Shown here: piece after piece, positions 1 to 64,000 of the stretch
How the letters are laid out: each line of letters begins with the position of its first letter
How positions within the stretch are numbered: the first letter of the stretch is position 1
NCBI RefSeq assembly: GCF_030013205.1
Contig: NZ_CP122648.1
Length of the DNA: 64,000 bases
Direction: 5' to 3' (one strand)
DNA from: Escherichia coli
GTDB lineage: Bacteria > Pseudomonadota > Gammaproteobacteria > Enterobacterales > Enterobacteriaceae
The notes under the pieces: generated by a model
Databases searched by the model: none
What the model saw: the letters and a program-made list of their open reading frames with translations, nothing else
What the model was told of the DNA's origin: nothing
Translations under genes and position numbers: made by a program

Positions 1-1
1 T

Positions 2-1288
2 AGCGCCACACTCAAGCGCGTTCTTAATCATCCCGAAGAGACACAAGCCCGACGCTTAATGACGCTGGAAGATATCGTCAGTGGTTATTCCAATGTGTTG
101 ATTTCCCTGGCAGATAGCCAGGGTAAAACGGTGTATCACTCCCCCGGTGCGCCGGATATCCGCGAGTTTACGCGTGACGCCATACCCGATAAAGACACGC
201 GGGGCGGCGAGGTGTATCTCCTTTCCGGCCCGACGATTATGATGCCGGGCCACGGTCACGGGCATATGGAACACAGCAACTGGCGGATGATTAACTTGCC
301 GGTTGGCCCGTTGGTGGACGGCAAACCGATTTATACGCTCTACATCGCGCTTTCGATCGATTTTCATCTTCATTACATAAATGATTTGATGAATAAACTT
401 ATTATGACCGCATCGATCATCAGCATCCTGATCGTCTTTATCGTGCTGTTGGCGGTACATAAAGGTCACGCACCGATCCGCAGCGTCAGCCGTCAAATCC
501 AGAACATTACCTCGAAAGATCTCGACGTTCGCCTTGACCCGCAGACCGTGCCGATTGAGCTGGAACAGCTGGTACTGTCGTTCAACCATATGATCGAGCG
601 TATTGAGGATGTCTTTACTCGCCAGTCCAATTTCTCAGCGGATATCGCTCACGAAATTCGTACACCAATTACGAATCTCATAACGCAAACCGAAATCGCC
701 CTCAGCCAGTCACGCAGCCAGAAGGAGCTGGAAGATGTGCTCTACTCTAATCTCGAAGAGCTGACGCGAATGGCGAAAATGGTCAGCGATATGCTGTTTC
801 TCGCCCAGGCCGATAACAACCAGCTAATCCCCGAAAAGAAAATGCTCAACCTGGCGGATGAAATCGGCAAAGTGTTCGATTTTTTCGAGGCGCTAGCGGA
901 AGATCGCGGCGTGGAACTGCGGTTTGTTGGTGACGAGTGTCAGGTTGCGGGCGATCCGCTGATGCTGCGTCGGGCGTTAAGCAACCTGCTTTCGAACGCC
1001 CTGCGTTATACGCCGCCCGGAGAGGCGATTGTAGTGCGCTGCCAGACGGTCGATCACCAGGTGCAAGTTTCCGTCGAAAACCCCGGTACGCCCATTGCGC
1101 CCGAGCACTTACCGCGATTGTTTGACCGTTTCTACCGCGTTGACCCCTCCCGCCAGCGAAAAGGCGAAGGTAGCGGTATTGGGCTGGCGATAGTGAAATC
1201 GATTGTTGTCGCGCATAAAGGCACGGTTGCAGTAACGTCAGATGCTCGGGGGACAAGGTTTGTGATTATGCTGCCGGAGAGAGAGTGA
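2..1288 (+). CDS. cusS: Copper/silver-responsive sensor histidine kinase, 3' portion (5' end lies outside the window)
   Basis: Frame open from position 2 with no upstream stop; translation shows a TM segment, a HAMP-like linker, an H-box (SADIAHEIRTP) and an ATPase domain (GSGIGLAIVKS); position next to nfrB matches the K-12 map. Confidence 0.85.
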   Translation, partial: SATLKRVLNHPEETQARRLMTLEDIVSGYSNVLISLADSQGKTVYHSPGAPDIREFTRDAIPDKDTRGGEVYLLSGPTIMMPGHGHGHMEHSNWRMINLPVGPLVDGKPIYTLYIALSIDFHLHYINDLMNKLIMTASIISILIVFIVLLAVHKGHAPIRSVSRQIQNITSKDLDVRLDPQTVPIELEQLVLSFNHMIERIEDVFTRQSNFSADIAHEIRTPITNLITQTEIALSQSRSQKELEDVLYSNLEELTRMAKMVSDMLFLAQADNNQLIPEKKMLNLADEIGKVFDFFEALAEDRGVELRFVGDECQVAGDPLMLRRALSNLLSNALRYTPPGEAIVVRCQTVDHQVQVSVENPGTPIAPEHLPRLFDRFYRVDPSRQRKGEGSGIGLAIVKSIVVAHKGTVAVTSDARGTRFVIMLPERE

Positions 1289-1644
1289 TTATTAAGTTCA
1301 AATTCAGGGCGTGGTGCATCACCTCCTGGTATTGTTGATCAACAAATTAGAGAAAAACTTATTAAACATATGAAATATCGAAGGCTTTTATTTTTCAAAG
1401 TTTCACGAGATGTTTGTATATGAAACTTAGTTAAATCTGTGTTTCTTCCAATTGTAGATCACAATGCCCTTTCTAAATTTTCATCGTTATAAACAAGCCA
1501 TCTATCATATAAAGCAATGAATAATTTAATCGCGATTAATCATCATTAATTGTTATATTATTCACTCAATCTATTTATCAAGTGAATTTGATAAATTCCT
1601 AATTTAAAATATCCACTATTGAGCCAGTATTTAACAACGTTAAG

Positions 1645-1672
1645 ATGTGCAATGTGCAATGTGCAATGTGCA
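1645..1672. repeat. Perfect tandem heptanucleotide repeat (ATGTGCA) x4
   Basis: Read directly: atgtgca repeated four times inside the AT-rich 750-bp leader upstream of vgrG. Confidence 0.9.
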
Positions 1673-2038
1673 GATCATGTTATCAGGGTGGAGCGGTAGC
1701 ATATATTTCTTATGCAATCATTCATTTTAATAATGTTAATTGGATTATTTATTGCTGTGAATAAAAATATATTATGAATATTGGTTTAACTTTGCGTTTT
1801 TGTTACTCGTTGTGATATGCGTACCTGTCCTGAATAACGCCAAGAAACAAGAGGTTGAGCTTGTGATTATTTTTTTGACTGAACAGACACCCGTTTCTGT
1901 AAAGTAATATTTAAACAAAATTCTCACATAACCATAGCATTTTCTGTTCCTTCCCTAATAACGTCTGAAGTCGTCCCGCTTATCACATTATCCGCAGTTG
2001 TACGGTACGGATCATTATTCATTTTACTGGAGGTTGCT

Positions 2039-3925
2039 ATGTCAACCGGATTACGTTTCACACTGGAAGTGGACGGCCTGCCGCCGGATGCTTTTGCGGT
2101 GGTTTCCTTTCATCTGAACCAGTCACTCTCTTCGCTCTTTTCCCTCGATCTCTCCCTGGTCAGCCAGCAGTTTCTCTCCCTTGAATTTGCGCAGGTGCTG
2201 GACAAAATGGCCTACCTGACGATATGGCAGGGCGATGAAGTACAGCGCCGGGTGAAAGGCGTGGTGACCTGGTTTGAACTCGGGGAGAACGACAAAAACC
2301 AGATGCTGTACAGCATGAAGGTGCACCCGCCGCTGTGGCGTGCCGGTCTGCGCCAGAACTTCCGTATCTTCCAGAACGAGGACATCAAAAGCATCCTCGG
2401 CACGATGTTGCAGGAAAACGGGGTGACCGAATGGAGTCCGCTGTTCAGCGAGCCGCATCCTTCCCGTGAGTTTTGTGTCCAGTACGGTGAGACTGATTAC
2501 GATTTCCTGTGCCGGATGGCGGCGGAGGAAGGCATCTTCTTTTATGAGGAGCATGCTTACAAAAGTACCGACCAGAGCCTGGTGCTGTGCGACACAGTCC
2601 GCCATCTGCCCGAATCTTTTGAAATCCCATGGAACCCGAACACCCGTACCGAGGTGAGCACCCTCTGCATCAGCCAGTTCCGCTACAGCGCACAAATCCG
2701 CCCTTCTTCCGTGGTGACCAAAGACTACACCTTTAAACGCCCCGGCTGGGCCGGACGTTTTGAACAGGAAGGCCAGCACCAGGACTACCAGCGCACGCAG
2801 TATGAAGTGTATGACTACCCCGGACGTTTCAAGGGTGCCCACGGGCAGAACTTTGCCCGCTGGCAGATGGACGGCTGGCGAAACAATGCAGAAACCGCGC
2901 GGGGAATGAGTCGTTCGCCGGAGATATGGCCGGGACGACGAATTGTGCTGACGGGGCATCCGCAGGCGAACCTGAACCGGGAATGGCAGGTGGTGGCAAG
3001 TGAACTGCACGGCGAACAGCCACAGGCGGTGCCAGGACGGCAGGGAGCGGGGACGGCGCTGGAGAACCATTTTGCGGTGATCCCGGCAGACAGAACATGG
3101 CGACCACAGCCGTTGCTGAAACCGCTGGTCGACGGCCCGCAGAGCGCTGTCGTGACAGGACCGGCAGGCGAGGAAATCTTCTGCGACGAACATGGTCGCG
3201 TGCGGGTGAAGTTCAACTGGGACCGTTATAACCCGGCAGACCAAGACAGTTCGTGCTGGATCCGTGTGGCACAGGCGTGGGCAGGCACCGGTTTTGGCCA
3301 CCTGGCGATACCACGTGTGGGTCAGGAAGTCATTGTGGACTTCCTCAACGGCGATCCGGACCAGCCGATCATTATGGGGCGCACCTACCACCAGGAAAAC
3401 CGCCCCCCCGGCAGCCTGCCGGGAACAAAGACGCAGATGACCATCCGCTCCAAAACGTACATGGGCAGCGGATTTAATGAGCTGAAGTTTGATGATGCGA
3501 CAGGGAGAGAACAGGTCTACATCCACGCGCAGAAGAACATGGATACCGAAGTGCTCAACGACCGTACCACCACCGTAAAACACGATCACCGCGAAACCGT
3601 AAAAAATGACCAGACGGTCACGATCCAGGAAGGTAACCGCCTTCTTACGGTGGAAAAAGGCCACAAGATCACCGGAGTACTGAAAGGGTCTTTATCTGAG
3701 GATGTCTTTCAGGACAGAGGCACGATTGCCGGTTCGGTGCATGTTGACGCTGTAAACAATGGTGGCGAAGGCGACGGTATACAGGCTTATACGGCGATTA
3801 AGGAAATTTTGCTGGCCGTGGAGGAAAGCAAAATTGCGCTGACGCCGGATGGCATTCAGCTACAGGTCGGGGAATCGACGGTACCGGATCACAGGTGTCA
3901 GTCACACCGACGGGATCCGGCTTAA
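2039..3925 (+). CDS. vgrG: VgrG-family type VI secretion spike protein, apparently C-terminally truncated
   Basis: 628-aa ORF with a GGAGG ribosome-binding site; N-terminus MSTGLRFTLEVDGLPPDAF typical of E. coli VgrG; gp27-like and gp5 OB-fold regions recognisable; ORF ends shortly after the start of the beta-helix repeat region and overlaps the Rhs ORF in another frame. Confidence 0.85.
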   Translation: MSTGLRFTLEVDGLPPDAFAVVSFHLNQSLSSLFSLDLSLVSQQFLSLEFAQVLDKMAYLTIWQGDEVQRRVKGVVTWFELGENDKNQMLYSMKVHPPLWRAGLRQNFRIFQNEDIKSILGTMLQENGVTEWSPLFSEPHPSREFCVQYGETDYDFLCRMAAEEGIFFYEEHAYKSTDQSLVLCDTVRHLPESFEIPWNPNTRTEVSTLCISQFRYSAQIRPSSVVTKDYTFKRPGWAGRFEQEGQHQDYQRTQYEVYDYPGRFKGAHGQNFARWQMDGWRNNAETARGMSRSPEIWPGRRIVLTGHPQANLNREWQVVASELHGEQPQAVPGRQGAGTALENHFAVIPADRTWRPQPLLKPLVDGPQSAVVTGPAGEEIFCDEHGRVRVKFNWDRYNPADQDSSCWIRVAQAWAGTGFGHLAIPRVGQEVIVDFLNGDPDQPIIMGRTYHQENRPPGSLPGTKTQMTIRSKTYMGSGFNELKFDDATGREQVYIHAQKNMDTEVLNDRTTTVKHDHRETVKNDQTVTIQEGNRLLTVEKGHKITGVLKGSLSEDVFQDRGTIAGSVHVDAVNNGGEGDGIQAYTAIKEILLAVEESKIALTPDGIQLQVGESTVPDHRCQSHRRDPA

Positions 3926-6900
3926 ACTGACGTACCACGCCAGCGGCTACCTGAAAGCCATTCACCGCACGGATAACGGCATACAGACGCTGGCGACCTA
4001 CGAACAGGATGCGCGGGGGCGGCTGACAGAAGCGGATGCGCGGCTGGACTACCACCTGTTTTATGAGTACGACGCTGCGGACCGGATCATCCGCTGGTCC
4101 GATAACGACCAGACGTGGAGCCGTTTCACCTACGATGAACAGGGCCGGTGCGTGAATGTCACCGGGGCGGAGGGCTATTACAACGCCACGCTGGACTATG
4201 GTGACGGCTGCACCACCGTGACGGACGGCAAGGGCATTCACCGTTATTACTATGATCCTGACGGCAATATTCTGCGGGAAGCAGCGCCGGACGGCAGCAC
4301 CACCATGTATGAATGGGATGAATTCCATCACCTGCTGGCCCGTCACTCCCCTGCCGGGCGGGTGGAGAAATTTGAATACAACGCCGCACACGGTCAGTTA
4401 AGCCGTTACACGGCGGCAGACGGCGCGGAGTGGCAGTACCGCTATGATGAGCGCGGCCTGCTCAGCAACATCACCGACCCTGCCGGGCAGACGTGGACAC
4501 AGCAGTGTGATGAACGCGGCCTGCCGGTAAGTCTGGTGTCGCCACAGGGCGAAGAGACCCGGCTGGCATACACCGCTCAGGGGCTGCTGTCGGGAATATT
4601 CCGCCAGGATGAACGGCGTCTGGGCATAGAGTACGACCACCACAACCGGCCGGAAACACTCACCGACGTGATGGGCCGTGAACACCACACCGAATACAGC
4701 GGTCACGACCTGCCGGTGAAGATGCGCGGCCCCGGCGGTCAGTCAGTGCGGTTACAGTGGCAGCAGCACCATAAACTGAGCGGCATTGAACGTGCTGGAA
4801 CCGGCGCGGAAGGATTCCGCTACGACCGCCACGGCAACCTGCTGGCCTGGACGGACGGCAACGGCGTTGTCTGGACAATGGAATACGGCCCGTTTGATTT
4901 GCCGGTGGCGCGAACGGACGGTGAAGGCCACCGCTGGCAGTACCGCTACGATAAAGACACGCTGCAACTGACAGAAGTCATTAACCCGCAGGGTGAGTCA
5001 TATCTTTATGTTCTGGATAACTGCGGCCGGGTGACGGAAGAGCATGACTGGGGCGGCGTGGTCTGGCGTTACCGCTATGACGCCGATGGCCTGTGTACCG
5101 CCAGGGTCAACGGCCTGGAGGAAACCATCCTCTACAGCCGGGACGCCGCAGGCCGCCTGGCAGAAGTCATCACGCCGGAAGGCAAAACGCAGTATGCGTA
5201 TGACAAATCCGGCAGGCTTACGGGTATCTTCAGCCCGGACGGCACATCACAGCGCACCGGCTATGACGAACGCGGGCGGGTGAATGTCACCACTCAGGGC
5301 CGACGGGCCATTGAATACCACCACCCCGATGAACACACCGTCATCCGCTGTATCCTGCCACCGGAAGATGAACGCGACAGACACCCCGGTGAATCCCTGC
5401 TGAAAACCACGTACCGCTACAACGCCGCCGGAGAACTGACGGAGGTTATCCTGCCGGGGGATGAGACGCTGACGTTCAGCCGTGATGAGGCAGGACGTGA
5501 AGTGCTCCGGCACAGTAACCGGGGTTTTGCCTGTGAACAGGGCTGGAATGCAGCCGGCCAGTCTGTCAGCCAGCGCGCCGGATTTTTCCCGGAAGAAGCC
5601 ACATGGGGCGGGCTGGTTCCGTCACTGGCGCGGGAATACCGTTATGACAGCGCGGGCAATGTGTCGGCTGTCACCAGCCGGGAAGATTACGGACGGGAAA
5701 CACGGCGGGAATACCGGCTGGACCGGAACGGCCAGGTCACGGCGGTGACAGCCTCAGGCACCGGGCTGGGCTATGGCGAAGGCGATGAGTCCTATGGCTA
5801 TGACAGCTGCGGCTACCTGAAGGCGCAGTCTGCGGGCTGGCACCGGATAAGTGAAGAGACTGACCAGTATGCCGGAGGCCACCGGCTGAAACAGGCCGGA
5901 AACACGCAGTATGACTATGACGCCGCAGGCCGGATGGTCAGCCGCACCAGACACCGTGACGGCTATCGCCCGGAAACAGAGCGGTTCCGGTGGGACAGCC
6001 GTGACCAGCTGACCGGGTATTGCAGCGCACAGGGTGAGCAGTGGGAATACCGCCACGACGCCAGCGGCAGACGAACAGAGAAACGCTGCGACCGGAAGAA
6101 AATCCGCTTCACGTATCTGTGGGACGGCGACAGTATTGCGGAAATCCGGGAATACCGCGATGATAAACTGTACAGCGTACGGCACCTGGTGTTTAACGGC
6201 TTTGAGCTGATAAGCCAGCAGTTCAGCCGGGTACGGCAGGCGCATCCGTCGGTGGCCCCGCAGTGGGTGACACGGACGAATCATGCGGTGAGCGACCTGA
6301 CGGGCCGTCCGCTGATGCTCTTTAACAGTGAAGGTAAAACCGTCTGGCGACCGGGACAGACCAGCCTGTGGGGGCTGGCACTCAGCCTGCCCGCAGACAC
6401 CGGCTACCCGGACCCGCGCGGGGAACTGGACCCGGAAGCCGACCCCGGCCTGCTGTATGCGGGACAGTGGCAGGATGCAGAATCCGGGCTGTGCTATAAC
6501 CGGTTCCGGTATTACGAGCCGGAAACCGGGATGTACCTGGTGAGTGATCCGCTGGGGTTGCTGGGGGGTGAGCAGACTTACCGGTATGTGCCAAATCCGT
6601 GTGGGTGGGTTGATCCGCTGGGATTGGCTGCAAGTTCTAAAATCAGCAGTTTGATGGACTATATTGGCGATGGTCGTCGTGTTAGTGGGCATACGGGTTT
6701 CCTGGATGGGGTTCGTTTATCACGTAGTCAAATAAACAATATTGCTAAAGAAATGGAGAAGCTAGGAATTAAAGTAATAAGGAAAGCAGATAAATATTTG
6801 CCACCAAATGCTAGGGCAGCTTTTGATTATGGCCTTCGCAATATTTATCTTAGGAAAAATGCCACCTTATATGAGGTGTATCATGAAGTGATTCATGCTA

Positions 6901-7079
6901 AGCAATTTGCGAAAATTGGACGAGAAGCATACGAAGCACTAGGACGTTTATCTAGGGAGGAACACGTTCTAAATGAAATATTAAAAAGTAAAAATTTATT
7001 CAATGAAGCGGAAATAGCTCATGCCATAAAATATGTTGAGGGATTGAGAGAAAAATTCATGATGGGACTAATAAATTGA
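3849..7079 (+). CDS. Rhs-family YD-repeat protein lacking the usual N-terminal region, with a C-terminal HExxH-containing tip
   Basis: 1076-aa ORF full of YD repeats (e.g. RYDxxGRL, YxYDxxG); core ends in the hallmark PNPCGWVDPLGL motif (~6590-6630), followed by a ~149-aa AT-rich tip containing HEVIH (6882-6896). The first ATG is inside the repeat region and no PAAR-like N-terminus is present, so this may be a fragment or pseudogene. Confidence 0.8.
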   Translation: MAFSYRSGNRRYRITGVSHTDGIRLKLTYHASGYLKAIHRTDNGIQTLATYEQDARGRLTEADARLDYHLFYEYDAADRIIRWSDNDQTWSRFTYDEQGRCVNVTGAEGYYNATLDYGDGCTTVTDGKGIHRYYYDPDGNILREAAPDGSTTMYEWDEFHHLLARHSPAGRVEKFEYNAAHGQLSRYTAADGAEWQYRYDERGLLSNITDPAGQTWTQQCDERGLPVSLVSPQGEETRLAYTAQGLLSGIFRQDERRLGIEYDHHNRPETLTDVMGREHHTEYSGHDLPVKMRGPGGQSVRLQWQQHHKLSGIERAGTGAEGFRYDRHGNLLAWTDGNGVVWTMEYGPFDLPVARTDGEGHRWQYRYDKDTLQLTEVINPQGESYLYVLDNCGRVTEEHDWGGVVWRYRYDADGLCTARVNGLEETILYSRDAAGRLAEVITPEGKTQYAYDKSGRLTGIFSPDGTSQRTGYDERGRVNVTTQGRRAIEYHHPDEHTVIRCILPPEDERDRHPGESLLKTTYRYNAAGELTEVILPGDETLTFSRDEAGREVLRHSNRGFACEQGWNAAGQSVSQRAGFFPEEATWGGLVPSLAREYRYDSAGNVSAVTSREDYGRETRREYRLDRNGQVTAVTASGTGLGYGEGDESYGYDSCGYLKAQSAGWHRISEETDQYAGGHRLKQAGNTQYDYDAAGRMVSRTRHRDGYRPETERFRWDSRDQLTGYCSAQGEQWEYRHDASGRRTEKRCDRKKIRFTYLWDGDSIAEIREYRDDKLYSVRHLVFNGFELISQQFSRVRQAHPSVAPQWVTRTNHAVSDLTGRPLMLFNSEGKTVWRPGQTSLWGLALSLPADTGYPDPRGELDPEADPGLLYAGQWQDAESGLCYNRFRYYEPETGMYLVSDPLGLLGGEQTYRYVPNPCGWVDPLGLAASSKISSLMDYIGDGRRVSGHTGFLDGVRLSRSQINNIAKEMEKLGIKVIRKADKYLPPNARAAFDYGLRNIYLRKNATLYEVYHEVIHAKQFAKIGREAYEALGRLSREEHVLNEILKSKNLFNEAEIAHAIKYVEGLREKFMMGLIN

Positions 7080-7327
7080 TAAAACATAACAAAATAACTA
7101 TCGAAATGGCTCTTGACTTGGCTCGGCGTGAGTTAGAGTTAAGGGAAATTCCTTATATTAAAAATAGTCTACATGCCAATTACAGCTATAAATCTATTAG
7201 TATTGGTTCTAAGCAAGGTTGGTTAATTTCAGCGAAATTAAAAGTCCCTGAAACTTTTGAGCCTGATATGATATTTATTGAGATATCTGACCCAGAAGGT
7301 TTTATTAATATTCCTGATGTATTATAA
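7076..7327 (+). CDS. Small ORF immediately downstream of the Rhs tip; candidate cognate immunity protein
   Basis: 83-aa ORF with a TTG start overlapping the Rhs stop (alternative ATG at 7106); AT-rich like the toxin tip; position is the classic rhs-immunity arrangement. Function inferred from context only. Confidence 0.45.
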   Translation: MIKHNKITIEMALDLARRELELREIPYIKNSLHANYSYKSISIGSKQGWLISAKLKVPETFEPDMIFIEISDPEGFINIPDVL

Positions 7328-7441
7328 ACTACGTTAGAGGTTTTGTTATAAGGTAATCGGTTTCTTTACAGACCGCTGGCGTACATCGCACAGAGGCTGC
7401 TAACAGGGATATTCCTGCCTGGATGAACGCAAGGCAAGATC

Positions 7442-7753
7442 ATGGAAATAGTGATATACATCACTATTTCCATCCTGATTTTAGCTATCGCATTAATAAA
7501 ACAGCGGATGTTAGCCAATATCGAAACCAGTAACCCGTATCACGCCCAGTACATCCTGCGCCGCCGCGATGATTACCTGGTGCTGTTCGACCGTGATGCC
7601 CTGAGCTGCCGCTTCTTTTATGACGCCTTTCCGGGAATGCGTCTGCGCCACCAGGTGACCGGCGATACCGACGATGACCGCCTGGCACACAGCCCCGCAG
7701 ACCGGATGTATACAGGGAAAGATCATCAGAAGTACACTTTTTGTACTAAATAA
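7442..7753 (+). CDS. Hypothetical 103-aa ORF with hydrophobic N-terminus; possible orphan fragment
   Basis: ORF track; N-terminal 30 codons AT-rich and hydrophobic, remainder GC-rich; no recognisable motif. Confidence 0.25.
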   Translation: MEIVIYITISILILAIALIKQRMLANIETSNPYHAQYILRRRDDYLVLFDRDALSCRFFYDAFPGMRLRHQVTGDTDDDRLAHSPADRMYTGKDHQKYTFCTK

Positions 7754-7789
7754 TTCACATTTTATGTTTAAAAATTGAGATATTCCTCA

Positions 7790-9010
7790 TTACCTGAAGC
7801 TGTTTTTTATTGCTTATACATGATCAAATACTCCTTACATAATTAAGGAGAACAAAATGGAACTTAAAAAATTGATGGAACATATTTCTATTATTCCCGA
7901 TTACAGACAAGCCTGGAAAGTGGAACATAAATTATCGGATATTCTATTGTTGACTATTTGTGCCGTTATTTCTGGTGCGGAAGATTGGGAAGATATAGAG
8001 GATTTTGGGGAAACACATCTCGATTTTTTGAAGCAATATGGTGATTTTGAAAATGGTATTCCTGTTCACGATACCATTGCCAGAGTTGTATCCTGTATCA
8101 GTCCTGCAAAATTTCACGAGTGCTTTATTAACTGGATGCGTGACTGCCATTCTTCAGATGATAAAGACGTCATTGCAATTGATGGAAAAACGCTCCGGCA
8201 CTCTTATGACAAGAGTCGCCGCAGGGGAGCGATTCATGTCATTAGTGCGTTCTCAACAATGCACAGTCTGGTCATCGGACAGATCAGGACGGATGAGAAA
8301 TCCAATGAGATTACAGCTATCCCAGAACTTCTTAACATGCTGGATATTAAAGGAAAAATCATCACAACTGATGCGATGGGTTGCCAGAAAGATATTGCAG
8401 AGAAGATACAAAAACAGGGAGGTGATTATTTATTCGCGGTAAAAGGAAACCAGGGGCGGCTAAATAAAGCCTTCGAGGAAAAATTTCCGCTGAAAGAATT
8501 AAATAATCCAGAGCATGACAGTTACGCAATGAGTGAAAAGAGTCACGGCAGAGAAGAAATCCGTCTTCACATTGTTTGCGATGTCCCTGATGAACTTATT
8601 GATTTCACGTTTGAATGGAAAGGTCTGAAGAAATTATGCGTGGCAGTCTCCTTTCGGTCAATAATAGCAGAACAAAAGAAAGAGCCAGAAATGACGGTCA
8701 GATATTATATTAGTTCTGCTGATTTAACCGCAGAGAAGTTCGCCACAGCAATCCGAAACCACTGGCACGTGGAGAATAAGCTGCACTGGCGTCTGGACGT
8801 GGTAATGAATGAAGACGACTGCAAAATAAGAAGAGGAAATGCAGCAGAATTATTTTCAGGGATACGGCACATCGCTATTAATATTTTGACGAATGATAAG
8901 GTATTCAAGGCAGGGTTAAGACGTAAGATGCGAAAAGCAGCCATGGACAGAAACTATCTGGCGTCAGTCCTTGCGGGGAGCGGGCTTTCGTAATCTTGCC
9001 CTGCCTGCTC
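7790..9010. mobile_element. H-repeat (ISAs1-family) element; boundaries approximate
   Basis: Contains the 378-aa H-repeat transposase gene; this type of element is known to accompany Rhs elements. Ends were not mapped. Confidence 0.6.
7857..8993 (+). CDS. ISAs1-family (H-repeat-associated) transposase
   Basis: 378-aa ORF with AAGGAG ribosome-binding site; sequence [32 protein letters not shown] matches the YhhI/YdcC H-rpt protein family as I recall it. Confidence 0.85.
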
Positions 9011-9263
9011 ACCTCCTCCAGGCACTTCCACTACATGATGACCTGCTCGGTGCCACCGCTCCTTTTCACTATGACGTTAACCTCCCTGTCCCAGGACACC
9101 ATGCTTTTGTCTACATTCTACGCAAACGGCAACTTTTATAACCAGTGTAAAAATAACGTGCCGCAATAGTCATACCTATTAATGGTAAAAAGCTGTCACA
9201 ATTCATAAAAAACCTTAATATACGCCACCCTAAACATAACCAGCGTTAATGTAAGGTTTTTGT

Positions 9264-11501
9264 GTGGACTGGCTTCTTGATGTTTTTGCTACCTGGCTCT
9301 ACGGCTTAAAAGTAATCGCGATAACGTTAGCGGTCATCATGTTCATCAGCGGGCTGGACGATTTTTTTATTGATGTCGTCTACTGGGTACGCCGCATTAA
9401 ACGCAAGTTGAGTGTTTATCGCCGCTACCCGCGAATGAGTTACCGCGAACTGTATAAACCAGATGAAAAACCGTTAGCGATTATGGTTCCGGCGTGGAAT
9501 GAAACGGGCGTCATCGGCAATATGGCCGAGCTGGCGGCGACCACGCTCGACTATGAAAACTATCATATCTTTGTTGGCACCTACCCCAACGACCCCGATA
9601 CTCAGCGTGATGTTGACGAAGTGTGCGCTCGCTTCCCGAATGTGCATAAGGTAGTCTGCGCGCGACCTGGCCCCACCAGCAAAGCCGACTGCCTGAACAA
9701 CGTGCTGGACGCCATCACCCAGTTTGAGCGTAGCGCCAATTTCGCTTTTGCTGGTTTTATTCTGCATGACGCCGAAGATGTGATTTCACCGATGGAATTG
9801 CGTCTGTTCAACTATCTGGTCGAGCGTAAAGATCTGATTCAGATCCCGGTGTATCCGTTCGAACGCGAATGGACGCACTTCACCAGCATGACTTACATTG
9901 ATGAGTTTTCAGAACTGCATGGCAAAGATGTTCCGGTGCGTGAAGCCCTCGCCGGACAAGTGCCCAGCGCAGGCGTCGGTACCTGTTTCAGCCGCCGCGC
10001 CGTGACCGCACTGTTAGCTGACGGTGACGGTATTGCTTTCGACGTGCAGAGTCTTACTGAAGATTACGACATTGGTTTCCGCCTGAAAGAAAAAGGTATG
10101 ACGGAAATTTTTGTCCGTTTTCCGGTGGTGGACGAAGCCAAAGAACGCGAGCAGCGTAAATTTTTACAGCACGCGCGGACGTCAAACATGATCTGCGTGC
10201 GCGAATATTTCCCCGATACCTTTTCGACTGCGGTTCGACAAAAATCTCGCTGGATCATCGGCATTGTTTTCCAGGGCTTTAAAACCCACAAATGGACCTC
10301 CAGCCTGACGCTGAACTACTTTCTCTGGCGCGACCGCAAAGGGGCAATCAGTAACTTTGTCAGCTTCCTCGCGATGCTGGTGATGATCCAGCTTTTGCTG
10401 TTACTGGCGTATGAAAGTTTGTGGCCCGATGCCTGGCATTTCCTTTCTATTTTCAGCGGCAGCGCATGGTTAATGACCCTGCTGTGGCTAAACTTTGGTT
10501 TAATGGTTAACCGCATCGTGCAGCGGGTGATTTTTGTCACTGGCTACTACGGTCTGACGCAGGGGCTGCTATCTGTCCTGCGTCTTTTCTGGGGCAACCT
10601 GATTAACTTCATGGCCAACTGGCGCGCGTTAAAACAGGTACTTCAACACGGCGATCCACGTCGCGTCGCGTGGGATAAAACAACGCATGACTTCCCCAGC
10701 GTGACTGGCGATACCCGCTCGTTGCGTCCGTTAGGTCAAATCCTGCTGGAAAATCAGGTCATCACTGAAGAACAACTCGATACAGCACTGCGTAATCGCG
10801 TCGAAGGTCTACGCCTGGGCGGTTCAATGCTGATGCAGGGGCTGATTAGCGCCGAACAGCTGGCACAGGCGCTGGCAGAGCAAAACAGCGTGGCGTGGGA
10901 GTCGATCGACGCCTGGCAGATCCCTTCATCACTGATTGCCGAAATGCCGGCCTCCGTGGCGCTGCATTATGCAGTGCTGCCGCTGCGTCTGGAAAATGAT
11001 GAGTTAATTGTCGGCAGTGAAGATGGTATTGACCCGGTTTCGCTGGCAGCCCTGACGCGTAAAGTCGGACGCAAAGTGCGTTACGTCATTGTTCTGCGGG
11101 GACAAATTGTCACGGGGTTACGCCACTGGTATGCGCGCCGACGCGGTCACGATCCGCGGGCAATGTTGTACAATGCGGTTCAGCATCAGTGGCTCACGGA
11201 ACAGCAGGCCGGTGAAATCTGGCGGCAATATGTGCCGCATCAGTTCCTGTTCGCCGAAATACTGACCACGCTCGGTCATATTAATCGTTCAGCAATTAAC
11301 GTGTTGTTATTGCGCCATGAACGTAGTTCTCTGCCGCTCGGCAAGTTTTTGGTCACCGAAGGCGTTATCAGCCAGGAAACGTTGGATCGCGTCCTGACAA
11401 TTCAACGCGAATTACAAGTTTCGATGCAATCACTATTACTCAAAGCAGGTTTAAACACAGAACAGGTTGCGCAACTGGAGTCCGAAAATGAAGGAGAATA
11501 A
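9264..11501 (+). CDS. nfrB: Bacteriophage N4 adsorption protein B (inner-membrane glycosyltransferase family 2)
   Basis: 745-aa ORF with GTG start, N-terminal TM helices; length and neighbourhood (nfrA immediately downstream) match K-12 NfrB. Confidence 0.85.
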   Translation: MDWLLDVFATWLYGLKVIAITLAVIMFISGLDDFFIDVVYWVRRIKRKLSVYRRYPRMSYRELYKPDEKPLAIMVPAWNETGVIGNMAELAATTLDYENYHIFVGTYPNDPDTQRDVDEVCARFPNVHKVVCARPGPTSKADCLNNVLDAITQFERSANFAFAGFILHDAEDVISPMELRLFNYLVERKDLIQIPVYPFEREWTHFTSMTYIDEFSELHGKDVPVREALAGQVPSAGVGTCFSRRAVTALLADGDGIAFDVQSLTEDYDIGFRLKEKGMTEIFVRFPVVDEAKEREQRKFLQHARTSNMICVREYFPDTFSTAVRQKSRWIIGIVFQGFKTHKWTSSLTLNYFLWRDRKGAISNFVSFLAMLVMIQLLLLLAYESLWPDAWHFLSIFSGSAWLMTLLWLNFGLMVNRIVQRVIFVTGYYGLTQGLLSVLRLFWGNLINFMANWRALKQVLQHGDPRRVAWDKTTHDFPSVTGDTRSLRPLGQILLENQVITEEQLDTALRNRVEGLRLGGSMLMQGLISAEQLAQALAEQNSVAWESIDAWQIPSSLIAEMPASVALHYAVLPLRLENDELIVGSEDGIDPVSLAALTRKVGRKVRYVIVLRGQIVTGLRHWYARRRGHDPRAMLYNAVQHQWLTEQQAGEIWRQYVPHQFLFAEILTTLGHINRSAINVLLLRHERSSLPLGKFLVTEGVISQETLDRVLTIQRELQVSMQSLLLKAGLNTEQVAQLESENEGE

Positions 11502-14460
11502 CCTTAATCGCGTCATCGGATGGTCTGGTTTACTGCTGACGTCTTTATTGAGTACCAGCGCACTCGCAGACAATATCGGCACCAGCGCAGAAGAGCTGGG
11601 GCTGAGCGATTATCGCCATTTTGTTATTTATCCCCGTCTCGATAAGGCGCTGAAGGCACAAAAAAATAACGACGAAGCAACCGCCATCCGCGAATTTGAA
11701 TATATACACCAACAGGTGCCGGATAATATTCCGCTAACTTTATACCTTGCGGAAGCCTATCGCCATTTTGGTCATGATGACTGGGCGCGGCTGTTGCTTG
11801 AGGATCAACTGAAACGTCACCCAGGAGATGCCCGACTTGAGCGCAGTCTGGCGGCTATTCCAGTTGAAGTGAAAAGCGTTACGACTGTTGAAGAACTGCT
11901 TGCCCAGCAAAAAGCATGCGATGCTGCGCCGACCCTGCGTTGTCGCAGTGAAGTTGGGCAGAATGCCCTGCGGCTGGCACAATTACCTGTCGCCAGAGCG
12001 CAACTGAACGATGCGACGTTTGCTGCATCGCCGAAAGGAAAAACGCTGCGAACCGATCTGCTGCAACGGGCAATCTACCTGAAGCAATGGTCCCAGGCAG
12101 ATACGCTATACAATGAAGCACGCCAGCAGAACACATTAAGCGCGGCAGAACGCCGCCAGTGGTTTGATGTGCTTCTTGCCGGGCAGCTGGACGATCGGAT
12201 CCTGGCGCTGCAATCACAGGGGATCTTCACCGATCCGCAGTCATATATTACTTACGCGACCGCGCTGGCTTATCGTGACAAAAAAGCACGCCTCCAGCGT
12301 TATCTCATTGAAAATACGCCGCTATTTACCACGGACGCACAAGAGAAAAGTTGGCTCTATCTGTTATCTAAATACAGCGGCAACCCCGTTCAGGCGTTGG
12401 CGAATTATACGGTACAGTTTGCCGACAACCGCCAGTATGTTGTTGGCGCGACGCTACCGGTGCTGTTAAAAGAAGGTCAGTACGACGCAGCGCAAAAACT
12501 GCTCGCCACCCTCCCCGCCAATGAAATGCTTGAGGAGCGTTATACCGTTAGCGTAGCGACCCATAACAAGGCTGAAGCTCTGCGTCTGGCACGATTGCTG
12601 TATCAGCAAGAACCGGCAAATCTTACCCGCCTGGATCAACTGACCTGGCAACTGATGCAGAACGAGCAGTCACGCGAAGCTGCCGATTTATTGCTGCAAC
12701 GCTATCCTTTCCAGGGCGATGCGCGTGTCAGCCAGACTTTAATGGCGCGACTGGCGTCTCTGCTGGAAAGTCATCCTTACCTGGCAACTCCGGCGAAGGT
12801 GGCGATTTTATCGAAACCCTTACCGCTGGCGGAGCAACGTCAGTGGCAAAGTCAGTTGCCGGGTATTGCAGATAATTGCCCGGCAATAGTTCGCTTGCTG
12901 GGCGATATGTCGCCTTCCTACGATGCCGCCGCCTGGAACCGTCTGGCAAAGTGTTATCGGGACACGCTACCCGGTGTGGCGTTGTATGCATGGCTTCAGG
13001 CCGAACAACGACAACCGAACGCCTGGCAACATCGTGCGGTAGCCTATCAGGCGTATCAGGTTGAGGACTACGCCACCGCACTGGCGGCCTGGCAGAAAAT
13101 CAGTCTTCACGACATGAGCAATGAGGATCTGCTTGCTGCTGCCAATACCGCCCAGGCGGCAGGAAATGGTGCGGCTCGCGATCGCTGGCTTCAGCAGGCA
13201 GAACAACGTGGGCTGGGAAACAATGCCCTCTACTGGTGGCTGCATGCGCAACGTTACATTCCTGGTCAGCCGGAACTCGCACTGAACGATCTCACGCGCT
13301 CAATCAATATTGCGCCTTCTGCCAACGCTTACGTTGCGCGGGCGACAATTTATCGCCAACGTCATAATGTCCCAGCGGCGGTGAGTGATTTGCGCGCCGC
13401 GCTGGAACTGGAACCGAATAATAGCAACACCCAGGCAGCGCTCGGTTACGCCTTGTGGGATAGCGGTGATATCGCACAGTCGCGGGAAATGCTCGAACAG
13501 GCGCATAAAGGGCTACCAGACGATCCGGCACTTATCCGACAACTGGCCTACGTGAACCAGCGTCTGGATGACATGCCTGCGACGCAGCACTACGCCCGGC
13601 TGGTGATTGATGACATTGATAATCAGGCGCTGATAACCCCACTGACCCCAGAGCAAAATCAGCAACGCTTCAATTTCCGCCGTCTGCATGAGGAGGTCGG
13701 TCGCCGCTGGACGTTCAGTTTCGATTCTTCCATCGGCTTGCGTTCCGGCGCGATGAGTACCGCTAACAATAATGTCGGCGGCGCAGCGCCAGGGAAAAGC
13801 TATCGTAGCTACGGGCAACTGGAAGCCGAGTACCGCATCGGACGCAATATGCTGCTGGAAGGCGACCTGCTCTCGGTTTACAGCCGTGTATTTGCCGATA
13901 CCGGAGAAAACGGGGTGATGATGCCGGTGAAAAATCCGATGTCCGGCACCGGTCTGCGCTGGAAGCCGCTGCGCGATCAGATCTTTTTCCTCGCCGTCGA
14001 ACAGCAGTTGCCGCTGAACGGGCAAAATGGCGCATCCGATACCATGCTGCGCGCCAGCGCCTCATTCTTTAATGGCGGCAAATACAGCGATGAATGGCAC
14101 CCGAACGGTTCAGGCTGGTTTGCCCAAAACCTGTACCTCGATGCGGCGCAATATGTCCGCCAGGATATTCAGGCGTGGACGGCAGATTATCGCGTCAGCT
14201 GGCATCAGAAGGTGGCGAACGGACAGACTATTGAGCCTTACGCTCACGTTCAGGACAACGGTTATCGTGATAAAGGCACTCAGGGCGCGCAGCTTGGCGG
14301 TGTCGGGGTCCGCTGGAATATCTGGACCGGCGAGACGCACTACGACGCCTGGCCGCACAAAGTCAGTCTCGGCGTCGAGTATCAACATACCTTTAAGGCA
14401 ATTAATCAACGTAACGGAGAGCGCAACAACGCGTTTCTCACCATTGGAGTGCACTGGTAA
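11488..14460 (+). CDS. nfrA: Bacteriophage N4 adsorption protein A (outer-membrane TPR protein)
   Basis: 990-aa product from MKENNLNRVIGWSGLLL (signal peptide); overlaps the nfrB stop; C-terminal beta-rich region. Confidence 0.85.
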   Translation: MKENNLNRVIGWSGLLLTSLLSTSALADNIGTSAEELGLSDYRHFVIYPRLDKALKAQKNNDEATAIREFEYIHQQVPDNIPLTLYLAEAYRHFGHDDWARLLLEDQLKRHPGDARLERSLAAIPVEVKSVTTVEELLAQQKACDAAPTLRCRSEVGQNALRLAQLPVARAQLNDATFAASPKGKTLRTDLLQRAIYLKQWSQADTLYNEARQQNTLSAAERRQWFDVLLAGQLDDRILALQSQGIFTDPQSYITYATALAYRDKKARLQRYLIENTPLFTTDAQEKSWLYLLSKYSGNPVQALANYTVQFADNRQYVVGATLPVLLKEGQYDAAQKLLATLPANEMLEERYTVSVATHNKAEALRLARLLYQQEPANLTRLDQLTWQLMQNEQSREAADLLLQRYPFQGDARVSQTLMARLASLLESHPYLATPAKVAILSKPLPLAEQRQWQSQLPGIADNCPAIVRLLGDMSPSYDAAAWNRLAKCYRDTLPGVALYAWLQAEQRQPNAWQHRAVAYQAYQVEDYATALAAWQKISLHDMSNEDLLAAANTAQAAGNGAARDRWLQQAEQRGLGNNALYWWLHAQRYIPGQPELALNDLTRSINIAPSANAYVARATIYRQRHNVPAAVSDLRAALELEPNNSNTQAALGYALWDSGDIAQSREMLEQAHKGLPDDPALIRQLAYVNQRLDDMPATQHYARLVIDDIDNQALITPLTPEQNQQRFNFRRLHEEVGRRWTFSFDSSIGLRSGAMSTANNNVGGAAPGKSYRSYGQLEAEYRIGRNMLLEGDLLSVYSRVFADTGENGVMMPVKNPMSGTGLRWKPLRDQIFFLAVEQQLPLNGQNGASDTMLRASASFFNGGKYSDEWHPNGSGWFAQNLYLDAAQYVRQDIQAWTADYRVSWHQKVANGQTIEPYAHVQDNGYRDKGTQGAQLGGVGVRWNIWTGETHYDAWPHKVSLGVEYQHTFKAINQRNGERNNAFLTIGVHW

Positions 14461-15351
14461 ATGCGTAAGTTCATTTTCGTATTGCTGACACTGCTTTTGG
14501 TCAGCCCTTTTTCCTTTGCGATGAAAGGTATTATCTGGCAACCACAAAACCGTGATAGTCAGGTTACCGATACCCAGTGGCAGGGGCTGATGAGTCAGTT
14601 ACGTTTGCAAGGCTTCGATACCCTGGTTTTGCAATGGACCCGTTACGGCGATGCATTCACCCAGCCAGAACAGCGCGCGTTATTGTTTAAGCGTGCAGCA
14701 GCTGCGCAACAGGCTGGCCTGAAGCTGATTGTCGGGCTGAATGCCGATCCGGAATTTTTTATGCACCAGAAACAGTCATCCGCGGCGCTGGAAAGCTATC
14801 TTAATCGCCTGCTGGCTGCCGATCTCCAGCAAGCCAGATTATGGAGCGCCGCGCCTGGCGTAACGCCGGATGGCTGGTACATCAGCGCGGAAATTGACGA
14901 CCTGAACTGGCGCAGCGAAGCCGCCCGTCAACCGTTGCTGACATGGTTAAACAACGCGCAGCGGTTGATTAGCGATGTTTCAGCAAAACCGGTTTATATC
15001 AGTAGTTTTTTCGCCGGAAACATGTCGCCCGATGGCTATCGCCAACTGCTGGAACAAGTTAAAACAACCGGCGTTAATGTCTGGGTACAGGATGGCAGCG
15101 GCGTGAATAAACTTACCGCTGAACAGCGTGAACGTTATCTACAGGCCAGCGCCGATTGCCAAAGTTCCGCCCCTGCCAGCGGCATTGTTTATGAACTGTT
15201 TGTCGCCGGCAAAGGTAAAACCTTTACAGCGAAACCGAAACCGGATGCAGAGATCGCCTCGCTGTTAGCGAAACGTTCCTCTTGCGGTAAAGACACGCTC
15301 TATTTCTCTCTGCGCTATTTGCCCGTTGCGCACGGCATTCTCGAGTATTAA
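14461..15351 (+). CDS. ybcH: Uncharacterised periplasmic protein YbcH
   Basis: 296-aa ORF with signal peptide, immediately after nfrA as in K-12. Confidence 0.75.
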   Translation: MRKFIFVLLTLLLVSPFSFAMKGIIWQPQNRDSQVTDTQWQGLMSQLRLQGFDTLVLQWTRYGDAFTQPEQRALLFKRAAAAQQAGLKLIVGLNADPEFFMHQKQSSAALESYLNRLLAADLQQARLWSAAPGVTPDGWYISAEIDDLNWRSEAARQPLLTWLNNAQRLISDVSAKPVYISSFFAGNMSPDGYRQLLEQVKTTGVNVWVQDGSGVNKLTAEQRERYLQASADCQSSAPASGIVYELFVAGKGKTFTAKPKPDAEIASLLAKRSSCGKDTLYFSLRYLPVAHGILEY

Positions 15352-15533
15352 ATCTCCTCCAGGTAAGTCGGGTACGACCTGGCTTACCTCTTTCGCTCTC
15401 GTCAGAATTCCATCAAGATTAATTGCTAAAAAGCGTGCTAAAGAAAGAAGATCGTTATCGGCGAACGGGCCGATCACTCATGCAGGAAGCATAGATCCTT
15501 TGAGCGGAGTTTCTGATATCTGAGGAGTGCGAA

Positions 15534-16295
15534 ATGCAATTGAGCAGCAGTGAACCTTGCGTGGTGATCCTGACCGAAAAAGAGGTAGAGGTAAGCGTCA
15601 ATAACCATGCCACGTTTACCCTTCCGAAAAATTACCTGGCCGCCTTCGCGTGCAACAATAACGTCATTGAACTCTCAACGTTAAATCACGTATTAATCAC
15701 CCACATCAACCGCAACATCATCAACGATTATCTGTTGTTTTTAAATAAGAACTTAACCTGTGTAAAGCCCTGGTCGCGGCTGGCAACCCCGGTTATCGCT
15801 TGTCATAGCCGTACACCGGAAGTGTTCCGGCTAGCCGCCAACCACAGCAAGCAGCAACCCAGCAAACCCTGCGAAGCGGAGTTGACGCGCGCATTGCTTT
15901 TTACCGTATTGTCTAACTTTCTGGAGCAATCGCGGTTTATTGCCCTACTGATGTATATCTTACGCAGCAGCGTCCGCGACAGCGTCTGCCGCATTATTCA
16001 AAGCGATATTCAGCATTACTGGAATCTGCGAATTGTCGCCAGTTCGCTATGTTTAAGCCCCAGCCTGCTCAAAAAGAAATTAAAAAACGAAAATACCAGC
16101 TATAGCCAGATTGTCACAGAGTGTCGTATGCGTTACGCCGTACAGATGTTATTGATGGATAACAAAAATATCACTCAGGTAGCGCAATTATGTGGCTATA
16201 GCAGCACGTCGTACTTTATCTCTGTTTTTAAGGCGTTTTACGGCCTGACACCGTTGAATTATCTCGCCAAACAGCGACAAAAAGTGATGTGGTGA
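15534..16295 (+). CDS. envY: AraC-family transcriptional regulator (porin thermoregulation)
   Basis: 253-aa ORF with C-terminal AraC-type HTH; sits between ybcH and the prophage boundary as in K-12. Confidence 0.75.
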   Translation: MQLSSSEPCVVILTEKEVEVSVNNHATFTLPKNYLAAFACNNNVIELSTLNHVLITHINRNIINDYLLFLNKNLTCVKPWSRLATPVIACHSRTPEVFRLAANHSKQQPSKPCEAELTRALLFTVLSNFLEQSRFIALLMYILRSSVRDSVCRIIQSDIQHYWNLRIVASSLCLSPSLLKKKLKNENTSYSQIVTECRMRYAVQMLLMDNKNITQVAQLCGYSSTSYFISVFKAFYGLTPLNYLAKQRQKVMW

Positions 16296-16340
16296 AGGAC
16301 AAAGCGGAAACGGATAAGACGGGGATAAATGAAGAAGAAA

Positions 16341-16385
16341 TGGCGCGCCCTGCAGGATTCGAACCTGCGGCCCACGACTTAGAAG
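16341..16385. repeat. Direct repeat of the tRNA-Arg 3' end (distal att site of the argU island)
   Basis: 45 nt identical to 26672-26716 (the 3' part of argU). Confidence 0.9.
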
Positions 16386-16808
16386 TTCCTAGAACGACAT
16401 TTTAAGTCAACAACTTACCACGCCATCTCTGCGCTCACACGTCCCACTACCTCAAAACATGTAAAGCCTTGCAAGCCATTGTGAGGCCTTATGTGTCTCA
16501 GTTTTGTCCCTCTTTTTTGTACTAAAAAACATAGTAATTGAGGATAAACCTCATGCTATTTTCGCTTATATGCCTCTAAAGGCATGGCACTTAAATAGAT
16601 AAAAGCACCACAAAAGCATAAAAAAACCACACAGTAAAACCACAATATGAAACAATAACAGATAATTAAACTAAAAACAGATAGCGCATTGTGATAATCA
16701 TTCAATACTAAACAAAATATAAACAGTGGAGCAATATGTAATTGACTCATTAAGTTAGATATAAAAAATACATATTCAATCATTAAAACGATTGAATGGA
16801 GAACTTTT

Positions 16809-17762
16809 ATGCGGGCGAAACTTCTGGGAATAGTCCTGACAACCCCTATTGCGATCAGCTCTTTTGCTTCTACCGAGACTTTATCGTTTACTCCTGACAA
16901 CATAAATGCGGACATTAGTCTTGGAACTCTGAGCGGAAAAACAAAAGAGCGTGTTTATCTAGCCGAAGAAGGAGGCCGAAAAGTCAGTCAACTCGACTGG
17001 AAATTCAATAACGCTGCAATTATTAAAGGTGCAATTAATTGGGATTTGATGCCCCAGATATCTATCGGGGCTGCTGGCTGGACAACTCTCGGCAGCCGAG
17101 GTGGCAATATGGTCGATCAGGACTGGATGGATTCCAGTAACCCCGGAACCTGGACGGATGAAAGTAGACACCCTGATACACAACTCAATTATGCCAACGA
17201 ATTTGATCTGAATATCAAAGGCTGGCTCCTCAACGAACCCAATTACCGCCTGGGACTCATGGCCGGATATCAGGAAAGCCGTTATAGCTTTACAGCCAGA
17301 GGTGGTTCCTATATCTACAGTTCTGAGGAGGGATTCAGAGATGATATCGGCTCCTTCCCGAATGGAGAAAGAGCAATCGGCTACAAACAACGTTTTAAAA
17401 TGCCCTACATTGGCTTGACTGGAAGTTATCGTTATGAAGATTTTGAGCTAGGTGGCACATTTAAATACAGCGGCTGGGTGGAAGCATCTGATAACGATGA
17501 GCACTATGACCCAGGAAAAAGAATCACTTATCGCAGTAAAGTCAAAGACCAAAATTACTATTTTGTTGCAGTCAATGCAGGTTATTACGTAACACCTAAC
17601 GCAAAAGTTTATGTTGAAGGCGCATGGAATCGGGTTACGAATAAAAAAGGTAATACTTCACTTTATGATCACAATGATAACACTTCAGACTACAGCAAAA
17701 ATGGTGCAGGCATAGAAAACTATAACTTCATCACTACTGCTGGTCTTAAGTACATCTTTTAA
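16809..17762 (+). CDS. ompT: Outer-membrane protease VII (omptin)
   Basis: 317-aa ORF with signal peptide and omptin beta-barrel sequence; location inside the argU prophage next to envY as in K-12 DLP12. Confidence 0.9.
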   Translation: MRAKLLGIVLTTPIAISSFASTETLSFTPDNINADISLGTLSGKTKERVYLAEEGGRKVSQLDWKFNNAAIIKGAINWDLMPQISIGAAGWTTLGSRGGNMVDQDWMDSSNPGTWTDESRHPDTQLNYANEFDLNIKGWLLNEPNYRLGLMAGYQESRYSFTARGGSYIYSSEEGFRDDIGSFPNGERAIGYKQRFKMPYIGLTGSYRYEDFELGGTFKYSGWVEASDNDEHYDPGKRITYRSKVKDQNYYFVAVNAGYYVTPNAKVYVEGAWNRVTNKKGNTSLYDHNDNTSDYSKNGAGIENYNFITTAGLKYIF

Positions 17763-17948
17763 CGAAGTTAACCAGATTCTCTCCCCGGTGGTATTGTATA
17801 ACCCCGGGGAATTTGTTTACAGTTACAAGTAGACAATATCCACTAATTTTGTAAGTATTTAACCTATGTCATAACGTGTAATCTCTTGCCGCAACACAAG
17901 ACCTCAATATATTCAAATTTTATCTTTATTCCGATATTCAGAGACACA

Positions 17949-19433
17949 ATGCGAAAAATAATTACTCATTTCAAAGTTGTTTTAACGTTACTTCTACCAG
18001 TAACCGTATCTGCCCAGCAGATACAGTGGCAATCCTGTATGGCCAGTCAATTCAACCACTGGTTTGGTGAGGAAAAACCGTCTCCTGACTTACTATGTGG
18101 TTATTTGTCTGTTCCATTAAAATATACAGACACAGGCGGAGATGCTTCTTATGAAAAAAAATCACAAGTCAAACTAGCGTTGACAAAATTGCCGGCAAAA
18201 AGCAAGCATAAAGGAAGTATCCTGATAATAAGTGGTGGTCCCGGGTTACCAGGCATAAATCCTTATATTAACTTTGACTGGCCAGTCACAAATCTTCGTG
18301 AGTCATGGGATATTATTGGATTTGATCCTCGAGGCGTCGGACAGTCCACTCCGACAATAAACTGCCGGCAATCAGATACAGAGACTCAGGAAAACATAAC
18401 CGAAAAGCAACAAGTATTAAATAAAATTAATGCCTGTATCCATAATACCGGAGCCGAAGTCATTCGCCATATCGGCTCTAACGAGGCTGTGTACGATATT
18501 GATCGTATTAGGCAAGCCTTGGGGGATAAACAACTGACAGCCGTGGCGTATTCGTATGGAACTCAAATTGCAGCCTTATATGCAGAACGTTTTCCCTACA
18601 ACGTAAGATCTATCGTTCTTGATGGAGTCGTCGATATCGATGACCTGGAGGACAACTTCACATGGCAACTCAAACAGGCACAGAGTTATCAGGAAACGTT
18701 TGATCGCTTTGCATCCTGGTGTGCGCGTACAAAAAGTTGCCCGCTTTCTTCAGACAGAGATAAGGCAATAACTCAGTTCCATGAGCTATTATCAAAATTA
18801 CATCACAAACCTTTATTAGACAGTAAGGGAGAAAATATATCTTCAGATGAACTCATATCATTAACAACAGACCTTCTGCTATGGCGTTCATCATGGCCAA
18901 CCCTTGCAACTGCCATACGCCAGTTCTCTCAGGGGATTGTCAGTAATGAAATTGAAACTGCGCTCAGTGCTCCGATAGCCTCAGAAGAGTCAAGCGATGC
19001 TTCGGGGGTAATCCTCTGTGTAGATCAGGGGGATGAGCAATTAACACCAGAAGAGCGAAAATCCCGAAAAGACGCTCTTGCGAATGCCTTCCCGGCTATT
19101 AACTTTGACAATGGACGTTCCGATTCACCTGATTTTTGTGAATTATGGCCAATACATAGCGACCTGAACAAAACTCGCCTGAAAAATATTGTTCTGCCCT
19201 CTGGTTTACTGTTTGTAGCACACAAATACGACCCAACAACGCCCTGGATTAATGCCCGTAAGATGGCAGAGAAATTTTCCAGCCCGTTACTAACAATAAA
19301 TGGTGATGGGCATACATTAGCTCTCACCGGAGTTAATTTATGTGTAGATAAAGCAGTTGTACATCACCTGATCACTCCACAAAAAATAGAAAATATATAC
19401 TGCCCAGGAAATTCTGAAGCAGAAATACAATAA
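17949..19433 (+). CDS. Secreted alpha/beta-hydrolase, S33/TAP-like peptidase family (putative)
   Basis: ATG at 17949 gives MRKIITHFKVVLTLLLPVTVSAQQ (signal peptide); nucleophile elbow VAYSYGTQ; size (~494 aa) and layout resemble proline iminopeptidase / tripeptidyl aminopeptidase-type hydrolases. Confidence 0.6.
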   Translation: MRKIITHFKVVLTLLLPVTVSAQQIQWQSCMASQFNHWFGEEKPSPDLLCGYLSVPLKYTDTGGDASYEKKSQVKLALTKLPAKSKHKGSILIISGGPGLPGINPYINFDWPVTNLRESWDIIGFDPRGVGQSTPTINCRQSDTETQENITEKQQVLNKINACIHNTGAEVIRHIGSNEAVYDIDRIRQALGDKQLTAVAYSYGTQIAALYAERFPYNVRSIVLDGVVDIDDLEDNFTWQLKQAQSYQETFDRFASWCARTKSCPLSSDRDKAITQFHELLSKLHHKPLLDSKGENISSDELISLTTDLLLWRSSWPTLATAIRQFSQGIVSNEIETALSAPIASEESSDASGVILCVDQGDEQLTPEERKSRKDALANAFPAINFDNGRSDSPDFCELWPIHSDLNKTRLKNIVLPSGLLFVAHKYDPTTPWINARKMAEKFSSPLLTINGDGHTLALTGVNLCVDKAVVHHLITPQKIENIYCPGNSEAEIQ

Positions 19434-19455
19434 TTTCAAAATATTCCGCTATTTG

Positions 19456-19495
19456 CTCCCAATGCAAAACATATATTGCATTGGGAGCATATTCA
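19456..19495 (+). terminator. Rho-independent terminator after the hydrolase gene
   Basis: Perfect 12-bp inverted repeat ctcccaatgcaa/ttgcattgggag with 9-nt loop, followed by a T-rich run. Confidence 0.7.
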
Positions 19496-19616
19496 TATTT
19501 TTGTTATTCTTGTATGAAATCGTCTCATGTACACGGTCCTTTTTTCGCCGAAAACTGATATTACTTTAATCAAAAGTTGACGTGCCAGATTCGAAGTAAA
19601 TTTATAAAATATCAAA

Positions 19617-19922
19617 TCAATATACATTTTGCACCTTCGAGATAGTAATGAATGTTACTGTAACATGAGTTACAAACAGCTTCATACCCAGAGCTACTGA
19701 TGTATCAACACGATTCAACAATACCCGATATTTATTCCATGCCTCCAGCAACGATCTTTCTTCCTCCGTTGCGATTTCCAGATCTACAGCATCCTGCAGT
19801 GGCGCAATATACTCACTGAATTCCTGGATGTAGAACTGTGTGGTGACGGTCTTCCAGCCATTCGGCTCCTGCTGTATCGAAGCATACCAGGCTATTTCAA
19901 TATCGCTATGCTGCGGCAGCAT
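19617..19922 (-). CDS. Hypothetical phage protein sharing a ~37-aa segment with the gene remnant at 20700-20867
   Basis: 101-aa ORF; the central segment [34 protein letters not shown] is encoded by one copy of the ~120-bp direct repeat. Confidence 0.4.
19699..19818. repeat. Direct repeat copy A (~120 bp, ~88% identical to copy B)
   Basis: Hand alignment to 20748-20867. Confidence 0.8.
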
Positions 19923-19978
19923 TTAACCCCTTGTAATTCATCGCCATAATTGATTTAATTCACAAATAAAACTATAAC

Positions 19979-20647
19979 ATGGTGAAATTAATGAAAAAAA
20001 ACACAGATGATGGGGCTAAAATTTACACACCACTTACCCTAAAGCTTTATGACTGGTGGGTTTTGGGAGTATCAAATCGGCTTGCATGGGGATGTACTAC
20101 AAAGGAACACCTTCTTCCACACTTTCTGGAACATTTAGGTAACAACCATCTGGATATTGGTGTTGGAACTGGGTTTTACCTTACTCACGTACCTGAGAGT
20201 AGTCTGATATCTTTAATGGATTTGAACGAAGCTAGCCTGAACGCGGCATCTACAAGGGCTGGGGAATCAAAAATTAAACATAAAATTAGCCATGATGTTT
20301 TTGAACCTTATCCCGCGGCGTTACATGGTCAATTTGATTCCATTTCCATGTTTTACCTTCTTCACTGCCTGCCTGGAAATATATCTACAAAAAGCTGTGT
20401 AATACGCAATGCGGCGCAGGCCTTAACTGACGATGGAACTCTATACGGAGCCACAATTCTTGGCGATGGAGTTGTGCACAATAGCTTCGGTCAAAAACTG
20501 ATGCGCATTTACAATCAGAAAGGCATCTTTTCAAACACAAAAGATTCCGAAGAAGGCTTAACACATATACTCTCAGAGCATTTCGAGAATGTTAAAACCA
20601 AGGTTCAAGGTACTGTAGTAATGTTTTCCGCTTCAGGGAAAAAATAG
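19979..20647 (+). CDS. Class I SAM-dependent methyltransferase (putative)
   Basis: 222-aa ORF with Rossmann motif I (LDIGVGTGFY); sits between the two direct repeats, opposite in orientation to neighbouring phage genes. Confidence 0.65.
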   Translation: MVKLMKKNTDDGAKIYTPLTLKLYDWWVLGVSNRLAWGCTTKEHLLPHFLEHLGNNHLDIGVGTGFYLTHVPESSLISLMDLNEASLNAASTRAGESKIKHKISHDVFEPYPAALHGQFDSISMFYLLHCLPGNISTKSCVIRNAAQALTDDGTLYGATILGDGVVHNSFGQKLMRIYNQKGIFSNTKDSEEGLTHILSEHFENVKTKVQGTVVMFSASGKK

Positions 20648-20654
20648 CATCCAA

Positions 20655-20687
20655 CCGCAGCACGTTCTTGCTTAAGACGTGCTGCGG
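20655..20687. terminator. Hairpin (11-bp perfect stem) between the methyltransferase gene and the gene remnant; likely bidirectional terminator
   Basis: ccgcagcacgt / acgtgctgcgg with 11-nt loop; T-run follows on the minus strand. Confidence 0.5.
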
Positions 20688-20747
20688 CATAATCCCAATG
20701 ATTACTCCCTGACAGGGTTCGTAGGCCACTCAATATCAGGTGCAGTT

Positions 20748-20867
20748 GATGTATCAACACGGTTCAGCAACACCCGATACTTTTTCCAGGCTTCCAGCAA
20801 TGAGGTTTCTTCCTCCGTTGCGATTTCCAGATCCACAGCATCCTGAAGTGGCGCAATATGCTCACTG
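20748..20867. repeat. Direct repeat copy B (~120 bp)
   Basis: Hand alignment to 19699-19818. Confidence 0.8.
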
Positions 20868-21104
20868 GCTACCCTGGCGACGCGCCTTACGCGTTAACCA
20901 GCCTTCTGCTTCCAGCCGTGCGATAGCCGTTCTGACGGTACTCATCCCCGCGCCAATCTGGCGTGCAATGGTTTCAATTGATGGCCAGCACACACCTTCG
21001 TCATTACTGAAATCAGCCAGGCGGGCCATAATTGCCACGCTGGATAACTTCATGCCTGACGCAGCGCAACCATCCCATACATAGCCGGTTAATTTAGTGC
21101 TCAT
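20862..21104 (-). pseudogene. Phage HTH protein (replication-initiator-like N-terminus), truncated / frameshifted
   Basis: 80-aa ORF with HTH (SIETIARQIGAGMSTVRTAIARLE); the homologous continuation ([20 protein letters not shown]...) is in another frame immediately downstream. Confidence 0.5.
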
Positions 21105-21113
21105 GACCGACCT

Positions 21114-21452
21114 CTATTTCCCTGAATTTACGACGAAACTGTTCGAGCGGGCTGAAGCACTCATGCTCATAGCCTTCGCGGAGGTAGATAACCCGTTGTG
21201 TTTCCGGCTCCCAACGAATGACTCTGACGGGTACTCCGTAGTGATCTTTGAACCAGCGGTTAACTTGTCGCAAAGGACTGTCTCCTTCTGCCGGTTGAAA
21301 TCACCCACAGCCCACTCTGCAAAGCTGTGGGTTACAATTTCCCTGTCACCTGGTACATTCACTGCATAGCAATATTCCACCTTCGCTTTTCCACCCGGTA
21401 CAGGAAGCGCAATCAGTTGCGAGCGACGGTAGTGTGTTGTTAAACTGTTCAT
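21114..21452 (-). CDS. Hypothetical phage protein
   Basis: 112-aa ORF; ATGA overlap with the upstream CII-like gene suggests translational coupling. Confidence 0.4.
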
Positions 21453-22018
21453 GCGTTAGTTTCTCCACAACCAGAAGCAATCGACGCCACGACGCCCGGA
21501 GCTGCACACTCGCGGGCGTCATTACTTTCTGAAATGCAAAAAATTTTGTAGACAAGTGCTGCATGCTCCTGCAGCTTCGAAATTGAGAGATACAGCTCGT
21601 CGTTAATTGCTGTCTTCTCATGCGGTTCCACTACACCGTCTTCGATTGCTGAACGAATCTGTTTTGAATAACTGCCGATCTGTTCAATGACTTCCAGCAG
21701 ACGCTGGTTAATATCGGCGTTGTCCACATCCTCGACGTCAGGAAGAGACACAAAGACGCCATTTGCAGACTGCGCCACAGCATCAGCAATGAAGTGAGTG
21801 CCACCAGCACGCTGTAAAACCATTGCCCATCCCAGCGGGAAAATCTGATCGCCATCTGCACGAAGGCGGTTGAATAAAGCGTTTTCTGTTACATCGAGCC
21901 AGTCAGCCGCTTCAGCGTAACCACCCGGCAACGCCGCGATAGTTTTTCTGACAGCTTTCACGTACCACTCAGGCTGTTTTTCTATTTTCCAGTGATGCTT
22001 ACCCACGATTAGCCTCAT
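21449..22018 (-). CDS. Phage CII-like / YdaT-family regulatory protein (putative)
   Basis: 189-aa ORF directly downstream of the cro-like gene in the rightward early operon; assignment by position and general resemblance. Confidence 0.45.
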
Positions 22019-22049
22019 CGTTCTGTGGTTAAAAATTGAAAGTGTTCTG

Positions 22050-22274
22050 CTAATCTTTCGGATAGATATCCGGTCTTAAGTCAGATTTCGTAATTGCACC
22101 TGACGTGCATTGCTCAAGTTTTTTAGCCAGCACAAAACTGGCTTTTTTATAGCCATTGAAAACCAGCCGTAAGTAGCCAGGTGTTGAGCCAACTTTTCCG
22201 GCCAACTCGCCCTGCTGTTCTTTGGTTAAAGAGTCCCAATACGCTTTCATACAATATGTACCTCCGATGTACAT
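22050..22274 (-). CDS. Cro-like / YdaS-family HTH regulator
   Basis: Small ORF divergent from the cI-like repressor; likely true start at MKAYWDSL (22250); HTH-like GSTPGYLRLVFNG segment. Confidence 0.6.
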   Translation of the reverse strand: MYIGGTYCMKAYWDSLTKEQQGELAGKVGSTPGYLRLVFNGYKKASFVLAKKLEQCTSGAITKSDLRPDIYPKD

Positions 22275-22325
22275 ATCACATGATTAAAATGAACCTTCAA
22301 GATACTTGTACCTTAACGGTACAAG
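22258..22325. promoter_or_regulatory. Divergent cI/cro control region with palindromic operator-like sites
   Basis: Perfect palindrome cttgtacc-ttaac-ggtacaag (22305-22325) and tgtacc...gtaca (22258-22274) between the divergent repressor genes. Confidence 0.6.
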
Positions 22326-22340
22326 GGTTTTAATTTCGTT

Positions 22341-23015
22341 ATGAAAACAATCCATGACATCCGGCGGTCTAACGCCAGAAAACTGAGAGATGGTGTTGGC
22401 GGGAATTCTTCCTTTGCCACTATGATTGATCGCGAGCCAACCCAGACCAGCAGGTTTATGGGAGATGGTGCTACTAAAAATATCGGTGACAGCATGGCAC
22501 GACACATCGAAAAATGTTTCGACCTGCCTGTCGGATGGCTCGATCAAGAACACCAGACAACGAACATCACAAAAAAACCTGATGTTTCAATCACTAATAA
22601 ACAAATCACATTAGTCCCTGTCATATCATGGGTACAGGCCGGAGCATGGAAAGAAGTTGGATATTCTGAGGTTGATTTGAGCACAGCAGAAACGTATCCC
22701 TGCCCTGTACCCTGTGGGGAAATGACTTATATCCTGCGGGTGATAGGTGATTCAATGATTGATGAGTACCGCCCGGGAGACATGATTTTTGTCGATCCTG
22801 AAGTACCTGCCTGCCACGGTGACGACGTTATTGCATTGATGCACGATACAGGTGAAACCACCTTCAAAAGGTTGATAGAAGATGGGACACAGCGTTATCT
22901 CAAAGCGTTAAACCCAAACTGGCCTGAGCCTTACATTAAGATCAACGGTAATTGCTCTATAATTGGAACTGTGATTTTCTCAGGAAAACCAAGAAGATAC
23001 AAAATCAAAGCCTAA
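22341..23015 (+). CDS. CI-like phage repressor with LexA/S24 autopeptidase domain
   Basis: 224-aa ORF; N-terminal HTH region and C-terminal S24 domain (GDSM..., TFKRL). Confidence 0.8.
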   Translation: MKTIHDIRRSNARKLRDGVGGNSSFATMIDREPTQTSRFMGDGATKNIGDSMARHIEKCFDLPVGWLDQEHQTTNITKKPDVSITNKQITLVPVISWVQAGAWKEVGYSEVDLSTAETYPCPVPCGEMTYILRVIGDSMIDEYRPGDMIFVDPEVPACHGDDVIALMHDTGETTFKRLIEDGTQRYLKALNPNWPEPYIKINGNCSIIGTVIFSGKPRRYKIKA

Positions 23016-23027
23016 TCAATGTTTATG

Positions 23028-23052
23028 AACCTGCTTCGGCAGGTTTTTTTAT
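23028..23052 (+). terminator. Rho-independent terminator after the cI-like gene
   Basis: aacctgc-ttcg-gcaggtt stem-loop followed by ttttttt. Confidence 0.7.
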
Positions 23053-23054
23053 AC

Positions 23055-23082
23055 TTGACAATGTACCTTTGAGATACATAAT
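23055..23082 (+). promoter_or_regulatory. Candidate early-left (pL-like) sigma70 promoter overlapping tgtacc operator half-sites
   Basis: TTGACA (23055-23060), 16-bp spacer, CATAAT (23077-23082); two atgtacc motifs resembling the cI/cro operator half-sites. Confidence 0.5.
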
Positions 23083-23192
23083 GTACCCAAGAGAAACAAC
23101 AAACAGGCAGGACCCCCACGAAGTATCCGCCTGGGGCATATGAAGTTCAGGATGATTCGTTAGCAACAAAAAAGCGCCCTACAGGACGCTTA

Positions 23193-23204
23193 GCTCTTTA
23201 ACAA
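23193..23204 (+). promoter_or_regulatory. boxA-like element (GCTCTTTAACAA)
   Basis: 12-nt match to the rrn boxA consensus (TGCTCTTTAACAA) about 110 nt downstream of the candidate pL-like promoter. Confidence 0.35.
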
Positions 23205-23229
23205 TCTGGATATCCACAACAGTAGTAAT

Positions 23230-23721
23230 CTACAGATTGCCGTTAAGTTTTCTGGACAACTCCTCAATGGATGGAGGCGATACGTAATCCGGATTTTTAT
23301 TCATCAGAAACTTATTTTCACAGTGGAGGCACCTGCTTTTATGAAAAAGCTCATCTTCGCTAACCGGGAATGGTTGAAGTATCGATACTATCTTTTGTCC
23401 AAAACATTTTGGGCAAAGATGCATGGTTATGCTGCCACCGTTCACGATTACCTCCTTCGAGTATACAAAAGTACCCGACTCAAGTTGGTTAAGGATATAG
23501 CCTTCCGTCTGAGCCTCAAAGTTTTCGAATTCTGCAATTTTAGCTTTGAGAGAAGCATTTATTTCTTGATAAGAGCCCACCAGTTCAACGAGAGACACGC
23601 ATTCGCGCTGAATAGACGCAAGCTTTGAGTTCAGCTCACCAATAGCCGCATTTACTTCAGCTTGAGTTTTTGCCTCGTTCATTAGTTTTGCAATCTGGGC
23701 TGTTTCACGAATAGCCGTCAT
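23230..23721 (-). CDS. Hypothetical coiled-coil protein with C-terminal CxxC...HC zinc-ribbon-like motif
   Basis: ORF 23230-24009; the N-terminal 96 codons look like non-coding read-through, so the probable start is MTAIRETAQ (23721); C-terminus has CPKCFGQ...CLHCEN; oriented antisense to the predicted early-left transcript. Confidence 0.5.
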   Translation of the reverse strand: MTAIRETAQIAKLMNEAKTQAEVNAAIGELNSKLASIQRECVSLVELVGSYQEINASLKAKIAEFENFEAQTEGYILNQLESGTFVYSKEVIVNGGSITMHLCPKCFGQKIVSILQPFPVSEDELFHKSRCLHCENKFLMNKNPDYVSPPSIEELSRKLNGNL

Positions 23722-24030
23722 TGCTGCCGTTAATTCAGCGATCACATTGAATACTCTTATTGTTGTTGGGGATATCCAGATTAACCGAATCCTTGTTGTT
23801 GGGGAATAACCAGGTCCACCTCGCCTGATGTGGCTAAAAGCAGGCACATAACAGCTAAGTATTTTCAACCAGAGAGAATCCTTAGCGTTGTGGTGAATGC
23901 GGCTCAGCGCACGCGGGTTAAGGTTGAGGCTGACAGTCGACCTTCTGTGGATACCCACCCGCCTGGTGTGCAACCTTCGCCAGGCACCGGGAGGCACCCG
24001 GCACCACAACTTTATGCTGTGTGTAGTCCT

Positions 24031-24166
24031 GGCGGTACCAGCTTGTACCCTTGCTTCCGGCTGGTACCGTCCTTTTTACAAAACAGAGAAGAGCATCACC
24101 GGACGACGGGCTCATAACCCAATCCATCCGGGCGGCGGCCACCACAGGTGTTCTTCTCTGTTTTGT
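24031..24166 (+). other. Structured GC-rich non-coding segment: terminator-like hairpin plus U-run followed by a long imperfect hairpin (candidate regulatory RNA or leader)
   Basis: 12-bp stem 24031-24042/24060-24071 followed by ttttt (24073-24077); 16-bp stem 24078-24093/24151-24166 enclosing a GC-rich apical region; no credible ORF. Confidence 0.4.
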
Positions 24167-24214
24167 GGAGAAACTAATCGGCCTTGCAGGGTCGATATGA
24201 TGAGGAGCAGCAAA

Positions 24215-24577
24215 ATGGCTAGCGAACGCAGTACTGATGTGCAGGCATTTATCGGGGAGCTGGACGGCGGCGTATTTGAAACCAAAATCGGCGCAGTTCT
24301 CAGTGAAGTCGCTTCCGGTGTGATGAACACGAAAACCAAAGGTAAGGTCTCACTCAACCTGGAAATCGAACCATTTGATGAGAACCGTGTGAAAATCAAA
24401 CACAAACTCTCATATATTCGCCCGACTAACCGCGGGAAAATTTCCGAAGAAGACACCACCGAAACGCCGATGTATGTCAATCGCGGTGGTCGCCTGACTA
24501 TTCTGCAGGAAGACCAGGGACAATTACTGACTCTTGCCGGTGAACCTGACGGAAAACTCCGCGCAGCAGGTCGTTAA
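24215..24577 (+). CDS. YfdP-like phage protein
   Basis: 120-aa product from MASERSTDVQ with GAGGAG ribosome-binding site; matches the size and sequence I recall for K-12 CPS-53 YfdP. Confidence 0.7.
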   Translation: MASERSTDVQAFIGELDGGVFETKIGAVLSEVASGVMNTKTKGKVSLNLEIEPFDENRVKIKHKLSYIRPTNRGKISEEDTTETPMYVNRGGRLTILQEDQGQLLTLAGEPDGKLRAAGR

Positions 24578-24642
24578 TATCGTTCGTAATAAACTGATTA
24601 TTTATCTCATCACTGAATATCTTTATATAGTGAGGACTTATT

Positions 24643-25467
24643 ATGTCTCAGAACTTAGACGCAACCGCAATTAATCAAATCCATGCCCTTATTTCTGCTC
24701 AGGGTGTTAATGAAATTATCAGTAAGATTGGTGCCGATGCTGTGGCATTGCCTGAGAATTTCCGCATTCATGATCTGGAAAAATTTAATTTAAATCGCTT
24801 CCGTTTCCGTGGTGCACTTTCCACTGCCAGCATCGATGATTTTACCCGTTATTCTAAAGATCTTGCAGATGAAGGCACCCGCTGCTTTATCGATGCCGAT
24901 AATATGCGTGCCGTCAGTGTGCTTAACCTGGGTACTATTGATGAGCCAGGTCACGCAGATAACACTGCCACTCTCAAACTGAAAAAGACAGCACCGTTCT
25001 CTGCTCTGTTGTCTGTTAACGGCGAGCGTAACTCCCAGAAGTCACTGGCAGAATGGATCGAAGACTGGGCCGACTACCTTGTGGGCTTTGATGCTAATGG
25101 TGACGCCATTCAAGCAACAAAAGCGGCTGCGGCAGTCCGTAAAATCACGATTGAAGCAAACCAGACCGCTGATTTTGAAGATAATGACTTCAGCGGCAAA
25201 CGCTCCCTGATGGAGTCTGTCGAAGCGAAGACCAAAGACATTATGCCAGTGGCATTTGAATTTAAATGCGTTCCGTTTGAAGGTCTGAAAGAACGTCCGT
25301 TTAAATTACGCCTCAGCATTATCACTGGCGATCGTCCTGTACTGGTTCTGCGCATTATTCAGCTGGAAGCGGTGCAGGAAGAAATGGCTAACGAATTTCG
25401 TGATCTGCTTGTTGAGAAATTCAAAGACAGCAAAGTAGAAACCTTTATTGGTACTTTCACCGCCTGA
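24643..25467 (+). CDS. YfdQ-like phage protein (DUF2303 family)
   Basis: 274-aa ORF, same length as K-12 YfdQ, directly after the yfdP-like gene. Confidence 0.7.
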
Positions 25468-25594
25468 TTTCATTACTGCAAATGCCCCTGCGGGGGCATT
25501 TATGGAAACGTAATTAACTCAATAATCACCGGATGGTGAGGGCTTCCTTTTACCAGAATTCAGCGCGGTGCAGTGCATATACGTGGAGAACAAA

Positions 25595-26656
25595 ATGTCA
25601 TTTATTAAAACTTTTTCCGGGAAGCATTTTTATTATGACAAGATAAATAAAGACGACATCGATATTAACGATATCGCGGTTTCCCTTTCAAATATCTGTC
25701 GCTTTGCCGGTCATCTTTCGCACTTCTACAGCGTCGCCCAACATGCGGTTCTTTGCAGCCAGCTGGTGCCGCAGGAATTTGCTTTTGAAGCGTTAATGCA
25801 TGATGCAACAGAAGCGTATTGCCAGGACATTCCCGCACCACTGAAACGCCTTCTTCCTGACTATAAACGGATGGAAGAAAAAATAGACGCCGTAATCCGT
25901 GAGAAATACGGGTTATCAACTCAGACAAAGGCAAAGCATCTTGCCATGATAAAGGCCATTCTCCGTGCTGCAGAACGCGACTGGAAGTGGCTGGAAAAAG
26001 CGCCTGTCATCAAGATACCAGCGGTCAGAAACAAGCGAGTCAGATGGCTGGAAAAGGAGGAAGCAAAACGCCTTATTGATGAGTGCCCCGAACCACTGAA
26101 ATCTGTCGTCAAGTTTGCGCTGGCAACTGGTCTGAGAAAGTCGAACATCATAAATCTGGAATGGCAACAAATCGACATGCAGCGACGAGTTGCCTGGGTG
26201 AATCCAGAAGAGAGCAAATCAAACCGCGCCATTGGTGTGGCGCTGAACGATACCGCCTGTAAAGTGTTGCGTGATCAAATAGGCAAGCATCACAAATGGG
26301 TGTTTGTACATACCAAGGCGGCTAAGCGAGCAGATGGAACATCAACGCCTGCGGTCAGGAAGATGCGCATCGACAGCAAGACATCATGGCTATCAGCTTG
26401 TCGTCGTGCAGGAATTGAAGATTTCCGTTTCCATGACCTCAGACACACCTGGGCAAGCTGGCTGATCCAGTCAGGCGTCCCATTATCTGTGCTTCAGGAA
26501 ATGGGCGGATGGGAGTCCATAGAAATGGTTCGTAGGTATGCTCACCTTGCGCCTAATCATTTGACAGAGCATGCAAGGAAAATAGACGACATTTTTGGTG
26601 ATAATGTCCCAAATATGTCCCACTGTGGAATTATGGAGGATATAAAGAAGGCGTAA
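25595..26656 (+). CDS. Chimeric ORF: YfdR-like HD-domain N-terminus fused in frame to a tyrosine-integrase catalytic domain (likely inactive integrase remnant)
   Basis: N-terminal ~105 aa [14 protein letters not shown]...[10 protein letters not shown] (HD motif); C-terminal ~240 aa with integrase signature [11 protein letters not shown]...VRRYAHL, ending 16 nt from the tRNA 3' end; the integrase arm/core-binding N-terminus is absent. Confidence 0.7.
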
Positions 26657-26671
26657 CTGATTGAATTGTAA

Positions 26672-26748
26672 TGGCGCGCCCTGCAGGATTCGAACCTGCG
26701 GCCCACGACTTAGAAGGTCGTTGCTCTATCCAACTGAGCTAAGGGCGC
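26672..26748 (-). tRNA. argU: tRNA-Arg (anticodon UCU)
   Basis: 77-nt sequence whose reverse complement is GCGCCCTTAGCTCAGTTGGATAGAGCAACGACCTTCTAAGTCGTGGGCCGCAGGTTCGAATCCTGCAGGGCGCGCCA; cloverleaf and UCU anticodon readable by eye. Confidence 0.93.
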
Positions 26749-26990
26749 GTTGATACCGCAATGCGGTGTAATCGCGTGAATTATACGGTCAACCCTTGCT
26801 GAGTCAATGGCTTTTGATCTGGTTGCTGAACAAGTGAACGACCGCGTCTGATTTTCTGATTTATTTCGCTATAGCGGCAAACAAACGCACATCGCTGCGC
26901 GTCTGAATCAAGAAAACCCGTATTTTCATGTATCAAAGTACAATTTCCCGCCCTAACGGAAAATTGTCCGATCCAATGAGACTGGTAACT

Positions 26991-27623
26991 ATGAAACCAA
27001 CGTCGGTGATCATTATGGATACTCATCCTATCATCAGAATGTCTATTGAAGTTCTGTTGCAAAAAAACAATGAATTGCAAATTGTCCTGAAAACGGATGA
27101 TTATCGCATAACCATCGATTATCTCCGAACCCGTCCTGTTGATTTAATCATTATGGATATAGACTTGCCCGGAACAGACGGTTTTACCTTCCTGAAAAGG
27201 ATCAAACAAATCCAGAGCACAGTGAAAGTATTATTTTTATCATCGAAATCAGAATGCTTTTATGCTGGCAGAGCGATACAAGCTGGTGCTAACGGTTTTG
27301 TCAGTAAATGCAATGATCAAAATGATATTTTTCACGCCGTTCAGATGATCCTCTCCGGATACACTTTTTTCCCCAGCGAAACGCTCAACTATATAAAAAG
27401 CAATAAATGCAGTACGAATAGTTCAACGGTCACGGTGCTATCTAATCGTGAAGTGACCATATTACGTTATCTGGTTAGCGGATTATCCAATAAAGAAATT
27501 GCCGATAAGTTATTACTTAGCAATAAAACAGTTAGTGCGCATAAATCTAATATTTATGGCAAGCTAGGTTTGCATTCAATTGTAGAGCTTATCGACTATG
27601 CCAAATTATATGAATTAATATAA
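26991..27623 (+). CDS. fimZ: LuxR-type response regulator of fimbrial expression
   Basis: 210-aa product from MKPTSVIIMD; receiver domain plus C-terminal LuxR HTH; next to argU and the sfm operon as in K-12. Confidence 0.85.
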   Translation: MKPTSVIIMDTHPIIRMSIEVLLQKNNELQIVLKTDDYRITIDYLRTRPVDLIIMDIDLPGTDGFTFLKRIKQIQSTVKVLFLSSKSECFYAGRAIQAGANGFVSKCNDQNDIFHAVQMILSGYTFFPSETLNYIKSNKCSTNSSTVTVLSNREVTILRYLVSGLSNKEIADKLLLSNKTVSAHKSNIYGKLGLHSIVELIDYAKLYELI

Positions 27624-27625
27624 TA

Positions 27626-28141
27626 TTAATTATAATTGATCATAAATATCGCATCCGCTTTCGCCACACCTGGCTGAACACCGCTGGCTAACGCTCGATA
27701 ATTGGCAAAAAAGTTTAGTGTGACATTGCCATTTGCATCTACTTCCTCAGTCGGGCTCGCCTCCCCCAGTGCGAGCCGGGAGCGATCGCTATTACGTAAT
27801 TCGATGGCGACGGTTTGTGCCATTGCGGGATCATCCAGAGCCAGCAGGTTGGCATCAGATGCCGGCGTTCCCGTAAATAAAATCGCAACTGAACCCGGAG
27901 GACATCCCTCCAGCCGCAGGCTAAAAGGGACGAGTGCCGTGGTATCGCCAGCGCTCAGTAATTGTGTCGTAGGCCATCTGCCTAAATCTACCGTCTTATC
28001 CTTATCCGCTGTGTTTACGGTACAGGAGAAATCAACAACGTTACCGTGCAAATTGATATTAATCGTTCCTAAAGGGTCAACTGCCCATCCACTGGAACTC
28101 CACAGTAGCCCGCAGAAACAGCTAAAGAGTACTCTTCTCAT
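27626..28141 (-). CDS. sfmF: Fimbrial subunit-like protein
   Basis: 171-aa product from MRRVLFSCFCGLL (signal peptide); last gene of the sfm operon. Confidence 0.8.
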   Translation of the reverse strand: MRRVLFSCFCGLLWSSSGWAVDPLGTININLHGNVVDFSCTVNTADKDKTVDLGRWPTTQLLSAGDTTALVPFSLRLEGCPPGSVAILFTGTPASDANLLALDDPAMAQTVAIELRNSDRSRLALGEASPTEEVDANGNVTLNFFANYRALASGVQPGVAKADAIFMINYN

Positions 28142-28151
28142 TCTCCGTACC

Positions 28152-29159
28152 TCATTGATAATCGACGCGTAAATACCCCAGCGCGCTAAACGGCCCTTCG
28201 GTCGGTTTTTGACCGGTAATACTGATAGGCCAGGCGCGAAGTGTGACATTGGCTGCCGCAGCTGCATCCAGACGGAAAGGAATAACGCTATTGAGATCGT
28301 TAGGCGTGATCGGCGTATCGTTCTGATCGGCCACAATAAAACCTAAATCCTGATTGTCCGACACCATCGCCTGACCAGAAACGGCACTGGCTTCCAGACG
28401 CATTGTTAAATAAGCCTGCGCAGCAACATTCGTACATTTGATCGCAATGCTCTTGGTTTGCGGCATGACACCAGCTGGTCGATTCCCCGGCCCTGCCGCA
28501 CTAAATAACGATGCGCCGATATCACCAAAATCAAATTCAACAATTTGCCCGGCATTTAATTCGCAGTTTTGCGGTACTTCAACCCGGCCACCAAAACTAA
28601 TGGTATAAACAGGTGTAACCAACGGATCGTTAGGCGTTGATGTCACATACACGGTAAACATCACCTGTCTGGGGATCTCCACCATGTTAATAAAGGGACG
28701 AATAACCTTTAAACGAAATATCAAACGAGAATCCATAACCCCGAACGGAAGGTTTTGCGAAACGTTAGGATCTGTTCCCATACGAATATAATTTTGCGGA
28801 GGGAATTGAATATCCATCACGCTATCAACCAGACTCATCGCACCTAATAGATAATCATTTAATTGCATATATTTATAATTATCGATAGTTTCCTGAACAA
28901 TAAAGTTGGTGACATAACTACGGTATGTATAATTCACCAGCGTGCCGGGTGGACAAATTGCTGACACACCTACCCAGCCGGATTTTTCCGGTAAAACAAC
29001 AATCTGCCCTGGCTGGTTATTGGTGCTATTAAAGACATTTGAGAGATCATAGTGTTCATCTTCTGCTACGCCAGTACTATTTGCACAAACAGTAGCCCAG
29101 GATATGTTTGCCAGACACAAACATGCCATTGCCAATAATAATCTGCAGATTATCTTCAT
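28152..29159 (-). CDS. sfmH: Fimbrial adhesin-like protein
   Basis: 335-aa ORF with signal peptide; position in sfm operon. Confidence 0.8.
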   Translation of the reverse strand: MKIICRLLLAMACLCLANISWATVCANSTGVAEDEHYDLSNVFNSTNNQPGQIVVLPEKSGWVGVSAICPPGTLVNYTYRSYVTNFIVQETIDNYKYMQLNDYLLGAMSLVDSVMDIQFPPQNYIRMGTDPNVSQNLPFGVMDSRLIFRLKVIRPFINMVEIPRQVMFTVYVTSTPNDPLVTPVYTISFGGRVEVPQNCELNAGQIVEFDFGDIGASLFSAAGPGNRPAGVMPQTKSIAIKCTNVAAQAYLTMRLEASAVSGQAMVSDNQDLGFIVADQNDTPITPNDLNSVIPFRLDAAAAANVTLRAWPISITGQKPTEGPFSALGYLRVDYQ

Positions 29160-29171
29160 TGATAATTTCCT

Positions 29172-31781
29172 TTATGAGCCAGGATGTGTGCAAACTGCCG
29201 AAATAACAGTGACGGCTTGCTGTAAGCTTTGCTTCGGCAATACATAGTGCGCAATGCAGCGTGAGTTCGCGCCGTCTCCCCACTGAACAAGCAATTCACC
29301 AGACAATGGCGCACCGCTTAAATAAACTTGCCCGTCATCACCCACCATACTGGTTATTCCGGTACTGTTTTCCCGTACCAGTGATCCAAACGGCACCGGT
29401 TTTCCGCCCTGGGTAACGGTAATGAGCGCCCGCACGCCTATGCGGGTATCAAAATTGGCACGAACCAACGCGCCTTGCGTCGGCACAACGCTGCTAATAT
29501 TTTTTTCAACATCGATGGAATTCCCCATCGTATTGGTATCAAGCGCGATACGGTTATACCGATAAACCGTGGCATACGGCATCACCGCATAGCCGCGCCA
29601 GTCGGTTAAAATGCCAGTTTGATTTTCAATGCGTACACCGCCTGCGCCAGGCGCTTTAATCAAAACATTGGTATCCCCTAAAGGCTGGCTCAGCGTTATA
29701 CCATTTTCATGCCCGACCACACCGCCAGACAGCTGCCAGTTAACGTCATGTTGATCGCGGTCGTAGTTATACCCGACCCCCAGCGTACCGTAAGCGGCCT
29801 GCCAGTTTGCCGTGGCGCTGCCCGTATACCCATTATTCGAGGTATCGCCCTGGCTTACGTGATAACTCAGGTTGTGGCCTTCCAGTAAGGTCCCACCAAC
29901 GCCTGCCAGCCAGCTATTTTGCCCGTTGCTGTTACGGTTGGCGTTAAAGGAGGCATAAGCGCGGTCGAGCGCATTTTCCCGGGTGTAGCGACGTTTGGTC
30001 AGAACATTGAAAGGCACTGAAACATTAAGTCCGACAATACGTTCGTTATCGGGGATCCCTACAGATTCATTCCACGAAAATGAGAGTGAATAACTGATGC
30101 CAACCCAGCTGCTGGTATACCCCACCTGATACCAGGTATCTGAATCCGAAGTATTCCAGTATTTTTGATGGGTACCAGAGATATAAAGCGAGCCAAAGTC
30201 ATTAAGTGATTGTGAAATATTTAACTGCAAACGGTCTTTACGGCTAAAGCGTAAATTGTGGTAATTCACGATTATCGGTTCATCGCGATGCTCACCGTCA
30301 TAATCGTAATCATATTCGTACCCCTCCATTCGACGATACGCAACATCATCAAGGGTATAAAAACCTTGTGTCGAATAGCGGTAACCCATTAACTGAAAAT
30401 TGGTGCCGAAAGTGTTCATTGATTTCGCATAGAGGAAGCGAATGGAATCCCCCTCATGACGACTGTCGTCGGCTAACTGACTGCGCGCATGCGTTACATC
30501 CAGCGACACTGCGCCCCAGTTCCCGAGATTGCGCCCCAGCCCTAATAAAAAGGCGGTGTAATTGGCAGATAATTGCGTCCCGCCGTAGGCAGTAAATTCC
30601 TGTGGTAAACCGCCGAGTGCCGTGCCCTGAAAAAAGAAAGGCGACGATTGCTGACTATTACCGCTACGAAAATCGCCCGCCGTCAGGTCAAATTTGAAAC
30701 GCCCTTCGCGTTGTAAAATCGGCACTGTTGAATACGGAATTGTGTAATTCTGCTGATTGCCATCGCGCTCGTCGATGGTGACATCCAGATCGCCATTTGA
30801 AGATGTCGGGTGCAAATCTGTAATTTCAAAAGCGCCGGGGGAAACATAGCTTTGATAGATAATAAAACCATTTTGCCGAATCGTTAGCTGGGCCGCCGTA
30901 CGGGCAATCCCACGTACCGTTGGGGCAAACCCTTGCTGGCTATCAGGATACATATTATCGGAAGAGTAAAGCCGTACACCACGAAATCCAACGCCATCGA
31001 AAATATCACTTCCTGTATTGCCGTCTCCCATTACCAGTTCACTTTTCAGCGGAATAATGGCGCGCTGTACCCAGGTGCCAATATTATTCCACTGTTCTGA
31101 ATGATATCCATTTCCGCGAAAATAGTTCCAGGAACCATTGTTGCGTAAACGCCACGGGCCAATATTAATCCCGCTGAGCTCACTAAAAAAATAGCTATCG
31201 TTACCATTACCTCTGTTACCGGTGAAATTATAATTCAGGAGTAAAGCAGGAATACCTTCATCCCACTCTTCAGGCGGAATGTAACCGTGAGCGCTACTCA
31301 ACAACGCTATCTGAGGAATAGTGATGTTCAGGCGCATCGCTGCAAAATCAAAGTTAATTGTGGCATCAGGTACAGCTTTCAGTAAATTAATGCATTTATT
31401 ATTTTGCTGCTGGGCTAACTCGGGGAATGCACTGCTATTAAGGCCAATTCGTTCAAGGAGTGCCTGGTTAAAACAAGGCATTAACCCACCTGATTTATCA
31501 CCTGTATTTACTGTCGTCGATTCAAATACGATATCCTGTGAACCAATGAACTCATCATTACGCCAGAGATCCACCCGATACACGCCCGCAGGTTGATGAT
31601 TACCTCTCTCAAAGCGCGATAAATCAGCAACGGATGTGCCATTCTCTAATAAAAATGCCGGGTTGAAATAACTTTCCGCATAGCTTAAAAAGGAGGGTAA
31701 AATGGCAAGAGATGAATAACAAATTCCGGCCAGACACCAGCTATACCTCTGCGGAATATCCGTAGTAGTGGGTATTTTCAT
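29172..31781 (-). CDS. sfmD: Fimbrial outer-membrane usher
   Basis: 869-aa ORF; usher size and position. Confidence 0.85.
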
Positions 31782-31811
31782 AATTAGCTCTGATATTGTC
31801 AGATGATTCGG

Positions 31812-32504
31812 TTAGTTTAAGTTCACTTCTCTGACCGGGGTTACTGAACCATAATCATTAACGGTCTGAAATTTCAGCTTTCCCTGCACTCCTGAGGGTA
31901 AGGGAATTTGTGAATTAACTCTGGGTGCAACCATAGCATTCCCCAGTTTTTGGCTGCCCACTTGCAGGTTAACCAGGGTGACATAAAAAGGTGATGGATT
32001 ATGAACATTGATATAGTTACCGGATCGCGAAAACTTGAGTGTGTCCGGCGCTTCTGCGGGTAATTCTTGTAGTTGAATTGGACGGAGAAATAACTTCATG
32101 CGCGATAAAATCGCCAGTTGCAAAACATTCCTGCCGTTCAATGCATTTTTATCTACCGAAGGGATCGTCTTAACATTCATCCAGAACAGAGACTCACGAT
32201 CTGCCGCCAGCGGTGGACCGGTGTAAATAATACGCAAGGTATTTTCGCTTTTGGGTTCACTAACAAACAGTGGCGGTGTAATGATGAATGACTTTTCTTT
32301 TACACCGCTGCTGTTTTCAATCCACGAATTGACCAGAAAGCGCTCATTGGTATGGCTATTTCTAATCCATACCGCAGTCTGTTTAGCATCAGCGGGATAA
32401 ATAATACGCGTGGCACCTAATGCGATCCCTCCGGCAGCATGGGCGCTGGTCGAAATGATTAAATAAAATATAATGAGCATCAATAACTTTATTTTAGTCA
32501 TCAT
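31812..32504 (-). CDS. sfmC: Periplasmic fimbrial chaperone
   Basis: 230-aa product from [23 protein letters not shown]; PapD-like chaperone position. Confidence 0.85.
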
Positions 32505-32722
32505 AGTTAATACGCCTTGTGTATTCCTGACGGCAAAAATAAGGAGTATAAAGAAATGATTGCTTTGGTTTCTTACACACATCATTCCCTTTTCATTTAA
32601 TAAAGCGGCATGATACAAAGTGAACGTGATTTCGATTTACATTGCCACCATACCGCTTCAGACAACCGGTACATTACTTTGTTATAAGACGTGATATATA
32701 ATTCAAAACAACGTGGTTTTGA

Positions 32723-33265
32723 TTATTCGTATCTCATAATAAAAGTCGCGTCAGCATTTGCTTGCCCTGCTGATGCACTTGTACCGGTGCCTTTATAACG
32801 TGCAGAAAAATGAAGAACGTTGGTCCCGGGGATCAAGTTCTGGTTGGTTGAGAAGCTATTCCCATCAGGTTTGAGAATTGCGGATGTATTATCAAGTATT
32901 TCAATACCGACACCCGTTGCTGTTGTTGTATTGGTACTGGATGCAATGGCCAATAAATTATCATTGATTGCATCAGCCTGACCAGAAAATGCAACGGCAG
33001 CATTAGCGGCAACAACAGGATCGCAGTCGTTCAACTGAATGGTGAATGGAATTAATGCAGAGGTATTACCAACAGCATTGAAAATATCGGTACGATATTG
33101 ACCGAGTGTGACAACCTGGTCTGCCGAGTCAGTATTCACTGAACAGGCAGCATTCACCAGTTCGCCTTCAAAGTGAATTGTACCGCCATCTACAATGGCA
33201 GCATAACTACCCGTAGCGGCGAATAGTGCGGCAGCCAGCGCAGACGAAATAAATCTTAATTTCAT
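32723..33265 (-). CDS. sfmA: Type 1-like major fimbrial subunit
   Basis: 180-aa product from [23 protein letters not shown]; first gene of the operon. Confidence 0.85.
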
Positions 33266-33735
33266 ATATATTCCTTCAATCTCATTTATCGACTCCACAT
33301 CCGTATATAACCGATTACTTTATTTAAGACACTGATAGTAGTAAATTCCTTTTTATCCTCTAAGAATGTCTTAATTGAAAATATGCACTCTATTCTAAAA
33401 AATAGAGAGCCCCGTTAGATGAATACTTCCGCGCAAAATATATTCAACACAAATATAGACCTGAAGCGGTAAATTACCAGGCTGAAAATTCTTTTTATAT
33501 TGTCAGGTATTTCTTAAATTATCTTAATCCTTAAACAAGGAAATAAATCAGTTCCAGATTTACAACGCCATCATGGACGAAAAATGAAGCTTTCAATCTC
33601 AGCGACAGTGCGCCTCACCTTCGCAAGAGGTCGCTTCACGCGATAAATCTGAAACGAAACCTGACAGCGCGCCCCGCTTCTGACAAAATAGGCGCATCCC
33701 CTTCGACCTACGTAACAGATGGAATCCTCTCTCTG

Positions 33736-34602
33736 ATGGCAGCAAAGATTATTGACGGTAAAACGATTGCGCAGCAGGTGCGCTCTGAAGTTGCTCAAAA
33801 AGTTCAGGCGCGTATTGCAGCCGGACTGCGGGCACCAGGACTGGCCGTTGTGCTGGTGGGTAGTAACCCTGCATCGCAAATTTATGTCGCAAGTAAACGC
33901 AAGGCTTGTGAAGAAGTCGGGTTCGTCTCCCGCTCTTATGACCTCCCGGAAACCACCAGCGAAGCGGAGCTGTTGGAGCTTATCGATGCGCTGAATGCCG
34001 ACAACACCATCGATGGCATTCTGGTTCAACTGCCGTTACCGGCGGGTATTGATAACGTCAAAGTGCTGGAACGTATTCATCCGGACAAAGACGTAGACGG
34101 TTTCCATCCTTATAACGTCGGTCGCCTGTGCCAGCGCGCGCCGCGTCTGCGTCCCTGCACCCCGCGCGGTATTGTCACGCTGCTTGAGCGTTACAACATT
34201 GATACCTTCGGCCTCAACGCCGTGGTGATTGGCGCATCGAATATCGTTGGCCGCCCGATGAGCATGGAACTGCTACTGGCAGGTTGCACCACCACCGTGA
34301 CTCACCGTTTCACTAAAAATCTGCGTCACCACGTAGAAAATGCCGATCTATTGATCGTTGCCGTCGGTAAGCCAGGCTTTATTCCCGGTGACTGGATCAA
34401 AGAAGGCGCAATTGTGATTGATGTCGGCATCAACCGTCTGGAAAATGGCAAAGTTGTGGGCGACGTCGTGTTTGAAGACGCGGCTAAACGCGCCTCATAC
34501 ATTACGCCTGTTCCCGGCGGCGTTGGCCCGATGACGGTTGCCACGCTGATTGAAAACACGCTACAGGCGTGCGTTGAATATCATGATCCACAGGGTGAGT
34601 AA
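33736..34602 (+). CDS. folD: Bifunctional methylenetetrahydrofolate dehydrogenase / methenyl-THF cyclohydrolase
   Basis: 288-aa [26 protein letters not shown]; full-length match to FolD as I recall it. Confidence 0.93.
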
Positions 34603-34603
34603 C

Positions 34604-34816
34604 ATGGCGACATTTTCTTTAGGTAAACATCCGCACGTTGAGCTGTGCGACTTGCTGAAACTGGAAGGCTGGAGCGAAAGCGGCGCGCAGGCGAAAATCG
34701 CGATTGCCGAAGGCCAGGTGAAAGTCGACGGTGCGGTTGAAACGCGCAAACGCTGCAAAATCGTTGCCGGGCAGACAGTGAGTTTTGCCGGTCACAGCGT
34801 ACAGATTGTTGCCTGA
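34604..34816 (+). CDS. ybcJ: S4-domain RNA-binding protein YbcJ
   Basis: 70-aa product from MATFSLGKHPHVEL directly after folD. Confidence 0.8.
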   Translation: MATFSLGKHPHVELCDLLKLEGWSESGAQAKIAIAEGQVKVDGAVETRKRCKIVAGQTVSFAGHSVQIVA

Positions 34817-34824
34817 TCCCTTTC

Positions 34825-34856
34825 CCGGCCTGTAACAACAGGCCGGTTCTCTTTTC
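34825..34856 (+). terminator. Rho-independent terminator after ybcJ
   Basis: ccggcctgt-aaca-acaggccgg stem-loop followed by a T-rich run. Confidence 0.7.
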
Positions 34857-34923
34857 AGACTTTTGCCCTCTACGCCCCGTTCATCCATGCTGATAGCATC
34901 GACATTTTGCCGAAGCGACCATC

Positions 34924-35445
34924 ATGCCAACCATTATTACGCACGCAGCCGTTCCCCTTTGCATTGCTTTAGGGTTGGGTTCGAAAGTCATCCCTCCGCG
35001 CCTGTTATTTGCCGGAATCATCCTGGCGATGCTGCCCGATGCCGACGTCTTGTCGTTTAAATTTGGCGTTGCTTACGGCAATGTTTTTGGTCATCGCGGG
35101 TTTACCCATTCGCTGGTGTTTGCGTTTGTTGTCCCGCTGTTATGTGTGCTGATTGGACGCCGATGGTTCAGGGCTGGGCTGATTCGCTGCTGGCTGTTTT
35201 TAACCGTCTCGTTGCTATCGCACAGCTTGCTGGATGCGGTAACCACTGGTGGTAAAGGCGTTGGCTGGCTATGGCCGTGGTCAGATGAACGCTTTTTCGC
35301 TCCCTGGCAGGTGATTAAAGTCGCGCCGTTTGCATTGTCTCGTTACAGCACGCCGTACGGGCATCAGGTGATTATTTCTGAATTGATGTGGGTGTGGTTG
35401 CCGGGGATGCTACTGATGGGAATGTTGTGGTGGCGCAGACGATAA
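34924..35445 (+). CDS. ybcI: Inner-membrane metal-dependent hydrolase-like protein YbcI
   Basis: 173-aa polytopic membrane ORF. Confidence 0.8.
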   Translation: MPTIITHAAVPLCIALGLGSKVIPPRLLFAGIILAMLPDADVLSFKFGVAYGNVFGHRGFTHSLVFAFVVPLLCVLIGRRWFRAGLIRCWLFLTVSLLSHSLLDAVTTGGKGVGWLWPWSDERFFAPWQVIKVAPFALSRYSTPYGHQVIISELMWVWLPGMLLMGMLWWRRR

Positions 35446-35446
35446 C

Positions 35447-35470
35447 CGGATGCGAAAACTCGCATCCGGC
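35447..35470. terminator. Perfect 10-bp hairpin between convergent ybcI and cysS (likely bidirectional terminator)
   Basis: ccggatgcga-aaac-tcgcatccgg. Confidence 0.5.
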
Positions 35471-35480
35471 AATAGCGCAA

Positions 35481-36866
35481 TTACTTACGACGCCAGGTGG
35501 TCCCTTGCGGGCCATCTTCCAGCACGATCCCCATCTCGTTAAGACGGTCACGCGCCGCATCTGCCGCCGCCCAGTCTTTCGCTTTACGGGCATCCAGACG
35601 CTGTTGAATTAACGCTTCAATCTCAGCCACTTCGCTGTCGTCTGCCTGCGCACCGCTTTGCAGGAACGCTTCCGGTTCTTGCTCCAGCAGGCCCAATACG
35701 GCGGAAAGTTTACGCAGATGAGACGCCATCGCGTTTGCCGCTACCATATCTTCTGCTTTCAGACGGTTTACTTCACGCGCCATATCAAACAGCACGGAAT
35801 AGGCTTCCGGGGTGTTGAAATCGTCGTCCATCGCTTCAATAAAGCGCGCTTCAAACGCTTCGCCACCGGCAGGCGCAACGGTTTTGTCTGTGCCGCGCAG
35901 GGCAGTGTAGAGACGCTCCAGCGCCGCACGCGCCTGCTTCAGGTTCTCTTCGCTGTAGTTCAGCTGGCTGCGATAGTGTCCCGACATCAGGAAGTAACGC
36001 ACGGTTTCCGCGTCGTAGTATTTCAGCACATCGCGCACGGTAAAGAAGTTACCCAGCGATTTGGACATCTTCTCGCGGTCAACCATCACCATTCCGGAGT
36101 GCATCCAGTAGTTCACATACTGGCCATCATGGGCACAGGTGGACTGCGCGATTTCATTCTCGTGGTGCGGGAACATCAGGTCAGAACCGCCGCCGTGGAT
36201 ATCAAAGTGGTTACCCAGCTGCTTGCAGTTCATTGCCGAACATTCAATGTGCCAGCCAGGACGGCCCGCGCCCCACGGAGACGGCCAGCTCGGTTCGCCC
36301 TCTTTCGACATCTTCCACAGAACGAAGTCCATCGGGTTGCGTTTGTCATCGACCACGTCAACGCGCGCGCCTGCCTGCAGCTGGTCGAGATCCTGACGCG
36401 ACAGCACGCCATAAGTCGGATCGGTCGGGACGTCGAACATCACGTCGCCATTGTCCGCCACATAAGCGTGACCTTTGGCGATCAGTTGTTCAGTGAGTTC
36501 AATAATTTCTGCGATATGGTGCGTCGCGCGCGGCTCCATATCCGGACGCAAAATGTTCAAAGCATCAAAATCTTTGTGCATTTCGGCGATCATGCGATCC
36601 ACCAGCGCCACAAAGCTTTCGCCATTTTCATTGGCGCGTTTGATGATTTTGTCATCGATATCGGTAATGTTACGCACATACTTCAGCTTATAGCCGAGGA
36701 AACGCAGGTAACGCGCAACCACGTCAAAGGCAACAAAGGTACGCCCGTGACCGATATGACAAAGATCGTAAACGGTGATTCCACACACGTACATGCCGAC
36801 TTCCCCGGCGTGAATAGGCTTAAATTCCTCTTTTTGGCGTGTCAGAGTATTGAAGATTTTTAGCAT
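35481..36866 (-). CDS. cysS: Cysteine--tRNA ligase
   Basis: 461-aa ORF with HIGH (CHIGHGRT) and KMSKS motifs. Confidence 0.95.
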
Positions 36867-37039
36867 CGAAGATTCCGTTTAGACATGTGTGGGTAATTGA
36901 GTTGCGTATAATACCCATATTTCCCGCGCGAATCAGCATACATTGCGTGATGATCCGATCGTGCGGTTATGCTATAACACCACCCTATATATGACCCGAA
37001 CCGGGTTGAAGCACCAATCAAACGGAACAGGATGCAAAA

Positions 37040-37534
37040 ATGGTTACTTTCCACACCAATCACGGCGATATTGTCATCAAAACTTTTGACGATAAAGCAC
37101 CTGAAACAGTTAAAAACTTCCTGGACTACTGCCGCGAAGGTTTTTACAACAACACCATTTTCCACCGTGTAATCAACGGCTTTATGATTCAGGGCGGCGG
37201 TTTTGAGCCGGGCATGAAGCAAAAAACCACCAAAGACCCGATCAAAAACGAAGCCAACAACGGTCTGAAAAATACCCGTGGTACGCTGGCAATGGCCCGT
37301 ACTCAGGCACCGCACTCTGCAACTGCACAGTTCTTCATCAACGTGGTTGATAACGACTTCCTGAACTTCTCCGGCGAAAGCCTGCAAGGTTGGGGCTACT
37401 GCGTATTTGCTGAAGTGGTTGACGGCATGGACGTGGTAGACAAAATCAAAGGTGTGGCAACCGGTCGTAGCGGTATGCACCAGGACGTGCCAAAAGAAGA
37501 CGTTATCATTGAAAGCGTGACCGTTAGCGAGTAA
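37040..37534 (+). CDS. ppiB: Peptidyl-prolyl cis-trans isomerase B (cyclophilin)
   Basis: 164-aa ORF with cyclophilin fold sequence. Confidence 0.93.
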
Positions 37535-37536
37535 TC

Positions 37537-38259
37537 GTGGCGACACTCTTTATTGCAGATCTTCATCTCTGCGTGGAAGAACCGGCGATCACCGCCGGTT
37601 TTCTGCGTTTTTTAGCGGGGGAAGCCTGCAAGGCCGACGCGCTGTATATTCTTGGCGATCTGTTTGAAGCGTGGATTGGCGACGACGATCCCAACCCACT
37701 CCATCGCCAGATAGCGGCAGCGATCAAAGCGGTGTCCGATTCCGGCGTTCCCTGTTATTTCATTCATGGCAACCGTGATTTTCTGCTCGGCAAACGCTTT
37801 GCCCGTGAAAGCGGCATGACGTTATTGCCGGAAGAAAAGGTGCTCGAACTTTATGGTCGTCGGGTGTTGATTATGCATGGCGACACGCTGTGCACCGATG
37901 ACGCGGGTTATCAGGCTTTTCGCGCCAAAGTCCACAAACCCTGGCTGCAGACGCTATTCCTCGCTCTGCCATTGTTTGTGCGCAAACGCATTGCCGCGCG
38001 AATGCGCGCGAACAGCAAAGAAGCCAACAGCAGTAAATCGCTGGCGATCATGGACGTTAACCAAAACGCGGTGGTCAGTGCGATGGAAAAACATCAGGTG
38101 CAATGGCTGATTCACGGGCATACCCATCGCCCGGCGGTACATGAACTTATCGCCAACCAGCAACCTGCTTTTCGCGTGGTACTGGGTGCCTGGCATACGG
38201 AAGGTTCGATGGTGAAAGTCACGGCGGATGACGTTGAGCTGATTCATTTTCCGTTTTAA
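37537..38259 (+). CDS. lpxH: UDP-2,3-diacylglucosamine diphosphatase
   Basis: 240-aa ORF with calcineurin-like metallophosphoesterase motifs (GDLFEAW, GNRDF). Confidence 0.9.
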
Positions 38260-38376
38260 AAAACCCGCAACTTTGCTGATTTCACAGCCACGCAACCGTT
38301 TTCCTTGCTCTCTTTCCGTGCTATTCTCTGTGCCCTCTAAAGCCGAGAGTTGTGCACCACAGGAGTTTTAAGACGC

Positions 38377-38886
38377 ATGTCTTCCCGCAATAATCCGGCG
38401 CGTGTCGCCATCGTGATGGGGTCCAAAAGCGACTGGGCTACCATGCAGTTCGCCGCCGAAATCTTCGAAATCCTGAATGTCCCGCACCACGTTGAAGTGG
38501 TTTCTGCTCACCGCACCCCCGATAAACTGTTCAGCTTCGCCGAAAGTGCCGAAGAGAACGGTTATCAGGTGATTATTGCGGGCGCAGGCGGCGCAGCGCA
38601 CCTGCCGGGCATGATTGCCGCCAAAACGTTAGTGCCAGTACTGGGCGTGCCAGTACAGAGCGCCGCACTGAGCGGTGTCGATAGCCTCTACTCCATCGTA
38701 CAAATGCCGCGCGGCATTCCGGTGGGTACGCTGGCGATTGGTAAAGCTGGCGCGGCAAACGCGGCGTTACTGGCAGCACAAATTCTTGCGACTCATGATA
38801 AAGAACTGCACCAGCGTCTGAATGACTGGCGCAAAGCCCAGACTGACGAAGTGCTGGAAAACCCGGACCCGCGAGGTGCGGCATGA
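38377..38886 (+). CDS. purE: N5-carboxyaminoimidazole ribonucleotide mutase
   Basis: 169-aa product from [20 protein letters not shown] with AGGAG ribosome-binding site. Confidence 0.93.
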
Positions 38887-39950
38887 AACAGGTTTGCGTC
38901 CTCGGTAACGGGCAGTTAGGCCGTATGCTGCGTCAGGCAGGCGAACCGTTAGGCATTGCTGTCTGGCCAGTCGGGCTGGACGCTGAACCGGCGGCGGTGC
39001 CTTTTCAACAAAGTGTGATTACCGCTGAGATCGAACGCTGGCCGGAAACCGCATTAACCCGCGAGCTGGCGCGCCATCCGGCCTTTGTGAACCGCGATGT
39101 ATTCCCGATTATTGCTGACCGTCTGACTCAGAAGCAGCTTTTCGACAAGCTTCACCTACCGACCGCACCGTGGCAGTTACTTGCCGATCGCAGCGAGTGG
39201 CCTGCGGTGTTTGATCGTTTAGGTGAGCTGGCGATTGTTAAGCGTCGCACTGGTGGCTATGACGGACGCGGTCAATGGCGTTTACGCGCCGATGAAACCG
39301 AACAGTTACCGGCTGAATGCTACGGCGAATGTATTGTCGAGCAGGGCATAAACTTCTCTGGCGAAGTGTCGCTGGTTGGCGCGCGCGGCTTTGATGGTAG
39401 CACCGTGTTTTATCCGCTGACGCATAACCTGCATCAGGACGGTATTTTGCGCACCAGCGTCGCTTTCCCGCAGGCCAACGCGCAGCAGCAGGCGCAGGCC
39501 GAAGAGATGCTGTCGGCGATTATGCAGGAGCTGGGCTATGTGGGCGTGATGGCGATGGAGTGTTTTGTCACCCCGCAAGGTCTGCTGATCAACGAACTGG
39601 CTCCGCGTGTGCATAACAGTGGTCACTGGACGCAAAACGGTGCCAGCATCAGCCAGTTTGAGCTGCATCTGCGGGCGATTACCGATCTGCCGTTACCGCA
39701 ACCGGTAGTGAATAGTCCGTCGGTGATGATCAACCTGATTGGTAGCGATGTGAATTATGACTGGCTGAAATTGCCGCTGGTGCATCTGCACTGGTACGAC
39801 AAAGAAGTCCGTCCGGGGCGTAAAGTGGGGCATCTGAATTTAACCGACAGCGACACATCGCGTCTGACCGCGACGCTGGAAGCCTTAATCCCGCTGCTGC
39901 CGCCGGAGTATGCCAGCGGCGTGATGTGGGCGCAGAGTAAGTTCAGTTAA
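38883..39950 (+). CDS. purK: N5-carboxyaminoimidazole ribonucleotide synthetase
   Basis: 355-aa ATP-grasp ORF overlapping the purE stop. Confidence 0.93.
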
Positions 39951-39969
39951 CCTGGTGCTCATATTCTTA

Positions 39970-40056
39970 CCGGATTCGGCGTGAACGCCTTATCCGGCTT
40001 AACGCTCCGGTACCCATTGTAGGCCTGATAAGACGCGTCAAGCGTCGCATCAGGCA
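39970..40056. repeat. REP/BIME palindromic units
   Basis: Two imperfect palindromes of the gccggataag / gcctgataagacgcg...cgcatcaggc type between convergent purK and ybcF. Confidence 0.75.
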
Positions 40057-40076
40057 CAAATGTCTAATGCCTACGA

Positions 40077-40970
40077 CTACAGCGAAATACAGGTCCCCGC
40101 TTCGCCCGCCAGCGTCTCTTCAATCCGCGATAACGCCCCAATCCACGCAGGTTTGCCACGGCTTCTGACATAGCCACTCACCGCCGTTACCTTCGGCCCC
40201 ATCGAACCATCGGCTTTGGCAAATGGCGCTAACTCATCCGGTGTGGCACGGCGAATGGCGCGTTGCTGCGGCGTTCCCCAGTTTTCATAAACCGCGTCAG
40301 CATCGGTGAGGATCACCAGCCCATCGGCGTTAATCTGCGCAGCGAGCAACGCAGCGGCGAGATCTTTATCAATCACTGCTTCACTCCCTGCCCCGTCTTT
40401 CGTCACAGGCACACCGCCGCCGCCACTGCAAATCACCACATGCCCCTCTTTGAGCAACAACTCAATGGCTTCGCTGTCGAGAATTTTACGCGGTTGCGGA
40501 GACGCCACCACCCGGCGCAAATATTTACCATCACGTTTCATCTGCCAGCCATAAGCCGCTTCCAGTGCCTCTTGTTCTTCTGGCTGATAAACCGGACCGA
40601 TAAACTTCTCTGGCTGCAAAAACGCCGGATCATCAGGCGAAACCTCAATGCGCGTCAGCACCGTCGTGACAGGCGGCATCTGCGGCTGTGCGCTCAAGCT
40701 CTGCGCCAGCATATAGCCAATCATCCCCTGGCTTTCCGCTACCAGCACATCCAGCGGATACGGTTCTACCTCTTTCCACGCCAGATTCTGTAACGCCAGC
40801 AGCCCCACCTGCGGCCCGTTGCCGTGAACAATCGCCAGCCGATAAGAACGGGCCAGGCGCGTCAACGCGGGTACAGCACTGGCAATATTGCGAGATTGAT
40901 TTTCTGCCGTCAGCGCTTCGCCGCGCTGGAGTAAGGCGTTGCCCCCAAGAGCCACAACCAGTGTTTTCAT
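40077..40970 (-). CDS. ybcF: Carbamate kinase-like protein
   Basis: 297-aa [21 protein letters not shown], amino-acid kinase family. Confidence 0.85.
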
Positions 40971-41782
40971 GGTTTTCCTTGTAATAATTGTTGACCAAGC
41001 CAGAACCCCAGCAGCGTATCTGCCCCTGACGTATGCCCCAGCGCCAGCAGCGAATCAATCGCAACAGCGGTACGTTTCGGGCAACTCAGAGCATGGACAA
41101 AGTGCAGGAGTGGCGAGGCGAAATATCCTTGCGCGGCATAACGTAAATAACTGACGCTCACCGCTGTGGTAACGAGTTGAAGATTGTCGGAACAGGCAAA
41201 AAACTGGCGACCGGAGCGCGTATCTAAAGCGCCATAATACCAGGCCGCCAGCAGCATTCCGCTCAGCGTGTCATCATGACTCGGCGTTAATCCCGGACCT
41301 TTGCCCAGCCAGTGCCGCCAGTCGGTCTTCACGCCATTGAGCGCGGCCTGAAAACAGTGGCGAAACTGGCGTAATTCAGCAGGAAGCGGATCGCCTGCCG
41401 CCAACGCCAGTGGCCCGAAAAGCCCGGTTTCCTCCGCGCGTTGCATCCATGCAGCTGCAAGCGGTTGAGGATGCGCAGGCGGCGTAATACGCAGCAAACA
41501 ATAACGCTGTGGCTGTTTAACCGTGAAACGTCCGAGGCGAATCCCTTGTGCCACAACCTGCGGTTGTTCATTGCCGCATAATCCACCGCATAACGCATCG
41601 AATTGCGCGCGGCGAAGCACCCATCCTCCGGGGCCGAAACCACTACCCTGACGATGCAGTGTTAACAATTCACCGCTTTCCGTCATCAGGTTAATCGCCC
41701 GCCGCCACACGCCCGCTAACCGCCAGGACTGGCGATAATTCGGTGCACTACGGCTGGCAAGCAGAGGATGGATGATCGTCAT
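40967..41782 (-). CDS. ylbF: DUF2877 protein; proposed in the literature as an oxamate carbamoyltransferase component
   Basis: 271-aa product from [11 protein letters not shown]; part of the fdrA-ylbE-ylbF-ybcF cluster. Confidence 0.7.
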
Positions 41783-41792
41783 TGTGCGTTCC

Positions 41793-43052
41793 TCAACCAA
41801 TCCCCATGCTTTCAGCCAGTGCTTCCAGCGCCTGTTCAAAGCACGCCAGCGGTGCCCGCACAGTGCCTGCGCCAATCTGCCCGATCCCCGCCTCTTTATG
41901 GGCGATACCGGTATTGATGAGTGGCGTAATGCCGGTTTCTACCACGCGACGAATATCCAGCCCCAGGCACGCGCCCTGAAAATCCCAGCCGGGGATCTGC
42001 AACTGCATATTGCGTTCAAGGAAGATTTCCGCCATCTCTTCAGATACCGCTCTGGCCGCTTCCATGCCACCCGCACCGACAAAGCGCGTTACGCCAGGCG
42101 CTGCGATCATCGCCGCACCTCCGATACCAAAGGTTTCGGTAATTGCGCTATCGCCCATATCCGGGTTCGCCTGCTCCTGCGAGAAACCGGTGAAAAACAG
42201 ACCTTGGGGAGTGTTTACAGGCGCAGTAAACCAGCGTTCGCCCAGCCCGCTGACCCGAATCCCGAACATATTGCCGTTGCGGGTCATAGCCGTGACGATG
42301 CTGCCTGAGCGGATCATCGCGCCAGCATCCATCGCCGCCTTGCAGTAGGCCATCGCGAGGTTGAGGAAGAACTGATCGGTCACGCTGAGGAAATCCATCA
42401 CTTCCGCAATGTGCTGTTTATCATGATCGAGGCGAGCAATTTGTGGGGCCAGCGTACGCATTAACAGTGCTGAGGAAGCAATATTGCGTTGATGGAACTC
42501 ATCGCCCATGGTAATGCCCTGCGCCATCATCGCGGTGAGATCGATACCGCGCTCCATGCGCCCCAGCGCCGCGCTTAATACTGGCATTAACACATCGCGC
42601 ATCCAGCGATGGCGAGTCAGGACATCTTCGCCGTAAGCGCCAAAACGCATCACTTTGCCGATACCTTCGTTGAGGTTGCAGTACGCCCGGTTGCCGTCGG
42701 TCACGTTCTCGACCACCAGCATCGGCATACTGGCAGAAGTAATGCCGCCCATTGGCCCGACGGCATTCACATGGTGACAAGGAATGAAGTTCACTTCCCC
42801 CTGATCCAGCATTGCCAGCGCCTGCGCTTCATCTTTCGCCCAGCCTTCAAACAGACATGCGCCCACACATGCCCCTTTCATGGGTCCGGTCATCTCCTGC
42901 CAGCACATTGGCGGCCCGGCGTGAAGCAGTGTTTTGCCCTCGTTTAGTTCGCTGATAAGTGAAGAAGCCGGTTGCACATCCAGCCAGTGTGGACGAGCAC
43001 GACGAATTTGTTCGATAACCGCAGCATTGGCTTGCGCCACTGATGTAAACAT
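41793..43052 (-). CDS. ylbE: DUF1116 protein YlbE (single intact ORF here)
   Basis: 419-aa ORF between fdrA and ylbF. Confidence 0.75.
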
Positions 43053-43061
43053 GGGAACCCC

Positions 43062-44729
43062 TTATTGCAAACGTTCTAATAAACGAGCCAGTTTTTTATT
43101 GCCGCCGGCGACTGGCGACCATTGGTAATGCACAACCGGTTTGCTGGCGCTTTGTAGCGCCAGCGCAAAGCTGCGTAATCCGATGTTAATCACGGCGACG
43201 TTTTCCAGTAATGACGGTGTGTGTTGCTGTGTGGCAGGCGAGAGCGGATGAATTAACGCTGCCGCCAGCAAGGTGGCTTCCGGCAGCGAACTCACGACCG
43301 CGATCCCCGCATCTTCCAGCGTGGCGATTTGTTGCGAGCGGCATTGCGGGTCACGTTCGGTGCCTGTCACCGTGGCAATGGCATACAGTGGTTGATTGTC
43401 TGGACGCGCGGCACAGGCTTTTTGCCAGGCGCTCACCAGCGAGGCGGCAGGATCGGCAGTCGCACCGAAGCCAATCACGACATCAAGCAGCAACACGCGC
43501 ACTTGCGGTTTAGCGCCGAGATCGGCAATTAACAGGTTGCGTAAGGTCGGGTCGATCATCGGATGGGGACGCCCGACGGTGTAAAAATCATCGCCCAGGT
43601 CGAGGATCTGATGTCCGTCGGCGTCGAGCATCATGCCATGTTGATGGGTATCGTCGGCTTCCACGCCAAGGTGTCCGGCAAGTAATCCCGCCGCTTCAGC
43701 AGCCAGCGTACCGCCGGTATACAAACCGCAAATAAATCCGCTGCTGACAGGTGCTATTGCGTTACGTCGCGCCGTGACGCGTGAAAGCAGGCAAGCCAGG
43801 CGTGCGGCCTCATCAAGCGAGGAGGCAAACCAGACATTCTCGTCGCGGGCCACCGCCGGGGTATAACCTAAAAACAGCGCCACCGTCGGTTTGCCAGTTG
43901 CTTTCATGGCATTAACAATTTTCAGACGCACAGCTTCGGCAGGTGGTTTTGAAACAAATGCCAGCACTTCGCTTTTCTCGTCTGCGCTGAGCATTTCCAG
44001 CGCCGTTAGCGCACTGATGCCGCCCACTTCACGGCTGAGGTCGCGCCCGCCAAGACCAATCGCGTGGGTAATTCCCTCCCCTGCCAGCGCAATCTGTGAG
44101 CACACCTCCTGAATCCCGGTACCGGAAGCGCCAATGACGCCAATGTTGCCTTCCGGCATCACGTTAGCAAAAGCCAGCGGCGTGCCGGCAATCATCGACG
44201 TACCGCAGTCCGGCCCCATCACCAGCAAGCCTTTTTCCCGCGCGCGGGTTTTAAGTTGGATTTCATCTTCCAGCGTGACGTTATCAGAGAACATCATCAC
44301 GTTGAGGTTGCGATCCAGCGCCTGATTCGCCAGCTCCGCCGCATACTCGCCAGCCACTGAAATCAGCGCCAGACTGGCGTCGGGTAATTTCTGACAGGCA
44401 CTGTCCCAGCGACGCACCTGCGTCAACGCCTGGCTGCTGCCTGAACCCTGCGCCAGTTGTTTTAGCGCCTCTTCAAGCTGTTGCATAATCGCCTGCGCGA
44501 TCCCCGCATCCGCCGCTTCGCTACGAATTGCCACGCAAATATCGTTCGGCGTGGCGTTATTAAAATCGTCATGCCAGAAACCTGTGGTATCTAATAACGC
44601 TTTATTGGCGGGCGTACCCATCATTACGGAAACATCATCAACATTTTCTGATTCGCTGAGTTTTCGTGAAATAATCATTAAACTGACCGAATCCTGAAAA
44701 CACCCTTTTTTAATAAAGGCGTGGATCAT
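43062..44729 (-). CDS. fdrA: FdrA (succinyl-CoA synthetase-like fold; proposed oxamate carbamoyltransferase component)
   Basis: 555-aa ORF; CoA-ligase-like fold; conserved position. Confidence 0.8.
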   Translation of the reverse strand: MIHAFIKKGCFQDSVSLMIISRKLSESENVDDVSVMMGTPANKALLDTTGFWHDDFNNATPNDICVAIRSEAADAGIAQAIMQQLEEALKQLAQGSGSSQALTQVRRWDSACQKLPDASLALISVAGEYAAELANQALDRNLNVMMFSDNVTLEDEIQLKTRAREKGLLVMGPDCGTSMIAGTPLAFANVMPEGNIGVIGASGTGIQEVCSQIALAGEGITHAIGLGGRDLSREVGGISALTALEMLSADEKSEVLAFVSKPPAEAVRLKIVNAMKATGKPTVALFLGYTPAVARDENVWFASSLDEAARLACLLSRVTARRNAIAPVSSGFICGLYTGGTLAAEAAGLLAGHLGVEADDTHQHGMMLDADGHQILDLGDDFYTVGRPHPMIDPTLRNLLIADLGAKPQVRVLLLDVVIGFGATADPAASLVSAWQKACAARPDNQPLYAIATVTGTERDPQCRSQQIATLEDAGIAVVSSLPEATLLAAALIHPLSPATQQHTPSLLENVAVINIGLRSFALALQSASKPVVHYQWSPVAGGNKKLARLLERLQ

Positions 44730-45045
44730 AACAACTCCTTAAAAATTGCACCCATGGCAATTGCACGAGCAGTGTTAATGTGGCGATTACGGTATCGATG
44801 ACAACGAGTAAATAAGGTGATGAATATCACACAGGGATTATTAACAAAAGAATTCAAATAACCGCCAGGCTATTACGTGTTATTTTTTAATAAGCGTGGT
44901 TGTTTTAAAAACCAGGTTAAAAGCGAGCGGATTATCAAATAAATTCTAACTATATTTTTTTGCCTGTCTGGATCACATAATCCAGATATTTTCCCTGTAT
45001 GTTAATTGCAGTCATGCTTCACACCGTCGTTAAAAAGGAAGACAG

Positions 45046-46095
45046 ATGAAAATCAGTCGGGAAACACTCCACCAGCTAATCGAGAATAAACTCTGCCAGG
45101 CTGGGTTAAAACGTGAGCACGCTGCAACCGTGGCTGAAGTATTGGTTTACGCCGATGCCAGAGGGATCCACTCTCATGGCGCGGTGCGCGTGGAATACTA
45201 CGCGGAACGCATTTCAAAAGGCGGCACCAACCGCGAACCGGAGTTTCGTCTTGAGGAAACCGGGCCGTGTTCGGCAATTTTACATGCCGACAATGCTGCC
45301 GGACAGGTCGCGGCGAAAATGGGTATGGAACATGCCATCAAAACCGCCCAGCAAAAAGGCGTTGCGGTGGTCGGTATCAGCCGGATGGGTCACAGCGGCG
45401 CAATCTCTTATTTTGTACAGCAGGCAGCTCGCGCCGGGTTAATTGGCATTTCGATGTGCCAGTCCGATCCAATGGTGGTGCCGTTTGGCGGCGCGGAAAT
45501 TTACTACGGTACTAACCCACTGGCCTTTGCCGCGCCGGGAGAAGGCGACGAGATCCTTACCTTTGATATGGCGACTACCGTACAGGCATGGGGAAAAGTG
45601 CTCGACGCCCGCTCGCGTAATATGTCTATCCCGGATACCTGGGCGGTCGATAAAAACGGAGCACCAACAACCGATCCATTTGCAGTTAACGCCCTGCTCC
45701 CTGCCGCCGGACCGAAAGGGTATGGCCTGATGATGATGATTGACGTCCTCTCAGGCGTCTTACTCGGTTTACCGTTCGGGCGACAGGTTAGTTCGATGTA
45801 TGACGATTTACACGCCGGGCGTAATTTGGGGCAATTACATATCGTTATTAACCCGAACTTTTTCTCCTCCAGCGAACTATTCCGTCAACATCTTAGCCAG
45901 ACCATGCGCGAATTAAATGCCATAACCCCCGCGCCCGGTTTTAACCAGGTTTATTATCCCGGACAGGATCAGGATATTAAACAACGCAAAGCCGCCGTCG
46001 AAGGCATCGAAATTGTTGATGATATTTACCAGTATTTAATTTCTGACGCGCTTTATAACACGTCATACGAAACGAAAAATCCCTTTGCGCAATAA
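45046..46095 (+). CDS. allD: Ureidoglycolate dehydrogenase
   Basis: 349-aa Ldh_2-family ORF at the head of allDCE. Confidence 0.88.
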   Translation: MKISRETLHQLIENKLCQAGLKREHAATVAEVLVYADARGIHSHGAVRVEYYAERISKGGTNREPEFRLEETGPCSAILHADNAAGQVAAKMGMEHAIKTAQQKGVAVVGISRMGHSGAISYFVQQAARAGLIGISMCQSDPMVVPFGGAEIYYGTNPLAFAAPGEGDEILTFDMATTVQAWGKVLDARSRNMSIPDTWAVDKNGAPTTDPFAVNALLPAAGPKGYGLMMMIDVLSGVLLGLPFGRQVSSMYDDLHAGRNLGQLHIVINPNFFSSSELFRQHLSQTMRELNAITPAPGFNQVYYPGQDQDIKQRKAAVEGIEIVDDIYQYLISDALYNTSYETKNPFAQ

Positions 46096-46116
46096 TTATT
46101 GAGACAGGACTTTCTT

Positions 46117-47352
46117 ATGATTACACATTTCCGTCAAGCCATAGAAGAAACGCTGCCCTGGCTTTCCTCTTTTGGCGCTGACCCAACGGGTGGGATGACC
46201 CGTTTACTTTATTCGCCGGAATGGCTGGAAACTCAGCAGCAATTTAAAAAAAGAATGGCAGCAAGCGGGCTGGAAACACGTTTCGATGAAGTGGGGAATT
46301 TATATGGTCGCCTGAGTGGCACCGAATATCCACAAGAAGTGGTTCTGAGCGGTTCGCATATCGATACCGTGGTTAACGGCGGTAACCTCGACGGGCAATT
46401 CGGCGCGCTGGCGGCGTGGCTGGCAATTGACTGGCTGAAAACGCAATACGGCGCGCCGTTACGTACGGTCGAAGTGGTGGCGATGGCAGAAGAAGAAGGC
46501 AGCCGCTTCCCGTATGTCTTCTGGGGCAGTAAAAATATCTTTGGGCTGGCGAATCCTGACGACGTGCGGAATATCTGTGATGCCAAAGGAAATAGTTTTG
46601 TCGATGCGATGAAGGCTTGCGGATTTACTCTGCCGAACGCCCCACTAACTCCGCGTCAGGATATTAAAGCCTTTGTTGAACTGCATATTGAACAGGGCTG
46701 TGTGCTGGAAAGCAATGGGCAGTCAATTGGCGTGGTGAATGCAATTGTCGGGCAGCGTCGTTATACGGTGACGCTGAACGGCGAATCAAACCATGCAGGC
46801 ACCACGCCGATGGGTTATCGTCGTGATACGGTTTACGCTTTCAGTCGCATTTGCCATCAGTCTGTCGAAAAAGCGAAAAAGATGGGCGATCCGCTGGTTC
46901 TGACCTTTGGCAAAGTAGAGCCGCGCCCGAATACGGTGAATGTGGTGCCGGGTAAAACCACGTTCACCATTGATTGTCGCCATACCGATGCTGCCGTGCT
47001 GCGCGATTTCACCCAACAGTTAGAAAACGACATGCGGGCGATTTGCGATGAAATGGACATTGGTATTGATATCGATTTATGGATGGACGAAGAACCCGTG
47101 CCGATGAACAAGGAACTGGTCGCCACCCTGACAGAATTGTGTGAACGCGAAAAACTGAATTACCGGGTGATGCACAGTGGTGCCGGGCACGACGCACAAA
47201 TTTTCGCGCCGCGCGTGCCGACCTGCATGATTTTTATCCCCAGCATCAACGGGATCAGCCATAACCCGGCAGAACGCACCAATATTACCGACCTTGCCGA
47301 AGGGGTCAAAACGTTGGCACTCATGCTTTATCAACTTGCCTGGCAGAAATAA
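46117..47352 (+). CDS. allC: Allantoate amidohydrolase
   Basis: 411-aa product from MITHFRQAIEETL; M20 peptidase-family motifs. Confidence 0.88.
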   Translation: MITHFRQAIEETLPWLSSFGADPTGGMTRLLYSPEWLETQQQFKKRMAASGLETRFDEVGNLYGRLSGTEYPQEVVLSGSHIDTVVNGGNLDGQFGALAAWLAIDWLKTQYGAPLRTVEVVAMAEEEGSRFPYVFWGSKNIFGLANPDDVRNICDAKGNSFVDAMKACGFTLPNAPLTPRQDIKAFVELHIEQGCVLESNGQSIGVVNAIVGQRRYTVTLNGESNHAGTTPMGYRRDTVYAFSRICHQSVEKAKKMGDPLVLTFGKVEPRPNTVNVVPGKTTFTIDCRHTDAAVLRDFTQQLENDMRAICDEMDIGIDIDLWMDEEPVPMNKELVATLTELCEREKLNYRVMHSGAGHDAQIFAPRVPTCMIFIPSINGISHNPAERTNITDLAEGVKTLALMLYQLAWQK

Positions 47353-47362
47353 GGAGTTATAA

Positions 47363-48148
47363 ATGGGATATTTAAATAACGTCACCGGTTACCGCGATGA
47401 TTTACTGGCTAACCGTGCGATTGTGAAACACGGTAATTTCGCGCTGCTAACCCCGGACGGTCTGGTAAAAAATATTATTCCGGGCTTTGAAAATTGTGAC
47501 GCGACAATCCTCTCCACGCCAAAGCTGGGTGCCTCTTTTGTTGATTATCTGGTCACACTGCATCAAAACGGTGGCAACCAACAGGGCTTCGGGGGCGAAG
47601 GCATTGAAACGTTCCTGTATGTGATCTCTGGAAATATCACTGCCAAAGCCGAAGGTAAAACATTTGCCTTAAGCGAAGGTGGCTATCTTTATTGCCCACC
47701 AGGCTCCTTAATGACGTTTGTTAACGCCCAGGCCGAAGACAGCCAAATCTTTTTATATAAGCGTCGCTATGTTCCGGTAGAAGGTCATGCGCCGTGGCTG
47801 GTTTCTGGCAATGCCAGCGAACTCGAACGCATTCATTATGAAGGCATGGACGATGTTATTCTGCTGGATTTTCTGCCCAAAGAGTTAGGTTTTGATATGA
47901 ACATGCATATCCTCTCTTTTGCGCCAGGTGCCAGCCACGGTTATATCGAAACTCACGTCCAGGAACACGGTGCCTATATTCTTTCCGGTCAGGGGGTTTA
48001 TAACCTCGACAATAACTGGATCCCGGTGAAAAAAGGCGATTACATCTTTATGGGCGCTTATTCCTTACAGGCCGGTTATGGCGTAGGGCGTGGTGAAGCG
48101 TTTAGTTATATTTACTCAAAAGATTGCAACCGCGACGTTGAGATTTAA
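47363..48148 (+). CDS. allE: (S)-ureidoglycine aminohydrolase (cupin)
   Basis: 261-aa cupin ORF, third gene of allDCE; terminator hairpin at 48193-48219. Confidence 0.85.
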   Translation: MGYLNNVTGYRDDLLANRAIVKHGNFALLTPDGLVKNIIPGFENCDATILSTPKLGASFVDYLVTLHQNGGNQQGFGGEGIETFLYVISGNITAKAEGKTFALSEGGYLYCPPGSLMTFVNAQAEDSQIFLYKRRYVPVEGHAPWLVSGNASELERIHYEGMDDVILLDFLPKELGFDMNMHILSFAPGASHGYIETHVQEHGAYILSGQGVYNLDNNWIPVKKGDYIFMGAYSLQAGYGVGRGEAFSYIYSKDCNRDVEI

Positions 48149-48277
48149 GTCATACCACTCGCCTGATTATTTTTAGCTATGTTGGATTTTGCCACGGTTT
48201 ATACCGTGGCTTTTTTTGCGGTAAATTCAGGTAAAAAACGGATGCGGGATAAAATGCATCCGCTCTAATGGCAAGAG

Positions 48278-49423
48278 TCAGTTTTTAATTCCCTGACCTA
48301 TTTTAATGGCGCAGGCAATATTTCGTGCGCTGTTGAAGAGATTGGTTTCACCGCTGGCGAGCACTTCGGCTAAAGGTGCCAGACGTGGCAAAATGCTGAA
48401 CACCGCGTCAATGCCGTACTGGTGCACCACTTCCACGCCATCACCCAATACGCCAGCAATCCCAATCACCGGGACATTAAACTGCTTCGCCACCGACGCC
48501 ACGCCCAGCGGTGCTTTACCACCTGCCGTTTGCGAATCGATGCGCCCTTCCCCGGTGATCACCAGCGCTGCACCCTGCACCGCCTGCTCCAGGTTGACCG
48601 CCCGCAGTACAATCTCAATACCCGGTTTAATATCCGCATTGAGGAATACCGCCGCCGCAATGCCCATCCCGCCCGCCGCGCCGCCGCCCGCCATCTGGCA
48701 GACGTTGATTTCAGTTTGCTGTTGTAAAACACGGGCGTAATTTTGCAGCCCCTGCTCCAGCTCTTCGACCATTTCCGGCGTTGCCCCTTTTTGCGGACCA
48801 AACACCGCCGCCGCACCGCGTGGCCCCACCAGCGGGTTATCAACATCACACGCCACTTCGATATGACAATTTGCCAGACGCGGATCGCATTCATCCATCT
48901 CAATACTTGCCACGCGTGCTAAATTGCCGCCGTTAGCCGCCAGCACCTGACCGTCGGCATCAAGGAAACGCACACCAAGCGCCTGCGCCATGCCCATACC
49001 GCCGTCGACCGTCGCACTGCCGCCAATGCCGAGAATAATATGGCGAATGCCGTTATCCAGCGCATGACGAATCAGCTCTCCGGTGCCAAAACTCGAGGCC
49101 AGCAACGGATTACGCTTTTCAGGCGCGACCAGCATCAGGCCACTTGCTGCCGCCATCTCAATCACCGCCGTTTTCCCGTCGCCGGTAAGGCCATAAAAAG
49201 CATTCACTGTTTCGCCCATCGGCCCGCAGACTTCAAGCGTCACGATGTTGCCGCCCGTCGCGGCGACCATCGCATCCACCGTCCCTTCGCCGCCATCCGC
49301 TATCGGCAAACAGATATAGTGCGCATCGGGAAAGAGGGTCGAAAACCCGGCTTTAATTGCCTGACAACATTTTTCTGCACTTAAGCTCTCTTTAAACGAG
49401 TCTGGCGCAATGACAATCTTCAT
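48278..49423 (-). CDS. glxK: Glycerate 2-kinase
   Basis: 381-aa product from [18 protein letters not shown]. Confidence 0.9.
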
Positions 49424-49444
49424 TATCAATCCTTTTTCAACAAA

Positions 49445-50752
49445 TTATTCGATGCGTTCCCACGGAATAAGATTATCCATAAGAACAGCCAGTAAAATCC
49501 CGACCAGTAAGCCGTTACTGAGCAGAGGACGCAGCGTTAATGGAAGGTCTTGCAGATACACAGGCGGTAATGCCATTAAAAATATGCCGACAAATAACGG
49601 CAATGCGAGTCGATAAATATTGCGAGCGGTAAACGTGATTTGCTGGCTAAACACCAGCGCGGAAAAGAGTAAAGGCAGATAAGAAACCAGCATGACCGCG
49701 CTACTCACGGGTAAAGGGATACTGCAAAACAGTCGTGTGAGTGCCGGAACCAGCGCCACCAGCAGGCAAATAACGCTGCCATAAATAAACGAATGCCGCG
49801 TGTAATCGCCAGTCTGGGTTAATAAACCAATGGATGAAACAAACGGTGAAAATGGAATTACCGCCAGCGGTACGGTTATCAGCGTCATAAATCCGGTCGC
49901 CACAAAGCTGCGACGATAACGCGTATTCCCCGCGCCCTGCTGCGGATAAAAAACATCCGTGCCACGAATCGCACCGTAGGTATTGCTGATATTAACCAGA
50001 CCTGTAATCACCGCCGTCAGAATAATCCCCGGCGACAAAGCACCTCCACTGCCCAGCGGGAACCACTGCCAGTGCAACTCACCGGAGAGCGAATGCGAAG
50101 AAGGAAAGCAAAAGTACCACAACAACCAGCCGGTTATCGTACCGACCAGCAGGCCATAACGGGCAAAACGTTGCGGCAGAAAGATAATCATCGCCAATAC
50201 CAGGCACATCACCGCGACCGAAAGCGCGAACGGCGGTAACTGAATTTTAAAATTCGGGTCGGCTATGCCAAACGGCAGCCCGAGCATACCTTTGAAAAAG
50301 ATAGTGGTCAGCTGCGCGCCCAGCATCAACATAAACAAGACCATCACCGACGGCGTAAATAACCGCGCCAGACGATGACCTAATCCGCTAAAACCAATCA
50401 ACATCGTCAGCACGCCAGAGAGCGCAATTCCCACAGCCAGGCTGGTAGCGATATCGTTGATCGGTGTCCCGCGCGATGCTTCGCCAAGGGTGATAGTAAG
50501 GATGGTTCCCCACCACAGGCCGCCTGGCCCTTCCATAATAGCGCGACGATGACCGCAGAACGCCTGAGCGAAGCAGGCCAGTGCGGTAGCAAGAAAAGCA
50601 TATTGCGTGAGCGTAAGCAGGCTACTTTGCGGCAACTGAAAAGCAGAAAGTAGCGTAGGAGGAACCACAACCGTGTTGCAAAAAATAAAGAAAAACCACT
50701 GAAATCCTGATAACAGGCTTTCGCGGCTGACTGCAAAATTGAACATAAACAC
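49445..50752 (-). CDS. ybbY: Putative purine/uracil permease (NCS2 family)
   Basis: 435-aa polytopic ORF; start may be two codons downstream. Confidence 0.8.
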   Translation of the reverse strand: MFMFNFAVSRESLLSGFQWFFFIFCNTVVVPPTLLSAFQLPQSSLLTLTQYAFLATALACFAQAFCGHRRAIMEGPGGLWWGTILTITLGEASRGTPINDIATSLAVGIALSGVLTMLIGFSGLGHRLARLFTPSVMVLFMLMLGAQLTTIFFKGMLGLPFGIADPNFKIQLPPFALSVAVMCLVLAMIIFLPQRFARYGLLVGTITGWLLWYFCFPSSHSLSGELHWQWFPLGSGGALSPGIILTAVITGLVNISNTYGAIRGTDVFYPQQGAGNTRYRRSFVATGFMTLITVPLAVIPFSPFVSSIGLLTQTGDYTRHSFIYGSVICLLVALVPALTRLFCSIPLPVSSAVMLVSYLPLLFSALVFSQQITFTARNIYRLALPLFVGIFLMALPPVYLQDLPLTLRPLLSNGLLVGILLAVLMDNLIPWERIE

Positions 50753-50802
50753 ACCTTAACCGGAGAATGCCCGCCGCAAGGACGGGCATTGCAGGGGCCA
50801 GA

Positions 50803-52164
50803 TTACTGCTGATGTTTAAGGATAAATTGACCTTTCGGCGCAACAGGGAAGCCCTGTTCGATGTCGTAAATCACATCACCACGTAAGATGGTTTTCGTGA
50901 TACGCGCGCCAATGGTACGGCCAACATACGGGCTGACTTTGTGGCGATATTCCAGATCGTCATTGGTAAGAACATAGCTGCTATTCGGCTGAATGAAGAC
51001 GAAGTCGGCATCTTTTCCTGGGGCGATACGGCCTTTTTGCTGCAGACCGAAAATATCTGCTGCGTTAGTCGCCATTAATTTGCCGAACATTGGCAGAGAC
51101 ATTCCGCGTTTCTGTACCGCTTCATCGAACATCACGTCCATACAGTTTTGCAGACCGGCAATACCGCCCCATGCTTCCATGATGTTGCCGGCTTTCATTT
51201 CCGGAGGGCATGGTGAGTGGTCGGAAACCAGGCAGTCGATTTCACCGTTAAATAGTTTTTCCCACATGCCTTTCTGGTTTTCCAGATCGCGGATCGGCGG
51301 TGAACACTTCGCCAGAGTACCGATTTCTTCGAACTGATCGGTATCCAGTACAAAGTAATGCGGGCAGGATTCACAGGTAACATCCTGACCTTCCTGACGT
51401 GCACGAGTCACTTCCTCAACACCTTCCGGGCTGCTGATATGGCAAACGTGCAGACGGCAACCAGCAACTTTCGCCAGGTACAGCACGCGGCGAATCGCTT
51501 CCACTTCGGTAAATACCGGACGCGAAGCCACATAGTCATGTGCGGTTACGCGACCTTCACGTTTCGCTTCTTCGCCAAGTTCGTCACAGATCAGCGCGTT
51601 TTCGCAGTGCACCAGCACCGGCTGTCCCAGTTCGCCCAGCTTCTGCGCACCTTTGAAGAACTGCCAGTCATTGACGTCACGGAAGTCGTTGTCGATACCG
51701 CGATCACCACAGGTTGCGACGAAGCATTTGAAGCCGACAACGCCCACTTCATCCAGCTCATGCAGACGGTCGATGTTGTAAGACACCAGGCCACCGAGTT
51801 GCGCCGCATCGATAGTCAGCTTGCCTTTAGCGGCATCAAACTTCAGTTCAATTGAAGCGCGGTCAACCGTTGCAGGCAGCTGGTTGAGCGGCATTTCGAT
51901 CATGGTGGTGATACCACCTTTTGCCGCTGCGCGAGTGCCAGTTTCATAACCTTCCCAGTGGCTACGACCCGGCTCAGAAATATGGGTGTGCGCATCAACC
52001 ATGCCTGGAGAAACCACCAGACCAGACGCATCCATCACTTCTTTTGCATCGCCCAGATCCTGACCGATAGCAGCAATTTTTCCGCCTTTAACGGCGATAT
52101 CTACAACGCGAGCTTCGTTTTCTAAAATAACAGTGCCGTTTTTAATGATTAAATCAAAAGACAT
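50803..52164 (-). CDS. allB: Allantoinase
   Basis: 453-aa product from [14 protein letters not shown]; amidohydrolase metal-binding motifs. Confidence 0.9.
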
Positions 52165-52224
52165 AACAAACTCCTTGTAAAATACAGATTGGTTTTTTAA
52201 CTCAATGTTCAATATCGGGATTAA

Positions 52225-53679
52225 TTAACCTGTGACTTTTTGTTCTCCTGTTTTTTCTGCTGTAGTACGTTTCTTTAATAAGGCGTAGGCCGCAAAGGCG
52301 ACGATGACGCCGACAAACCATGAAACACGAGATAACGGTTCCATAAAGGGAATAAACTTACCGCCAAGAGATAAAATAACGGCCACCAGAGTTACTGAAA
52401 ACGCAGTGAGGTTAAAACCGTTATCGTAATATTTATAATCGCCAGGTGCGGTGTACAGTTCATCAAGATTAATTTGCCCACGCATCACCACAAAATAATG
52501 CGCCATCATGACACCAATTACCGGACCCAGCATTCCGCCGATAATATCGAGGAACAGATAAATACTGTCCTGATTTTCCATTAATTTCCACGGGCAGATC
52601 AGCAGGCTGATAATACTGGCAATCAGTACGCCGTTTTTATAGGTCAGTTTCGTCGGTGCAATAGCGGCAATCTGATAACCAGCCGGAATAATATTACCGG
52701 TGGCGTTAGTGGAGATAGTCGTCATCAGAATAACCAGTACCGCAAAGAACGAGGCAAACAGGCTATCCCAACGCTGAACAATATCCAGCACGTTCCAGGT
52801 GTCAGCGCCGTAGTGAATACTGGCTCCGGCAATAATACATACCCCGGCGACCGCAAACAGAATATAGGCCACAACTAAACCGAGCGTTTGCCCCAGCGCC
52901 TGCTCACGAAACGAGTGGGCGTTTTGCGTAAAGTCGGATGCGCTCACCGCCGGTGCCGCCCAGACCGCAACTACCGCGTTAATCACCACCAGGAACAAGA
53001 ATCCACTGTTTTCTGCTTTCTGAATACCGCTCGGAATGTAGTCAAAGATTGGACCGAGCCCGACCAGCGAAATCGCCCAAATCGCCATACCGCCGAAAAC
53101 GATATAGATGCACGGGTTAAGAATGGCAGTGAATTTATTTAAAACTTTGCCACCGCCAAAACCTATACCAACGTTGACCAGCCAGAAGAGTAAGAAAGTG
53201 ATTAAGCCCGGTAGAGAAAGGCCTAACAGGGTAAAATCACCACCGAGAGTTAAAAATCCCGGCCAGATTTTGCCAATCAGGATCAAGCAGGCCAGCGATC
53301 CGGCGTAACATTGCAGGCCAAACCACATAATGGCAGCAATCCCGCCTCTTAATAATCCGGGAAACAGTGCACCACGTACGCCATAAGAAGCACGCAGGAT
53401 CATGGCAAAAGGCACTCCGTATTTACTGCCCGCAGCACCGTTTAATACCATTACCGCGGCAATGAAAAAGGCGCTGAGGATAATTGCCAGCATAATACTA
53501 AAGGTAGACAAGCCGAGAATAAAAAAGCCACCGACCATCACATAATTGGGAACGTTATGAACCGAACCCATCCATAAGGTAAAATAGTTAAATGTTTTCC
53601 AGGTCCGCTGGCTTTGCGTTTTCGGCAATAGATCTTCGCTATAGCCGCGTTGCTGGAATAGTTTTCTCTGATGTTCCAT
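52225..53679 (-). CDS. ybbW: Allantoin permease (NCS1 family)
   Basis: 484-aa polytopic ORF upstream of allB. Confidence 0.85.
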   Translation of the reverse strand: MEHQRKLFQQRGYSEDLLPKTQSQRTWKTFNYFTLWMGSVHNVPNYVMVGGFFILGLSTFSIMLAIILSAFFIAAVMVLNGAAGSKYGVPFAMILRASYGVRGALFPGLLRGGIAAIMWFGLQCYAGSLACLILIGKIWPGFLTLGGDFTLLGLSLPGLITFLLFWLVNVGIGFGGGKVLNKFTAILNPCIYIVFGGMAIWAISLVGLGPIFDYIPSGIQKAENSGFLFLVVINAVVAVWAAPAVSASDFTQNAHSFREQALGQTLGLVVAYILFAVAGVCIIAGASIHYGADTWNVLDIVQRWDSLFASFFAVLVILMTTISTNATGNIIPAGYQIAAIAPTKLTYKNGVLIASIISLLICPWKLMENQDSIYLFLDIIGGMLGPVIGVMMAHYFVVMRGQINLDELYTAPGDYKYYDNGFNLTAFSVTLVAVILSLGGKFIPFMEPLSRVSWFVGVIVAFAAYALLKKRTTAEKTGEQKVTG

Positions 53680-53848
53680 AAATCCCTCTTAATTTCACGT
53701 ATCGAATAACGTTGTTTTAATCTAGCTATGAGGAACAAATAAAATAAAAATATTATTTTTAATACTGAAGCAACATCTTTGGCTGCTTTCTTTTTTTAAT
53801 ATTGCTGGCCGATTCATTTTCTGATATCGGCCATTTTTATTGCGGGTA

Positions 53849-54727
53849 TCAGGCCAGTTTATGGTTAGCCATTAATTCCAGCGCCTGCACTAACGCAGAG
53901 TGATCCAACTGGCTGCCACCGTTTGCCGCACAGGTATTAAACAATTCCTGGCAGGTCGCGGTGTTTGGCAGGTTCAGCGCCAGTGCTTTCGCACTTTGCA
54001 GTGCCAGGTTGAGATCTTTCTGGTGCAGCGCAATTTTGAAACCTGGATTAAAGGTGCGTTTAATCATGCGCTCACCGTGAACTTCCAGAATACGTGAGGA
54101 AGCAAAGCCGCCCATCAGCGCCTGGCGCACACGTACCGGGTCCGCACCGGCTTTTGAAGCAAACAACAAGGCTTCAGAAACCGCTTCAATATTGAGCGCC
54201 ACGATAATCTGATTTGCCACTTTGCAGGTTTGACCGTCGCCGTTACCGCCGACGAGGGTGATATTTTTACCGAGCAATTCAAACAGCGGTTTAACACGTT
54301 CAAATACCGCTTCGTCACCGCCAACCATAATCGACAACGTCCCTTCACGCGCGCCGATTTCACCGCCGGAGACGGGCGCATCGAGATAATCGCCGCCCAG
54401 TTCATTCACCTGACGAGCGAAACGTTTAGTTTCGATCGGGGAAATGGAGCTCATATCAACAATGGTTTTGCCCTTCAGCGAGGCTTTGGTACAACCATTT
54501 TCACCAAACAGAACTTCTTCAACCTGTGGTGTGTCCGGCACCATAATAAAAATGATGTCCGCTGCTTCCGTTACCTGGCGCGCAGTTTCAACACTGACGG
54601 CACCCAGTGACAGTAATTCATCAGCAACCGGACCAATGGTTGTGACATGCAGTTGATGACCGGCTCGCGCCAGATTAATGGCCATCGGTGTACCCATAAT
54701 GCCTAAGCCAATAAATCCCAGTTTCAT
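53849..54727 (-). CDS. glxR: Tartronate semialdehyde reductase 2
   Basis: 292-aa ORF with N-terminal NAD-binding GxGxxG (GLGIMG). Confidence 0.9.
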   Translation of the reverse strand: MKLGFIGLGIMGTPMAINLARAGHQLHVTTIGPVADELLSLGAVSVETARQVTEAADIIFIMVPDTPQVEEVLFGENGCTKASLKGKTIVDMSSISPIETKRFARQVNELGGDYLDAPVSGGEIGAREGTLSIMVGGDEAVFERVKPLFELLGKNITLVGGNGDGQTCKVANQIIVALNIEAVSEALLFASKAGADPVRVRQALMGGFASSRILEVHGERMIKRTFNPGFKIALHQKDLNLALQSAKALALNLPNTATCQELFNTCAANGGSQLDHSALVQALELMANHKLA

Positions 54728-54826
54728 AATTAACCTCTTTTAAATTTCGCTTTTCCTGAATTCAGACAACACGATCCCCTGCCAACTTAGCGGCCTAAAA
54801 AAGCATTGTCTGAATAGCGTTACGTT

Positions 54827-55603
54827 TTAACGGTACGGATCCATCCAGCGTAAACCGGCTTCCGTGGTGGTTTGGGGTTTATATTCACACCCAACCCAAC
54901 CGTTGTAGTCAGAATTTTCGATTACCTTAAAGAGATAATCATAATTAATTTCTCCGGTTCCCGGTTCGCCGCGATGCGGATTATCAGCAATTTGCAGGTG
55001 ACCAATTTTATCGGCCCACTGAGTCATGGTATTAGTTAATTCACCTTCCATCCGCTGCATGTGATAAATGTCATACTGAATTTTCAAATTGCAGCAACCA
55101 ACATCGTCAATCAGTTTCAGTGCCTGCCGAGTTCCGGTGAGATGGAAACCAGGAATATCAAAATGGTTGATAGGTTCAATCAGTAATAAAATATCTTCTT
55201 TCATCAGCATATTCGCGGCATAACGCAGGTTTTCTACAAGCGTTGTGTGAATCTGTTCACTGCTGAAACCAGCCGGCGTTTTACCGACTAGACAGTTAAT
55301 TTTTTTATTACCCAGCGCACGAGCATAACGAATCGCTGCTGCTACGCCATCCCGAAACTCTTCTTCACGACCAGGAATACAAGCAATACCCCGCTCGCCC
55401 GCCGCCCAGTCACCTGCCGGTAAATTGTGCAACGTATGTTCGAGTTTATTACTCGCCAGCACCTGTTTTAATTCTTCAATGTCATAGTCATAAGGGAACA
55501 TAAATTCAACGCCGCGAAAACCACACTGCGCAGCTTTCTCAAAACGGGCGAGAAAATCATATTCACCAAATAACATCGATAAATTAGCAGAGAAACGTAA
55601 CAT
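54827..55603 (-). CDS. hyi: Hydroxypyruvate isomerase
   Basis: 258-aa TIM-barrel xylose-isomerase-like ORF. Confidence 0.9.
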   Translation of the reverse strand: MLRFSANLSMLFGEYDFLARFEKAAQCGFRGVEFMFPYDYDIEELKQVLASNKLEHTLHNLPAGDWAAGERGIACIPGREEEFRDGVAAAIRYARALGNKKINCLVGKTPAGFSSEQIHTTLVENLRYAANMLMKEDILLLIEPINHFDIPGFHLTGTRQALKLIDDVGCCNLKIQYDIYHMQRMEGELTNTMTQWADKIGHLQIADNPHRGEPGTGEINYDYLFKVIENSDYNGWVGCEYKPQTTTEAGLRWMDPYR

Positions 55604-55615
55604 TATTTATCTCCC

Positions 55616-57397
55616 TTATTCATAGTGCATGAAGCAGGTTTCAGTCGGTGCGTCCACTGCATTATCGGCGATATCTTCATTTTCCATGACGTTATCCAGT
55701 TCGCTGCCCATCGAAATATTGGTCACACGCTCGAGAATAACTTCCACGACTACCGGTACCCGATATTGCGCCATTAAGGCTTTCGCCTGTTCAAAGGCTG
55801 GTGCAATATCTTCCGGTTTGAAAACGCGAATCGCTTTACAACCTAAACCTTCCGCTACTTTTACGTGGTCGACGCCGTAACCGTTCACTTCACTGGAGTT
55901 AATATTTTCGAACGCGAGCTGTACGCAGTAATCCATATCAAACGCGCGCTGCGACTGGCGAATCAGCCCCAGATAGGCGTTATTGACCAGTACATGGATG
56001 TACGGAATGTTGAACTGTGCGCCAACGGCCAATTCTTCAATCAGGAACTGGAAGTCGAAGTCACCGGAAATCGCCACCACTTTGCGCTCTGGATCAGCGG
56101 CACAAACCCCCAGCGCCGCCGGAATGGTCCAGCCCAGCGGGCCTGCCTGCCCACAGTTGATCCAGTGGCGGTCTTTAAAGACATGCAGCATTTGTGCCGC
56201 AGCGATTTGTGACAGGCCAATGGTGGTGACATAACAAACATCGCGACCAAAGGCTTTGTTCATCTCTTCATACACGCGCTGCGGTTTCACCGGCACGTTG
56301 TCGAAGTGGGTTTTGCGCAGCAAAGTGCGTTTGCGCTGCTGGCAGTCGGCGACCCATTCTTTACGACACGGCAGACGACCCGCTTTTTGCATCTCCTGCG
56401 CCACTTCAACCAGCAGCGTCAGCGCCGCTTTAGCATCAGAGACAATGCCGAGATCCGGACACAGCACGCGGCCAATTTGCGTCGGCTCAATATCGATATG
56501 AACGATTTTGCGCCCTTCGGTGTATTTCTCTACCGAACCGGTATGACGGTTCGCAAAACGGTTACCGATACCAAACACCATGTCGGACGCCAGTAGCGTT
56601 GCGTTACCGTAACGATGCGCGGTTTGCAGACCCACCATCCCGGCCATCAGTTCATGATCGTCCGGGATACAGCCCCAGCCCATCAGCGTTGGGATCACCG
56701 GAACGCTGGTCAGTTCAGCAAACTGTTGTAACAGTGCAGCTGCGTCAGCATTGATTACCCCGCCCCCGGCAACAATCACCGGACGTTCGGCCTGGATTAA
56801 CATTTCTACCGCTTTTTCGATCTGCATACGGCTGGCAGCAGGTTTGTAGACCGGCAGCGGTTCGTACATGTCAGGATCAAACTCGATTTCCGCAACCTGA
56901 ACGTCGAACGGTAAATCCACCAGTACCGGACCCGGACGACCAGAACGCATCAGGTGAAATGCCTGTTGCAGCACGCGAGGCACCAGCGCCGCTTCACGAA
57001 CTGTAACCGCCATTTTGCTGACCGGCTTGGCGATAGCTTCGATATCAACAGCCTGGAAATCTTCTTTATGCAGACGGGCGCGCGGTGCCTGGCCGGTAAT
57101 GCACAGAATAGGAATGGAATCAGCAGAAGCGGAATAGAGCGCGGTGATCATGTCCGTGCCCGCAGGACCGGAAGTCCCCAGACATACGCCGATATTCCCT
57201 GCCGTTGCGCGGGTATAACCTTCCGCCATGTGCGAAGCACCTTCCACATGACGCGCCAGAATGTGACGAATACCGCCGTGCTTACGCATCGCTGAGTAGA
57301 ACGGATTGATTGCAGCTCCCGGAACGCCGAAGGCGGTGGTGATACCTTCTTTCTCCAGCACATACATTGCCGCGTCAACGGCTCTCATTTTTGCCAT
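55616..57397 (-). CDS. gcl: Glyoxylate carboligase (tartronate-semialdehyde synthase)
   Basis: 593-aa product from [19 protein letters not shown]; ThDP-enzyme family. Confidence 0.9.
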
Positions 57398-57417
57398 TTT
57401 ATTCCTACCTCTATTAA

Positions 57418-57434
57418 TTGGAAAAATTTTCCAA
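57418..57434. promoter_or_regulatory. AllR operator in the gcl promoter region
   Basis: Palindrome TTGGAAAAATTTTCCAA upstream of gcl; matches the AllR box type as I recall it. Confidence 0.7.
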
Positions 57435-57486
57435 CTTTCAAATTTTGTCAAAAAAACCCGCTCCGCAGAGCGGGATGCGACAGACA

Positions 57487-58302
57487 CTATGGATGTGCTT
57501 TCAGTCCCAACGCCGTGCTGATATCGCGGGCGGTGTCTCTGACCAGCTCACCCTGACTGACAAAACGATCTTCTGTCAGTCTTGATGAAGGCCCGGAGAT
57601 GGAGATAGCGGCAACAACGCTACCTACATCATCGTAAATTGCTGAAGCTATGCAATTCAGACCGACAACATGCTCTTCTTTATCTACGGTATAGCCCAGT
57701 TCACGCGCTTGTTCCAGGTCCTTCAGCAAGGTGGGCATATCCACAAGCGTCGTTGGCGTAAACTGCTGCAAACCGGTTTGCAGAATGATGCTCATCAACT
57801 CCTCTTCCGCCAGCGGATAAAGCAGCGCCTTGCCCGCACCGGAAGCATGCAGCGGCAGACGACTGCCCAGCGGCGCACACATCCTGACCATCGATTTACA
57901 CTCCAACTGACCAATTAATACTGCTTCATTGCCGTTACGAATCGCGACATTGACCGTTTCGCCGGAAAGTAACATCAGGCGGCGCATAAACGGCCCGGCG
58001 ACGGAGAGGACATCGCGGTTATGGATGTACGCCGCACCGACGTTAAAGACACCTAATCCTATATGCCACCAGCCTAACTGACTGTCCTGATAGACAAAAT
58101 CCGCTGCCTGTAAAACCTTCAGCAAGCGAAAGGTCGTGGAGAGCGGCAAATCCAGATTGAGAGAAATATCGCTAACCGACGAACTTCCCCCACTTTTTTC
58201 CAGATATTGCAGAATCGCAATTCCCCGCTCTAATGCCTGTGCGCCCTTCTGTGCCACAGGCTCCGCCTGTCCTGGCCTGCCGCGCCGTCTAACTTCCGTC
58301 AT
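57487..58302 (-). CDS. allR: IclR-family repressor of the allantoin regulon
   Basis: 271-aa IclR-type ORF; terminator hairpin plus T-run at 57452-57478. Confidence 0.9.
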
Positions 58303-58379
58303 ACCTACGTTAACTCCGACCTACAAGTGAGCATAAACAATGAACAATTAGTTTATCTTATGCAAGTCGGTTGCAGGCG

Positions 58380-58862
58380 TCACGCAAAACAGAGTTCCTG
58401 TTCAGGAATACTTTCAACATCACAGTTGTCACTGCCGCCGCGATCGATGGTCAGAAAATCGGTGACGCGCTGCCAGGCGAAAAGTGGGTGATGCCAGACG
58501 TTACGATGGTAATTCACCCCCTGTTCACCGTTGGTGATAAACGCCCGCAGCGTTGACAGGTCTGGTTTGTCGTCACCTAACGCCACGACCACCACAAACA
58601 CTTCACCTTTCATCGGGATAAAGGCCTGAGTACCCAGCGGATGACGTTCGAGTTCGTGAATGGTCAGCGGCAGATTCGCCGGTTGCGCGCGGTTAATGCT
58701 GATAAGCGTACGGTCTTGTTCAAGAATCTCAACCAGCGCCAAATCGTGGTAACGCTCCACCAGGCCATTGTTAATATGGAAAAAATCCCGTTGCTGCGTT
58801 TCGATTACGTCGCCATAAGCACTAAAGGCTTCCTGACTTAACGGTAATACCTGAAGTTTCAT
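58380..58862 (-). CDS. allA: Ureidoglycolate lyase
   Basis: 160-aa ORF in conserved position. Confidence 0.88.
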
Positions 58863-58967
58863 CTCTTTGTCCTTGTAACATAATTCCGTTCAACCACCGC
58901 CGACCGGTCAGCTTGGTTTCAATAACAGGCAATCTAAAACCTTAAGAGAACAACATCAATACAAAAG

Positions 58968-58984
58968 TTGGAATATTTTTCCAA
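58968..58984. promoter_or_regulatory. AllR operator in the allA/allS divergent region
   Basis: TTGGAATATTTTTCCAA, a near-perfect palindrome related to the gcl site. Confidence 0.65.
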
Positions 58985-59091
58985 AACTAGATTTAGTCCA
59001 CAAATTGAACAGGGTTATCATGTAAAAATACTGATAAATCAGAGGATAAGAAAATCACGCAACTTGCGGATTTAAAAGGGGATACCTGAAG

Positions 59092-60018
59092 ATGTTCGAT
59101 CCAGAAACCTTGCGGACTTTCATTGCGGTTGCTGAAACAGGAAGTTTTTCAAAAGCGGCAGAACGATTATGTAAAACCACGGCGACAATCAGTTATCGCA
59201 TTAAACTTCTGGAAGAGAATACCGGAGTGGCGCTGTTTTTCCGCACGACTCGCAGCGTGACGTTGACAGCGGCTGGTGAGCATCTACTTTCTCAGGCCAG
59301 AGACTGGCTGAGCTGGCTGGAAAGTATGCCCAGCGAGCTGCAACAGGTGAATGATGGCGTGGAACGCCAGGTGAATATTGTCATCAACAACCTGCTCTAC
59401 AACCCCCAAGCCGTCGCCCAGCTGCTGGCGTGGCTGAATGAACGTTACCCCTTTACCCAGTTTCACATCTCCCGACAAATCTATATGGGCGTCTGGGACT
59501 CGCTATTGTACGAAGGCTTTTCACTGGCTATCGGCGTCACGGGAACCGAGGCGCTGGCAAATACCTTTAGTCTTGATCCCTTAGGATCGGTGCAATGGCG
59601 CTTTGTCATGGCGGCGGATCATCCGCTGGCGAACGTTGAAGAGCCGCTAACAGAAGCGCAGTTGCGGCGCTTTCCGGCGGTTAATATTGAAGACAGCGCC
59701 CGCACCTTAACCAAACGCGTCGCCTGGCGATTGCCAGGGCAAAAAGAGATTATTGTTCCTGATATGGAAACGAAAATCGCCGCCCATCTGGCGGGCGTTG
59801 GCATTGGTTTTTTGCCAAAATCGCTTTGCCAGTCAATGATCGATAATCAACAACTGGTCAGCCGGGTAATCCCAACGATGCGCCCTCCTTCACCATTGAG
59901 TCTGGCATGGCGCAAATTTGGCAGCGGCAAAGCGGTAGAAGATATTGTGACCTTGTTTACTCAGCGCAGGCCGGAAATCAGCGGATTTTTAGAAATTTTC
60001 GGCAACCCACGCAGTTAA
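59092..60018 (+). CDS. allS: LysR-family activator of allDCE
   Basis: 308-aa LysR-type ORF divergent from allA. Confidence 0.88.
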
Positions 60019-60071
60019 AAATCAAGTTTCCTTGCGCGTTGGCGCGTAAAATAGCGCGCAAGCTGATTTGA

Positions 60072-61181
<1,110 letters not shown>

Positions 61182-61260
61182 TGAGGGACGTATTTGTATT
61201 AGTCGCGACTTGATCTGACACATGGCCTTGAAAGGTTGAGAGTTACCGGTTTTGATATGA

Positions 61261-61668
61261 GTGTCGAATCCTTATCCAAAACAAGAGGTAACTCTCATGC
61301 TTCATACTGCCAATCCCGTCATCAAACACAAAGCCGGTTTGCTCAATCTGGCTGAAGAACTCAGCAACGTATCAAAAGCCTGTAAAATCATGGGCGTTTC
61401 GCGTGAAACGTTTTATCGTTACCGCGAACTGGCCGCTGAAGGCGGTGTGGATGCGCAGATTAATCGTAGTCGCCGCGCTCCTAACCTTAAGAACCGTACC
61501 GATGAGGCAACTGAACAGGCTGTTGTTGATTACACCGTCGCTTTCCCGACACATGGTCAGCACCGGGCCAGCAACGAGCTGCGTAAACAGGGGGTTTTTA
61601 TCTCCGACAGTGGTGTCCGTTCTGTCTGGTTACTCCATAACCTTGAGAATCTCAAAAGACGATACTGA
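61261..61668 (+). pseudogene. ylbG: IS481-like transposase N-terminal HTH fragment (ylbG-like)
   Basis: 135-aa ORF with HTH (CKIMGVSRETFYRYRE) typical of IS481-family transposase N-termini but no catalytic domain; perfect 10-bp inverted repeat (61238-61247 / 61287-61296) flanks the probable ATG at 61297. Confidence 0.55.
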
Positions 61669-62182
61669 ACAAATTTTATCAGGTGACGTTCCGTAAAAAG
61701 TTGTATGGAGTTCTCGATGCAGTCGGCGCGACTATCAGTACCCCCGCTGAACCCTGGACTATCGGGCCGCCGTACTGGAGCATGTCACCCTGGCGTGCCG
61801 CTGGTTTTCCGCTAATGGTTTATTTCCTCTTTCTTTCCCGGCGAGAATTTATTTTAATCCGGAAGGATTATTTATTTTCAGATAGGGACTCACATTAAAC
61901 ACGAAACATTTTAATTAATGCATGGCTGAATATGTATTACACAATGTCAGATATCGTAAAAGACCAGTGCAATTCTATGTAAACTCTCTGACTGTTCATT
62001 TTATTTGTTGTTTCAGGGTCGGAACTCACCCTCAATAAACAACTGAATACGAGTAGATATTCATCGTCTGAGCTATATGGCTTTACACAATAGCCGACAT
62101 GTCTTTTCTCAGTCAGGGATTTTACTTTTCCTCACTACGAAGTTGACGACTTCGATATGGGATAGACTCTTAATTCAAGCAA

Positions 62183-62674
62183 TTACTCTGCACAAGCATC
62201 AGGCAATCCAGCTCCAATATTTGTTATAAAATAATGCGTAACATTAATTTCACCAACAAAAAAAAGGTTTACGCTATCCCCTTGCCCTGGTATTTTACCA
62301 TATTTACACCACACTTTTTTTGTATCTGGATCATTCTCTGATACGATTTTCGCCACTTGTTCCCTGGCCCTCACCGTCAATGTTTTCTTAAACCTCCCCC
62401 CATCATCGATTGTTAGGGAAAAATAAGAAAAAAAATAATCATCTTCTACATTTGTGGATATTGATATATCCACCGCTACATGCGAAAAAAAATCTGGGAG
62501 CCATGTAAAAACCCCATCACTTTCTGGTATTGCCATATAGTTTATGTAATGCTTACTTACAAGAGATTCATCTTTGTGTAAATAAAGATAAGTAGTCACG
62601 CATAAAAAAACAACGATTATAATAGCAAAAATAAATATTACCATCTTTGAGATGTTACTTGAGATAGCCAGCAT
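62183..62674 (-). CDS. Membrane-anchored small protein downstream of the Rhs toxin tip; candidate immunity protein
   Basis: 163-aa ORF overlapping the Rhs stop by 20 nt (or starting at 62644); N-terminal TM helix; AT-rich; position equivalent to ybbC in K-12. Confidence 0.5.
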
Positions 62675-64000
62675 CTTGTAAAGCCTTTATCGTTTTTTTA
62701 TGCTCTGGATTAATATAATCAATACATCTATTTGAGCAATCTTGTGTTAATGGACATGTCAACCCATGTTCATTAACAGCCAAGTCTTTTTTATTATCTT
62801 CAATCATCTCAGAATGGGATAACTTTACTTTTCTGCCGTACATACCGAACATATTTAACCCGTAATCTCTAATCTCTTTTTCATAACCCAGCCCTTTCGC
62901 TGATCGGCTAACACCAGCGTCATTTAATTTAGACACTCGACAAAATGCCATACAATGGAAAAATTGATCAGTCCCACCTAAATTTAATCTCTTCATATCA
63001 TCATAAGTATCAGATAATATATCCCATGCTCTTTGATGGTTTAGTTGTTCTTTTTTTCGCATTAACGCTACATCTGCAGGACTTAACCCTAATGGATCAA
63101 TACCATTCACCGGATTCAGCGGATACGCATACAGACTCCATCCCCCCGCCAGCCCAATCGGGTCCTGAGTAATATATCGTCCCAGCAACGGATTGTAGTA
63201 CCGGTTCCGGTTATAATACAGCCCTGACTCCTCATCGTGTTGCTGCCCTGGCAGACGGTACGGCTGGTGCAGGTGATGCGGGTTTTCCTCATTCAGCAGG
63301 TTTCCCCACTCATCATACTCCCCGCTCCACGCCGTATTGCCGTCTTCGCTGATGAGCGCCAGCGGCAGCCCCCGGTGGTCACAGTGATAAAGATGAATTT
63401 TTCGCTCAGGTAAATAAACCGGCTCTATCTGTGCCGCCAGCCGCTCCACCGTCAGCCCGCACTGTGCCAGCCACTGGCGGCTTTCACTGCTCACGCGGTC
63501 TGCCCGGATTTCCCCCTCCAGCCTGTCCAGCAGCCGCACCAGTTCAGCCGGGAACACCACGCCGTGTCCGTCCTCGCTCCCTTCCTGCTGGAGCTTCTCC
63601 GCCAGGCTCCGCCGCTGCGTTTTCTCCCGCTCGCCGTTGTCTGTTTCGATGCGGATGAGCGGTGTGAAGCTTCCCGGCTCGTATACCGTCTGGATACGTG
63701 TGCTGTCGGTCTGCACCGTCGTCAGGTGGTCGCCGTCCCAGCCGTACCACGTCACCTCCGGTTTACGCGACAGCGACATCCACCCCGTCAGGTCACGCTC
63801 CCGCCGCCATACCCGTTTCGCCATTCGCCGTCCCAGCGGGTCGTAAAGGTAGCGGCTCTCGACCAGTGGCTCGCCATGCTGTATCCGCGTATAGAACACC
63901 AGGCGGTGCTGGCTGTCGTAGTGGTAGTGGTGGGTCCGCTCGTCGTCCGTCCGTATCACACCCGCCGGGATGCGGTCCGTCTTCTCCGTCAGTCTGCCGT
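62655..64000 (-). CDS. rhsD: Rhs-family protein, C-terminal part with polymorphic toxin tip (N-terminus lies beyond the window); rhsD locus
   Basis: Open frame to the window edge; canonical main-family core end ([23 protein letters not shown]...[11 protein letters not shown]) followed by a ~143-aa AT-rich tip; position next to ylbG/selU matches rhsD in K-12. Confidence 0.8.

Follow-up and report, generated by a model that had tools for sequence, protein, structure and literature searches.

How lambdoid phages without an N gene bring their early transcripts through untranslated regions and past terminators is still to be explained. Phages of the SfII/SfV/SfIV type have been reported to lack N, cII and cIII (PMC3851460), the early-left operons of LLS/ST64B-type phages have likewise been reported without N, and only a put-like mechanism has been guessed for the N-less group so far (PMC12315714). 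A locus that bears on this question lies within a 64,000-nt stretch of Escherichia coli DNA (hereafter the window), in which the repressor gene of a prophage is followed by a promoter, a boxA-like sequence and a gene on the opposite strand. The first-pass annotation had suggested that an early-left promoter is coupled here to a nut-like site. The coordinates of the features are given in Table 1.

A near-consensus sigma-70 promoter directly after the cI terminator, overlapped by two ATGTACC motifs like the half-sites of the cI/cro operators, had been described previously, and both observations were confirmed. The promoter was the top-scoring promoter-like site of the region 21800–25000; however, such sites were no more numerous there than in shuffles (4 versus 4.8), so the consensus match by itself proves nothing. 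Both hexamers were unchanged in an alignment of five phages and prophages, and the record of phage Ayreon annotates a promoter at the equivalent place. The ATGTACC motifs, at 23061 and 23081, were found to be the left halves of two 19-bp TGTACC-N5-GGTACA dyads. When the whole 64 kb was scanned for this dyad, only three sites scored at least 11/12, two of them in the cI-cro intergenic region (22257 and 22307) and the third in the pL spacer (23062), while the site at 23082 scored 10/12; eight sites scored at least 10/12, compared with 2.1 in shuffles. The two dyads of the cI/cro region were the best in the scan, and the equivalent stretch is annotated as a putative operator region in the SfV record. 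OL1 occupies the promoter spacer and the first part of the −10 hexamer, and its half-sites are kept among relatives while the central 5 bp vary. The weaker OL2, centred 20 bp away, overlaps the predicted start site (∼23089–23090) as well as the last part of the −10 hexamer; its ATGTA and GAAACA halves are kept and its centre is again variable.

The product of the upstream gene matched Pfam PF00717 (E 1.5e-26) and has the same protein sequence as the SfIV cI (SfIV ORF translation). The cI terminator was invariant in SfV, SfIV, Ayreon and L035, and the SfV and Ayreon records annotate a terminator at the end of cI. The gene order is cI, terminator, promoter, yfdP, yfdQ, integrase remnant and tRNA-Arg, and the promoter lies on the cI strand and is directed at yfdP/yfdQ, the integrase remnant and the tRNA-Arg attachment site. 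The early-left identity suggested for the promoter is thus borne out by its position after cI and the terminator, its strand, its direction and its cI-type operators, and the assignment of 23055–23099 to the early-left promoter of an SfV/SfIV/e14-type lambdoid prophage is, as a reading of the sequence, well supported. The promoter is the ordinary, conserved pL of these phages, and is effectively known already from the records of SfV-type phages. The resident LexA-like cI would shut pL off through the two dyads, one over the spacer and −10 region and one over the start site; once cI is lost, as might happen in SOS, transcription would be free to proceed to yfdP and yfdQ and on to the integration end.

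The arrangement resembles pL/OL of lambda in the order of cI, terminator, promoter, early-left operon and int/att, in the overlap of the promoter by repeated operators of the cI-cro type and in a LexA-like repressor with an S24 self-cleavage domain. It differs from lambda in having 19-bp TGTACC-N5-GGTACA operators, two instead of three, in having neither an N gene nor a nutL boxB after the promoter, and in having yfdP and yfdQ as its first sense-strand protein genes. The leader that follows the promoter is common to phages with other immunity regions, the phage BLAST matches starting at ∼23098, and most copies of the module described below have it ahead of hairpin A. The element that hosts the locus is a 7-kb decayed SfV/e14-type prophage, and the copy of the module in the window, being in such a remnant, may no longer matter to the cell.

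Table 1. Features of the early-left region, with positions in the window.
Feature	Position	Strand	Description and source
cI/cro operator region	22256..22324	.	dyads 22256-22274 (11/12) and 22306-22324 (12/12)
cI repressor gene (ymfK/LexA-family, Peptidase_S24)	22341..23015	+	ORF list; RefSeq ymfK
cI intrinsic terminator	23027..23053	+	8-bp stem, 4-nt loop, T-run; stem-loop 23027-23046
Early-left (pL-type) sigma-70 promoter	23055..23082	+	TTGACA, 16-bp spacer, CATAAT; 11/12 match
Operator OL1 (predicted)	23061..23079	.	ATGTACCTTTGAGATACAT; 11/12 dyad score
Operator OL2 (predicted)	23081..23099	.	ATGTACCCAAGAGAAACAA; 10/12 dyad score
Conserved early-left leader	23098..23160	+	ends in GGATGATTCGTT; alignment
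Hairpin A, intrinsic terminator of antisense gene	23166..23191	-	GCGTCC-TGTA-GGGCGC and T6
boxA	23193..23204	+	GCTCTTTAACAA; exact GYTCTTTAANA match
5' arm of long-range inverted repeat	23203..23222	+	AATCTGGATATCCACAACAG; overlaps last two boxA bases
Antisense cargo gene	23230..23745	-	171 aa; RefSeq WP_000559922; phrog_1244
3' arm of long-range inverted repeat	23755..23783	+	core TTGTTGGGGATATCCAGATT, 23763-23782
STnc100/KilS/DicF-type prophage sRNA region	23857..24080	+	Rfam RF02076
yfdP and yfdQ	24215..25467	+	first sense-strand protein genes of early-left operon

Downstream of the promoter, a 12/13 match to the boxA of the rrn operons had been noted; it was found again at 23192–23204 (AGCTCTTTAACAA), and its core GCUCUUUAACAA is identical to the rrn boxA core. 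An extended 17-mer, GCTCTTTAACAATCTGG, which runs to 23209, is identical in the early leader of T7, between promoter A3 and gene 0.3. The functional consensus GYTCTTTAANA is based on rrn, on suhB and on mutational data (PMC5725501), and two matches to it were found in the window, against 0.23 expected. The second (6317) falls within a long coding ORF and appears to be a chance match. For boxA alone the count in the window is weak and not significant, and the candidate site at 23193 takes its support from comparative data. Scans of 23055–23230 with Rfam, both at the gathering scores and at permissive settings, gave no known cis-regulatory RNA.

The boxA belongs to a separate mobile module, which consists of a hairpin, boxA, a 5' arm, a cargo with a backward-facing gene as its largest and a 3' arm complementary to the first. 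This module was present in ∼190 viral contigs, its cargos being of at least four unrelated types, and 19% of complete E. coli genomes had a copy of the 86-nt boxA region. In every cargo class, the largest gene lying between the arms was on the opposite strand. The surroundings of the module were constant in orientation, with an S24-type cI upstream on the boxA strand in 80/80 segments, and with yfdP (97/97 segments) and yfdQ (91/91) downstream on that strand. Similar layouts of promoter, hairpin and boxA were also seen in unrelated phages.

The same promoter is present in SfV and Ayreon, followed in SfV by the same leader as well, yet neither boxA nor the module was found in either phage; in SfV the position of the module is held by the sense-strand orf33. 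The possibility that boxA is a part of the conserved pL leader was rejected on these grounds. In a Rac-type phage the module comes after a ydaF-like ORF and is several hundred bases away from the repressor gene, a position which indicates that boxA travels with the antisense cassette and not with pL. The Rac prophage of K-12 has an antisense sieB and the KilS sRNA, yet no boxA module. Since SfV-type phages and K-12 Rac manage without it, boxA is not obligatory for crossing antisense genes.

The cargo gene in the window encodes a protein with a coiled-coil N-terminus and a Cys-rich C-terminus, which matched PHROG 1244 (E 9e-60); searches of Pfam and PADLOC gave no assignment. An identification of the membrane-protein cargos as SieB was dropped, the K-12 SieB being unrelated by eye. 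The ∼540 nt after boxA are antisense to the cargo gene and contain no convincing sense ORF in the ORF list of the window. The C/G ratio of this antisense RNA (1.1–1.4) is no more than mildly Rho-friendly and decides nothing.

Hairpin A, which ends 1 nt upstream of boxA on the plus strand, was scored as a terminator on the minus strand only, where it has a U.G wobble and a T6 tail, as against a C.A mismatch on the plus strand. Its stem is conserved among copies and its loop is variable. The hairpin is clearly built for the minus strand, which makes the region the 3' end of the antisense gene as well, and it could be conserved in part for that role. In other copies (type B), hairpin A is replaced by an unrelated hairpin, GCCGGA-N12-TCCGGC, which has no T-tract. 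The view of boxA as a mere upstream flank of the antisense terminator is weakened by these copies, which keep boxA without a terminator hairpin.

The two arms were predicted by RNAduplex to pair at −31 kcal/mol, and a degenerate second copy of the 3' arm is present at ∼23791–23812. Pairing was judged by duplex energies, and indels in the distal arm make alignment columns unreliable. Across all 60 pairs the arms gave duplexes of 20–29 bp with energies of −26 to −34 kcal/mol, compared with −8.9 for shuffled arms. The pL-sense duplex was the more stable in 16/18 protein-anchored variants and in 51/60 arm pairs, a strand preference which is biased by a search pattern with a fixed 3' arm and by the phylogenetic relatedness of the variants. 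The arms are possibly inverted repeats that act at the DNA level.

Conservation of boxA was assessed in modules located, without reference to boxA, solely by the 3' arm and whichever upstream sequence complemented it best. Seventy unique module contexts were found in this way, and boxA was present at 12/12 in 53 of them and at 11/12 in a further 13. Positions 1, 3–7 and 11 of boxA were invariant across the 70 contexts, with variation falling mostly at position 10, where the consensus has N. Neighbouring linker and loop positions had an entropy of 0.5–1.9 bits, and random windows came at best to within 5–6 mismatches of boxA. The element was kept where the cargo gene diverges to 55–72% identity or gives way to unrelated genes, and also where the upstream hairpin has been swapped for a non-homologous, non-terminator hairpin. 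Both the final bases of boxA and the TCTGG after them belong to the inverted repeat, and the conservation of those bases is confounded for this reason.

The module around the opposite-strand gene begins ∼100 nt into the predicted pL transcript and, read on the pL-sense RNA, runs in the order short hairpin, boxA GCUCUUUAACAA, 5' arm, ∼540 nt of antisense RNA and 3' arm. We propose, with a probability of roughly 0.6, that pL with its cI operators is followed by a boxA which serves as an N-independent loading site for Nus factors, of the rrn/T7 type, for crossing the untranslated antisense cassette. The boxA would recruit NusB/NusE, and thereby NusA, NusG and SuhB, to the elongating polymerase with no requirement for a phage N protein, as it does in rrn operons, in CRISPR leaders and probably in the T7 early leader. 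The polymerase modified in this manner would withstand Rho over the untranslated antisense stretch, and it may also pass the sRNA-type intrinsic terminator before yfdP. It is known that boxA alone stops Rho termination of a long untranslated RNA (PMC7665894), and that in vitro the antitermination complex of rrn operons suppresses intrinsic termination as well (PMC6614801). More tentatively, a boxA anchored to the polymerase could keep the 5' arm near the RNA exit, so that this arm pairs with the 3' arm as it emerges and the antisense segment is looped out; the resulting helix would mirror the rrn leader-trailer helix and might be a substrate for RNase III.

The alternative that survives best, though we consider it unlikely, is that the boxA-like sequence has no Nus function and is just the conserved end of a swappable gene cassette, kept as 3' UTR or terminator context of the antisense gene or as a homologous linker for the exchange of accessory genes among lambdoid phages. 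The position of boxA between the antisense stop codon (23230) and the terminator (23191–23172) is consistent with this, as is the high conservation of both cassette ends, beyond boxA, around different cargos; the arms could equally be DNA-level inverted repeats, and SfV and K-12 Rac have no boxA. However, exact identity of a 12-mer to rrn boxA has a chance probability of ∼6e-8 per site, and the changes within boxA cluster at the consensus-free position while linker and loop bases drift. Furthermore, boxA is retained beside the replacement hairpin that is no terminator, the same 17-mer is present in the T7 early leader, and the promoter-hairpin-boxA layout recurs in unrelated phages.

It is improbable that boxA acts repressively here, as in suhB, with bound Nus factors blocking translation of a downstream sense ORF and Rho termination damping early-left expression. 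The SfIV-type cassette does have a conserved small sense ORF 46 nt after boxA, within the distance used by Baniulyte et al. (PMC5725501), but in the window copy, as in most others, boxA is not followed by a sense ORF, the ∼540 nt after it being antisense to a gene.

A nutL of the lambda type, in which boxA and a boxB hairpin are bound by an N-like phage protein to render the polymerase resistant to termination, was judged very improbable. The presence of a boxA and its location downstream of pL would fit such a site, but a search for a boxB-like hairpin gave no conserved hairpin 3' of boxA; the long-range arm is found there instead, and copies differ beyond ∼20 nt. The palindrome TGGATATCCA was considered as boxB and rejected, as it is part of the long-range arm and forms no conserved local stem. 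The ORF list of the window showed no N-like protein and no small Arg-rich ORF in the early-left region, in keeping with the absence of N reported for the SfII/SfV/SfIV group (PMC3851460) and for LLS/ST64B-type early-left operons (PMC12315714). On the pR side, no consensus boxA was found in the region examined; the only candidate, ACTCTTTAACCA, lies inside cro and has two mismatches, critical positions included. SfV and Ayreon have no boxA at all. From the proposal of a nut-like site coupled to pL there stands a genuine, conserved boxA, oriented for transcripts that cross the antisense gene; its identity as a lambda-type nut does not stand, given the lack of boxB in an N-less phage group, and neither does its coupling to the promoter, given SfV and Ayreon.

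That boxA is a chance similarity and the promoter a chance consensus match is a negligible possibility, for although promoter-like sites were no commoner than in shuffles and a second boxA match arose by chance in a coding region, the conservation, the operator architecture and the constant orientation over ∼190 contigs contradict it.

For a boxA that loads Nus factors, the closest parallel is the rrn signal (boxB-boxA-boxC, with Nus/SuhB). The boxA core is identical and a hairpin stands just upstream in both, the 5' strand of a long-range helix, predicted in the case of the prophage, comes after boxA with its partner beyond a long untranslated RNA, and the mechanism predicted here likewise involves no phage protein. 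In its sequence layout the module parallels rrn boxA-boxC and the leader-trailer helix (PMC10250234). Unlike in rrn, boxC (UCUGUGUGGG) is absent, with only UCUG in common, the arm directly abuts boxA instead of being spaced by 18–19 nt, and the RNA that would be looped out is the antisense of a protein gene, of ∼0.35–0.8 kb, and not rRNA.

The boxA elements of CRISPR leaders and of the suhB 5' UTR (Stringer 2020; Baniulyte 2017) are likewise stand-alone consensus sites in non-rRNA transcripts, and the CRISPR boxA shields a long RNA that is not translated from Rho, the same role as we propose for the prophage boxA. The prophage case differs from these in its early-operon setting, its complementary flanking arms and its antisense gene. 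T7 has the same 17-mer, likewise downstream of early promoters used by the host polymerase in a phage; in contrast to the prophage it is virulent and has neither an antisense cassette nor long-range arms. The T7 early-leader sequence has been called a boxA in the literature; neither of the two T7 records examined annotates it. HK022, also a lambdoid phage without N, has the put RNA as a cis-acting signal in its early operon. This RNA, however, consists of two stems and works on RNA polymerase directly, with no Nus factors involved, whereas the prophage element is a single-stranded boxA.

For the N-less phages, a consensus boxA that is conserved and correctly oriented is a concrete candidate answer, and one that is easily tested. 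If Nus loading is correct, a prophage target would join the short list of non-rRNA targets of Nus factors, so far suhB and CRISPR arrays. It would also suggest a design rule for how phage operons tolerate accessory genes on the opposite strand, possibly including defence or exclusion genes. A broader idea, which we regard as possible but doubtful, is that N-less lambdoid prophages carry a portable rrn transcription and processing signal, in which a consensus boxA, together with a boxB-like hairpin and a leader-trailer helix, brackets backward-facing accessory genes of the early-left operon. Host Nus factors and SuhB would be recruited so that the polymerase passes the antisense gene unstopped by Rho, and the 5' arm would be kept at the RNA exit until the 3' arm emerges, whereupon the antisense RNA would be looped out and perhaps cut out by RNase III. 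Such a module, if it exists, would be a generic adaptor for inserting any opposite-strand gene into an operon that stays unbroken.

Between the module and yfdP, the putative sRNA region gave the only notable Rfam hit nearby, a full-length match to STnc100 (RF02076) with 42.4 bits, just under the gathering score of 47 (E 1.6e-7), and ends in a 13-bp hairpin with a U-tract (∼24031–24078, fold z-score −4.6). The homologous slot holds STnc100, DicF or KilS in SfV, L169 and K-12 Rac.

The ~19.4-26.7 kb region is a 7-kb lambdoid prophage remnant adjoining fimZ at tRNA-Arg in the E. coli chromosome, where swine ETEC strains match the window at 100% identity. The immunity region that was kept is of the e14/SfV type. 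Past the 171-aa gene 3' of cI come a GC-rich structured region, then yfdP and yfdQ, and last a yfdR fragment joined to a C-terminal integrase segment. The lambda early-left region has the same layout, with cI, a terminator, a promoter and genes heading to int/att. Functional phages carry the region too: PhiR29_1 and PhiR49_1 match it at 99% identity, and parts of it occur in SfIV, SfV, Ayreon, cdtI and Stx2c phages. A single ORF (25568-26656, plus strand) beside tRNA-Arg (26675-26748) combines an N-terminal yfdR-like HD-domain part with the integrase C-terminal part; this fusion is a deletion scar, and the prophage is therefore a remnant of roughly 7 kb. At the opposite end of the remnant, amid fragments of tail-fibre-assembly genes, Rfam IS009 scored above threshold (133.7 bits, 20745-20944, minus strand). 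STnc480 sRNA also scored above threshold, at 48155-48221 (84.9 bits, minus strand).

Features of the prophage remnant around the early-left promoter and the boxA cassette
Feature	Position	Strand	Remark
ymfL	21449-22018	-	immunity region
cro/ymfT	22050-22250	-	immunity region
cI/ymfK	22341-23015	+	Peptidase_S24 domain
cI terminator	23027-23046 and T-run	+	stem-loop prediction
Promoter (pL)	23055-23082		TTGACA-16-CATAAT, 11/12
Mini-ORF	23140-23163	+	7 codons, MKFRMIR-stop
boxA	23192-23204		AGCTCTTTAACAA, 12/13 to rrn boxA
5' arm	23203-23222		AATCTGGATATCCACAACAG
171-aa gene	23230-23745	-	3' of cI
3' arm	23763-23782		TTGTTGGGGATATCCAGATT
Degenerate 3' arm copy	23791-23812	+	CCTTGTTGTTGGGGAATAACCAGG, 28 nt past the first
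GC-rich structured region	23857-24080	+	upstream of yfdP
Long hairpin	24078-24170	+	ACAAAACAGAGAAG...CTTCTCTGTTTTGT, ~25 bp

The first-pass annotation had placed a promoter with overlapping ATGTACC operator half-sites after the cI terminator, and all were present; its reading as an early-left promoter was borne out by the gene order, the cI-type dyads, the conserved hexamers and the annotation of Ayreon. The promoter is the top promoter-like site within 21800-25000, where such sites are not above the shuffle count, so that the 11/12 match by itself proves little. The ATGTACC motifs at 23061 and 23081 each make up the left half of a 19-bp dyad with the pattern TGTACC-N5-GGTACA. A dyad scan of the whole window found only three of at least 11/12, at 22257 and 22307 (cI-cro intergenic) and at 23062 (promoter spacer), the last adjoined by a 10/12 dyad at 23082; those of at least 10/12 numbered 8 vs 2.1 in shuffles. 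The stretch equivalent to 22256-22324 is labelled a putative operator region in the SfV record. When the window was aligned with SfV, SfIV, Ayreon and a diverged prophage (L035), no change fell in the terminator, in either hexamer or in the operator half-sites, and substitutions were confined to the central 5 bp of the two operators at the promoter, OL1 and OL2, the pattern expected of repressor operators; the Ayreon record has a promoter annotated at exactly the equivalent position. These data indicate that this is the pL of the family with predicted cI operators, a correct reading and ordinary, known biology.

The boxA-like element was also present as described, and is an exact match to GYTCTTTAANA, the functional gamma-proteobacterial consensus (PMC5725501). 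Consensus matches in the window numbered 2 vs 0.23 expected, which is unremarkable by window statistics alone. The second, TGCTCTTTAACAG (6316-6328, plus strand; 12/13 and exact to the consensus), reads in frame as LMLFNS within a 1076-aa ORF (3849-7079) and seems to be fortuitous. The first has the stop codon of the opposite-strand gene (23230) on one side and the terminator of that gene (23191-23172, minus strand) on the other. In Klebsiella phage Kp4882-1, whose repressor differs and whose copy of the antisense gene is only ~72% identical in DNA, the hairpin recurs with another loop and an identical GCTTAGCTCTTTAACAATCT comes next. In SfIV the same hairpin and boxA precede a wholly different set of genes. 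For phages with other immunity regions, the similarity begins at ~23098, the predicted transcribed leader; SfV has the leader in common with the window no further than 23160, Ayreon departs from it shortly past the promoter, and boxA is absent from both. By sequence comparison, boxA is not part of pL or its leader and belongs to the antisense-gene cassette.

The cassette, flanked by an inverted repeat, was found to recur. Viral contigs queried with the cargo protein and with the 3' arm yielded ~190 copies in 60-70 unique sequence contexts, each in the order hairpin, boxA, 5' arm, 340-824-nt cargo and 3' arm. In all cargo classes the largest of the genes enclosed by the arms is encoded on the opposite strand; these classes comprise PHROG 1244 proteins (as low as 55% identity), small membrane proteins of two kinds, SfIV_36-like proteins accompanied by a small sense-strand ORF, and a 98-aa protein. 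Two unrelated hairpin types precede boxA; type A (AAAAAAGCGCCC-loop-GGACGC) is a minus-strand terminator with a C.A mismatch in its plus-strand form, and type B (GCCGGA-N12-TCCGGC) is without a T-tract and hence not a terminator. One Rac-type prophage, whose repressor is not of the S24 type, has the type B module 3' of a ydaF-like ORF and not of the promoter leader. An 86-nt query (leader end, hairpin A, boxA, 5' arm) matched in 1018 of 5426 complete E. coli genomes. The module appears to be undescribed in the literature searched, and to be a variant of a known mechanism. In the SfIV-type cassette (SfIV, 1786-2007, plus strand; also L225 and L240) a conserved sense-strand ORF of ~70 aa, unannotated in the SfIV record, starts 46 nt past boxA and converges on antisense SfIV_36. 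The conserved pL leader contains a mini-ORF preceded by GGGG, its stop codon just 5' of hairpin A, and its GGATGATTCG core is kept in many module-bearing phages.

Conservation of boxA was assessed in modules located by pairing the 3' arm with the most complementary segment 200-1000 nt upstream of it, boxA being left unused to avoid circularity. Among 70 unique contexts, the sequence before the 5' partner matched boxA at 12/12 positions in 53, with one mismatch in 13 and two in 1; the best match in random windows from the same loci still had 5-6 mismatches. Positions 1, 3-7 and 11 were invariant, nine changes replaced C by A at position 10, which is N in the consensus, and entropy was 0.5-1.9 bits in the linker of 1-3 nt, in the loop of the hairpin and in the stretch past the arm. 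Orientation was fixed, with yfdP (97/97) and yfdQ (91/91) downstream and the S24 cI (80/80) upstream on the boxA strand. That a 12-mer identical to rrn boxA arose and persisted by chance is not credible.

The suggested search for a boxB-like hairpin and an N-like protein returned neither: no conserved boxB-like element was found 3' of boxA across the window and module copies, and no N-like ORF in the ORF list of the window. SfII, SfV and SfIV are reported without N, cII and cIII (PMC3851460), and absence of N is noted for phages whose early-left operon is of the yfdP/Q/R type (PMC12315714); together these observations make a lambda nut very unlikely. The proposed coupling of pL to a nut-like site therefore stood in part, in that pL has cI operators and boxA is real and oriented for read-through; the lambda-like nut and the promoter coupling were not supported.

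The element would instead fit an N-independent boxA of the rrn/T7 type. T7 has the same 17-mer, GCTCTTTAACAATCTGG, between promoter A3 and gene 0.3, and a promoter-like sequence, short hairpin and boxA stand in series in many unrelated viral contigs. A boxA of consensus type seems widespread in early leaders of phages well beyond T7. A TTGACA-type promoter, short hairpin and GCTCTTTAACAATC were seen in L017, L029, L043, L061, L083, L089, L114, L033 and others, two such contigs having apparent tRNA genes next. With NusB/E, NusA, NusG and SuhB, boxA shields rrn and CRISPR transcripts from Rho (PMC5725501, PMC7665894), and the assembled complex also lowers intrinsic termination in vitro (PMC6614801). 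The pL transcript would cross ~540 nt antisense to a gene, and hence untranslated, and then an sRNA-type terminator (~24031-24078) before yfdP. SfV, which lacks boxA, has a sense-strand ORF in the cassette position. On account of this untranslated RNA and terminator, and of the SfV arrangement, we take boxA to be a probable anti-polarity device travelling with opposite-strand cassettes.

In every variant the arms were predicted to pair over 20-29 bp at -26 to -34 kcal/mol, compared with -8.9 for a shuffled 3' arm. Watson-Crick pairs are equal in energy on both strands, so any strand difference stems from G.U pairs of one strand that turn into A.C mismatches on the other. The pL-sense RNA duplex was the more stable in 16/18 variants found by protein similarity and in 51/60 arm pairs; the search pattern fixed the 3' arm of the latter set, and the variants are phylogenetically related. 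These predictions hint that pairing matters in the pL-sense transcript; a role at the DNA level is also possible. The degenerate 3' arm copy could be an alternative partner for the 5' arm. The module parallels rrn operons in layout: a hairpin, boxA, immediately a 5' helix strand, and its partner beyond a long loop. Anchoring by boxA is proposed in rrn to keep boxC at the RNA exit until the trailer emerges and forms the leader-trailer helix cleaved by RNase III (PMC10250234). By analogy, we put forward that the module may work like this boxA-anchored helix, as the most interesting reading and not an established one.

The GC-rich region upstream of yfdP scored just below threshold for Rfam STnc100 (42.4 bits vs 47), with a weak DicF match in its 3' hairpin, and is annotated by RefSeq as a frameshifted hypothetical protein; STnc100 and PasD are described prophage sRNAs. 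The equivalent slot holds the annotated sRNA KilS in K-12 Rac, where antisense sieB is present and the boxA module was not found, and scores as DicF in another prophage. The fold z-score of 23990-24215 was -4.6. The long hairpin directly follows the sRNA-type terminator, and its 5' strand includes the terminator U-tract. In SfV, Rfam C4 antisense RNA and isrK scored above threshold at 2961-3149 (minus strand), in the early-right region around orf37.

Follow-up and report, generated by a model that had tools for sequence, protein, structure and literature searches.

Defences of the RexAB, SieB and BstA type are made from the repressed prophage, are encoded beside the repressor gene and protect the lysogen. 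Most of their genes run in the direction of the repressor gene or of the early operon instead of converging on it, and they have no sequence relation to the gene described here. A homologue of that gene is found in the lambdoid phage HK446, where rip1 (encoding gp37) lies antisense in the early-left operon. The structure of its product was released in February 2026 as PDB entry 9OOX, entitled 'Cryo-EM structure of the Escherichia phage HK446 Rip1 in complex with the Enterobacteria phage T6 small terminase'. A conference report (PMC12908700) describes a terminase ring of 11 subunits on which 12 Rip1 monomers form a cap, and a defence that works through a pore; a preprint (10.64898/2026.04.30.721860) lists Rip1 among the systems which sense the small terminase subunit.

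Two further groups of homologues have been described under other names. HkaP of phages HK620, HK630 and HK629 is encoded antisense between cIII and hkaQ/N and was annotated by the depositors as a 'putative superinfection exclusion protein'; our literature search found no experimental function for hkaP, and the only paper found uses hkaP as an insertion site. The second is gp30 of Pseudomonas phage JBD30, with counterparts in DMS3 and D3112 (orf25), all Casadabanvirus, which also runs against the flow of its operon, although the host is different, the phage is Mu-like and the operon is a late one. At the site where Casadabanvirus relatives carry this homologue, JBD26 encodes Tab (tail assembly blocker), a minus-strand prophage defence moron with its own promoter, located between the terminase genes (PMC10884400, which also mentions BstA). 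Given the shared site, Tab was considered as an identity for our gene and rejected: it is an unrelated protein of 83 aa whose target is the tape-measure protein and which depends on an anti-Tab partner, whereas no partner gene is evident here. GiPD474 of Gifsy-1, for which an ATPase domain has been described, was set aside.

Here we analyse a stretch of 64,000 nucleotides of the Escherichia coli chromosome (assembly GCF_030013205.1, contig NZ_CP122648.1), referred to as the window, in which an earlier note, made from the sequence alone, had pointed to an antisense gene with repeats in its promoter. The gene encodes a new, previously unannotated member of an already known defence family. The promoter module, an antisense boxA and the use of the site for gene exchange may be the new parts.

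An antisense gene beside a prophage repressor

The gene lies in a degraded prophage of the e14/CPS-53-like lambdoid type, located at argU. The features of the remnant and of the gene, numbered from the first letter of the window, are as follows.

20.6-26.7 kb: degraded lambdoid prophage in the E. coli chromosome, next to tRNA-Arg, fimZ and the sfm genes
26675-26748: tRNA-Arg (argU), flanking the prophage remnant
23055-23082, plus strand: early-left promoter TTGACA-16-CATAAT (23055-23098 with the operator-like repeats), after the terminator of the repressor gene; 11 of 12 positions match the consensus
23060-23098 (plus strand) and 22305-22325: operator-like sites TGTACC...G(G/A)TACA, at the early-left promoter and in the repressor/cro promoter region
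23230-23745, minus strand: rip1-like coding sequence of 171 aa with a GTG start and a TAG stop (RefSeq WP_000559922.1; PHROG 1244; profile match to PDB 9OOX)
23754-23758, minus strand: Shine-Dalgarno sequence AAGAG, 8 nt 5' of the GTG; (A/G)AGAG or GAG is kept in the aligned loci
23320-23415, minus strand: predicted zinc-ribbon knuckles C111-x2-C114 (23404-23415) and C139-x2-C142 (23320-23331), from the sequence alignment

The immunity region of the remnant is of the e14 type, with ymfL and ymfT/cro on the minus strand and an intact ymfK repressor gene (22341-23015) on the plus strand; the rest consists of the rip1-like gene, yfdP and yfdQ and a truncated integrase. The early-left promoter carries two of the operator-like repeats, similar to the dyad TGTACC...GGTACA of the repressor/cro promoter region (22305-22325), and is convergent on the rip1-like gene, in agreement with the earlier note, which had placed the gene opposite to a predicted early-left transcript. 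YmfK, the repressor of this immunity type, probably binds at the TGTACC...G(G/A)TACA sites. The same DNA is found, identical, in many pig and human isolates, and also in the inducible ECOR13 phages PhiR49_1 and PhiR29, in which the prophage is complete.

Two observations concern the edges of the remnant. On the plus strand, 25568-26656 is a single long open reading frame in which the N-terminus of YfdR (an HD-domain protein) continues into C-terminal sequence of a phage integrase, evidently a deletion junction within the remnant; RefSeq annotates only the partial integrase. The other edge is marked by an Rfam match to IS009 (20745-20944, minus strand; 133.7 bits against a gathering score of 117), among partial fragments of tail-fibre-assembly genes.

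The protein had been given as about 164 aa from an ATG at 23721 (163 aa as counted here). We place the start at the GTG at 23745, which is the RefSeq start and is favoured by codon-level comparison across loci: codons 1-8 show third-position variation between genera, Enterobacter has ATG at this position, codon 9 in Salmonella is ATA and not ATG, and the Shine-Dalgarno sequence lies at the appropriate place for it.

Membership of the Rip1 family

PHROG 1244, whose function is listed as unknown, matched the protein with an E value of 2.4e-58. HK446 Rip1, HK620 HkaP and JBD30 gp30 fall in the same PHROG, our protein and HK446 Rip1 both at E <= 1e-53. When the family profile was searched against PDB sequences it found chain L of 9OOX, labelled 'ring interacting pore 1 (Rip1)', at E 2.9e-17, and the alignment is close to full length (profile positions 6-152 against residues 16-160 of 9oox_L). 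Pairwise, the protein is 27% identical to HK446 Rip1 (E 4e-11), with both CxxC pairs aligned, 29% identical to HkaP and 30% identical to JBD30 gp30.

In the AlphaFold2 model (pLDDT 87.5) the N-terminal half is long and helical, whereas beta structure prevails in the C-terminal domain. Comparison of the model with the PDB by Foldseek gave 9oox_L and 9oox_M (probability 1.00; TM 0.52/0.71 normalised to the target, 0.71 normalised to chain M) as the sole matches below E 0.1. The N-terminal coiled coil which the earlier note had predicted corresponds to helices H2-24 and H28-79 of the model; its CxxC...HC motif has to be corrected to CxxC...CxxC. The four cysteines (C111, C114, C139 and C142), putative zinc ligands, are invariant in 24 relatives and in the HK620 and JBD30 homologues, and align with those of HK446 Rip1, which likewise combines a helical N-terminal half with a four-cysteine zinc ribbon in a protein of similar length (164 against 171 aa). 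By sequence and predicted fold, then, the gene product is an intact, full-length member of the Rip1 (ring interacting pore) family.

General annotation resources carry little trace of this assignment. Pfam gave only coiled-coil noise under the family cut-offs, NCBIfam gave no usable match for the protein, and no model of PADLOC-DB v2.0.0 (2023), a library which predates Rip1, matched it, the best hit being noise at E 0.059. All database relatives of the protein are labelled 'hypothetical', and all are from Enterobacterales. The wider family is large, with 3634 clusters at E <= 1e-3 in a profile search of 1.84 billion representative proteins.

The earlier note had taken the gene for an accessory factor of the exclusion or defence kind and had proposed remote homology and structure prediction as the check. 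Both led to a full-length Rip1 relative, and no homology to a phage structural or replication protein, which the note had named as the result that would refute it, was found; the accessory reading is supported by the homology to HK446 Rip1, a prophage defence protein, and by the antisense position of the gene in nine independent contexts.

Identity of 27% to one characterised member leaves room for divergence, and trigger specificity, even the effector mode, could differ. The protein might thus be a Rip1-family member which responds to another ring-shaped or phage protein, such as the portal, or which acts by non-lethal superinfection exclusion rather than through an abortive pore. Apart from the low identity, this would suit the shuffling of C-terminal domains among alleles (see below), the annotation of HK620 HkaP as a putative superinfection exclusion protein and the name itself, as 'ring interacting' leaves other rings possible. 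The sole solved complex, however, is with the small terminase, and the protein is conserved over its full length, zinc ribbon included, across the family; we therefore regard a different trigger or a non-lethal outcome as unlikely, and keep to a terminase-sensing Rip1 as the preferred reading.

Repeats, flanking modules and cassette exchange

The rip1-like gene is the central part of a cassette whose limits we defined by the extent of homology among the loci of the window, Salmonella, Citrobacter and Enterobacter, which lie in differing phage backbones. The cassette, present in 684 of 5426 complete E. coli genomes at a coverage of at least 80%, contains the following elements.

23165-23856, minus strand: complete moron cassette by homology limits, made up of the promoter module, the rip1-like gene and a 3' module that includes the terminator
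23823-23845, no strand: dyad GCCTG-N13-CAGGC, upstream of the promoter
23793-23805, minus strand: first direct repeat, DR1, whose 5' end TTCCCC (23801-23806) is at the -35 position, 17 bp from the -10
23778-23783, minus strand: candidate -10 TAATCT, between the repeats; found by relaxed positional scan, with a constant spacing to the start codon across all subfamilies
23760-23772, minus strand: second direct repeat, DR2 (TCCCCAACAACAA on the gene strand), covering the predicted transcript start (about 23771) and 5' UTR; placed relative to the conserved -10
23757-23782, no strand: upstream arm of a 26-nt inverted repeat, 85% complementary, which includes DR2 and the -10
23203-23228, no strand: downstream arm of the inverted repeat, directly 3' of the stop codon, a third and inverted copy of the repeat which the earlier note had missed
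23192-23204, plus strand: boxA-like sequence AGCTCTTTAACAA, where the early-left transcript enters the cassette, beside the inverted repeat copy
23165-23191, minus strand: intrinsic terminator of the cassette, an 8-bp stem and a T run, kept in the aligned loci

The two direct repeats are where the earlier note had put them, 33 bp apart from start to start (TTGTTGTTGGGGA at 23760-23772 and at 23793-23805); the note called them degenerate, whereas the two 13-bp copies are identical. In Markov simulations, 0.07 close exact direct repeats of a 13-mer were expected per window. The sole other one in the window belongs to a short tandem repeat at 1645-1672 with a 14-bp unit (ATGTGCAATGTGC...). The repeats of the cassette are kept in Salmonella, Citrobacter and many viral contigs.

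Their location in the promoter is upheld by a promoter scan across subfamilies, in which DR1 falls across the -35 position and the predicted start lies within DR2. The upstream module has the order dyad, DR1, -10-like hexamer, DR2 and Shine-Dalgarno sequence. A default sigma-70 scan found no minus-strand promoter and a relaxed positional scan was required; the candidate promoter, TTCCCC-N17-TAATCT, is weak, with 6 of 12 consensus matches. The hexamer at the -10 is TAATCT in the window, TATAAT in L075-L077, L095 and L097-L114 (locus numbers are those of our alignment) and TAAAAT in HK620 and HK446, and the sequence at the -35 position, 16-17 bp upstream of the -10, is TTCCCC, or TACCCC in HK620 and HK446. 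All enterobacterial cassettes, and HK620 and HK446 as well, keep the dyad almost unchanged, with one compensatory change in Enterobacter. Compared by eye with consensus sequences, the repeats did not fit sites for LexA, CII, sigma-32, sigma-54 or sigma-E.

HK446 rip1 has the same arrangement, an upstream dyad and two direct repeats 33-34 bp apart with the -10 between them, and the upstream module of hkaP is identical to that of HK446 rip1, the repeats being 34 bp apart in both HK620 and HK446. The repeat motif is different, however (TACCCCTACAG in HK446, TCCCCAACAACAA in the window), as it is in hkaP, which also belongs to another immunity type. HK446 rip1 furthermore overlaps the end of gene N and is without the 3' inverted copy, the boxA and the terminator module. 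Upstream of JBD30 gp30 no repeat module was found.

The flanks of the cassette are more conserved than the gene. Among the loci of the four genera the proteins are 56-60% identical and the coding DNA about 66%, against 86-94% for the 108-nt upstream module and 58-80% for the 62-nt downstream module. The inverted repeat is shared by Salmonella, Citrobacter and Enterobacter. Its 26-nt arms bracket the gene precisely, and e14-type prophages carry the Pin invertase, so that the gene could be imagined as an invertible, phase-variable segment which, once flipped, would be read in the same direction as the early operon. We rejected such a switch: a synthetic query for the flipped segment was found in 0 of 5426 complete E. 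coli genomes at a coverage of at least 80%, against 684 for the natural cassette, swapped flanks occurred in 0 of 92 loci, the arms, when read, lack a core of the Hin/Gin/Pin type, and some alleles have a decayed downstream arm with no compensating change, all of which makes inversion scarcely credible. Pairing of DR2 with the 3' inverted copy in RNA may occur but is unsupported, as L075, L089 and L012 decay without clear compensation, by eye.

The boxA-like sequence next to the downstream arm has an 11-nt core (GCTCTTTAACA) identical to the annotated nutL boxA of HK620. Read on the gene strand (TTGTTAAAGAGC), it is nearly invariant across variants, even where another hairpin replaces the terminator. 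By eye, no convincing short GC stem-loop that could serve as boxB follows it, and the annotation of this phage type shows no N gene. The boxA-like sequence would recruit Nus factors to the early transcript where it runs into the antisense stretch, about 650 nt that are not translated. Another possibility is that nut sites serve as places of recombination through which cassettes are exchanged; the presence of the cassette on either side of the immunity region would then be explained too.

Just beyond the upstream edge of the cassette, 23857-24080 (plus strand) resembles the gammaproteobacterial sRNA STnc100 of Rfam (E 8.5e-7; at 42.4 bits it misses the gathering score of 47), with a GC-rich hairpin and a T run at its end (24033-24069 onward). 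On the early-left transcript it would fall between the cassette and yfdP; RefSeq annotates a frameshifted hypothetical open reading frame there.

In every context examined (nine independent ones) the gene is antisense to the surrounding operon and has its own terminator and expression signals. In the window and in PhiR49_1 its neighbours are the repressor gene and yfdP, and in an e14-like prophage of Citrobacter they are the repressor gene and xis/int. The Enterobacter gene adjoins another repressor, and that of O157:H7 belongs to a racR-immunity prophage at potC; in HK446 it follows N, and in HK620 and HK630 it is between cIII and hkaQ/N. In Salmonella (L006, 4001-4516) the same cassette is on the rightward side, between cro and the next early-right gene. 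This position shows that the cassette moves between early-left and early-right operons, possibly by recombination at boxA/nut sequences. Altogether, at least four repressor types accompany the cassette, which can lie to the left or to the right of the immunity region.

Other E. coli strains that share this phage backbone have unrelated cargo genes next to the same promoter module. L094 (2500-3310) has the same promoter and 3' modules around an ECs1072-family protein (PHROG 5286) and a convergent partner of 68 aa (PHROG 1744), and in L095 (1900-2600) the promoter module is followed by a 27-aa open reading frame and then by the gene of a PHROG 6315 protein, which seems to have transmembrane helices. 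We regard both cargoes as candidate defence genes. The IUPAC-pattern search for the module recovered one sub-type, to the exclusion of the window's own variant, and is not a census of cargo.

These cargoes bear on whether the protein could be a zinc-ribbon regulator of the immunity region or of early transcription which binds nucleic acid, with the three repeat copies as its own operators. The gene adjoins the repressor gene, zinc ribbons often bind nucleic acids, and three copies of an element of about 22 nt with a palindromic core (TGGATATCCA) flank the gene. But the same module and repeats drive the unrelated ECs1072/PHROG 5286 and PHROG 6315 proteins and so are not specific to the Rip1-like protein, the cassette occurs with several repressor types on both sides of the immunity region, and fold and sequence match Rip1. 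We consider a regulatory role very improbable. Since unrelated cargo uses the same module, the repeats are part of a cargo-independent expression module and not operators of the Rip1-like protein.

Between its conserved flanks the coding region is hypervariable and mosaic. Among IMG/VR contigs (L097-L114), the same N-terminal helical half is joined either to a zinc-ribbon half of the 170-aa type or to one of a shorter, 151-aa type; in several of these loci the open reading frame is apparently disrupted. The mosaicism of the alleles fits recombination together with diversifying pressure on a sensor domain, and a hypervariable coding region and cargo swapped at one site are signs of selection typical of defence genes.

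Proposed mechanism and significance

We consider it likely that the gene encodes an anti-phage defence protein of the Rip1 family, carried by a self-contained moron in a degraded prophage, and that it acts along the following lines. YmfK would keep the early-left promoter off, while the weak cassette promoter would make the protein constitutively at a low level. When an infecting phage makes its small-terminase ring, the zinc-ribbon domain would bind this ring, which would template the assembly of Rip1 into an oligomer; its N-terminal helices would make a pore in the membrane. Death or depolarisation of the cell would follow before the release of progeny, leading to abortive infection. The prophage in the window is without morphogenetic genes, and self-targeting is therefore no issue. 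On induction of an intact prophage of this type, the early-left promoter would drive strong transcription against the gene and so silence it, and the boxA-like sequence would help the early transcript to cross the antisense RNA without Rho termination.

A broader reading of the flanks is possible but doubtful, and we offer it tentatively. The dyad, the -10 and the two repeats, with the inverted copy and the antisense boxA, may together constitute a portable, cargo-independent module with which lambdoid prophages carry interchangeable defence genes (Rip1 alleles, ECs1072-family genes, the gene of the PHROG 6315 membrane protein) in antisense within their early operons. The cargo would be on only under repression and would be turned off by convergent early transcription in lytic growth, while boxA would shield the early transcript from Rho on its way through the untranslated insert.

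The cassette is carried by about one in eight complete E. coli genomes, including O157:H7, where the protein is annotated merely as 'hypothetical protein'. Its assignment to the Rip1 family offers a testable function, a terminase-triggered abortive defence, which would bear on the outcomes of phage therapy and phage typing in pathogenic E. coli. An intact gene and an intact repressor in a heavily degraded prophage fit a defence gene that the host has domesticated. With its shared promoter module and its hypervariable, mosaic coding region, the locus marks a site of defence-gene exchange beside the lambdoid immunity region, and this site could be mined for further systems.

Follow-up and report, generated by a model that had tools for sequence, protein, structure and literature searches.

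The segment at positions 23830-24214 of the window (the whole 64,000-nucleotide stretch of Escherichia coli DNA that was analysed) is the untranslated leader of the cI-repressed early-left (PL) operon of an SfV/ST64B-type prophage remnant, and it carries a pseudoknotted RNA domain of the STnc100/PasD type, a copy of the seed of the host small RNA (sRNA) RprA, an intrinsic terminator, and a long hairpin in front of yfdP. Our reading, in which confidence is evenly balanced, is that this PL-operon leader encodes a composite sRNA on the plus strand, followed by a processing hairpin. A preliminary description of the same DNA had proposed that the segment is a structured RNA with a function, such as an sRNA or a processed leader, rather than spacer, and covariation, family relationship, conserved position, and the terminator all back that proposal. 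The STnc100/PasD membership, the pseudoknot, the RprA seed copy, and the identity of the segment as a PL leader are additions to that description.

Position in the early-left operon

The GC content is 0.54 to 0.585 across 23800-24299 and 0.36 to 0.49 in both flanks (200-nt windows), in agreement with the earlier remark that the segment is more GC-rich than its surroundings. On the plus strand, 23830-24214 has a folding energy of -164.9 kcal/mol (z score, -7.0); the z score of the minus strand is -2.1. A promoter scan identified the early-left promoter PL (TTGACA-16-CATAAT; 23055-23082, plus strand) with a match of 11/12, and two cI operator-like repeats on the same strand overlap it (23060-23078 and 23080-23098). 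These repeats belong to the D1/D4/D7 family (TGTACC..TACA), which they have in common with the cI-cro intergenic region at 22255-22323, and cI itself was identified by phrog_4. The scan detected no promoter-like site between PL and yfdP, and no sigma-70-like site for a promoter of the element's own was found upstream of 23887 by scan or by eye. Transcription of the leader from PL is likely. The promoter lies about 770 nt upstream, and the transcript crosses the antisense of a minus-strand gene untranslated, where Rho could stop it; this distance and the untranslated antisense crossing count against a PL-driven sRNA.

Directly after cI and a set of variable morons, the element heads the early-left operon in at least nine lineages whose downstream genes differ. 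Homology breakpoints at 23762, 23816, and 24030 mark the leader as a mosaic. The 5' flank of the RNA (23817-23886, plus strand), which is also present in SfV, Flotzy, and vB_EcoM-606R2, contains two hairpins, one conserved (GCCUGAUGUGGCUAAAAGCAGGC) and one weak, and a degenerate boxA-like stretch (AAUCCUUAGCG) that abuts the closing stem of the domain; at the boxA-like position, relatives have UGCUCUUU or UGCUCUC. The fold of 23857-23900 is not significant (z score, -0.8). In K-12 CPS-53, the gap between yfdO and yfdP is without the element, and an Rfam IS009 match at 20745-20944, considered as a right-operon counterpart, was rejected on finding that it falls on coding remnants.

A pseudoknotted domain of the STnc100/PasD type

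The domain spans 124 nt on the plus strand (23887-24010) and is built from five helices; it was scored with Rfam STnc100 and with R1, our own covariance model of 36 diverse members. The closing stem, P1 (23887-23895 with 24002-24010), leads through the junction AAU into H1 (23899-23914). The pseudoknot pairs AAGGUUG at 23920-23926 with CAACCUU at 23971-23977, which lies in the loop of H3 (23961-23968 with 23978-23985), and H4 (CCGGG-AGGCA-CCCGG, 23987-24001) completes the fold. Two small hairpins listed in the preliminary description correspond to H3 and H4, and both were recovered, as gcctggtg...cgccaggc (23961-23985) and ccggg-aggca-cccgg (23987-24001).

A covariance-model search had been named as one way to check the RNA, and it did return a family, at a score under that family's gathering score: Rfam STnc100 (RF02076) aligned over its full model (1-206) with 42.4 bits (E value, 2.4e-7) versus a gathering score of 47. 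Model R1 scores 80 to 85 bits, with 79.8 bits for the window. Sub-threshold STnc100 matches lie in the same place in SfV, ST64B, phiES15, 118970_sal3, P1, and RCS47, with scores of 33 to 41 bits for the early-left and P1 relatives and 34.4 bits for the Qin copy of K-12. The whole STnc100 core fold is present (closing stem, GGUGAAU junction, H1, H3, and an AGGCA-loop hairpin followed by CACC), as is a 3' Rho-independent terminator, which in STnc100 closes an RNA of roughly 200 nt, and the Rfam alignment reaches over 24031-24077. The usual context of STnc100, which is the late region of lambdoid and Stx prophages after Q, tRNAs, or stx, was found neither here nor in at least eight relatives.

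Covariation across homologous phages, also named earlier as a check, is present in P1 and H1, whose observed covariation score was reached by 0 of 500 shuffles, and complementarity in the pseudoknot extends over at least 5 bp in 35 of 38 representatives, through 33 distinct duplexes. Compensatory changes preserve the H4 stem in Kp4866-6, Flotzy, and Qin, and the H4 loop is invariant. Helices are kept by compensatory changes across lineages that are only 70 to 77% identical. The junction and loop bases of the domain are very strongly conserved, which points to a specific partner not named in the composite-sRNA reading and counts against that reading. The poorly understood STnc100/PasD family thereby gains a covariation-supported pseudoknot. 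Within this family, PasD1 and PasD2 are northern-validated sRNAs of Hfq-dependent stability, and PasD is also supported by RIL-seq (PMC8550237); STnc_100 has been detected in vesicles by RT-qPCR. The 15-mer of H4, a 13-mer of the seed, and the term "RprA-like" were found in no paper in our literature search.

A conserved 21-mer of the domain occurs in more than 120 viral contigs, and copies of the domain were located in the P1 ban operon, in Q-dependent late operons, and, without annotation, between dicF and dicB in the Qin prophage of E. coli K-12 (NC_000913 1649449-1649584). The domain is accordingly a movable module of the P1 ban operon, Stx-phage late regions, and PL leaders, and the copy in the K-12 dicF-dicB spacer makes the function of STnc100-type RNAs directly testable where genetics is easy. 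The P1 and K-12 Qin copies have no terminator and run straight into a ribosome-binding site; there the domain is an mRNA leader element and not a free-standing sRNA, and these copies count against the reading of a terminator-ended sRNA. In SfV and ST64B, R1 detected one copy per genome and no further one in the early-right or late operon. Weak R1 or BLAST matches in the window were seen at 25467, 45476, and 46724, of which the latter two lie within host ORFs and were set aside as chance. The knotted domain is absent from the same leader in phage 606R2 and is replaced by another domain in phiNP. Such leaders contain it as an option, and what stays constant in them is the RprA-like module.

Seed, terminator, and long hairpin

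Downstream of the domain is a single-stranded linker (24011-24030, plus strand) with the RprA-like seed UGCUGUGUGUAGUC at 24015-24028. All 14 positions of the seed agree with K-12 RprA, where the stretch opens the processed 47-nt form, and, as there, the seed leads into a terminator, so that a conserved single-stranded stretch characteristic of RprA (AUUGCUGUGUGUAGUCUUU, 24015-24028) precedes the hairpin. These last 47 nt of RprA are its active processed species (PMC9262595). By our own calculation, a given 14-mer would turn up in 128 kb with a probability of about 5e-4. The seed is unpaired in the minimum-energy fold and is kept in eight other phage lineages with terminators that differ. Relatives match RprA over a longer stretch, Flotzy over 26 nt and 606R2 over 46 nt, the latter having the RprA-like module alone, without the knotted domain. 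The Rfam RprA model (RF00034), for which at least 70 bits is required, gave 43.2 bits on Flotzy and no match in the window up to an E value of 10, the shared stretch there being 14 nt only. Alignment revealed no RprA-like sequence 5' of the shared 14 nt, where the STnc100-type domain stands instead, and a search for seed targets within the window returned the seed itself as the sole match. No target came out of this search or of the ftsZ test below, which counts against the composite-sRNA reading, as do the sub-threshold STnc100 score and the shortness of the RprA match.

The intrinsic terminator (24031-24077, plus strand) folds into a 13-bp stem (24031-24043 with 24059-24071) with a 15-nt loop, followed by C and U5 (24073-24077); it was already noticed in the preliminary description, as a 12-bp stem-loop running into UUUUU. 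Folding of 24013-24080 yields -25.7 kcal/mol (z score, -3.6), and a simple terminator scan missed the structure because its loop exceeds 8 nt. A terminator occurs at this place in every early-left relative, with varying sequence.

[quoted passage not shown] The Rfam DicF model (RF00039) gave 15.9 bits versus a gathering score of 48, and a shuffle test of the likeness gave 0 of 2,000, a figure inflated by terminator composition. In a BLAST search of 0.4 Mb, DicF matched phiNP (E value, 7e-4) and SfV (0.28, the level of two chance matches in host genes) and gave no match in the window. Duplex folding against the ftsZ translation-initiation region is uninformative, as genuine DicF itself could not be told from shuffles there (P value, 0.2). 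A copy of the structured domain comes directly after DicF in Qin, L018, and L065; minimum-energy folding gave no support to another closing-stem domain, considered upstream of DicF in Qin, and it was rejected.

In module B (24078-24166, plus strand; inverted repeat I3), which comes immediately after the terminator, a three-way junction sits on top of a 20-bp stem (24078-24097 with 24147-24166; z score, -5.7). The arms at 24078-24095 and 24149-24166 are 94% complementary, and the hairpin to which the preliminary description gave a 16-bp stem is therefore real and longer, reaching 20 bp. Arm 1 of the cap (24100-24130) includes an anticodon-loop-like CUCAUAA at 24111-24117, and arm 2 (24131-24140) is variable. 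Compensatory changes in module B were found in ST64B, phiNP, and Kp4866-6. In late operons of Klebsiella phages, tRNA genes are directly followed by relatives of arm 1, and the apex resembles a degenerate tRNA-Ile(CAU)-like element. A tRNA 3' end was considered for the CCACCA of module B and dismissed, since other E. coli variants read CCACCGC at this site, and ARAGORN found no tRNA or tmRNA, either in the segment or in relatives' leaders. Module B is a probable RNase III processing site. The ribosome-binding region of yfdP follows (24167-24217, plus strand), with a Shine-Dalgarno GAGGAG at 24202-24207 and the ATG at 24215-24217; PGAP calls yfdP at the position corresponding to this start (24215), and the YfdP protein matches phrog_204.

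Proposed action, alternatives, and related systems

In the composite-sRNA reading, inactivation of cI would allow PL (23055-23082) to fire and the leader to be transcribed, and the nascent RNA would fold into the 124-nt pseudoknotted domain. Most transcripts would end at the terminator (24077), leaving a stable RNA with UGCUGUGUGUAGUC single stranded, and RNase E may trim just 5' of this seed, as it does in RprA and DicF. The RNA would act in trans, probably with Hfq, on host targets of the RprA type. The terminator at 24031-24077 would also attenuate yfdP-yfdQ-yfdR...xis-int, and RNA that reads through would probably be cut by RNase III in the 20-bp stem of module B, freeing the yfdP mRNA. 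The phage thus probably makes a mimic of a host regulator on waking. If this is true, many temperate enterobacterial phages (SfV, ST64B, phiES15, and Klebsiella and Citrobacter phages) make an RNA with the RprA seed as their first early-left product, a mimicry of the host envelope-stress sRNA RprA that is switched on at induction.

It is unlikely, in our estimation, that the leader is instead a device acting in cis, in which the domain, perhaps with its boxA-like flank, binds RNA polymerase or Nus factors on the nascent transcript and lets the polymerase pass this and later terminators, much as put RNA or rrn/nut antitermination does, with any released RNA as a by-product. Points in its favor are that a terminator follows the domain directly at the start of a long operon, that the sparse annotations showed no N-like gene, that P1 ban and the Q-dependent late operons, where other members are found, are long and rich in terminators, and that the P1 and Qin copies are plain leaders with no terminator. 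Covarying stems together with invariant junction and loop bases suggest a protein partner, and motifs like UGCUCUUU sit flush with the closing stem in relatives. The boxA-like motif is, however, degenerate in the window, the 606R2 leader lacks the domain and that of phiNP has another there, and antitermination in late operons is already supplied by Q. Moreover, unlike putL/putR or nutL/nutR, the element is single in SfV and ST64B, with none in the early-right or late operon. Put RNA, a two-stem V of about 73 nt for which Rfam has no family, is not alike in sequence or architecture, and a short local resemblance to HK022 putL/putR was the only likeness found before put was rejected as a relative. 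Nothing positive spoke for the cis-acting antitermination RNA raised in the preliminary description, given the single copy in each phage genome, the dissimilarity to put RNA, and the fact that no N-like gene was noticed. It seems to us quite doubtful, too, that the knotted domain is a self-contained nascent-RNA device which binds RNA polymerase or Nus factors, RNase E, or a small ligand and decides whether transcription and processing continue into dicB, kil, tciA, or yfdP...xis-int; if it were, phage leader RNAs would gain a new class, of which the K-12 dicF-dicB spacer would harbor an unstudied member.

The mosaic nature of the leader and the swapping or absence of modules in relatives would also suit a graveyard of RNA-gene remnants (STnc100-, RprA/DicF-, and tRNA-like), spread by phage mosaicism, in which the terminator alone is functional. 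The prophage is itself a remnant, and the apex of module B does look like a degenerate tRNA-Ile(CAU) element. Nevertheless, we regard such a graveyard as improbable, because every helix is kept by compensatory changes at 70 to 77% identity, the invariant loops and the 14-nt seed are retained between diverging flanks, and PhiR29_1 and other inducible phages have the sequence at 100% identity.

A riboswitch-like or factor-sensing attenuator, with the domain as a metabolite or protein aptamer that sets termination at 24077 and ties early-left expression (excision and host takeover) to cell physiology, is very improbable. The layout resembles that of an aptamer, combining a closing helix with a pseudoknotted multi-helix junction and invariant unpaired bases right in front of a terminator, and the wide occurrence of the domain, with its 21-mer in more than 120 viral contigs, fits such a role. 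Against this, no conserved alternative pairing between domain and terminator was seen by eye, the linkers range from 20 to 70 nt and the terminators vary, the P1 and Qin members have no terminator at all, relatives behave as Hfq-dependent sRNAs, and no Rfam riboswitch family matches.

That the segment encodes protein, whether as an N-terminal extension of YfdP, a frameshifted gene, or a minus-strand gene, is extremely improbable, since the open frame is not conserved among phages and the substitutions are compensatory in RNA helices. The preliminary description had seen no credible ORF; noncoding status holds, in that no frame is kept in homologues, but ORFs as such do exist. They comprise one of 95 amino acids, one of 226 amino acids in frame with yfdP (23897-24577, plus strand), which SfIV annotates as a YfdP N-terminal extension, and one of 75 amino acids on the minus strand (23921-24145), which matches phrog_3651 at an E value of 1.3e-49. 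PGAP annotates a pseudo-CDS at 23890-24200, read as a frameshifted gene. Alignment of homologues, which could have uncovered such a frameshifted ORF, revealed no frame kept open: a different frame is open in ST64B than the yfdP-joined one of the E. coli phages, all three plus-strand frames are interrupted by stops in phiES15, and every minus-strand frame is likewise interrupted in ST64B, phiES15, and sal3. The plus-strand ORFs of the segment have no match among PHROG families. The remainder of the phrog_3651 profile would fall antisense to yfdP and is split by a frameshift in the window, a pattern typical of a family built from repeated misannotation of near-identical DNA. The SfIV_34 extension, the PGAP pseudo-CDS, and phrog_3651 are likely misannotations of the RNA.

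Among known systems, DicF resembles the composite sRNA that we favor in being embedded in a repressor-controlled early operon beside the immunity region and in having a 5' single-stranded seed followed by a terminator with the arm UGGCGGUA(U/C)CAG. In contrast to DicF, the order of modules is reversed and the seed sequence is different, and significant similarity comes only through phiNP, with SfV and the window at noise level. Like the RNase III hairpin of the lambda N leader, module B is a long, near-perfect stem that follows a leader RNA element and precedes the first early-left gene and its ribosome-binding site. Its apex differs in being a conserved three-way junction with relatives beside tRNA genes in Klebsiella phages. 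HK022 put is likewise a structured RNA in a PL leader with no N-like gene noticed, which would be an analogy if the domain acts in cis; put occurs in both early operons and suppresses termination by binding the beta' zinc-binding domain, with no need of protein factors, whereas the element here has one copy and a five-helix pseudoknotted fold.

[quoted passage not shown] STnc100, PasD1, and PasD2 share with the element the domain architecture from closing stem to CACC, a linker and intrinsic terminator after the domain, and residence in enterobacterial temperate phages. H1 reads GCGGC...GCACGC here and CCCCC...GGGG in these relatives, which lie in the late region after Q, tRNAs, or stx, whereas the present element has no detected promoter of its own, occupies a cI-proximal early-left leader, and carries a seed of the RprA type in its linker.

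Prophage setting and coding potential of the leader

The window holds the remnant of an SfV/SfIV/ST64B-type prophage, in which a cII-like gene (21449-22018, minus strand), cro (22050-22274, minus), a LexA-type cI (22341-23015, plus) and an accessory gene of phrog_1244 (23230-23745, minus) are followed by the GC-rich segment at 23830-24214, yfdP (start at 24215), yfdQ and a yfdR::integrase fusion open reading frame (ORF) adjoining a tRNA gene. Downstream of the cI terminator (23027-23046), a promoter scan found the near-consensus promoter TTGACA-16-CATAAT (23055-23082). Two copies of TGTACC..TACA, a repeat with which the cI-cro intergenic region is also filled, overlap this promoter; from these repeats we take the promoter to be PL with its operators. 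Because PL lies upstream and the scan found no further promoter-like site before yfdP, the segment is read as the leader of the early-left operon.

In the fusion, a single 362-aa ORF (25568-26656), the N-terminal part of the HD-domain 5'-deoxynucleotidase YfdR runs into the C-terminal part of a tyrosine integrase; the tRNA gene lies beside it at 26675-26748 (minus). The beginning of int, together with yfdS, yfdT and xis, appears to have been lost by deletion here, and the prophage is therefore probably unable to excise. An Rfam IS009 match at 20745-20944 (minus; 133.7 bits, above its gathering score) spans the joint at which a truncated gene for replication or an HTH protein (20862-21104) meets a C-terminal fragment of a tail-fibre-assembly gene. 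That the match covers coding remnants at a deletion joint casts doubt on IS009 as an RNA gene here, and the joint shows that the prophage has been reduced to about 6 kb. The accessory gene is flanked by 26-nt inverted repeats (23203-23228 and 23757-23782; 85% complementary) whose motif TTGTTGTTGGGGA(A)TA.CCAG recurs at 23790, and a partial copy of the 5' edge of the RNA (GAATCCTT..GTTG.GG.GAAT) lies at 23787, within 23787-23815. The gene resembles, and may be, an inserted cassette; alternatively, the repeats may be protein-binding sites. Elsewhere in the window, in apparently host DNA, Rfam STnc480 matches at 48155-48221 (minus) with 84.9 bits, above its gathering score.

As the preliminary description had stated, the segment is GC-richer than its surroundings (0.54 to 0.585 in 200-nt windows across 23800-24299 versus 0.36 to 0.49 on either side). 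Its plus-strand RNA was predicted to fold at -164.9 kcal/mol (z -7.0), with a z of only -2.1 for the minus strand. The two small hairpins reported there were recovered at 23961-23985 and 23987-24001, the terminator proved to have a 13-bp stem (24031-24043 paired with 24059-24071) with C and U5 behind it, and the long hairpin was found as an 18-nt inverted repeat, lengthened to a 20-bp stem in the fold (z -5.7). The claim that no credible ORF is present held only in part: ORFs of 95 aa, 226 aa (in frame with yfdP) and 75 aa (minus strand) cross the segment, and some such ORFs are annotated in SfIV and by PGAP, but the plus-strand frames are not kept in homologues. The yfdP-joined open frame of E. 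coli phages differs from the open frame of ST64B, phiES15 has stops in every plus frame, and Salmonella and Cronobacter homologues have stops in every minus frame, so that coding readings of both strands were rejected. No plus-strand ORF of the segment matched a PHROG family. The minus-strand ORF (23921-24145) matches phrog_3651 (E 1e-49); the remainder of this 162-position profile would fall antisense to yfdP, and a frameshift interrupts it in the window (minus-strand stretches 23921-24145 and 24112-24480). From these matches, phrog_3651 is probably a family built by repeated mis-annotation of near-identical DNA antisense to yfdP and the leader RNA.

A knotted STnc100/PasD-type domain

In line with the structured RNA suggested earlier, the Rfam STnc100 model (RF02076) matches the segment along the whole model with 42.4 bits (E 2.4e-7), slightly under the gathering score of 47. 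SfV, ST64B, phiES15 and 118970_sal3 have the sub-threshold match at the equivalent genomic position, and phages P1 and RCS47 have it too. A conserved 21-mer, CACCGGGAGGCACCCGGCACC, is present in more than 120 viral contigs and yielded 74 distinct cores. The domain (23887-24010, plus) has a 9-bp closing stem (23887-23895 with 24002-24010), a junction AAU, hairpin H1 (23899-23914) followed by a variable region, hairpin H3 (23961-23968 with 23978-23985) and hairpin H4 (CCGGG-AGGCA-CCCGG, 23987-24001). Among 36 representatives, 96.9% of cells form pairs; for the closing stem and H1, covariation, a check that had been proposed for this region, scored higher than in any of 500 shuffles. H4 is invariant in this set by construction, the set having been collected with the 21-mer; it reads GGUGG-AGGCA-CCACC in Kp4866-6 and Flotzy and CCUGG-AGGCA-CCAGG in the Qin region of K-12, the stem being compensated and the loop unchanged.

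The sequence after H1, AAGGUUG (23920-23926), is complementary to the H3 loop CAACCUU (23971-23977), and the two partners of this pseudoknot change together: AAGGCUG:CAGCCUU in phiES15, UGGUUAU:AUAACCA in P1, CAGUUAA:UUAACUG in Qin and AGACUGACA:UGUCAGUCU in another compared sequence (L087). There are 33 distinct duplexes, and at least 5 bp form in 35 of 38 representatives (median shuffle p 0.04 per sequence). From its G-U pairs and from the difference in folding between the two strands, the predicted RNA is assigned to the plus strand. A recent paper on the STnc100/PasD family used nested RNAalifold structures.

Canonical members of the family (H1 CCCCC...GGGG) lie in late operons, after Q, tRNAs or stx and before esterase or lysis genes, the location reported for PasD and STnc100. 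The subtype of the window (H1 GCGGC...GCACGC) is found in early operons under repressor control. It comes after cI in SfV, SfIV, ST64B, 118970_sal3, phiES15, Kp4866-6, Flotzy and two metagenomic phages, with yfdP, kil/gam or phrog_492 downstream. In P1 it lies within the C1-controlled ban operon, immediately upstream of tciA. An unannotated copy was found in the dicF-dicB spacer of K-12 Qin (NC_000913.3 1649449-1649584; 2450-2585 of the compared region), with 34 bits to Rfam STnc100 and 68 bits to R1, a covariance model that we built from diverse members of the domain family. A linker and then an intrinsic terminator follow nearly all members; P1 and Qin are exceptions, in which the domain has no terminator and leads into a ribosome-binding site (that of dicB in Qin). 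Two or three copies stand close together in some viral contigs (L032 4032-4378, with two in tandem 218 nt apart; L018 6150-6751; L131 5007-7883). Separately, the early-right region of ST64B has an isrK (RF01394) match of 64.3 bits, above the gathering score, within or beside sb41 (L008 21-97, minus).

An RprA-like seed, the terminator and the distal hairpin

Between the domain and the terminator (24011-24077), all early-left relatives keep (A)UUGCUGUGUGUAGUCUU despite their differing terminators. The kept stretch belongs to the sequence of RprA, a host sRNA: 14 bases (UGCUGUGUGUAGUC, 24015-24028) are identical between the window and K-12 rprA, and Flotzy, in which the shared stretch extends into the terminator, reaches 43 bits (E 0.011) against the Rfam RprA model. 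The shared length is 26 nt in Flotzy, Eeyore and LLS and 46 nt in vB_EcoM-606R2. The processed RprA form of 47 nt begins, at its 5' end, with this stretch; that form is present alongside full-length RprA and has activity of its own (PMC9262595); RNase E cleavage of RprA has been described (PMC6202311). RprA-like modules also occur in lytic Erwinia, Dickeya and Salmonella phages. Many phages have unannotated matches to the 3' portion of RprA that makes up its processed form (for example at 22137-22180 in Erwinia phage Ea9-2 and at 69939-69968 in Salmonella phage FSL SP-058), those of Salmonella and Shigella phages covering the terminator part only (query 25-54).

The 5' flank seen in the window is shared by 606R2, where it leads directly into the RprA-like module without the STnc100-type domain; phiNP keeps the flanks and closing stem around another domain, of about 160 nt, in place of the STnc100-type core. 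From these layouts, what stays constant in the leaders is the seed with its terminator, and the knotted domain is an insert that can be exchanged. The PL leaders of the Citrobacter phage phiNP (L137 1790-2450) and of Kp4866-6 (L138 1100-1290) are 600 to 900 nt long, GC-rich and ORF-free, contain a perfect T-arm-like GUC(U/C)GGUUCGAUUCCAGAC followed by RCCA, and gave no Rfam or ARAGORN match.

The terminator arm UGGCGGUACCAG resembles that of DicF, significantly for phiNP only (E 7e-4); SfV is at noise level and the window has no match. We treat this likeness as a lead, which gains some weight because DicF adjoins the domain in Qin and in two further compared sequences (L018 and L065) and because the P1 ban operon has a dicF-like region.

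The terminator is followed by a 20-bp stem with a three-way junction cap (24078-24166, plus). Its stem is compensated in ST64B (G-C to A-U) and in phiNP and Kp4866-6 (A-U to C-G, G-C to C-G); arm 1 (24100-24130, loop CUCAUAA) is conserved and arm 2 is variable. The N leader of lambda carries an RNase III site. Given its length, and lying as it does between leader RNA and ribosome-binding site, the hairpin is a putative RNase III site of a similar kind. In Klebsiella phages, relatives of arm 1 come immediately after the genes for tRNA-Asn and tRNA-Arg within late operons (L136 2505-2580; L140 1505-1580), where they are closed by GGCCUG/CAGGCC, followed by ACCA, and have the anticodon-like loop CUCAUAA. 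This element is weakly like phage tRNA-Ile(CAU) genes (p about 0.01 to 0.02) and was not called as a tRNA by ARAGORN; it may have arisen from tRNA-Ile(CAU) by degeneration.

Possible mechanisms and relation to known systems

The best-supported reading, to which we give an even chance, is a trans-acting sRNA derived from the PL leader together with an attenuating terminator. On derepression of PL, the leader would be transcribed and the domain would fold; most transcripts would stop at 24077 and give a stable STnc100-type RNA, which RNase E may trim to a form like processed RprA and which would act in trans via its RprA-type seed. The terminator would attenuate the early-left genes, and read-through RNA would be processed at the hairpin at 24078-24166. 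[quoted passage not shown] Against it, both database models (STnc100 and RprA) score below threshold, PL is separated from the element in the window by 770 nt that would be transcribed antisense to another gene and left untranslated, and the members in P1 and Qin lack a terminator and are simply leaders.

The sRNA reading also leaves the strict conservation of the domain's junction and loop bases unexplained, which keeps a cis-acting role alive. A leader device whose domain binds polymerase, Nus factors or RNase E would draw on this conservation; we consider it unlikely, since each genome has a single domain copy (exactly one in SfV and one in ST64B by R1 search), similarity to put, the HK022 antiterminator RNA, is lacking, the boxA-like flank is degenerate in the window and some leaders do without the domain. 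A ligand-sensing cis device with the domain as sensor shares the same points on both sides and has, in our estimate, very little chance.

The pseudoknot of the STnc100/PasD-type domain, its modular and exchangeable nature, its place in PL leaders, the apparent RprA-seed mimicry and the unannotated copy in E. coli K-12 are new, none having been found described in the literature, which was covered incompletely. The kinship of the window element to DicF is uncertain. It carries an RprA seed but is not an RprA gene. Although it scores below the curated threshold of STnc100/PasD and lies outside the usual context of that family, it is related to it and appears alike in its working.

Follow-up and report, generated by a model that had tools for sequence, protein, structure and literature searches.

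A yfdR-intD chimeric reading frame in an argU prophage remnant of Escherichia coli arose by a 1,523-bp deletion

The window analysed, a stretch of 64,000 nucleotides of Escherichia coli DNA, carries on its plus strand, at 25568..26656, an open reading frame that starts with GTG, encodes 362 amino acids and joins parts of two phage genes, yfdR and intD. An ATG at 25595, which has a GGAG motif 7 nt upstream, gives a product of 353 amino acids. Given that this ATG corresponds to the annotated start of full-length YfdR in relatives, it is likely to be the true start of the chimera, and the probable product is therefore the one of 353 residues encoded, with its stop codon, by 25595..26656. The reading frame and argU are convergent, and the ORF and tRNA coordinates bear out the initial annotation of this DNA, according to which the stop codon lies 16 nt from the tRNA gene's 3' end.

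The same annotation had described a YfdR-like HD N-terminus followed in a single ORF by a tyrosine-recombinase domain, and both were recovered in the domain search. Pfam returned PF00589 (Phage_integrase) nearly in full, with positions 1-171 of the 172 in the model aligned to residues 159-330 (E 2.3e-46), and the YfbR-like HD family PF12917 in part, with positions 36-99 of 182 aligned to residues 50-113 (E 1.6e-4). The PHROG profiles divide the chimera in the same manner, with phrog_318 (deoxyribonucleoside 5'-monophosphate phosphatase) covering residues 1-128 (E 1.3e-71) and phrog_1 (integrase) residues 96-344 (E 5.5e-68). This two-domain content is far beyond chance. The gene callers conflict at this locus: the exact 353-aa sequence is found in GenBank on 28 contigs of one lineage, where the submitters call it a 'hypothetical protein', whereas PGAP, in RefSeq, annotates only the 3' part (25910..26656) as 'site-specific integrase, incomplete, missing N-terminus', that is, as a pseudogene, and leaves the yfdR half out.

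The chimera lies at one end of a prophage remnant. ARAGORN finds a single tRNA gene in the whole window, argU (26672..26748, minus strand), a tRNA-Arg with anticodon TCT that is the integration target. Repeat comparison places the attL core, a 47-nt direct repeat, over the 3' part of argU (26670..26716), and the attR core, a second and pauD-like copy of the argU 3' repeat, next to envY (16339..16385). These exact repeats bound an element of 10.4 kb with the int sequence at attL and reading towards attL, which is the arrangement of a lambdoid prophage at argU. From attR to attL the element holds ompT, a hydrolase gene, two tail-fibre-assembly fragments flanking a ybcY-type methyltransferase gene, a fragment of O, a DUF4222 gene, ymfL, ymfT, ymfK, a hypothetical gene, yfdP, yfdQ and the chimera. 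The ompT gene (16809..17762, plus strand), annotated as such, encodes the omptin outer-membrane protease (NCBIfam NF008222, E 2e-212); an omptin gene stands at the right end of phage PhiR29_1, and ompT is therefore a phage moron, here too at the right end. The alpha/beta hydrolase gene (17949..19433, plus strand), known from its annotation, is a phage-borne moron also present in PhiR29_1. Among the regulatory genes, ymfL (21449..22006, minus strand) encodes by profile and annotation a cII-like regulator, and ymfK (22341..23015, plus strand) an intact cI-like repressor of the LexA family, whose equivalent is annotated cI in PhiR29_1. Further towards attL lie yfdP (24215..24577, plus strand; from annotation) and yfdQ (24643..25467, plus strand; DUF2303, from the ORF list and annotation), which is intact, shares an operon with the chimera and immediately precedes it.

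PhiR29_1 is recorded as a complete lambda-like genome of 46.3 kb, with a left arm as in the remnant and a right end in the order Stf-Tfa-YbcY-Tfa-hydrolase-omptin. When compared with it by BLAST, the remnant resolves into collinear blocks of 99.2-99.7% identity that are interrupted at three places: a gap of 1,523 bp, a gap of ~32.9 kb, and a 1.66-kb module near attR in place of which the window has 185 bp. This module encodes in PhiR29_1 an Xre/cupin regulator and a YjaB-like N-acetyltransferase, and the 185 bp occupy 16511-16695 of the window. In the PhiR29_1 record (L006:1-97 and 46052-46273), the 47-nt argU repeat is present at both ends, and the last 222 bases match the envY-side flank of the window at 16289-16510; these matches suggest that the limits of the record are those of a prophage with its att sites rather than of a packaged genome.

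The ~32.9-kb deletion begins inside the replication gene O and ends inside the tail-fibre assembly gene tfa, and its junction, located with BLAST against PhiR29_1, has a 7-nt overlap (20867..20873). It eliminated the genes for replication, lysis, head and tail and joined its flanks out of frame, leaving an O fragment of 78 amino acids followed by SQ and a stop; in the annotation, the O and tfa pieces are two adjoining partial pseudogenes. The cargo that the initial annotation regarded as preserved does survive insofar as the immunity region, ompT and the neighbouring morons are concerned, but this deletion took most of the phage. A direct repeat of 121 nt with 89% identity (19698-19818 and 20747-20867) corresponds to the two tail-fibre-assembly fragments on either side of the ybcY-type methyltransferase gene, and its second copy ends at the junction.

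The 1,523-bp gap is the one that created the chimera. A query spanning the locus was compared by megablast with 5,426 complete E. coli genomes, of which 17 carry the exact junction with 100% identity across it; all 17 come from pigs or wild boar, in several countries, and O139:H1 and ETEC strains are included. A longer query of the locus is covered to at least 80% in 228 complete genomes, and more than 200 complete E. coli genomes have the undeleted arrangement. Among the matches listed, the genomes other than these 17 hold the locus in two or more pieces that span ~1.5 kb more. In the undeleted order, yfdQ-yfdR-yfdS-yfdT-xis-intD-argU, which is also that of isolated-phage records such as PhiR29_1, yfdR and intD belong to the same operon and are 1.3 kb apart. 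The closest undeleted parent is strain YZ3E2001 (locus L003), with 99.9% identity, in which yfdQ is followed by yfdR (178 aa), a yfdS-like gene, yfdT, a short 'HTH' pseudogene, intD (387 aa) and argU.

Comparison of the flanks with L003 defines the event to the nucleotide. Window and L003 show no difference up to 25915 and again from 25914, with offsets that differ by 1,523, so that the junction (25914..25915) consists of a 2-nt TA microhomology present in both parental flanks. The yfdR fragment (25595..25915, plus strand) is 100% identical to L003 yfdR up to 25915 and comprises codons 1-107 of 178; the intD fragment (25914..26656, plus strand) matches the parent over codons 142-387 and the stop, and holds the complete catalytic domain with ~42 residues upstream of it. 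What was removed is the part of yfdR encoding YfdR 108-178, yfdS, yfdT, the whole of xis, and IntD codons 1-141. The initial annotation had guessed a breakpoint at KYGL/STQTK, which alignment to YfdR and IntD shows to be exact, and the deletion fusion that it proposed is demonstrated by an undeleted parent in more than 200 genomes with which the window is collinear except for one gap of 1,523 bp. It is clear that the chimera is a deletion product, with its endpoints, lost content and restricted distribution established. Both halves are free of substitutions when compared with the parent genes, and this identity indicates that the deletion is recent. The junction can be used as a simple lineage marker for this pig ETEC/O139:H1 group.

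The continuity of the reading frame has a simple origin. In the parent, the start of intD is at 2 (mod 3) from that of yfdR, and the length of the deletion is also 2 (mod 3), which brings the two genes into the same frame; had the join fallen in either of the alternative frames, the ORF would stop at 117 or 160 codons. An in-frame join is thus a one-in-three chance that needs no further explanation, and that one of the two deletions of this prophage is in frame is unremarkable. The 1,523-bp and ~32.9-kb deletions co-occur in the same 17 genomes, and no genome with only one of them was found among the complete genomes. Two relatives of the same prophage family have decayed in other ways: FORC_042 has an internal stop in intD and an IS3-associated deletion, and E300010, where intD is intact, carries different internal deletions. 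FORC_042 was considered as an intermediate with one deletion and rejected, its decay path being independent. Such varied inactivations across lineages are the usual pattern of prophage decay.

The deletion also took the excisionase gene. In L003 and its relatives, a frame that begins MEPYSL... and extends into the start of intD has 123 open codons, and its product matches phrog_2907 (excisionase) from end to end (residues 1-116 aligned to positions 2-117 of a 117-position profile, E 1e-45); the phage records PhiR29_1, PhiR29_2, PhiR49_1 and Kati carry this sequence with 100% identity. It is located at L003:12390-12761, and also at L001, L005 and L006 1037-1431; these positions are inside the deletion, and hence the gene is not in the window. 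At this place between yfdT and intD, PGAP reports only a 66-nt 'helix-turn-helix, incomplete' pseudogene (missing C-terminus), and the PhiR29_1 record has nothing annotated. The view that follows from PGAP, namely that the ancestors had an xis reduced to a 66-nt pseudogene and were excision-defective before this deletion, was rejected on account of the 123 open codons and the end-to-end excisionase match. As judged from its reading frame, the xis of this argU prophage family looks intact and systematically under-annotated, which could mislead calls on which argU prophages stay mobile.

With regard to the HD half, the first 107 residues of the chimera (...EKYGL) are those of YfdR 1-107 with 100% identity. 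The HD motif that the initial annotation placed in the N-terminus was located, with H50, H69 and D70 retained. The HD 5'-deoxynucleotidases (YfdR/YfbR-like, PF12917) have a full H...HD...D tetrad in a fold of ~180 aa, and the chimera falls short of this: the conserved D119 of YfdR (KYAD), which aligns to the KKAD of the HD protein 2gz4, is beyond residue 107 and was deleted, together with the rest of the C-terminal 71 residues (YfdR 108-178), which make up 40% of the fold. The domain is thus incomplete, as had been stated. With one of its four metal ligands lost and 60% of the fold left, the HD half would, on the basis of what is established for HD phosphohydrolases, not be an active nucleotidase.

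The integrase half, the last 246 residues (STQTK...), is 100% identical to IntD 142-387. It has the catalytic domain of a tyrosine recombinase (PF00589) with the full set of R-K-H-R-H/W-Y residues, at R181, K208, H280, R283, W306 and Y315 in fusion numbering, and these align to the motifs of HP1 integrase and XerA. The roles of the Int domains have been described (PMC1807965), and it is in the domains preceding the catalytic one that the chimera departs from a lambda-type heterobivalent integrase. The N-terminal arm-type DNA-binding domain is entirely gone with codons 1-141, as the initial annotation had it. The core-binding (SAM-like) domain, which it had also listed as missing, is incomplete rather than absent: the Pfam catalytic domain corresponds to IntD 184-355, and upstream of it ~42 residues (IntD 142-183) survive in the chimera. 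This is reflected in the XerA model, where the match to the chimera begins at position 55 of 263, and in Pfam Phage_int_SAM_5, for which the chimera gives only a sub-threshold partial match. The third component, a cognate excisionase for attL x attR, is lacking at the locus, with xis wholly within the deletion.

Excision requires Xis in addition to Int. The chimera has no means of binding the arm sites and has lost most of its core binding, and no Xis is encoded; for these reasons, on the basis of what is established for lambda-type heterobivalent integrases, its product would be unable to carry out excision. The idea that the fusion immobilises the island is thus strongly supported by the sequence, and the case is stronger than the one initially made, given that xis was deleted as well. 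A related phage that supplied Int and Xis in trans could possibly still move the remnant, since both att repeats are intact. A stable chimeric protein with residual DNA-cleaving or DNA-binding activity is also possible, considering that the catalytic domain is complete with all its active-site residues and that the native yfdR ribosome-binding site is in place.

These observations can be brought together in one sequence of events. A PhiR29_1-like lambdoid phage of the DLP12 family would have integrated at the 3' end of argU, its early-left operon running yfdP-yfdQ-yfdR-yfdS-yfdT-xis-intD towards attL. One illegitimate deletion, of 1,523 bp, joined yfdR codon 107 to intD codon 142 in the ancestor of a single pig-associated E. 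coli lineage, and a second, out-of-frame deletion of ~32.9 kb took the replication, lysis and virion genes, leaving a remnant that retains the immunity region together with the ompT, hydrolase and ybcY morons. The chimera is very probably a by-product of this decay by two deletions, in a remnant that would stay where it is as long as no Int and Xis act on it in trans. Most likely, it is a non-functional chimeric pseudogene in an element that cannot excise by itself.

Selection may have favoured the loss of the excision module, which would lock useful prophage genes such as ompT and the immunity region in the chromosome and stop costly induction and excision. This is compatible with the decay mechanism and differs from it only in claiming adaptation. 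The deletion takes xis and the DNA-targeting part of int and leaves cI, yfdPQ and ompT intact, IntD function has been lost in other lineages too (e.g., by the internal stop of FORC_042), and the 17 carriers are all members of a single pig-pathogen group that has been successful. However, the event apparently happened once and was inherited clonally, so that hitch-hiking explains its frequency equally well, and the intact module has been kept in more than 200 genomes. The destruction of yfdR, yfdS and yfdT along with it indicates that the deletion was not targeted. On balance, selection is rather improbable.

A much less likely explanation is that the chimera is a functional new protein, either a YfdR fragment tethered to a DNA-cleaving recombinase domain or a dominant-negative Int that would interfere with related phages as they integrate at argU. 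Its ORF is intact, in frame and provided with native start signals, its catalytic domain is complete, and full-length YfdR has been found to bind domains I-II of DnaA (PMC4776307); the DnaA-binding region within YfdR was, however, not mapped in that study. Both domains are cut within their folds, the HD domain being without D119 and 40% of its length and the integrase without its arm-binding and most of its core-binding domain, and one join in three would be expected to fall in frame. The identity to the parents indicates that there has been no adaptation since the fusion, and the junction is limited to one clonal lineage. Its architecture is also without homologues elsewhere: a natural HD-plus-integrase family, with diverged homologues in several lineages, is what the initial annotation had set against its own reading, and none was found in a search of 5.8 billion protein clusters, of which the best 120 of 6,799 matches were examined and proved to be plain (387-aa) integrases with PF00589 only, none covering more than 75% of the query. 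It is similarly hard to credit that the chimera would be expressed on YmfK inactivation with an activity of its own, nicking or occupying argU-type core sites or bringing a DnaA-binding fragment to a new partner domain. If the core-site version were true, it would imply interference with the integration or excision of related IntD phages, and a functional chimera would count as a recent case of gene birth through the decay of a prophage.

In K-12, yfdR is mostly associated with CPS-53 at argW, and intD with DLP12 at argU. From these locations a recombination between two prophages, a CPS-53-like yfdR with a DLP12 intD, is conceivable, but this and an assembly or sequencing artefact can both be rejected as having next to no probability, given the identical junction in 17 independently sequenced complete genomes and 28 contigs, the proximity of yfdR and intD as neighbours in one operon of the parental prophage and of the phage records, and the collinearity and identity of both flanks with the parental prophage.

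The chimera is an ordinary and already annotated pseudogene in a decaying prophage of the DLP12/PhiR29 family and does not represent a new kind of protein. Nothing points to a new function or to selection for it, and beyond careful annotation it matters little. The locus as a whole shows in clean resolution how two deletions poor in microhomology turn a live lambda-like phage into a fixed chromosomal island of 10 kb: one of them took the lethal and virion genes and the other xis and the DNA-targeting half of int, and ompT and the immunity region stayed.

Elsewhere in the window, a VgrG/TssI-like ORF (2039..3925) overlaps, in another frame, an Rhs-type ORF (3849..7079) that has a high GC content (about 0.6) and a zincin-like toxin domain. 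In strain K_EC180, PGAP marks the vgrG and rhs ORFs both as partial pseudogenes, and the window has ~335 extra bases (3549-3881) at the vgrG/rhs junction when compared with that strain; the vgrG/rhs locus thus varies among otherwise near-identical strains. This junction was considered as a further frame control and dropped, as window and annotated reference lack collinearity at this point. A transposase gene of the ISAs1 family (ISEc1, 7857-8993) separates the vgrG/rhs remnant from nfrB. At ~52250, in the allW region, there are small indels relative to K_EC180 in or near an allantoin transporter gene, the K_EC180 copy of which PGAP marks as frameshifted.

Among known elements, the remnant can be compared with the cryptic prophage DLP12 of E. 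coli K-12, whose layout is argU-intD ... ompT-pauD. The two share the integration site (the argU 3' end, flanked by fimZ and envY), an integrase of the IntD family (387 aa) and ompT at the right end beside a partial-tRNA att repeat, and both are defective lambdoid remnants. They differ in that intD of the window lacks codons 1-141 and is fused to yfdR, whereas that of DLP12 is full-length, in the early-left module, which in the window is of the yfdPQRST type as in PhiR29_1, and in size (10.4 kb versus about 21 kb). In K-12, DLP12 with its full-length intD excises at <1e-5, i.e., in under 1 per 100,000 cells, and Qin, whose integrase is inactive, gives no detectable excision (PMC3105296).

The phages PhiR29_1, PhiR49_1, Kati and Turner are close in sequence, with 99.2-99.7% nucleotide identity over every retained segment and the same order int-xis-yfdT-yfdS-yfdR-yfdQ-yfdP-cI...tfa-ybcY-tfa-hydrolase-omptin. 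They are complete, at 45-49 kb, whereas the element in the window has lost 1,523 bp (xis/int) and ~32.9 kb (O to tfa). That the PhiR phages are live rests on their GenBank records, which state 'complete genome' and give a propagation host; a search for literature on the PhiR phages found none. With N-terminally truncated lambda-type integrases, such as the catalytic fragments of lambda Int, which in isolation are known to retain only topoisomerase-like activity, and decayed ones such as the intQ of Qin, the chimera shares a catalytic domain kept without the arm-binding domain, and it differs from them in the translational fusion of its truncated Int to YfdR 1-107 as a foreign N-terminus. When compared with the HD 5'-deoxynucleotidases YfdR of CPS-53 and YfbR, its N-terminal 107 residues are those of a YfdR orthologue with the H...HD motif, but the C-terminal 71 residues, including the Asp that completes the H...HD...D tetrad, are absent.

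Follow-up and report, generated by a model that had tools for sequence, protein, structure and literature searches.

A standard intact allFGHK operon of Escherichia coli, and evidence that the split ylbE of K-12 is a reference-sequence error

The stretch analyzed here (the window, 64,000 nucleotides of Escherichia coli contig NZ_CP122648.1) contains four minus-strand open reading frames (ORFs) that fill positions 40077-44729 in the ORF listing, in exact agreement with the coordinates given in an earlier note made from the sequence alone (Table 1). The identities proposed there, fdrA, ylbE, ylbF, and the carbamate kinase-like ybcF, are borne out by family-profile matches. FdrA matches NCBIfam PRK06091 over its full length (residues 1-555; 1039 bits, cut-off 433), contains the Pfam domains CoA_binding and Ligase_CoA, and is matched in PDB by 3DMY, 'Protein fdrA'. 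YlbE matches Pfam PF06545, 'Oxamate carbamoyltransferase subunit AllG' (formerly DUF1116; E=8.8e-98), with a homologue of known structure in PDB (3CLQ, E=2e-111), and YlbF matches PF11392, 'Oxamate carbamoyltransferase subunit AllH' (formerly DUF2877; E=1.4e-29). YbcF scores above the cut-offs of both the carbamate kinase equivalog PRK09411 (612 versus 416 bits, E=1e-184) and the arcC equivalog TIGR00746 (422 versus 358 bits). The four ORFs are real genes rather than chance ORFs, given these matches and the occurrence of the 4653-bp cluster block in 5,423 of the 5,426 complete E. coli genomes.

Table 1. Features of the allFGHK locus and its surroundings (positions in the window)
Feature	Description	Position	Strand	Remarks
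allF (fdrA)	succinyl-CoA-synthetase-alpha-like subunit, oxamic transcarbamylase	43062..44729	-	555 aa, ATG start
allG (ylbE)	oxamic transcarbamylase subunit	41793..43052	-	419 aa, ATG...TGA, internal stops 0
allH (ylbF)	oxamic transcarbamylase subunit	40967..41782	-	271 aa, ATG at 41782
allK (ybcF)	catabolic carbamate kinase	40077..40970	-	297 aa; start overlaps allH stop (ATGA)
allD-allC-allE	enzymes of preceding steps	45046..48148	+	gap-free MG1655 matches, no internal stops; divergent from allFGHK
allD-allF intergenic region	divergent, 316 bp, with allF promoter	44730..45045	.	same length in MG1655, no indels
AllS fragment	equivalent of K-12 EMSA fragment (-203/-144)	44873-44932	.	position from PMC12535856
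ArcA-P fragment	equivalent of K-12 EMSA fragment (-142/-83)	44812-44871	.	position from PMC12535856
allK-purK intergenic region	convergent, REP-like repeats	39951..40076	.	126 bp
G5 run	ylbE nt 252-256	42797..42801	-	G4 at this run in the old K-12 'frameshift'; sequence read directly
ylbE nt 114	codon E38 GAG	42939	-	G in window and MG1655 v3; A in U00096.2 and W3110 records

Along allFGHK the genes are spaced by 9 bp and 10 bp and then overlap by 4 bp (ATGA), in keeping with translational coupling of allK as the fourth cistron, and a Shine-Dalgarno-like sequence lies ahead of each of them. A 302-aa reading of allH (40967-41875, from TTG) was rejected as a mechanical extension; the annotated ATG gives the shorter protein, with start and length equal to those in MG1655. 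The back-to-back allDCE genes were also matched through the annotation of the near-identical genome K_EC180. All 17 allantoin-regulon genes of the window are intact, gap-free, without internal stops, and collinear with MG1655. The allantoin transporter gene allW, frameshifted in K_EC180, the closest genome, was considered as a second lesion of the pathway, but in the window it is intact (484 aa).

The K-12 allFGHK operon (EC 2.1.3.5 and EC 2.7.2.2; Kim & Kim 2022/2024/2025) equals that of the window in gene set, order, and spacings, in gene lengths (1668, 1260, 816, and 894 bp), and in the divergent allD neighbour with its 316-bp promoter region. The differences are allelic only: 139 nucleotides, 26 amino acids, eight promoter substitutions, and one REP-like unit fewer in the window. 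The 139 differences from MG1655 (NC_000913.3, v3) are spread over a collinear alignment of 4653 nt without indels, at 96.1-97.5% nucleotide and 97.98-98.56% protein identity per gene; FdrA, YlbE, YlbF, and YbcF differ at 8, 7, 5, and 6 amino acids, respectively, the non-conservative substitutions including YlbE R50C, YbcF D191K, FdrA Q399L, and FdrA L443P. The gain-of-function variant FdrA D296Y was looked for and rejected, residue 296 being D as in MG1655. The allFGHK genes are evidently under purifying selection (dN/dS versus K-12 of 0.067-0.082 in all four). Elsewhere in the species, the cluster is found at 100.0% identity in 17 records and at 99.9% in E. coli 042.

The allD-allF intergenic region is 97.5% identical to that of MG1655, and its eight substitutions are confined to the interval from -195 to -107 relative to the allF ATG, six in the equivalent of the AllS fragment and two in that of the ArcA fragment. 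In an alignment of eight strains, the window base is common to all six other sampled lineages at five of these positions, and is the most common or tied at the remaining three. The cluster of substitutions was therefore rejected as a strain-specific feature: the central block varies species-wide, and the window appears to carry the species-majority allele, the outlier among the aligned promoters being that of K-12. At the other end of the operon, the allK-purK gap is shorter than the 194 bp of MG1655, where one extra repeat unit of ~68 bp is present; a terminator scan of this region detected no canonical intrinsic terminator after allK, only the REP-like repeats.

The earlier note described ylbE as one uninterrupted frame, which is confirmed by the absence of any stop within the ORF, and supposed the MG1655 gene to be interrupted and annotated in two parts. 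This supposition corresponds to U00096.2 and the W3110 record; NC_000913.3, in contrast, annotates ylbE (b4572) as a single intact CDS of 1260 bp and 419 aa. Nor does an ancestral intact ylbE make this strain notable, since 5,417 of the 5,426 complete E. coli genomes, MG1655 included, have the gene at close to its full length (a match over at least 80% of the query). Of the contrary outcome envisaged in the note, an MG1655 ylbE identical and intact, only the second half was found: the alignment with v3 has no indels, but at 97.5% nucleotide identity it contains 32 nucleotide and 7 amino-acid differences.

The pseudogene of U00096.2 and W3110 is the same gene at the same position as in the window, and its neighbours in the W3110 record are identical to their MG1655 v3 counterparts. 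Both old records have A114 and G4, whereas the window and MG1655 v3 have G114 and G5; the split allele is thus absent from the window. Throughout the cluster, just two changes separate the 2006 W3110 record (AP009048 / NC_007779.1) from MG1655 v3, the base at nt 114 and the one missing G, the latter of which leads to a stop at codon 87 and to a 1259-bp gene annotated as 'frameshifted'. The G4/A114 allele occurs in four of 5,417 matching records, W3110, CIT, LIM, and CAR, and the last three carry U00096.2-like coordinates, while the G5 form is present in independent K-12 assemblies (MG1655 resequences, C600, DH5alpha, J53, and BW2952). Both corrections are also published: the insertion of a G at U00096.2 position 547,831 (ylbE nt 253) for MG1655 stocks, and A547694G (A to G at ylbE nt 114) for MG1655 stocks and a W3110 derivative. 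The paper on the W3110 derivative documents the SNP and not the insertion, because it is restricted to point mutations. A 2012 publication considered the split ylbE to be a probable sequencing error, and U00096.2, where ylbE was annotated as a pseudogene, was superseded by U00096.3 in 2013. These observations favour an error in the reference sequence (G4 for G5 plus one silent SNP) over a lesion of K-12, and for W3110 we infer the same origin. In E. coli, K-12 included, ylbE is normally intact.

According to the earlier note, the cluster has been proposed to serve the oxamate branch of allantoin catabolism under anaerobiosis. The assignment holds, and "proposed" is by now too cautious: the function has been demonstrated in K-12, both on purified enzymes and through deletion mutants (PMC11326118, PMC9843812). 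The oxamic transcarbamylase activity requires three genes (PMC11326118), YbcF (AllK) was established as the catabolic carbamate kinase in 2022 (PMC9843812), and activation of the operon by AllS and ArcA was reported in 2025 (PMC12535856). Experiments in K-12 cover regulation, the kinetics of the enzyme, the three-gene requirement, and the activity of the carbamate kinase, as well as co-transcription, which, like the activity of the purified complex, was shown in MG1655. The direction given in the note, from oxamate to carbamoyl phosphate, has to be reversed: oxalurate and Pi yield oxamate plus carbamoyl phosphate, with oxamate a product rather than the substrate. Protein identity of 97.98-98.56%, identical architecture, and purifying selection suggest that function and co-transcription would be the same in the window strain. 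When cells grow anaerobically and allantoin is the nitrogen source, a single promoter upstream of allF would be activated by AllS and ArcA, and allFGHK would be transcribed from it as one mRNA. AllD would oxidize ureidoglycolate to oxalurate, AllF-AllG-AllH would split oxalurate with phosphate into excreted oxamate and carbamoyl phosphate, and AllK would transfer the phosphate of the latter to ADP, yielding ATP, NH3, and CO2. Thus the locus is almost certainly the standard intact allFGHK operon of E. coli, back to back with allDCE in a complete allantoin regulon, with its K-12 function carried over.

The classical transcarbamylases (ATCase PyrBI, OTCase ArgF/ArgI, and YgeW) perform similar chemistry, the transfer of carbamoyl to or from carbamoyl phosphate, but use one or two genes where the AllFGH enzyme uses three (PMC11326118). 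No match of AllF, AllG, or AllH to the carbamoyl-phosphate- or substrate-binding domains of OTCase/ATCase was found in Pfam and NCBIfam at E<=0.001. YbcF catalyzes the same reaction as ArcC of the arginine deiminase pathway; it sits, however, in the allantoin operon and is fed by oxalurate phosphorolysis, whereas ArcC is fed by citrulline phosphorolysis.

Were ylbE truly broken in K-12, the window strain would be notable for an ancestral functional gene and for an oxamate branch missing in K-12. Such a view is in line with the 'frameshifted' label in the W3110 RefSeq record, with the pseudogene annotation in the old U00096.2, and with a 2011 paper in which the NCM3722 allele is said to restore 'an intact ancestral gene'. 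For MG1655 it is refuted by the intact gene in v3. Moreover, wild-type MG1655 converts 19.5 mM allantoin to 17.7 mM oxamate, and deletion of allG abolishes this production (PMC11326118), so the K-12 gene is functional. With none of the four frameshifted records being an independent modern K-12 assembly, and with the frameshift itself termed a probable sequencing error in the literature, a broken K-12 gene seems to us extremely improbable. Equally improbable is the older bioinformatic model of the CanOE 2012 paper, which assigns the oxamate carbamoyltransferase to a single protein, YlbF (or YlbE), and casts FdrA as an oxamate:CoA ligase that removes oxamate. FdrA does match CoA_binding, Ligase_CoA, and the alpha chains of succinyl-CoA synthetase, its residues ~115-290 aligning to these chains within the succinyl-CoA synthetase alpha / ADP-forming acyl-CoA synthetase superfamily. 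At the same time it remains far under the succinyl-CoA synthetase family cut-offs (52.8 bits versus 336), and experiments on FdrA detected no succinyl-CoA synthetase activity.

An operon that is intact yet functionally diverged in this lineage, through protein or promoter substitutions, is also unlikely. It could be argued from the 26 amino acid substitutions, some of them non-conservative, and from the location of all eight intergenic substitutions within the AllS and ArcA binding fragments; because of these same differences, quantitative behaviour could deviate from that of K-12. Against functional divergence stand the dN/dS of about 0.08, the outlier position of K-12 itself in the eight-strain promoter alignment, and the identical cluster sequences in many other genomes. 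Two further readings are given a small chance: that induction of the oxamate branch by allantoin and anaerobiosis in wild E. coli differs quantitatively from that in K-12, whose outlier allF promoter is the one behind all published work on regulation, and, separately, that authentic W3110 stocks carry the G4 frameshift.

The literature already describes the operon together with its enzymes and regulation, and an uninterrupted ylbE is what the species normally has. What is gained is a correction: the idea of a K-12 ylbE pseudogene is an apparent artefact of the pre-2013 reference that persists in the W3110 RefSeq record. This has a practical side, as ylbE in W3110 serves, beside other y-genes, as a chromosomal integration site in several metabolic-engineering papers. 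If the stocks used there carry G5, insertions into ylbE would knock out AllG, a subunit of oxamic transcarbamylase, and would probably be polar on allH and allK; if authentic W3110 carries the G4 frameshift, it would be a natural allG null.

The earlier note had placed a four-gene cluster, fdrA-ylbE-ylbF-ybcF, with ylbE as one frame, at 40077-44729; the ORFs (allFGHK) were found on the minus strand, these coordinates are exact, and the families match (see table). FdrA corresponds to PRK06091 (1039 bits) and contains the CoA_binding and Ligase_CoA domains; YlbE belongs to PF06545 (E=8.8e-98), whose current Pfam name is 'Oxamate carbamoyltransferase subunit AllG'; YlbF matches PF11392 'AllH' (E=1.4e-29), and YbcF the carbamate kinase equivalog PRK09411 (E=1e-184). 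All four cistrons are preceded by a Shine-Dalgarno-like sequence, and from fdrA to ybcF they are separated by 9 bp and 10 bp and finally joined by a 4-bp ATGA overlap. The longest ORF for ylbF (40967-41875) begins 31 codons further upstream, with the TTG at 41875, and shares 83 nt with the 3' end of ylbE; since the table's ATG is the MG1655 start and agrees with a published RT-PCR primer, the extended part is probably not translated. The window is chromosomal DNA of E. coli, and the whole cluster interval (4653 bp) has a match in 5,423 of the 5,426 complete E. coli genomes, with 100.0% identity to a group of swine isolates and 99.9% to E. coli 042.

Features of the allFGHK cluster in the window, and frameshifted ylbE in database records
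Feature	Location	Strand	Description
fdrA (allF)	43062-44729	minus	ORF, 555 aa
ylbE (allG)	41793-43052	minus	ORF, 419 aa, ATG to TGA, no internal stops
ylbF (allH)	40967-41782	minus	271 aa, ATG at 41782
ybcF (allK)	40077-40970	minus	ORF, 297 aa
ylbE G run, GGGGG	42797-42801	minus	sequence read in window
ylbE nt 114 = G	42939	minus	sequence read in window
frameshifted ylbE	NC_007779.1 (fetched locus) 3582-4840		W3110 RefSeq record
frameshifted ylbE	NZ_CP026028.1 (fetched locus) 1411-2669		among the CIT, LIM and CAR records

The function of the cluster is experimentally established in K-12, and both the gene identities and the pathway assignment agree with the family scans and with the enzyme and mutant work in that strain. 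The four genes are co-transcribed, and YbcF in purified form acts as a catabolic carbamate kinase (PMC9843812). Wild-type MG1655 converts 19.5 mM allantoin to 17.7 mM oxamate; deletion mutants of allF or allG make no oxamate and that of allH makes 1.2 mM, with the flux going to oxalate instead, and in the triple mutant oxamate is restored only by all three genes together (PMC11326118). Moreover, purified AllF-AllG-AllH is an oxamic transcarbamylase, its Km being 1.3 mM with carbamoyl phosphate and 36.9 mM with oxamate (PMC11326118). Thus the wording 'has been proposed' was too weak, given deletion mutants and purified enzymes (PMC11326118, PMC9843812). Physiologically, the first step runs as oxalurate + Pi -> oxamate + carbamoyl phosphate and the next as carbamoyl phosphate + ADP -> ATP + NH3 + CO2; the oxamate-to-carbamoyl-phosphate direction given previously was therefore reversed. 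In Pfam and NCBIfam scans AllF, AllG and AllH showed no similarity to ATCase/OTCase; FdrA resembles the succinyl-CoA synthetase alpha subunit, yet lacks such activity. The known structures are those of isolated subunits only, 3DMY (FdrA) and 3CLQ (a YlbE homologue).

The contrast drawn earlier with an interrupted ylbE in MG1655 is outdated: the current reference, NC_000913.3, has a single intact 1260-bp CDS (b4572, YP_009029994.1). The MG1655 gene is thus intact, as that of the window, but not identical to it, the two being aligned with no indels, 32 nucleotide differences (97.46% identity) and seven amino acid differences; the complete clusters are of equal length and differ by 139 substitutions. 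The two-part ylbE was found in old records only. In the W3110 RefSeq record the gene is labelled 'frameshifted' (1259 bp) and differs from NC_000913.3 at exactly two points, the remaining cluster being identical: nt 114 reads A where NC_000913.3 has G, a silent change (E38), and the run at nt 252-256 is short by one G, leading to a stop at codon 87. Removal of that G from the window gene in silico gave the identical 86-aa fragment and a 344-codon open stretch.

The W3110 allele (A114, G4 run) was surveyed by means of a 190-bp probe that contains it; of 5,417 matching records only four have this allele, W3110, CIT, LIM and CAR. Because the coordinates of the last three coincide with those of W3110 and with the published ones of the older MG1655 release U00096.2, they are suggested to be reference-guided consensus assemblies built on the old reference. 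The one-base-longer ylbE was observed in all independent K-12 assemblies (MG1655 resequences, C600, DH5alpha, J53, ME8067, ER1709 and BW2952). In reads of MG1655 stocks mapped to U00096.2, two changes in ylbE were repeatedly reported, A->G (position 547,694) and +G (position 547,831); the same G insertion was reported for NCM3722, and A547694G was also seen when a derivative of W3110 was resequenced with AP009048 as the reference. In 2013, U00096.3 took the place of U00096.2 for the reason that the latter matched no specific isolate. In addition, 5,417 of the 5,426 complete E. coli genomes have a match that covers 80% or more of ylbE, the match was exactly 1260 bp in 59 of 60 records of a spread sample, and all four gene lengths in six lineages fetched for comparison are as in the window. 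Therefore the intact ylbE is the norm for both the species and K-12 and does not set the window strain apart.

The operon is already known and the intactness of ylbE is ordinary; what remains of value is the clarification of the K-12 pseudogene, which the evidence points to being a record artefact that persists in the W3110 RefSeq entry. In W3110-based metabolic engineering, ylbE has served as a chromosomal integration site for expression cassettes (PMC12175537), and further W3110 metabolic-engineering papers mention the gene. Should the intact allele be present in living W3110 stocks, an insertion of this kind inactivates AllG, a subunit of oxamic transcarbamylase, and probably exerts polar effects on allH and allK.

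Judging from sequence conservation, the K-12 function of allFGHK would be expected to transfer to the window strain: the four proteins share 97.98-98.56% identity with their characterised K-12 counterparts, dN/dS relative to K-12 is 0.067-0.082 across all four genes, and 17 of 17 allantoin regulon genes (allS, allA, allR, gcl, hyi, glxR, allW, allB, ybbY, glxK, allE, allC, allD and allFGHK) show neither gaps nor internal stops. In K_EC180, the closest genome and otherwise nearly identical, the allantoin transporter gene allW is annotated as frameshifted (1454 bp), perhaps owing to an error in the K_EC180 assembly; a second pathway lesion at this gene was ruled out, as allW of the window (52225-53679) is intact at 484 aa. 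Within the regulon, the allE-glxK spacer has a hit to the Rfam family of STnc480, an enterobacterial sRNA (48155-48221, minus strand, 84.9 bits).

Expression of allFGHK requires anaerobiosis and allantoin as well as two activators, AllS, binding the allF promoter at -203/-144, and ArcA, binding it at -142/-83 (PMC12535856). Compared with K-12, the allD-allF intergenic region (316 bp) is free of indels and has eight substitutions, all eight at -195 to -107, inside the equivalents of the AllS and ArcA EMSA fragments (44812-44932, about 120 bp). In an eight-lineage alignment of this spacer the variation of the species sits in a central block, the allD-proximal 116 bp being invariant and the allF-proximal 80 bp or so nearly invariant. 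At five of the eight substituted positions K-12 stands alone and the six other sampled lineages have the window base; at the other three the window base is the commonest or tied. Hence the window carries the majority allele of the promoter, and K-12 is the outlier. At the other end, the convergent allK-purK spacer (39951-40076) is 126 bp long versus 194 bp in MG1655, which has one additional REP-like repeat unit of about 68 bp; a terminator scan of this spacer detected no canonical intrinsic terminator after allK.

Several features lie elsewhere in the window. A vgrG-like ORF of 628 aa (2039-3925) overlaps a second one of 1076 aa (3849-7079), which has a zincin-like metallopeptidase toxin domain according to the K_EC180 annotation; K_EC180 lacks 333 bp here (3549-3881), and both genes are flagged as truncated in it. 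An ISEc1 transposase (7857-8993) follows the 1076-aa ORF. A degraded prophage remnant at 19600-26750, with an integrase fragment, ymfK/L/T-like genes, tail-fibre assembly fragments and an Rfam IS009 match (20745-20944), adjoins tRNA-Arg(tct) (26672-26748, minus strand), the site of DLP12 in K-12. The right end (61200-64000) contains a truncated ylbG, an RHS-element core protein and small downstream ORFs; according to the K_EC180 annotation these are fragments, and the RHS ORF continues past the window edge.
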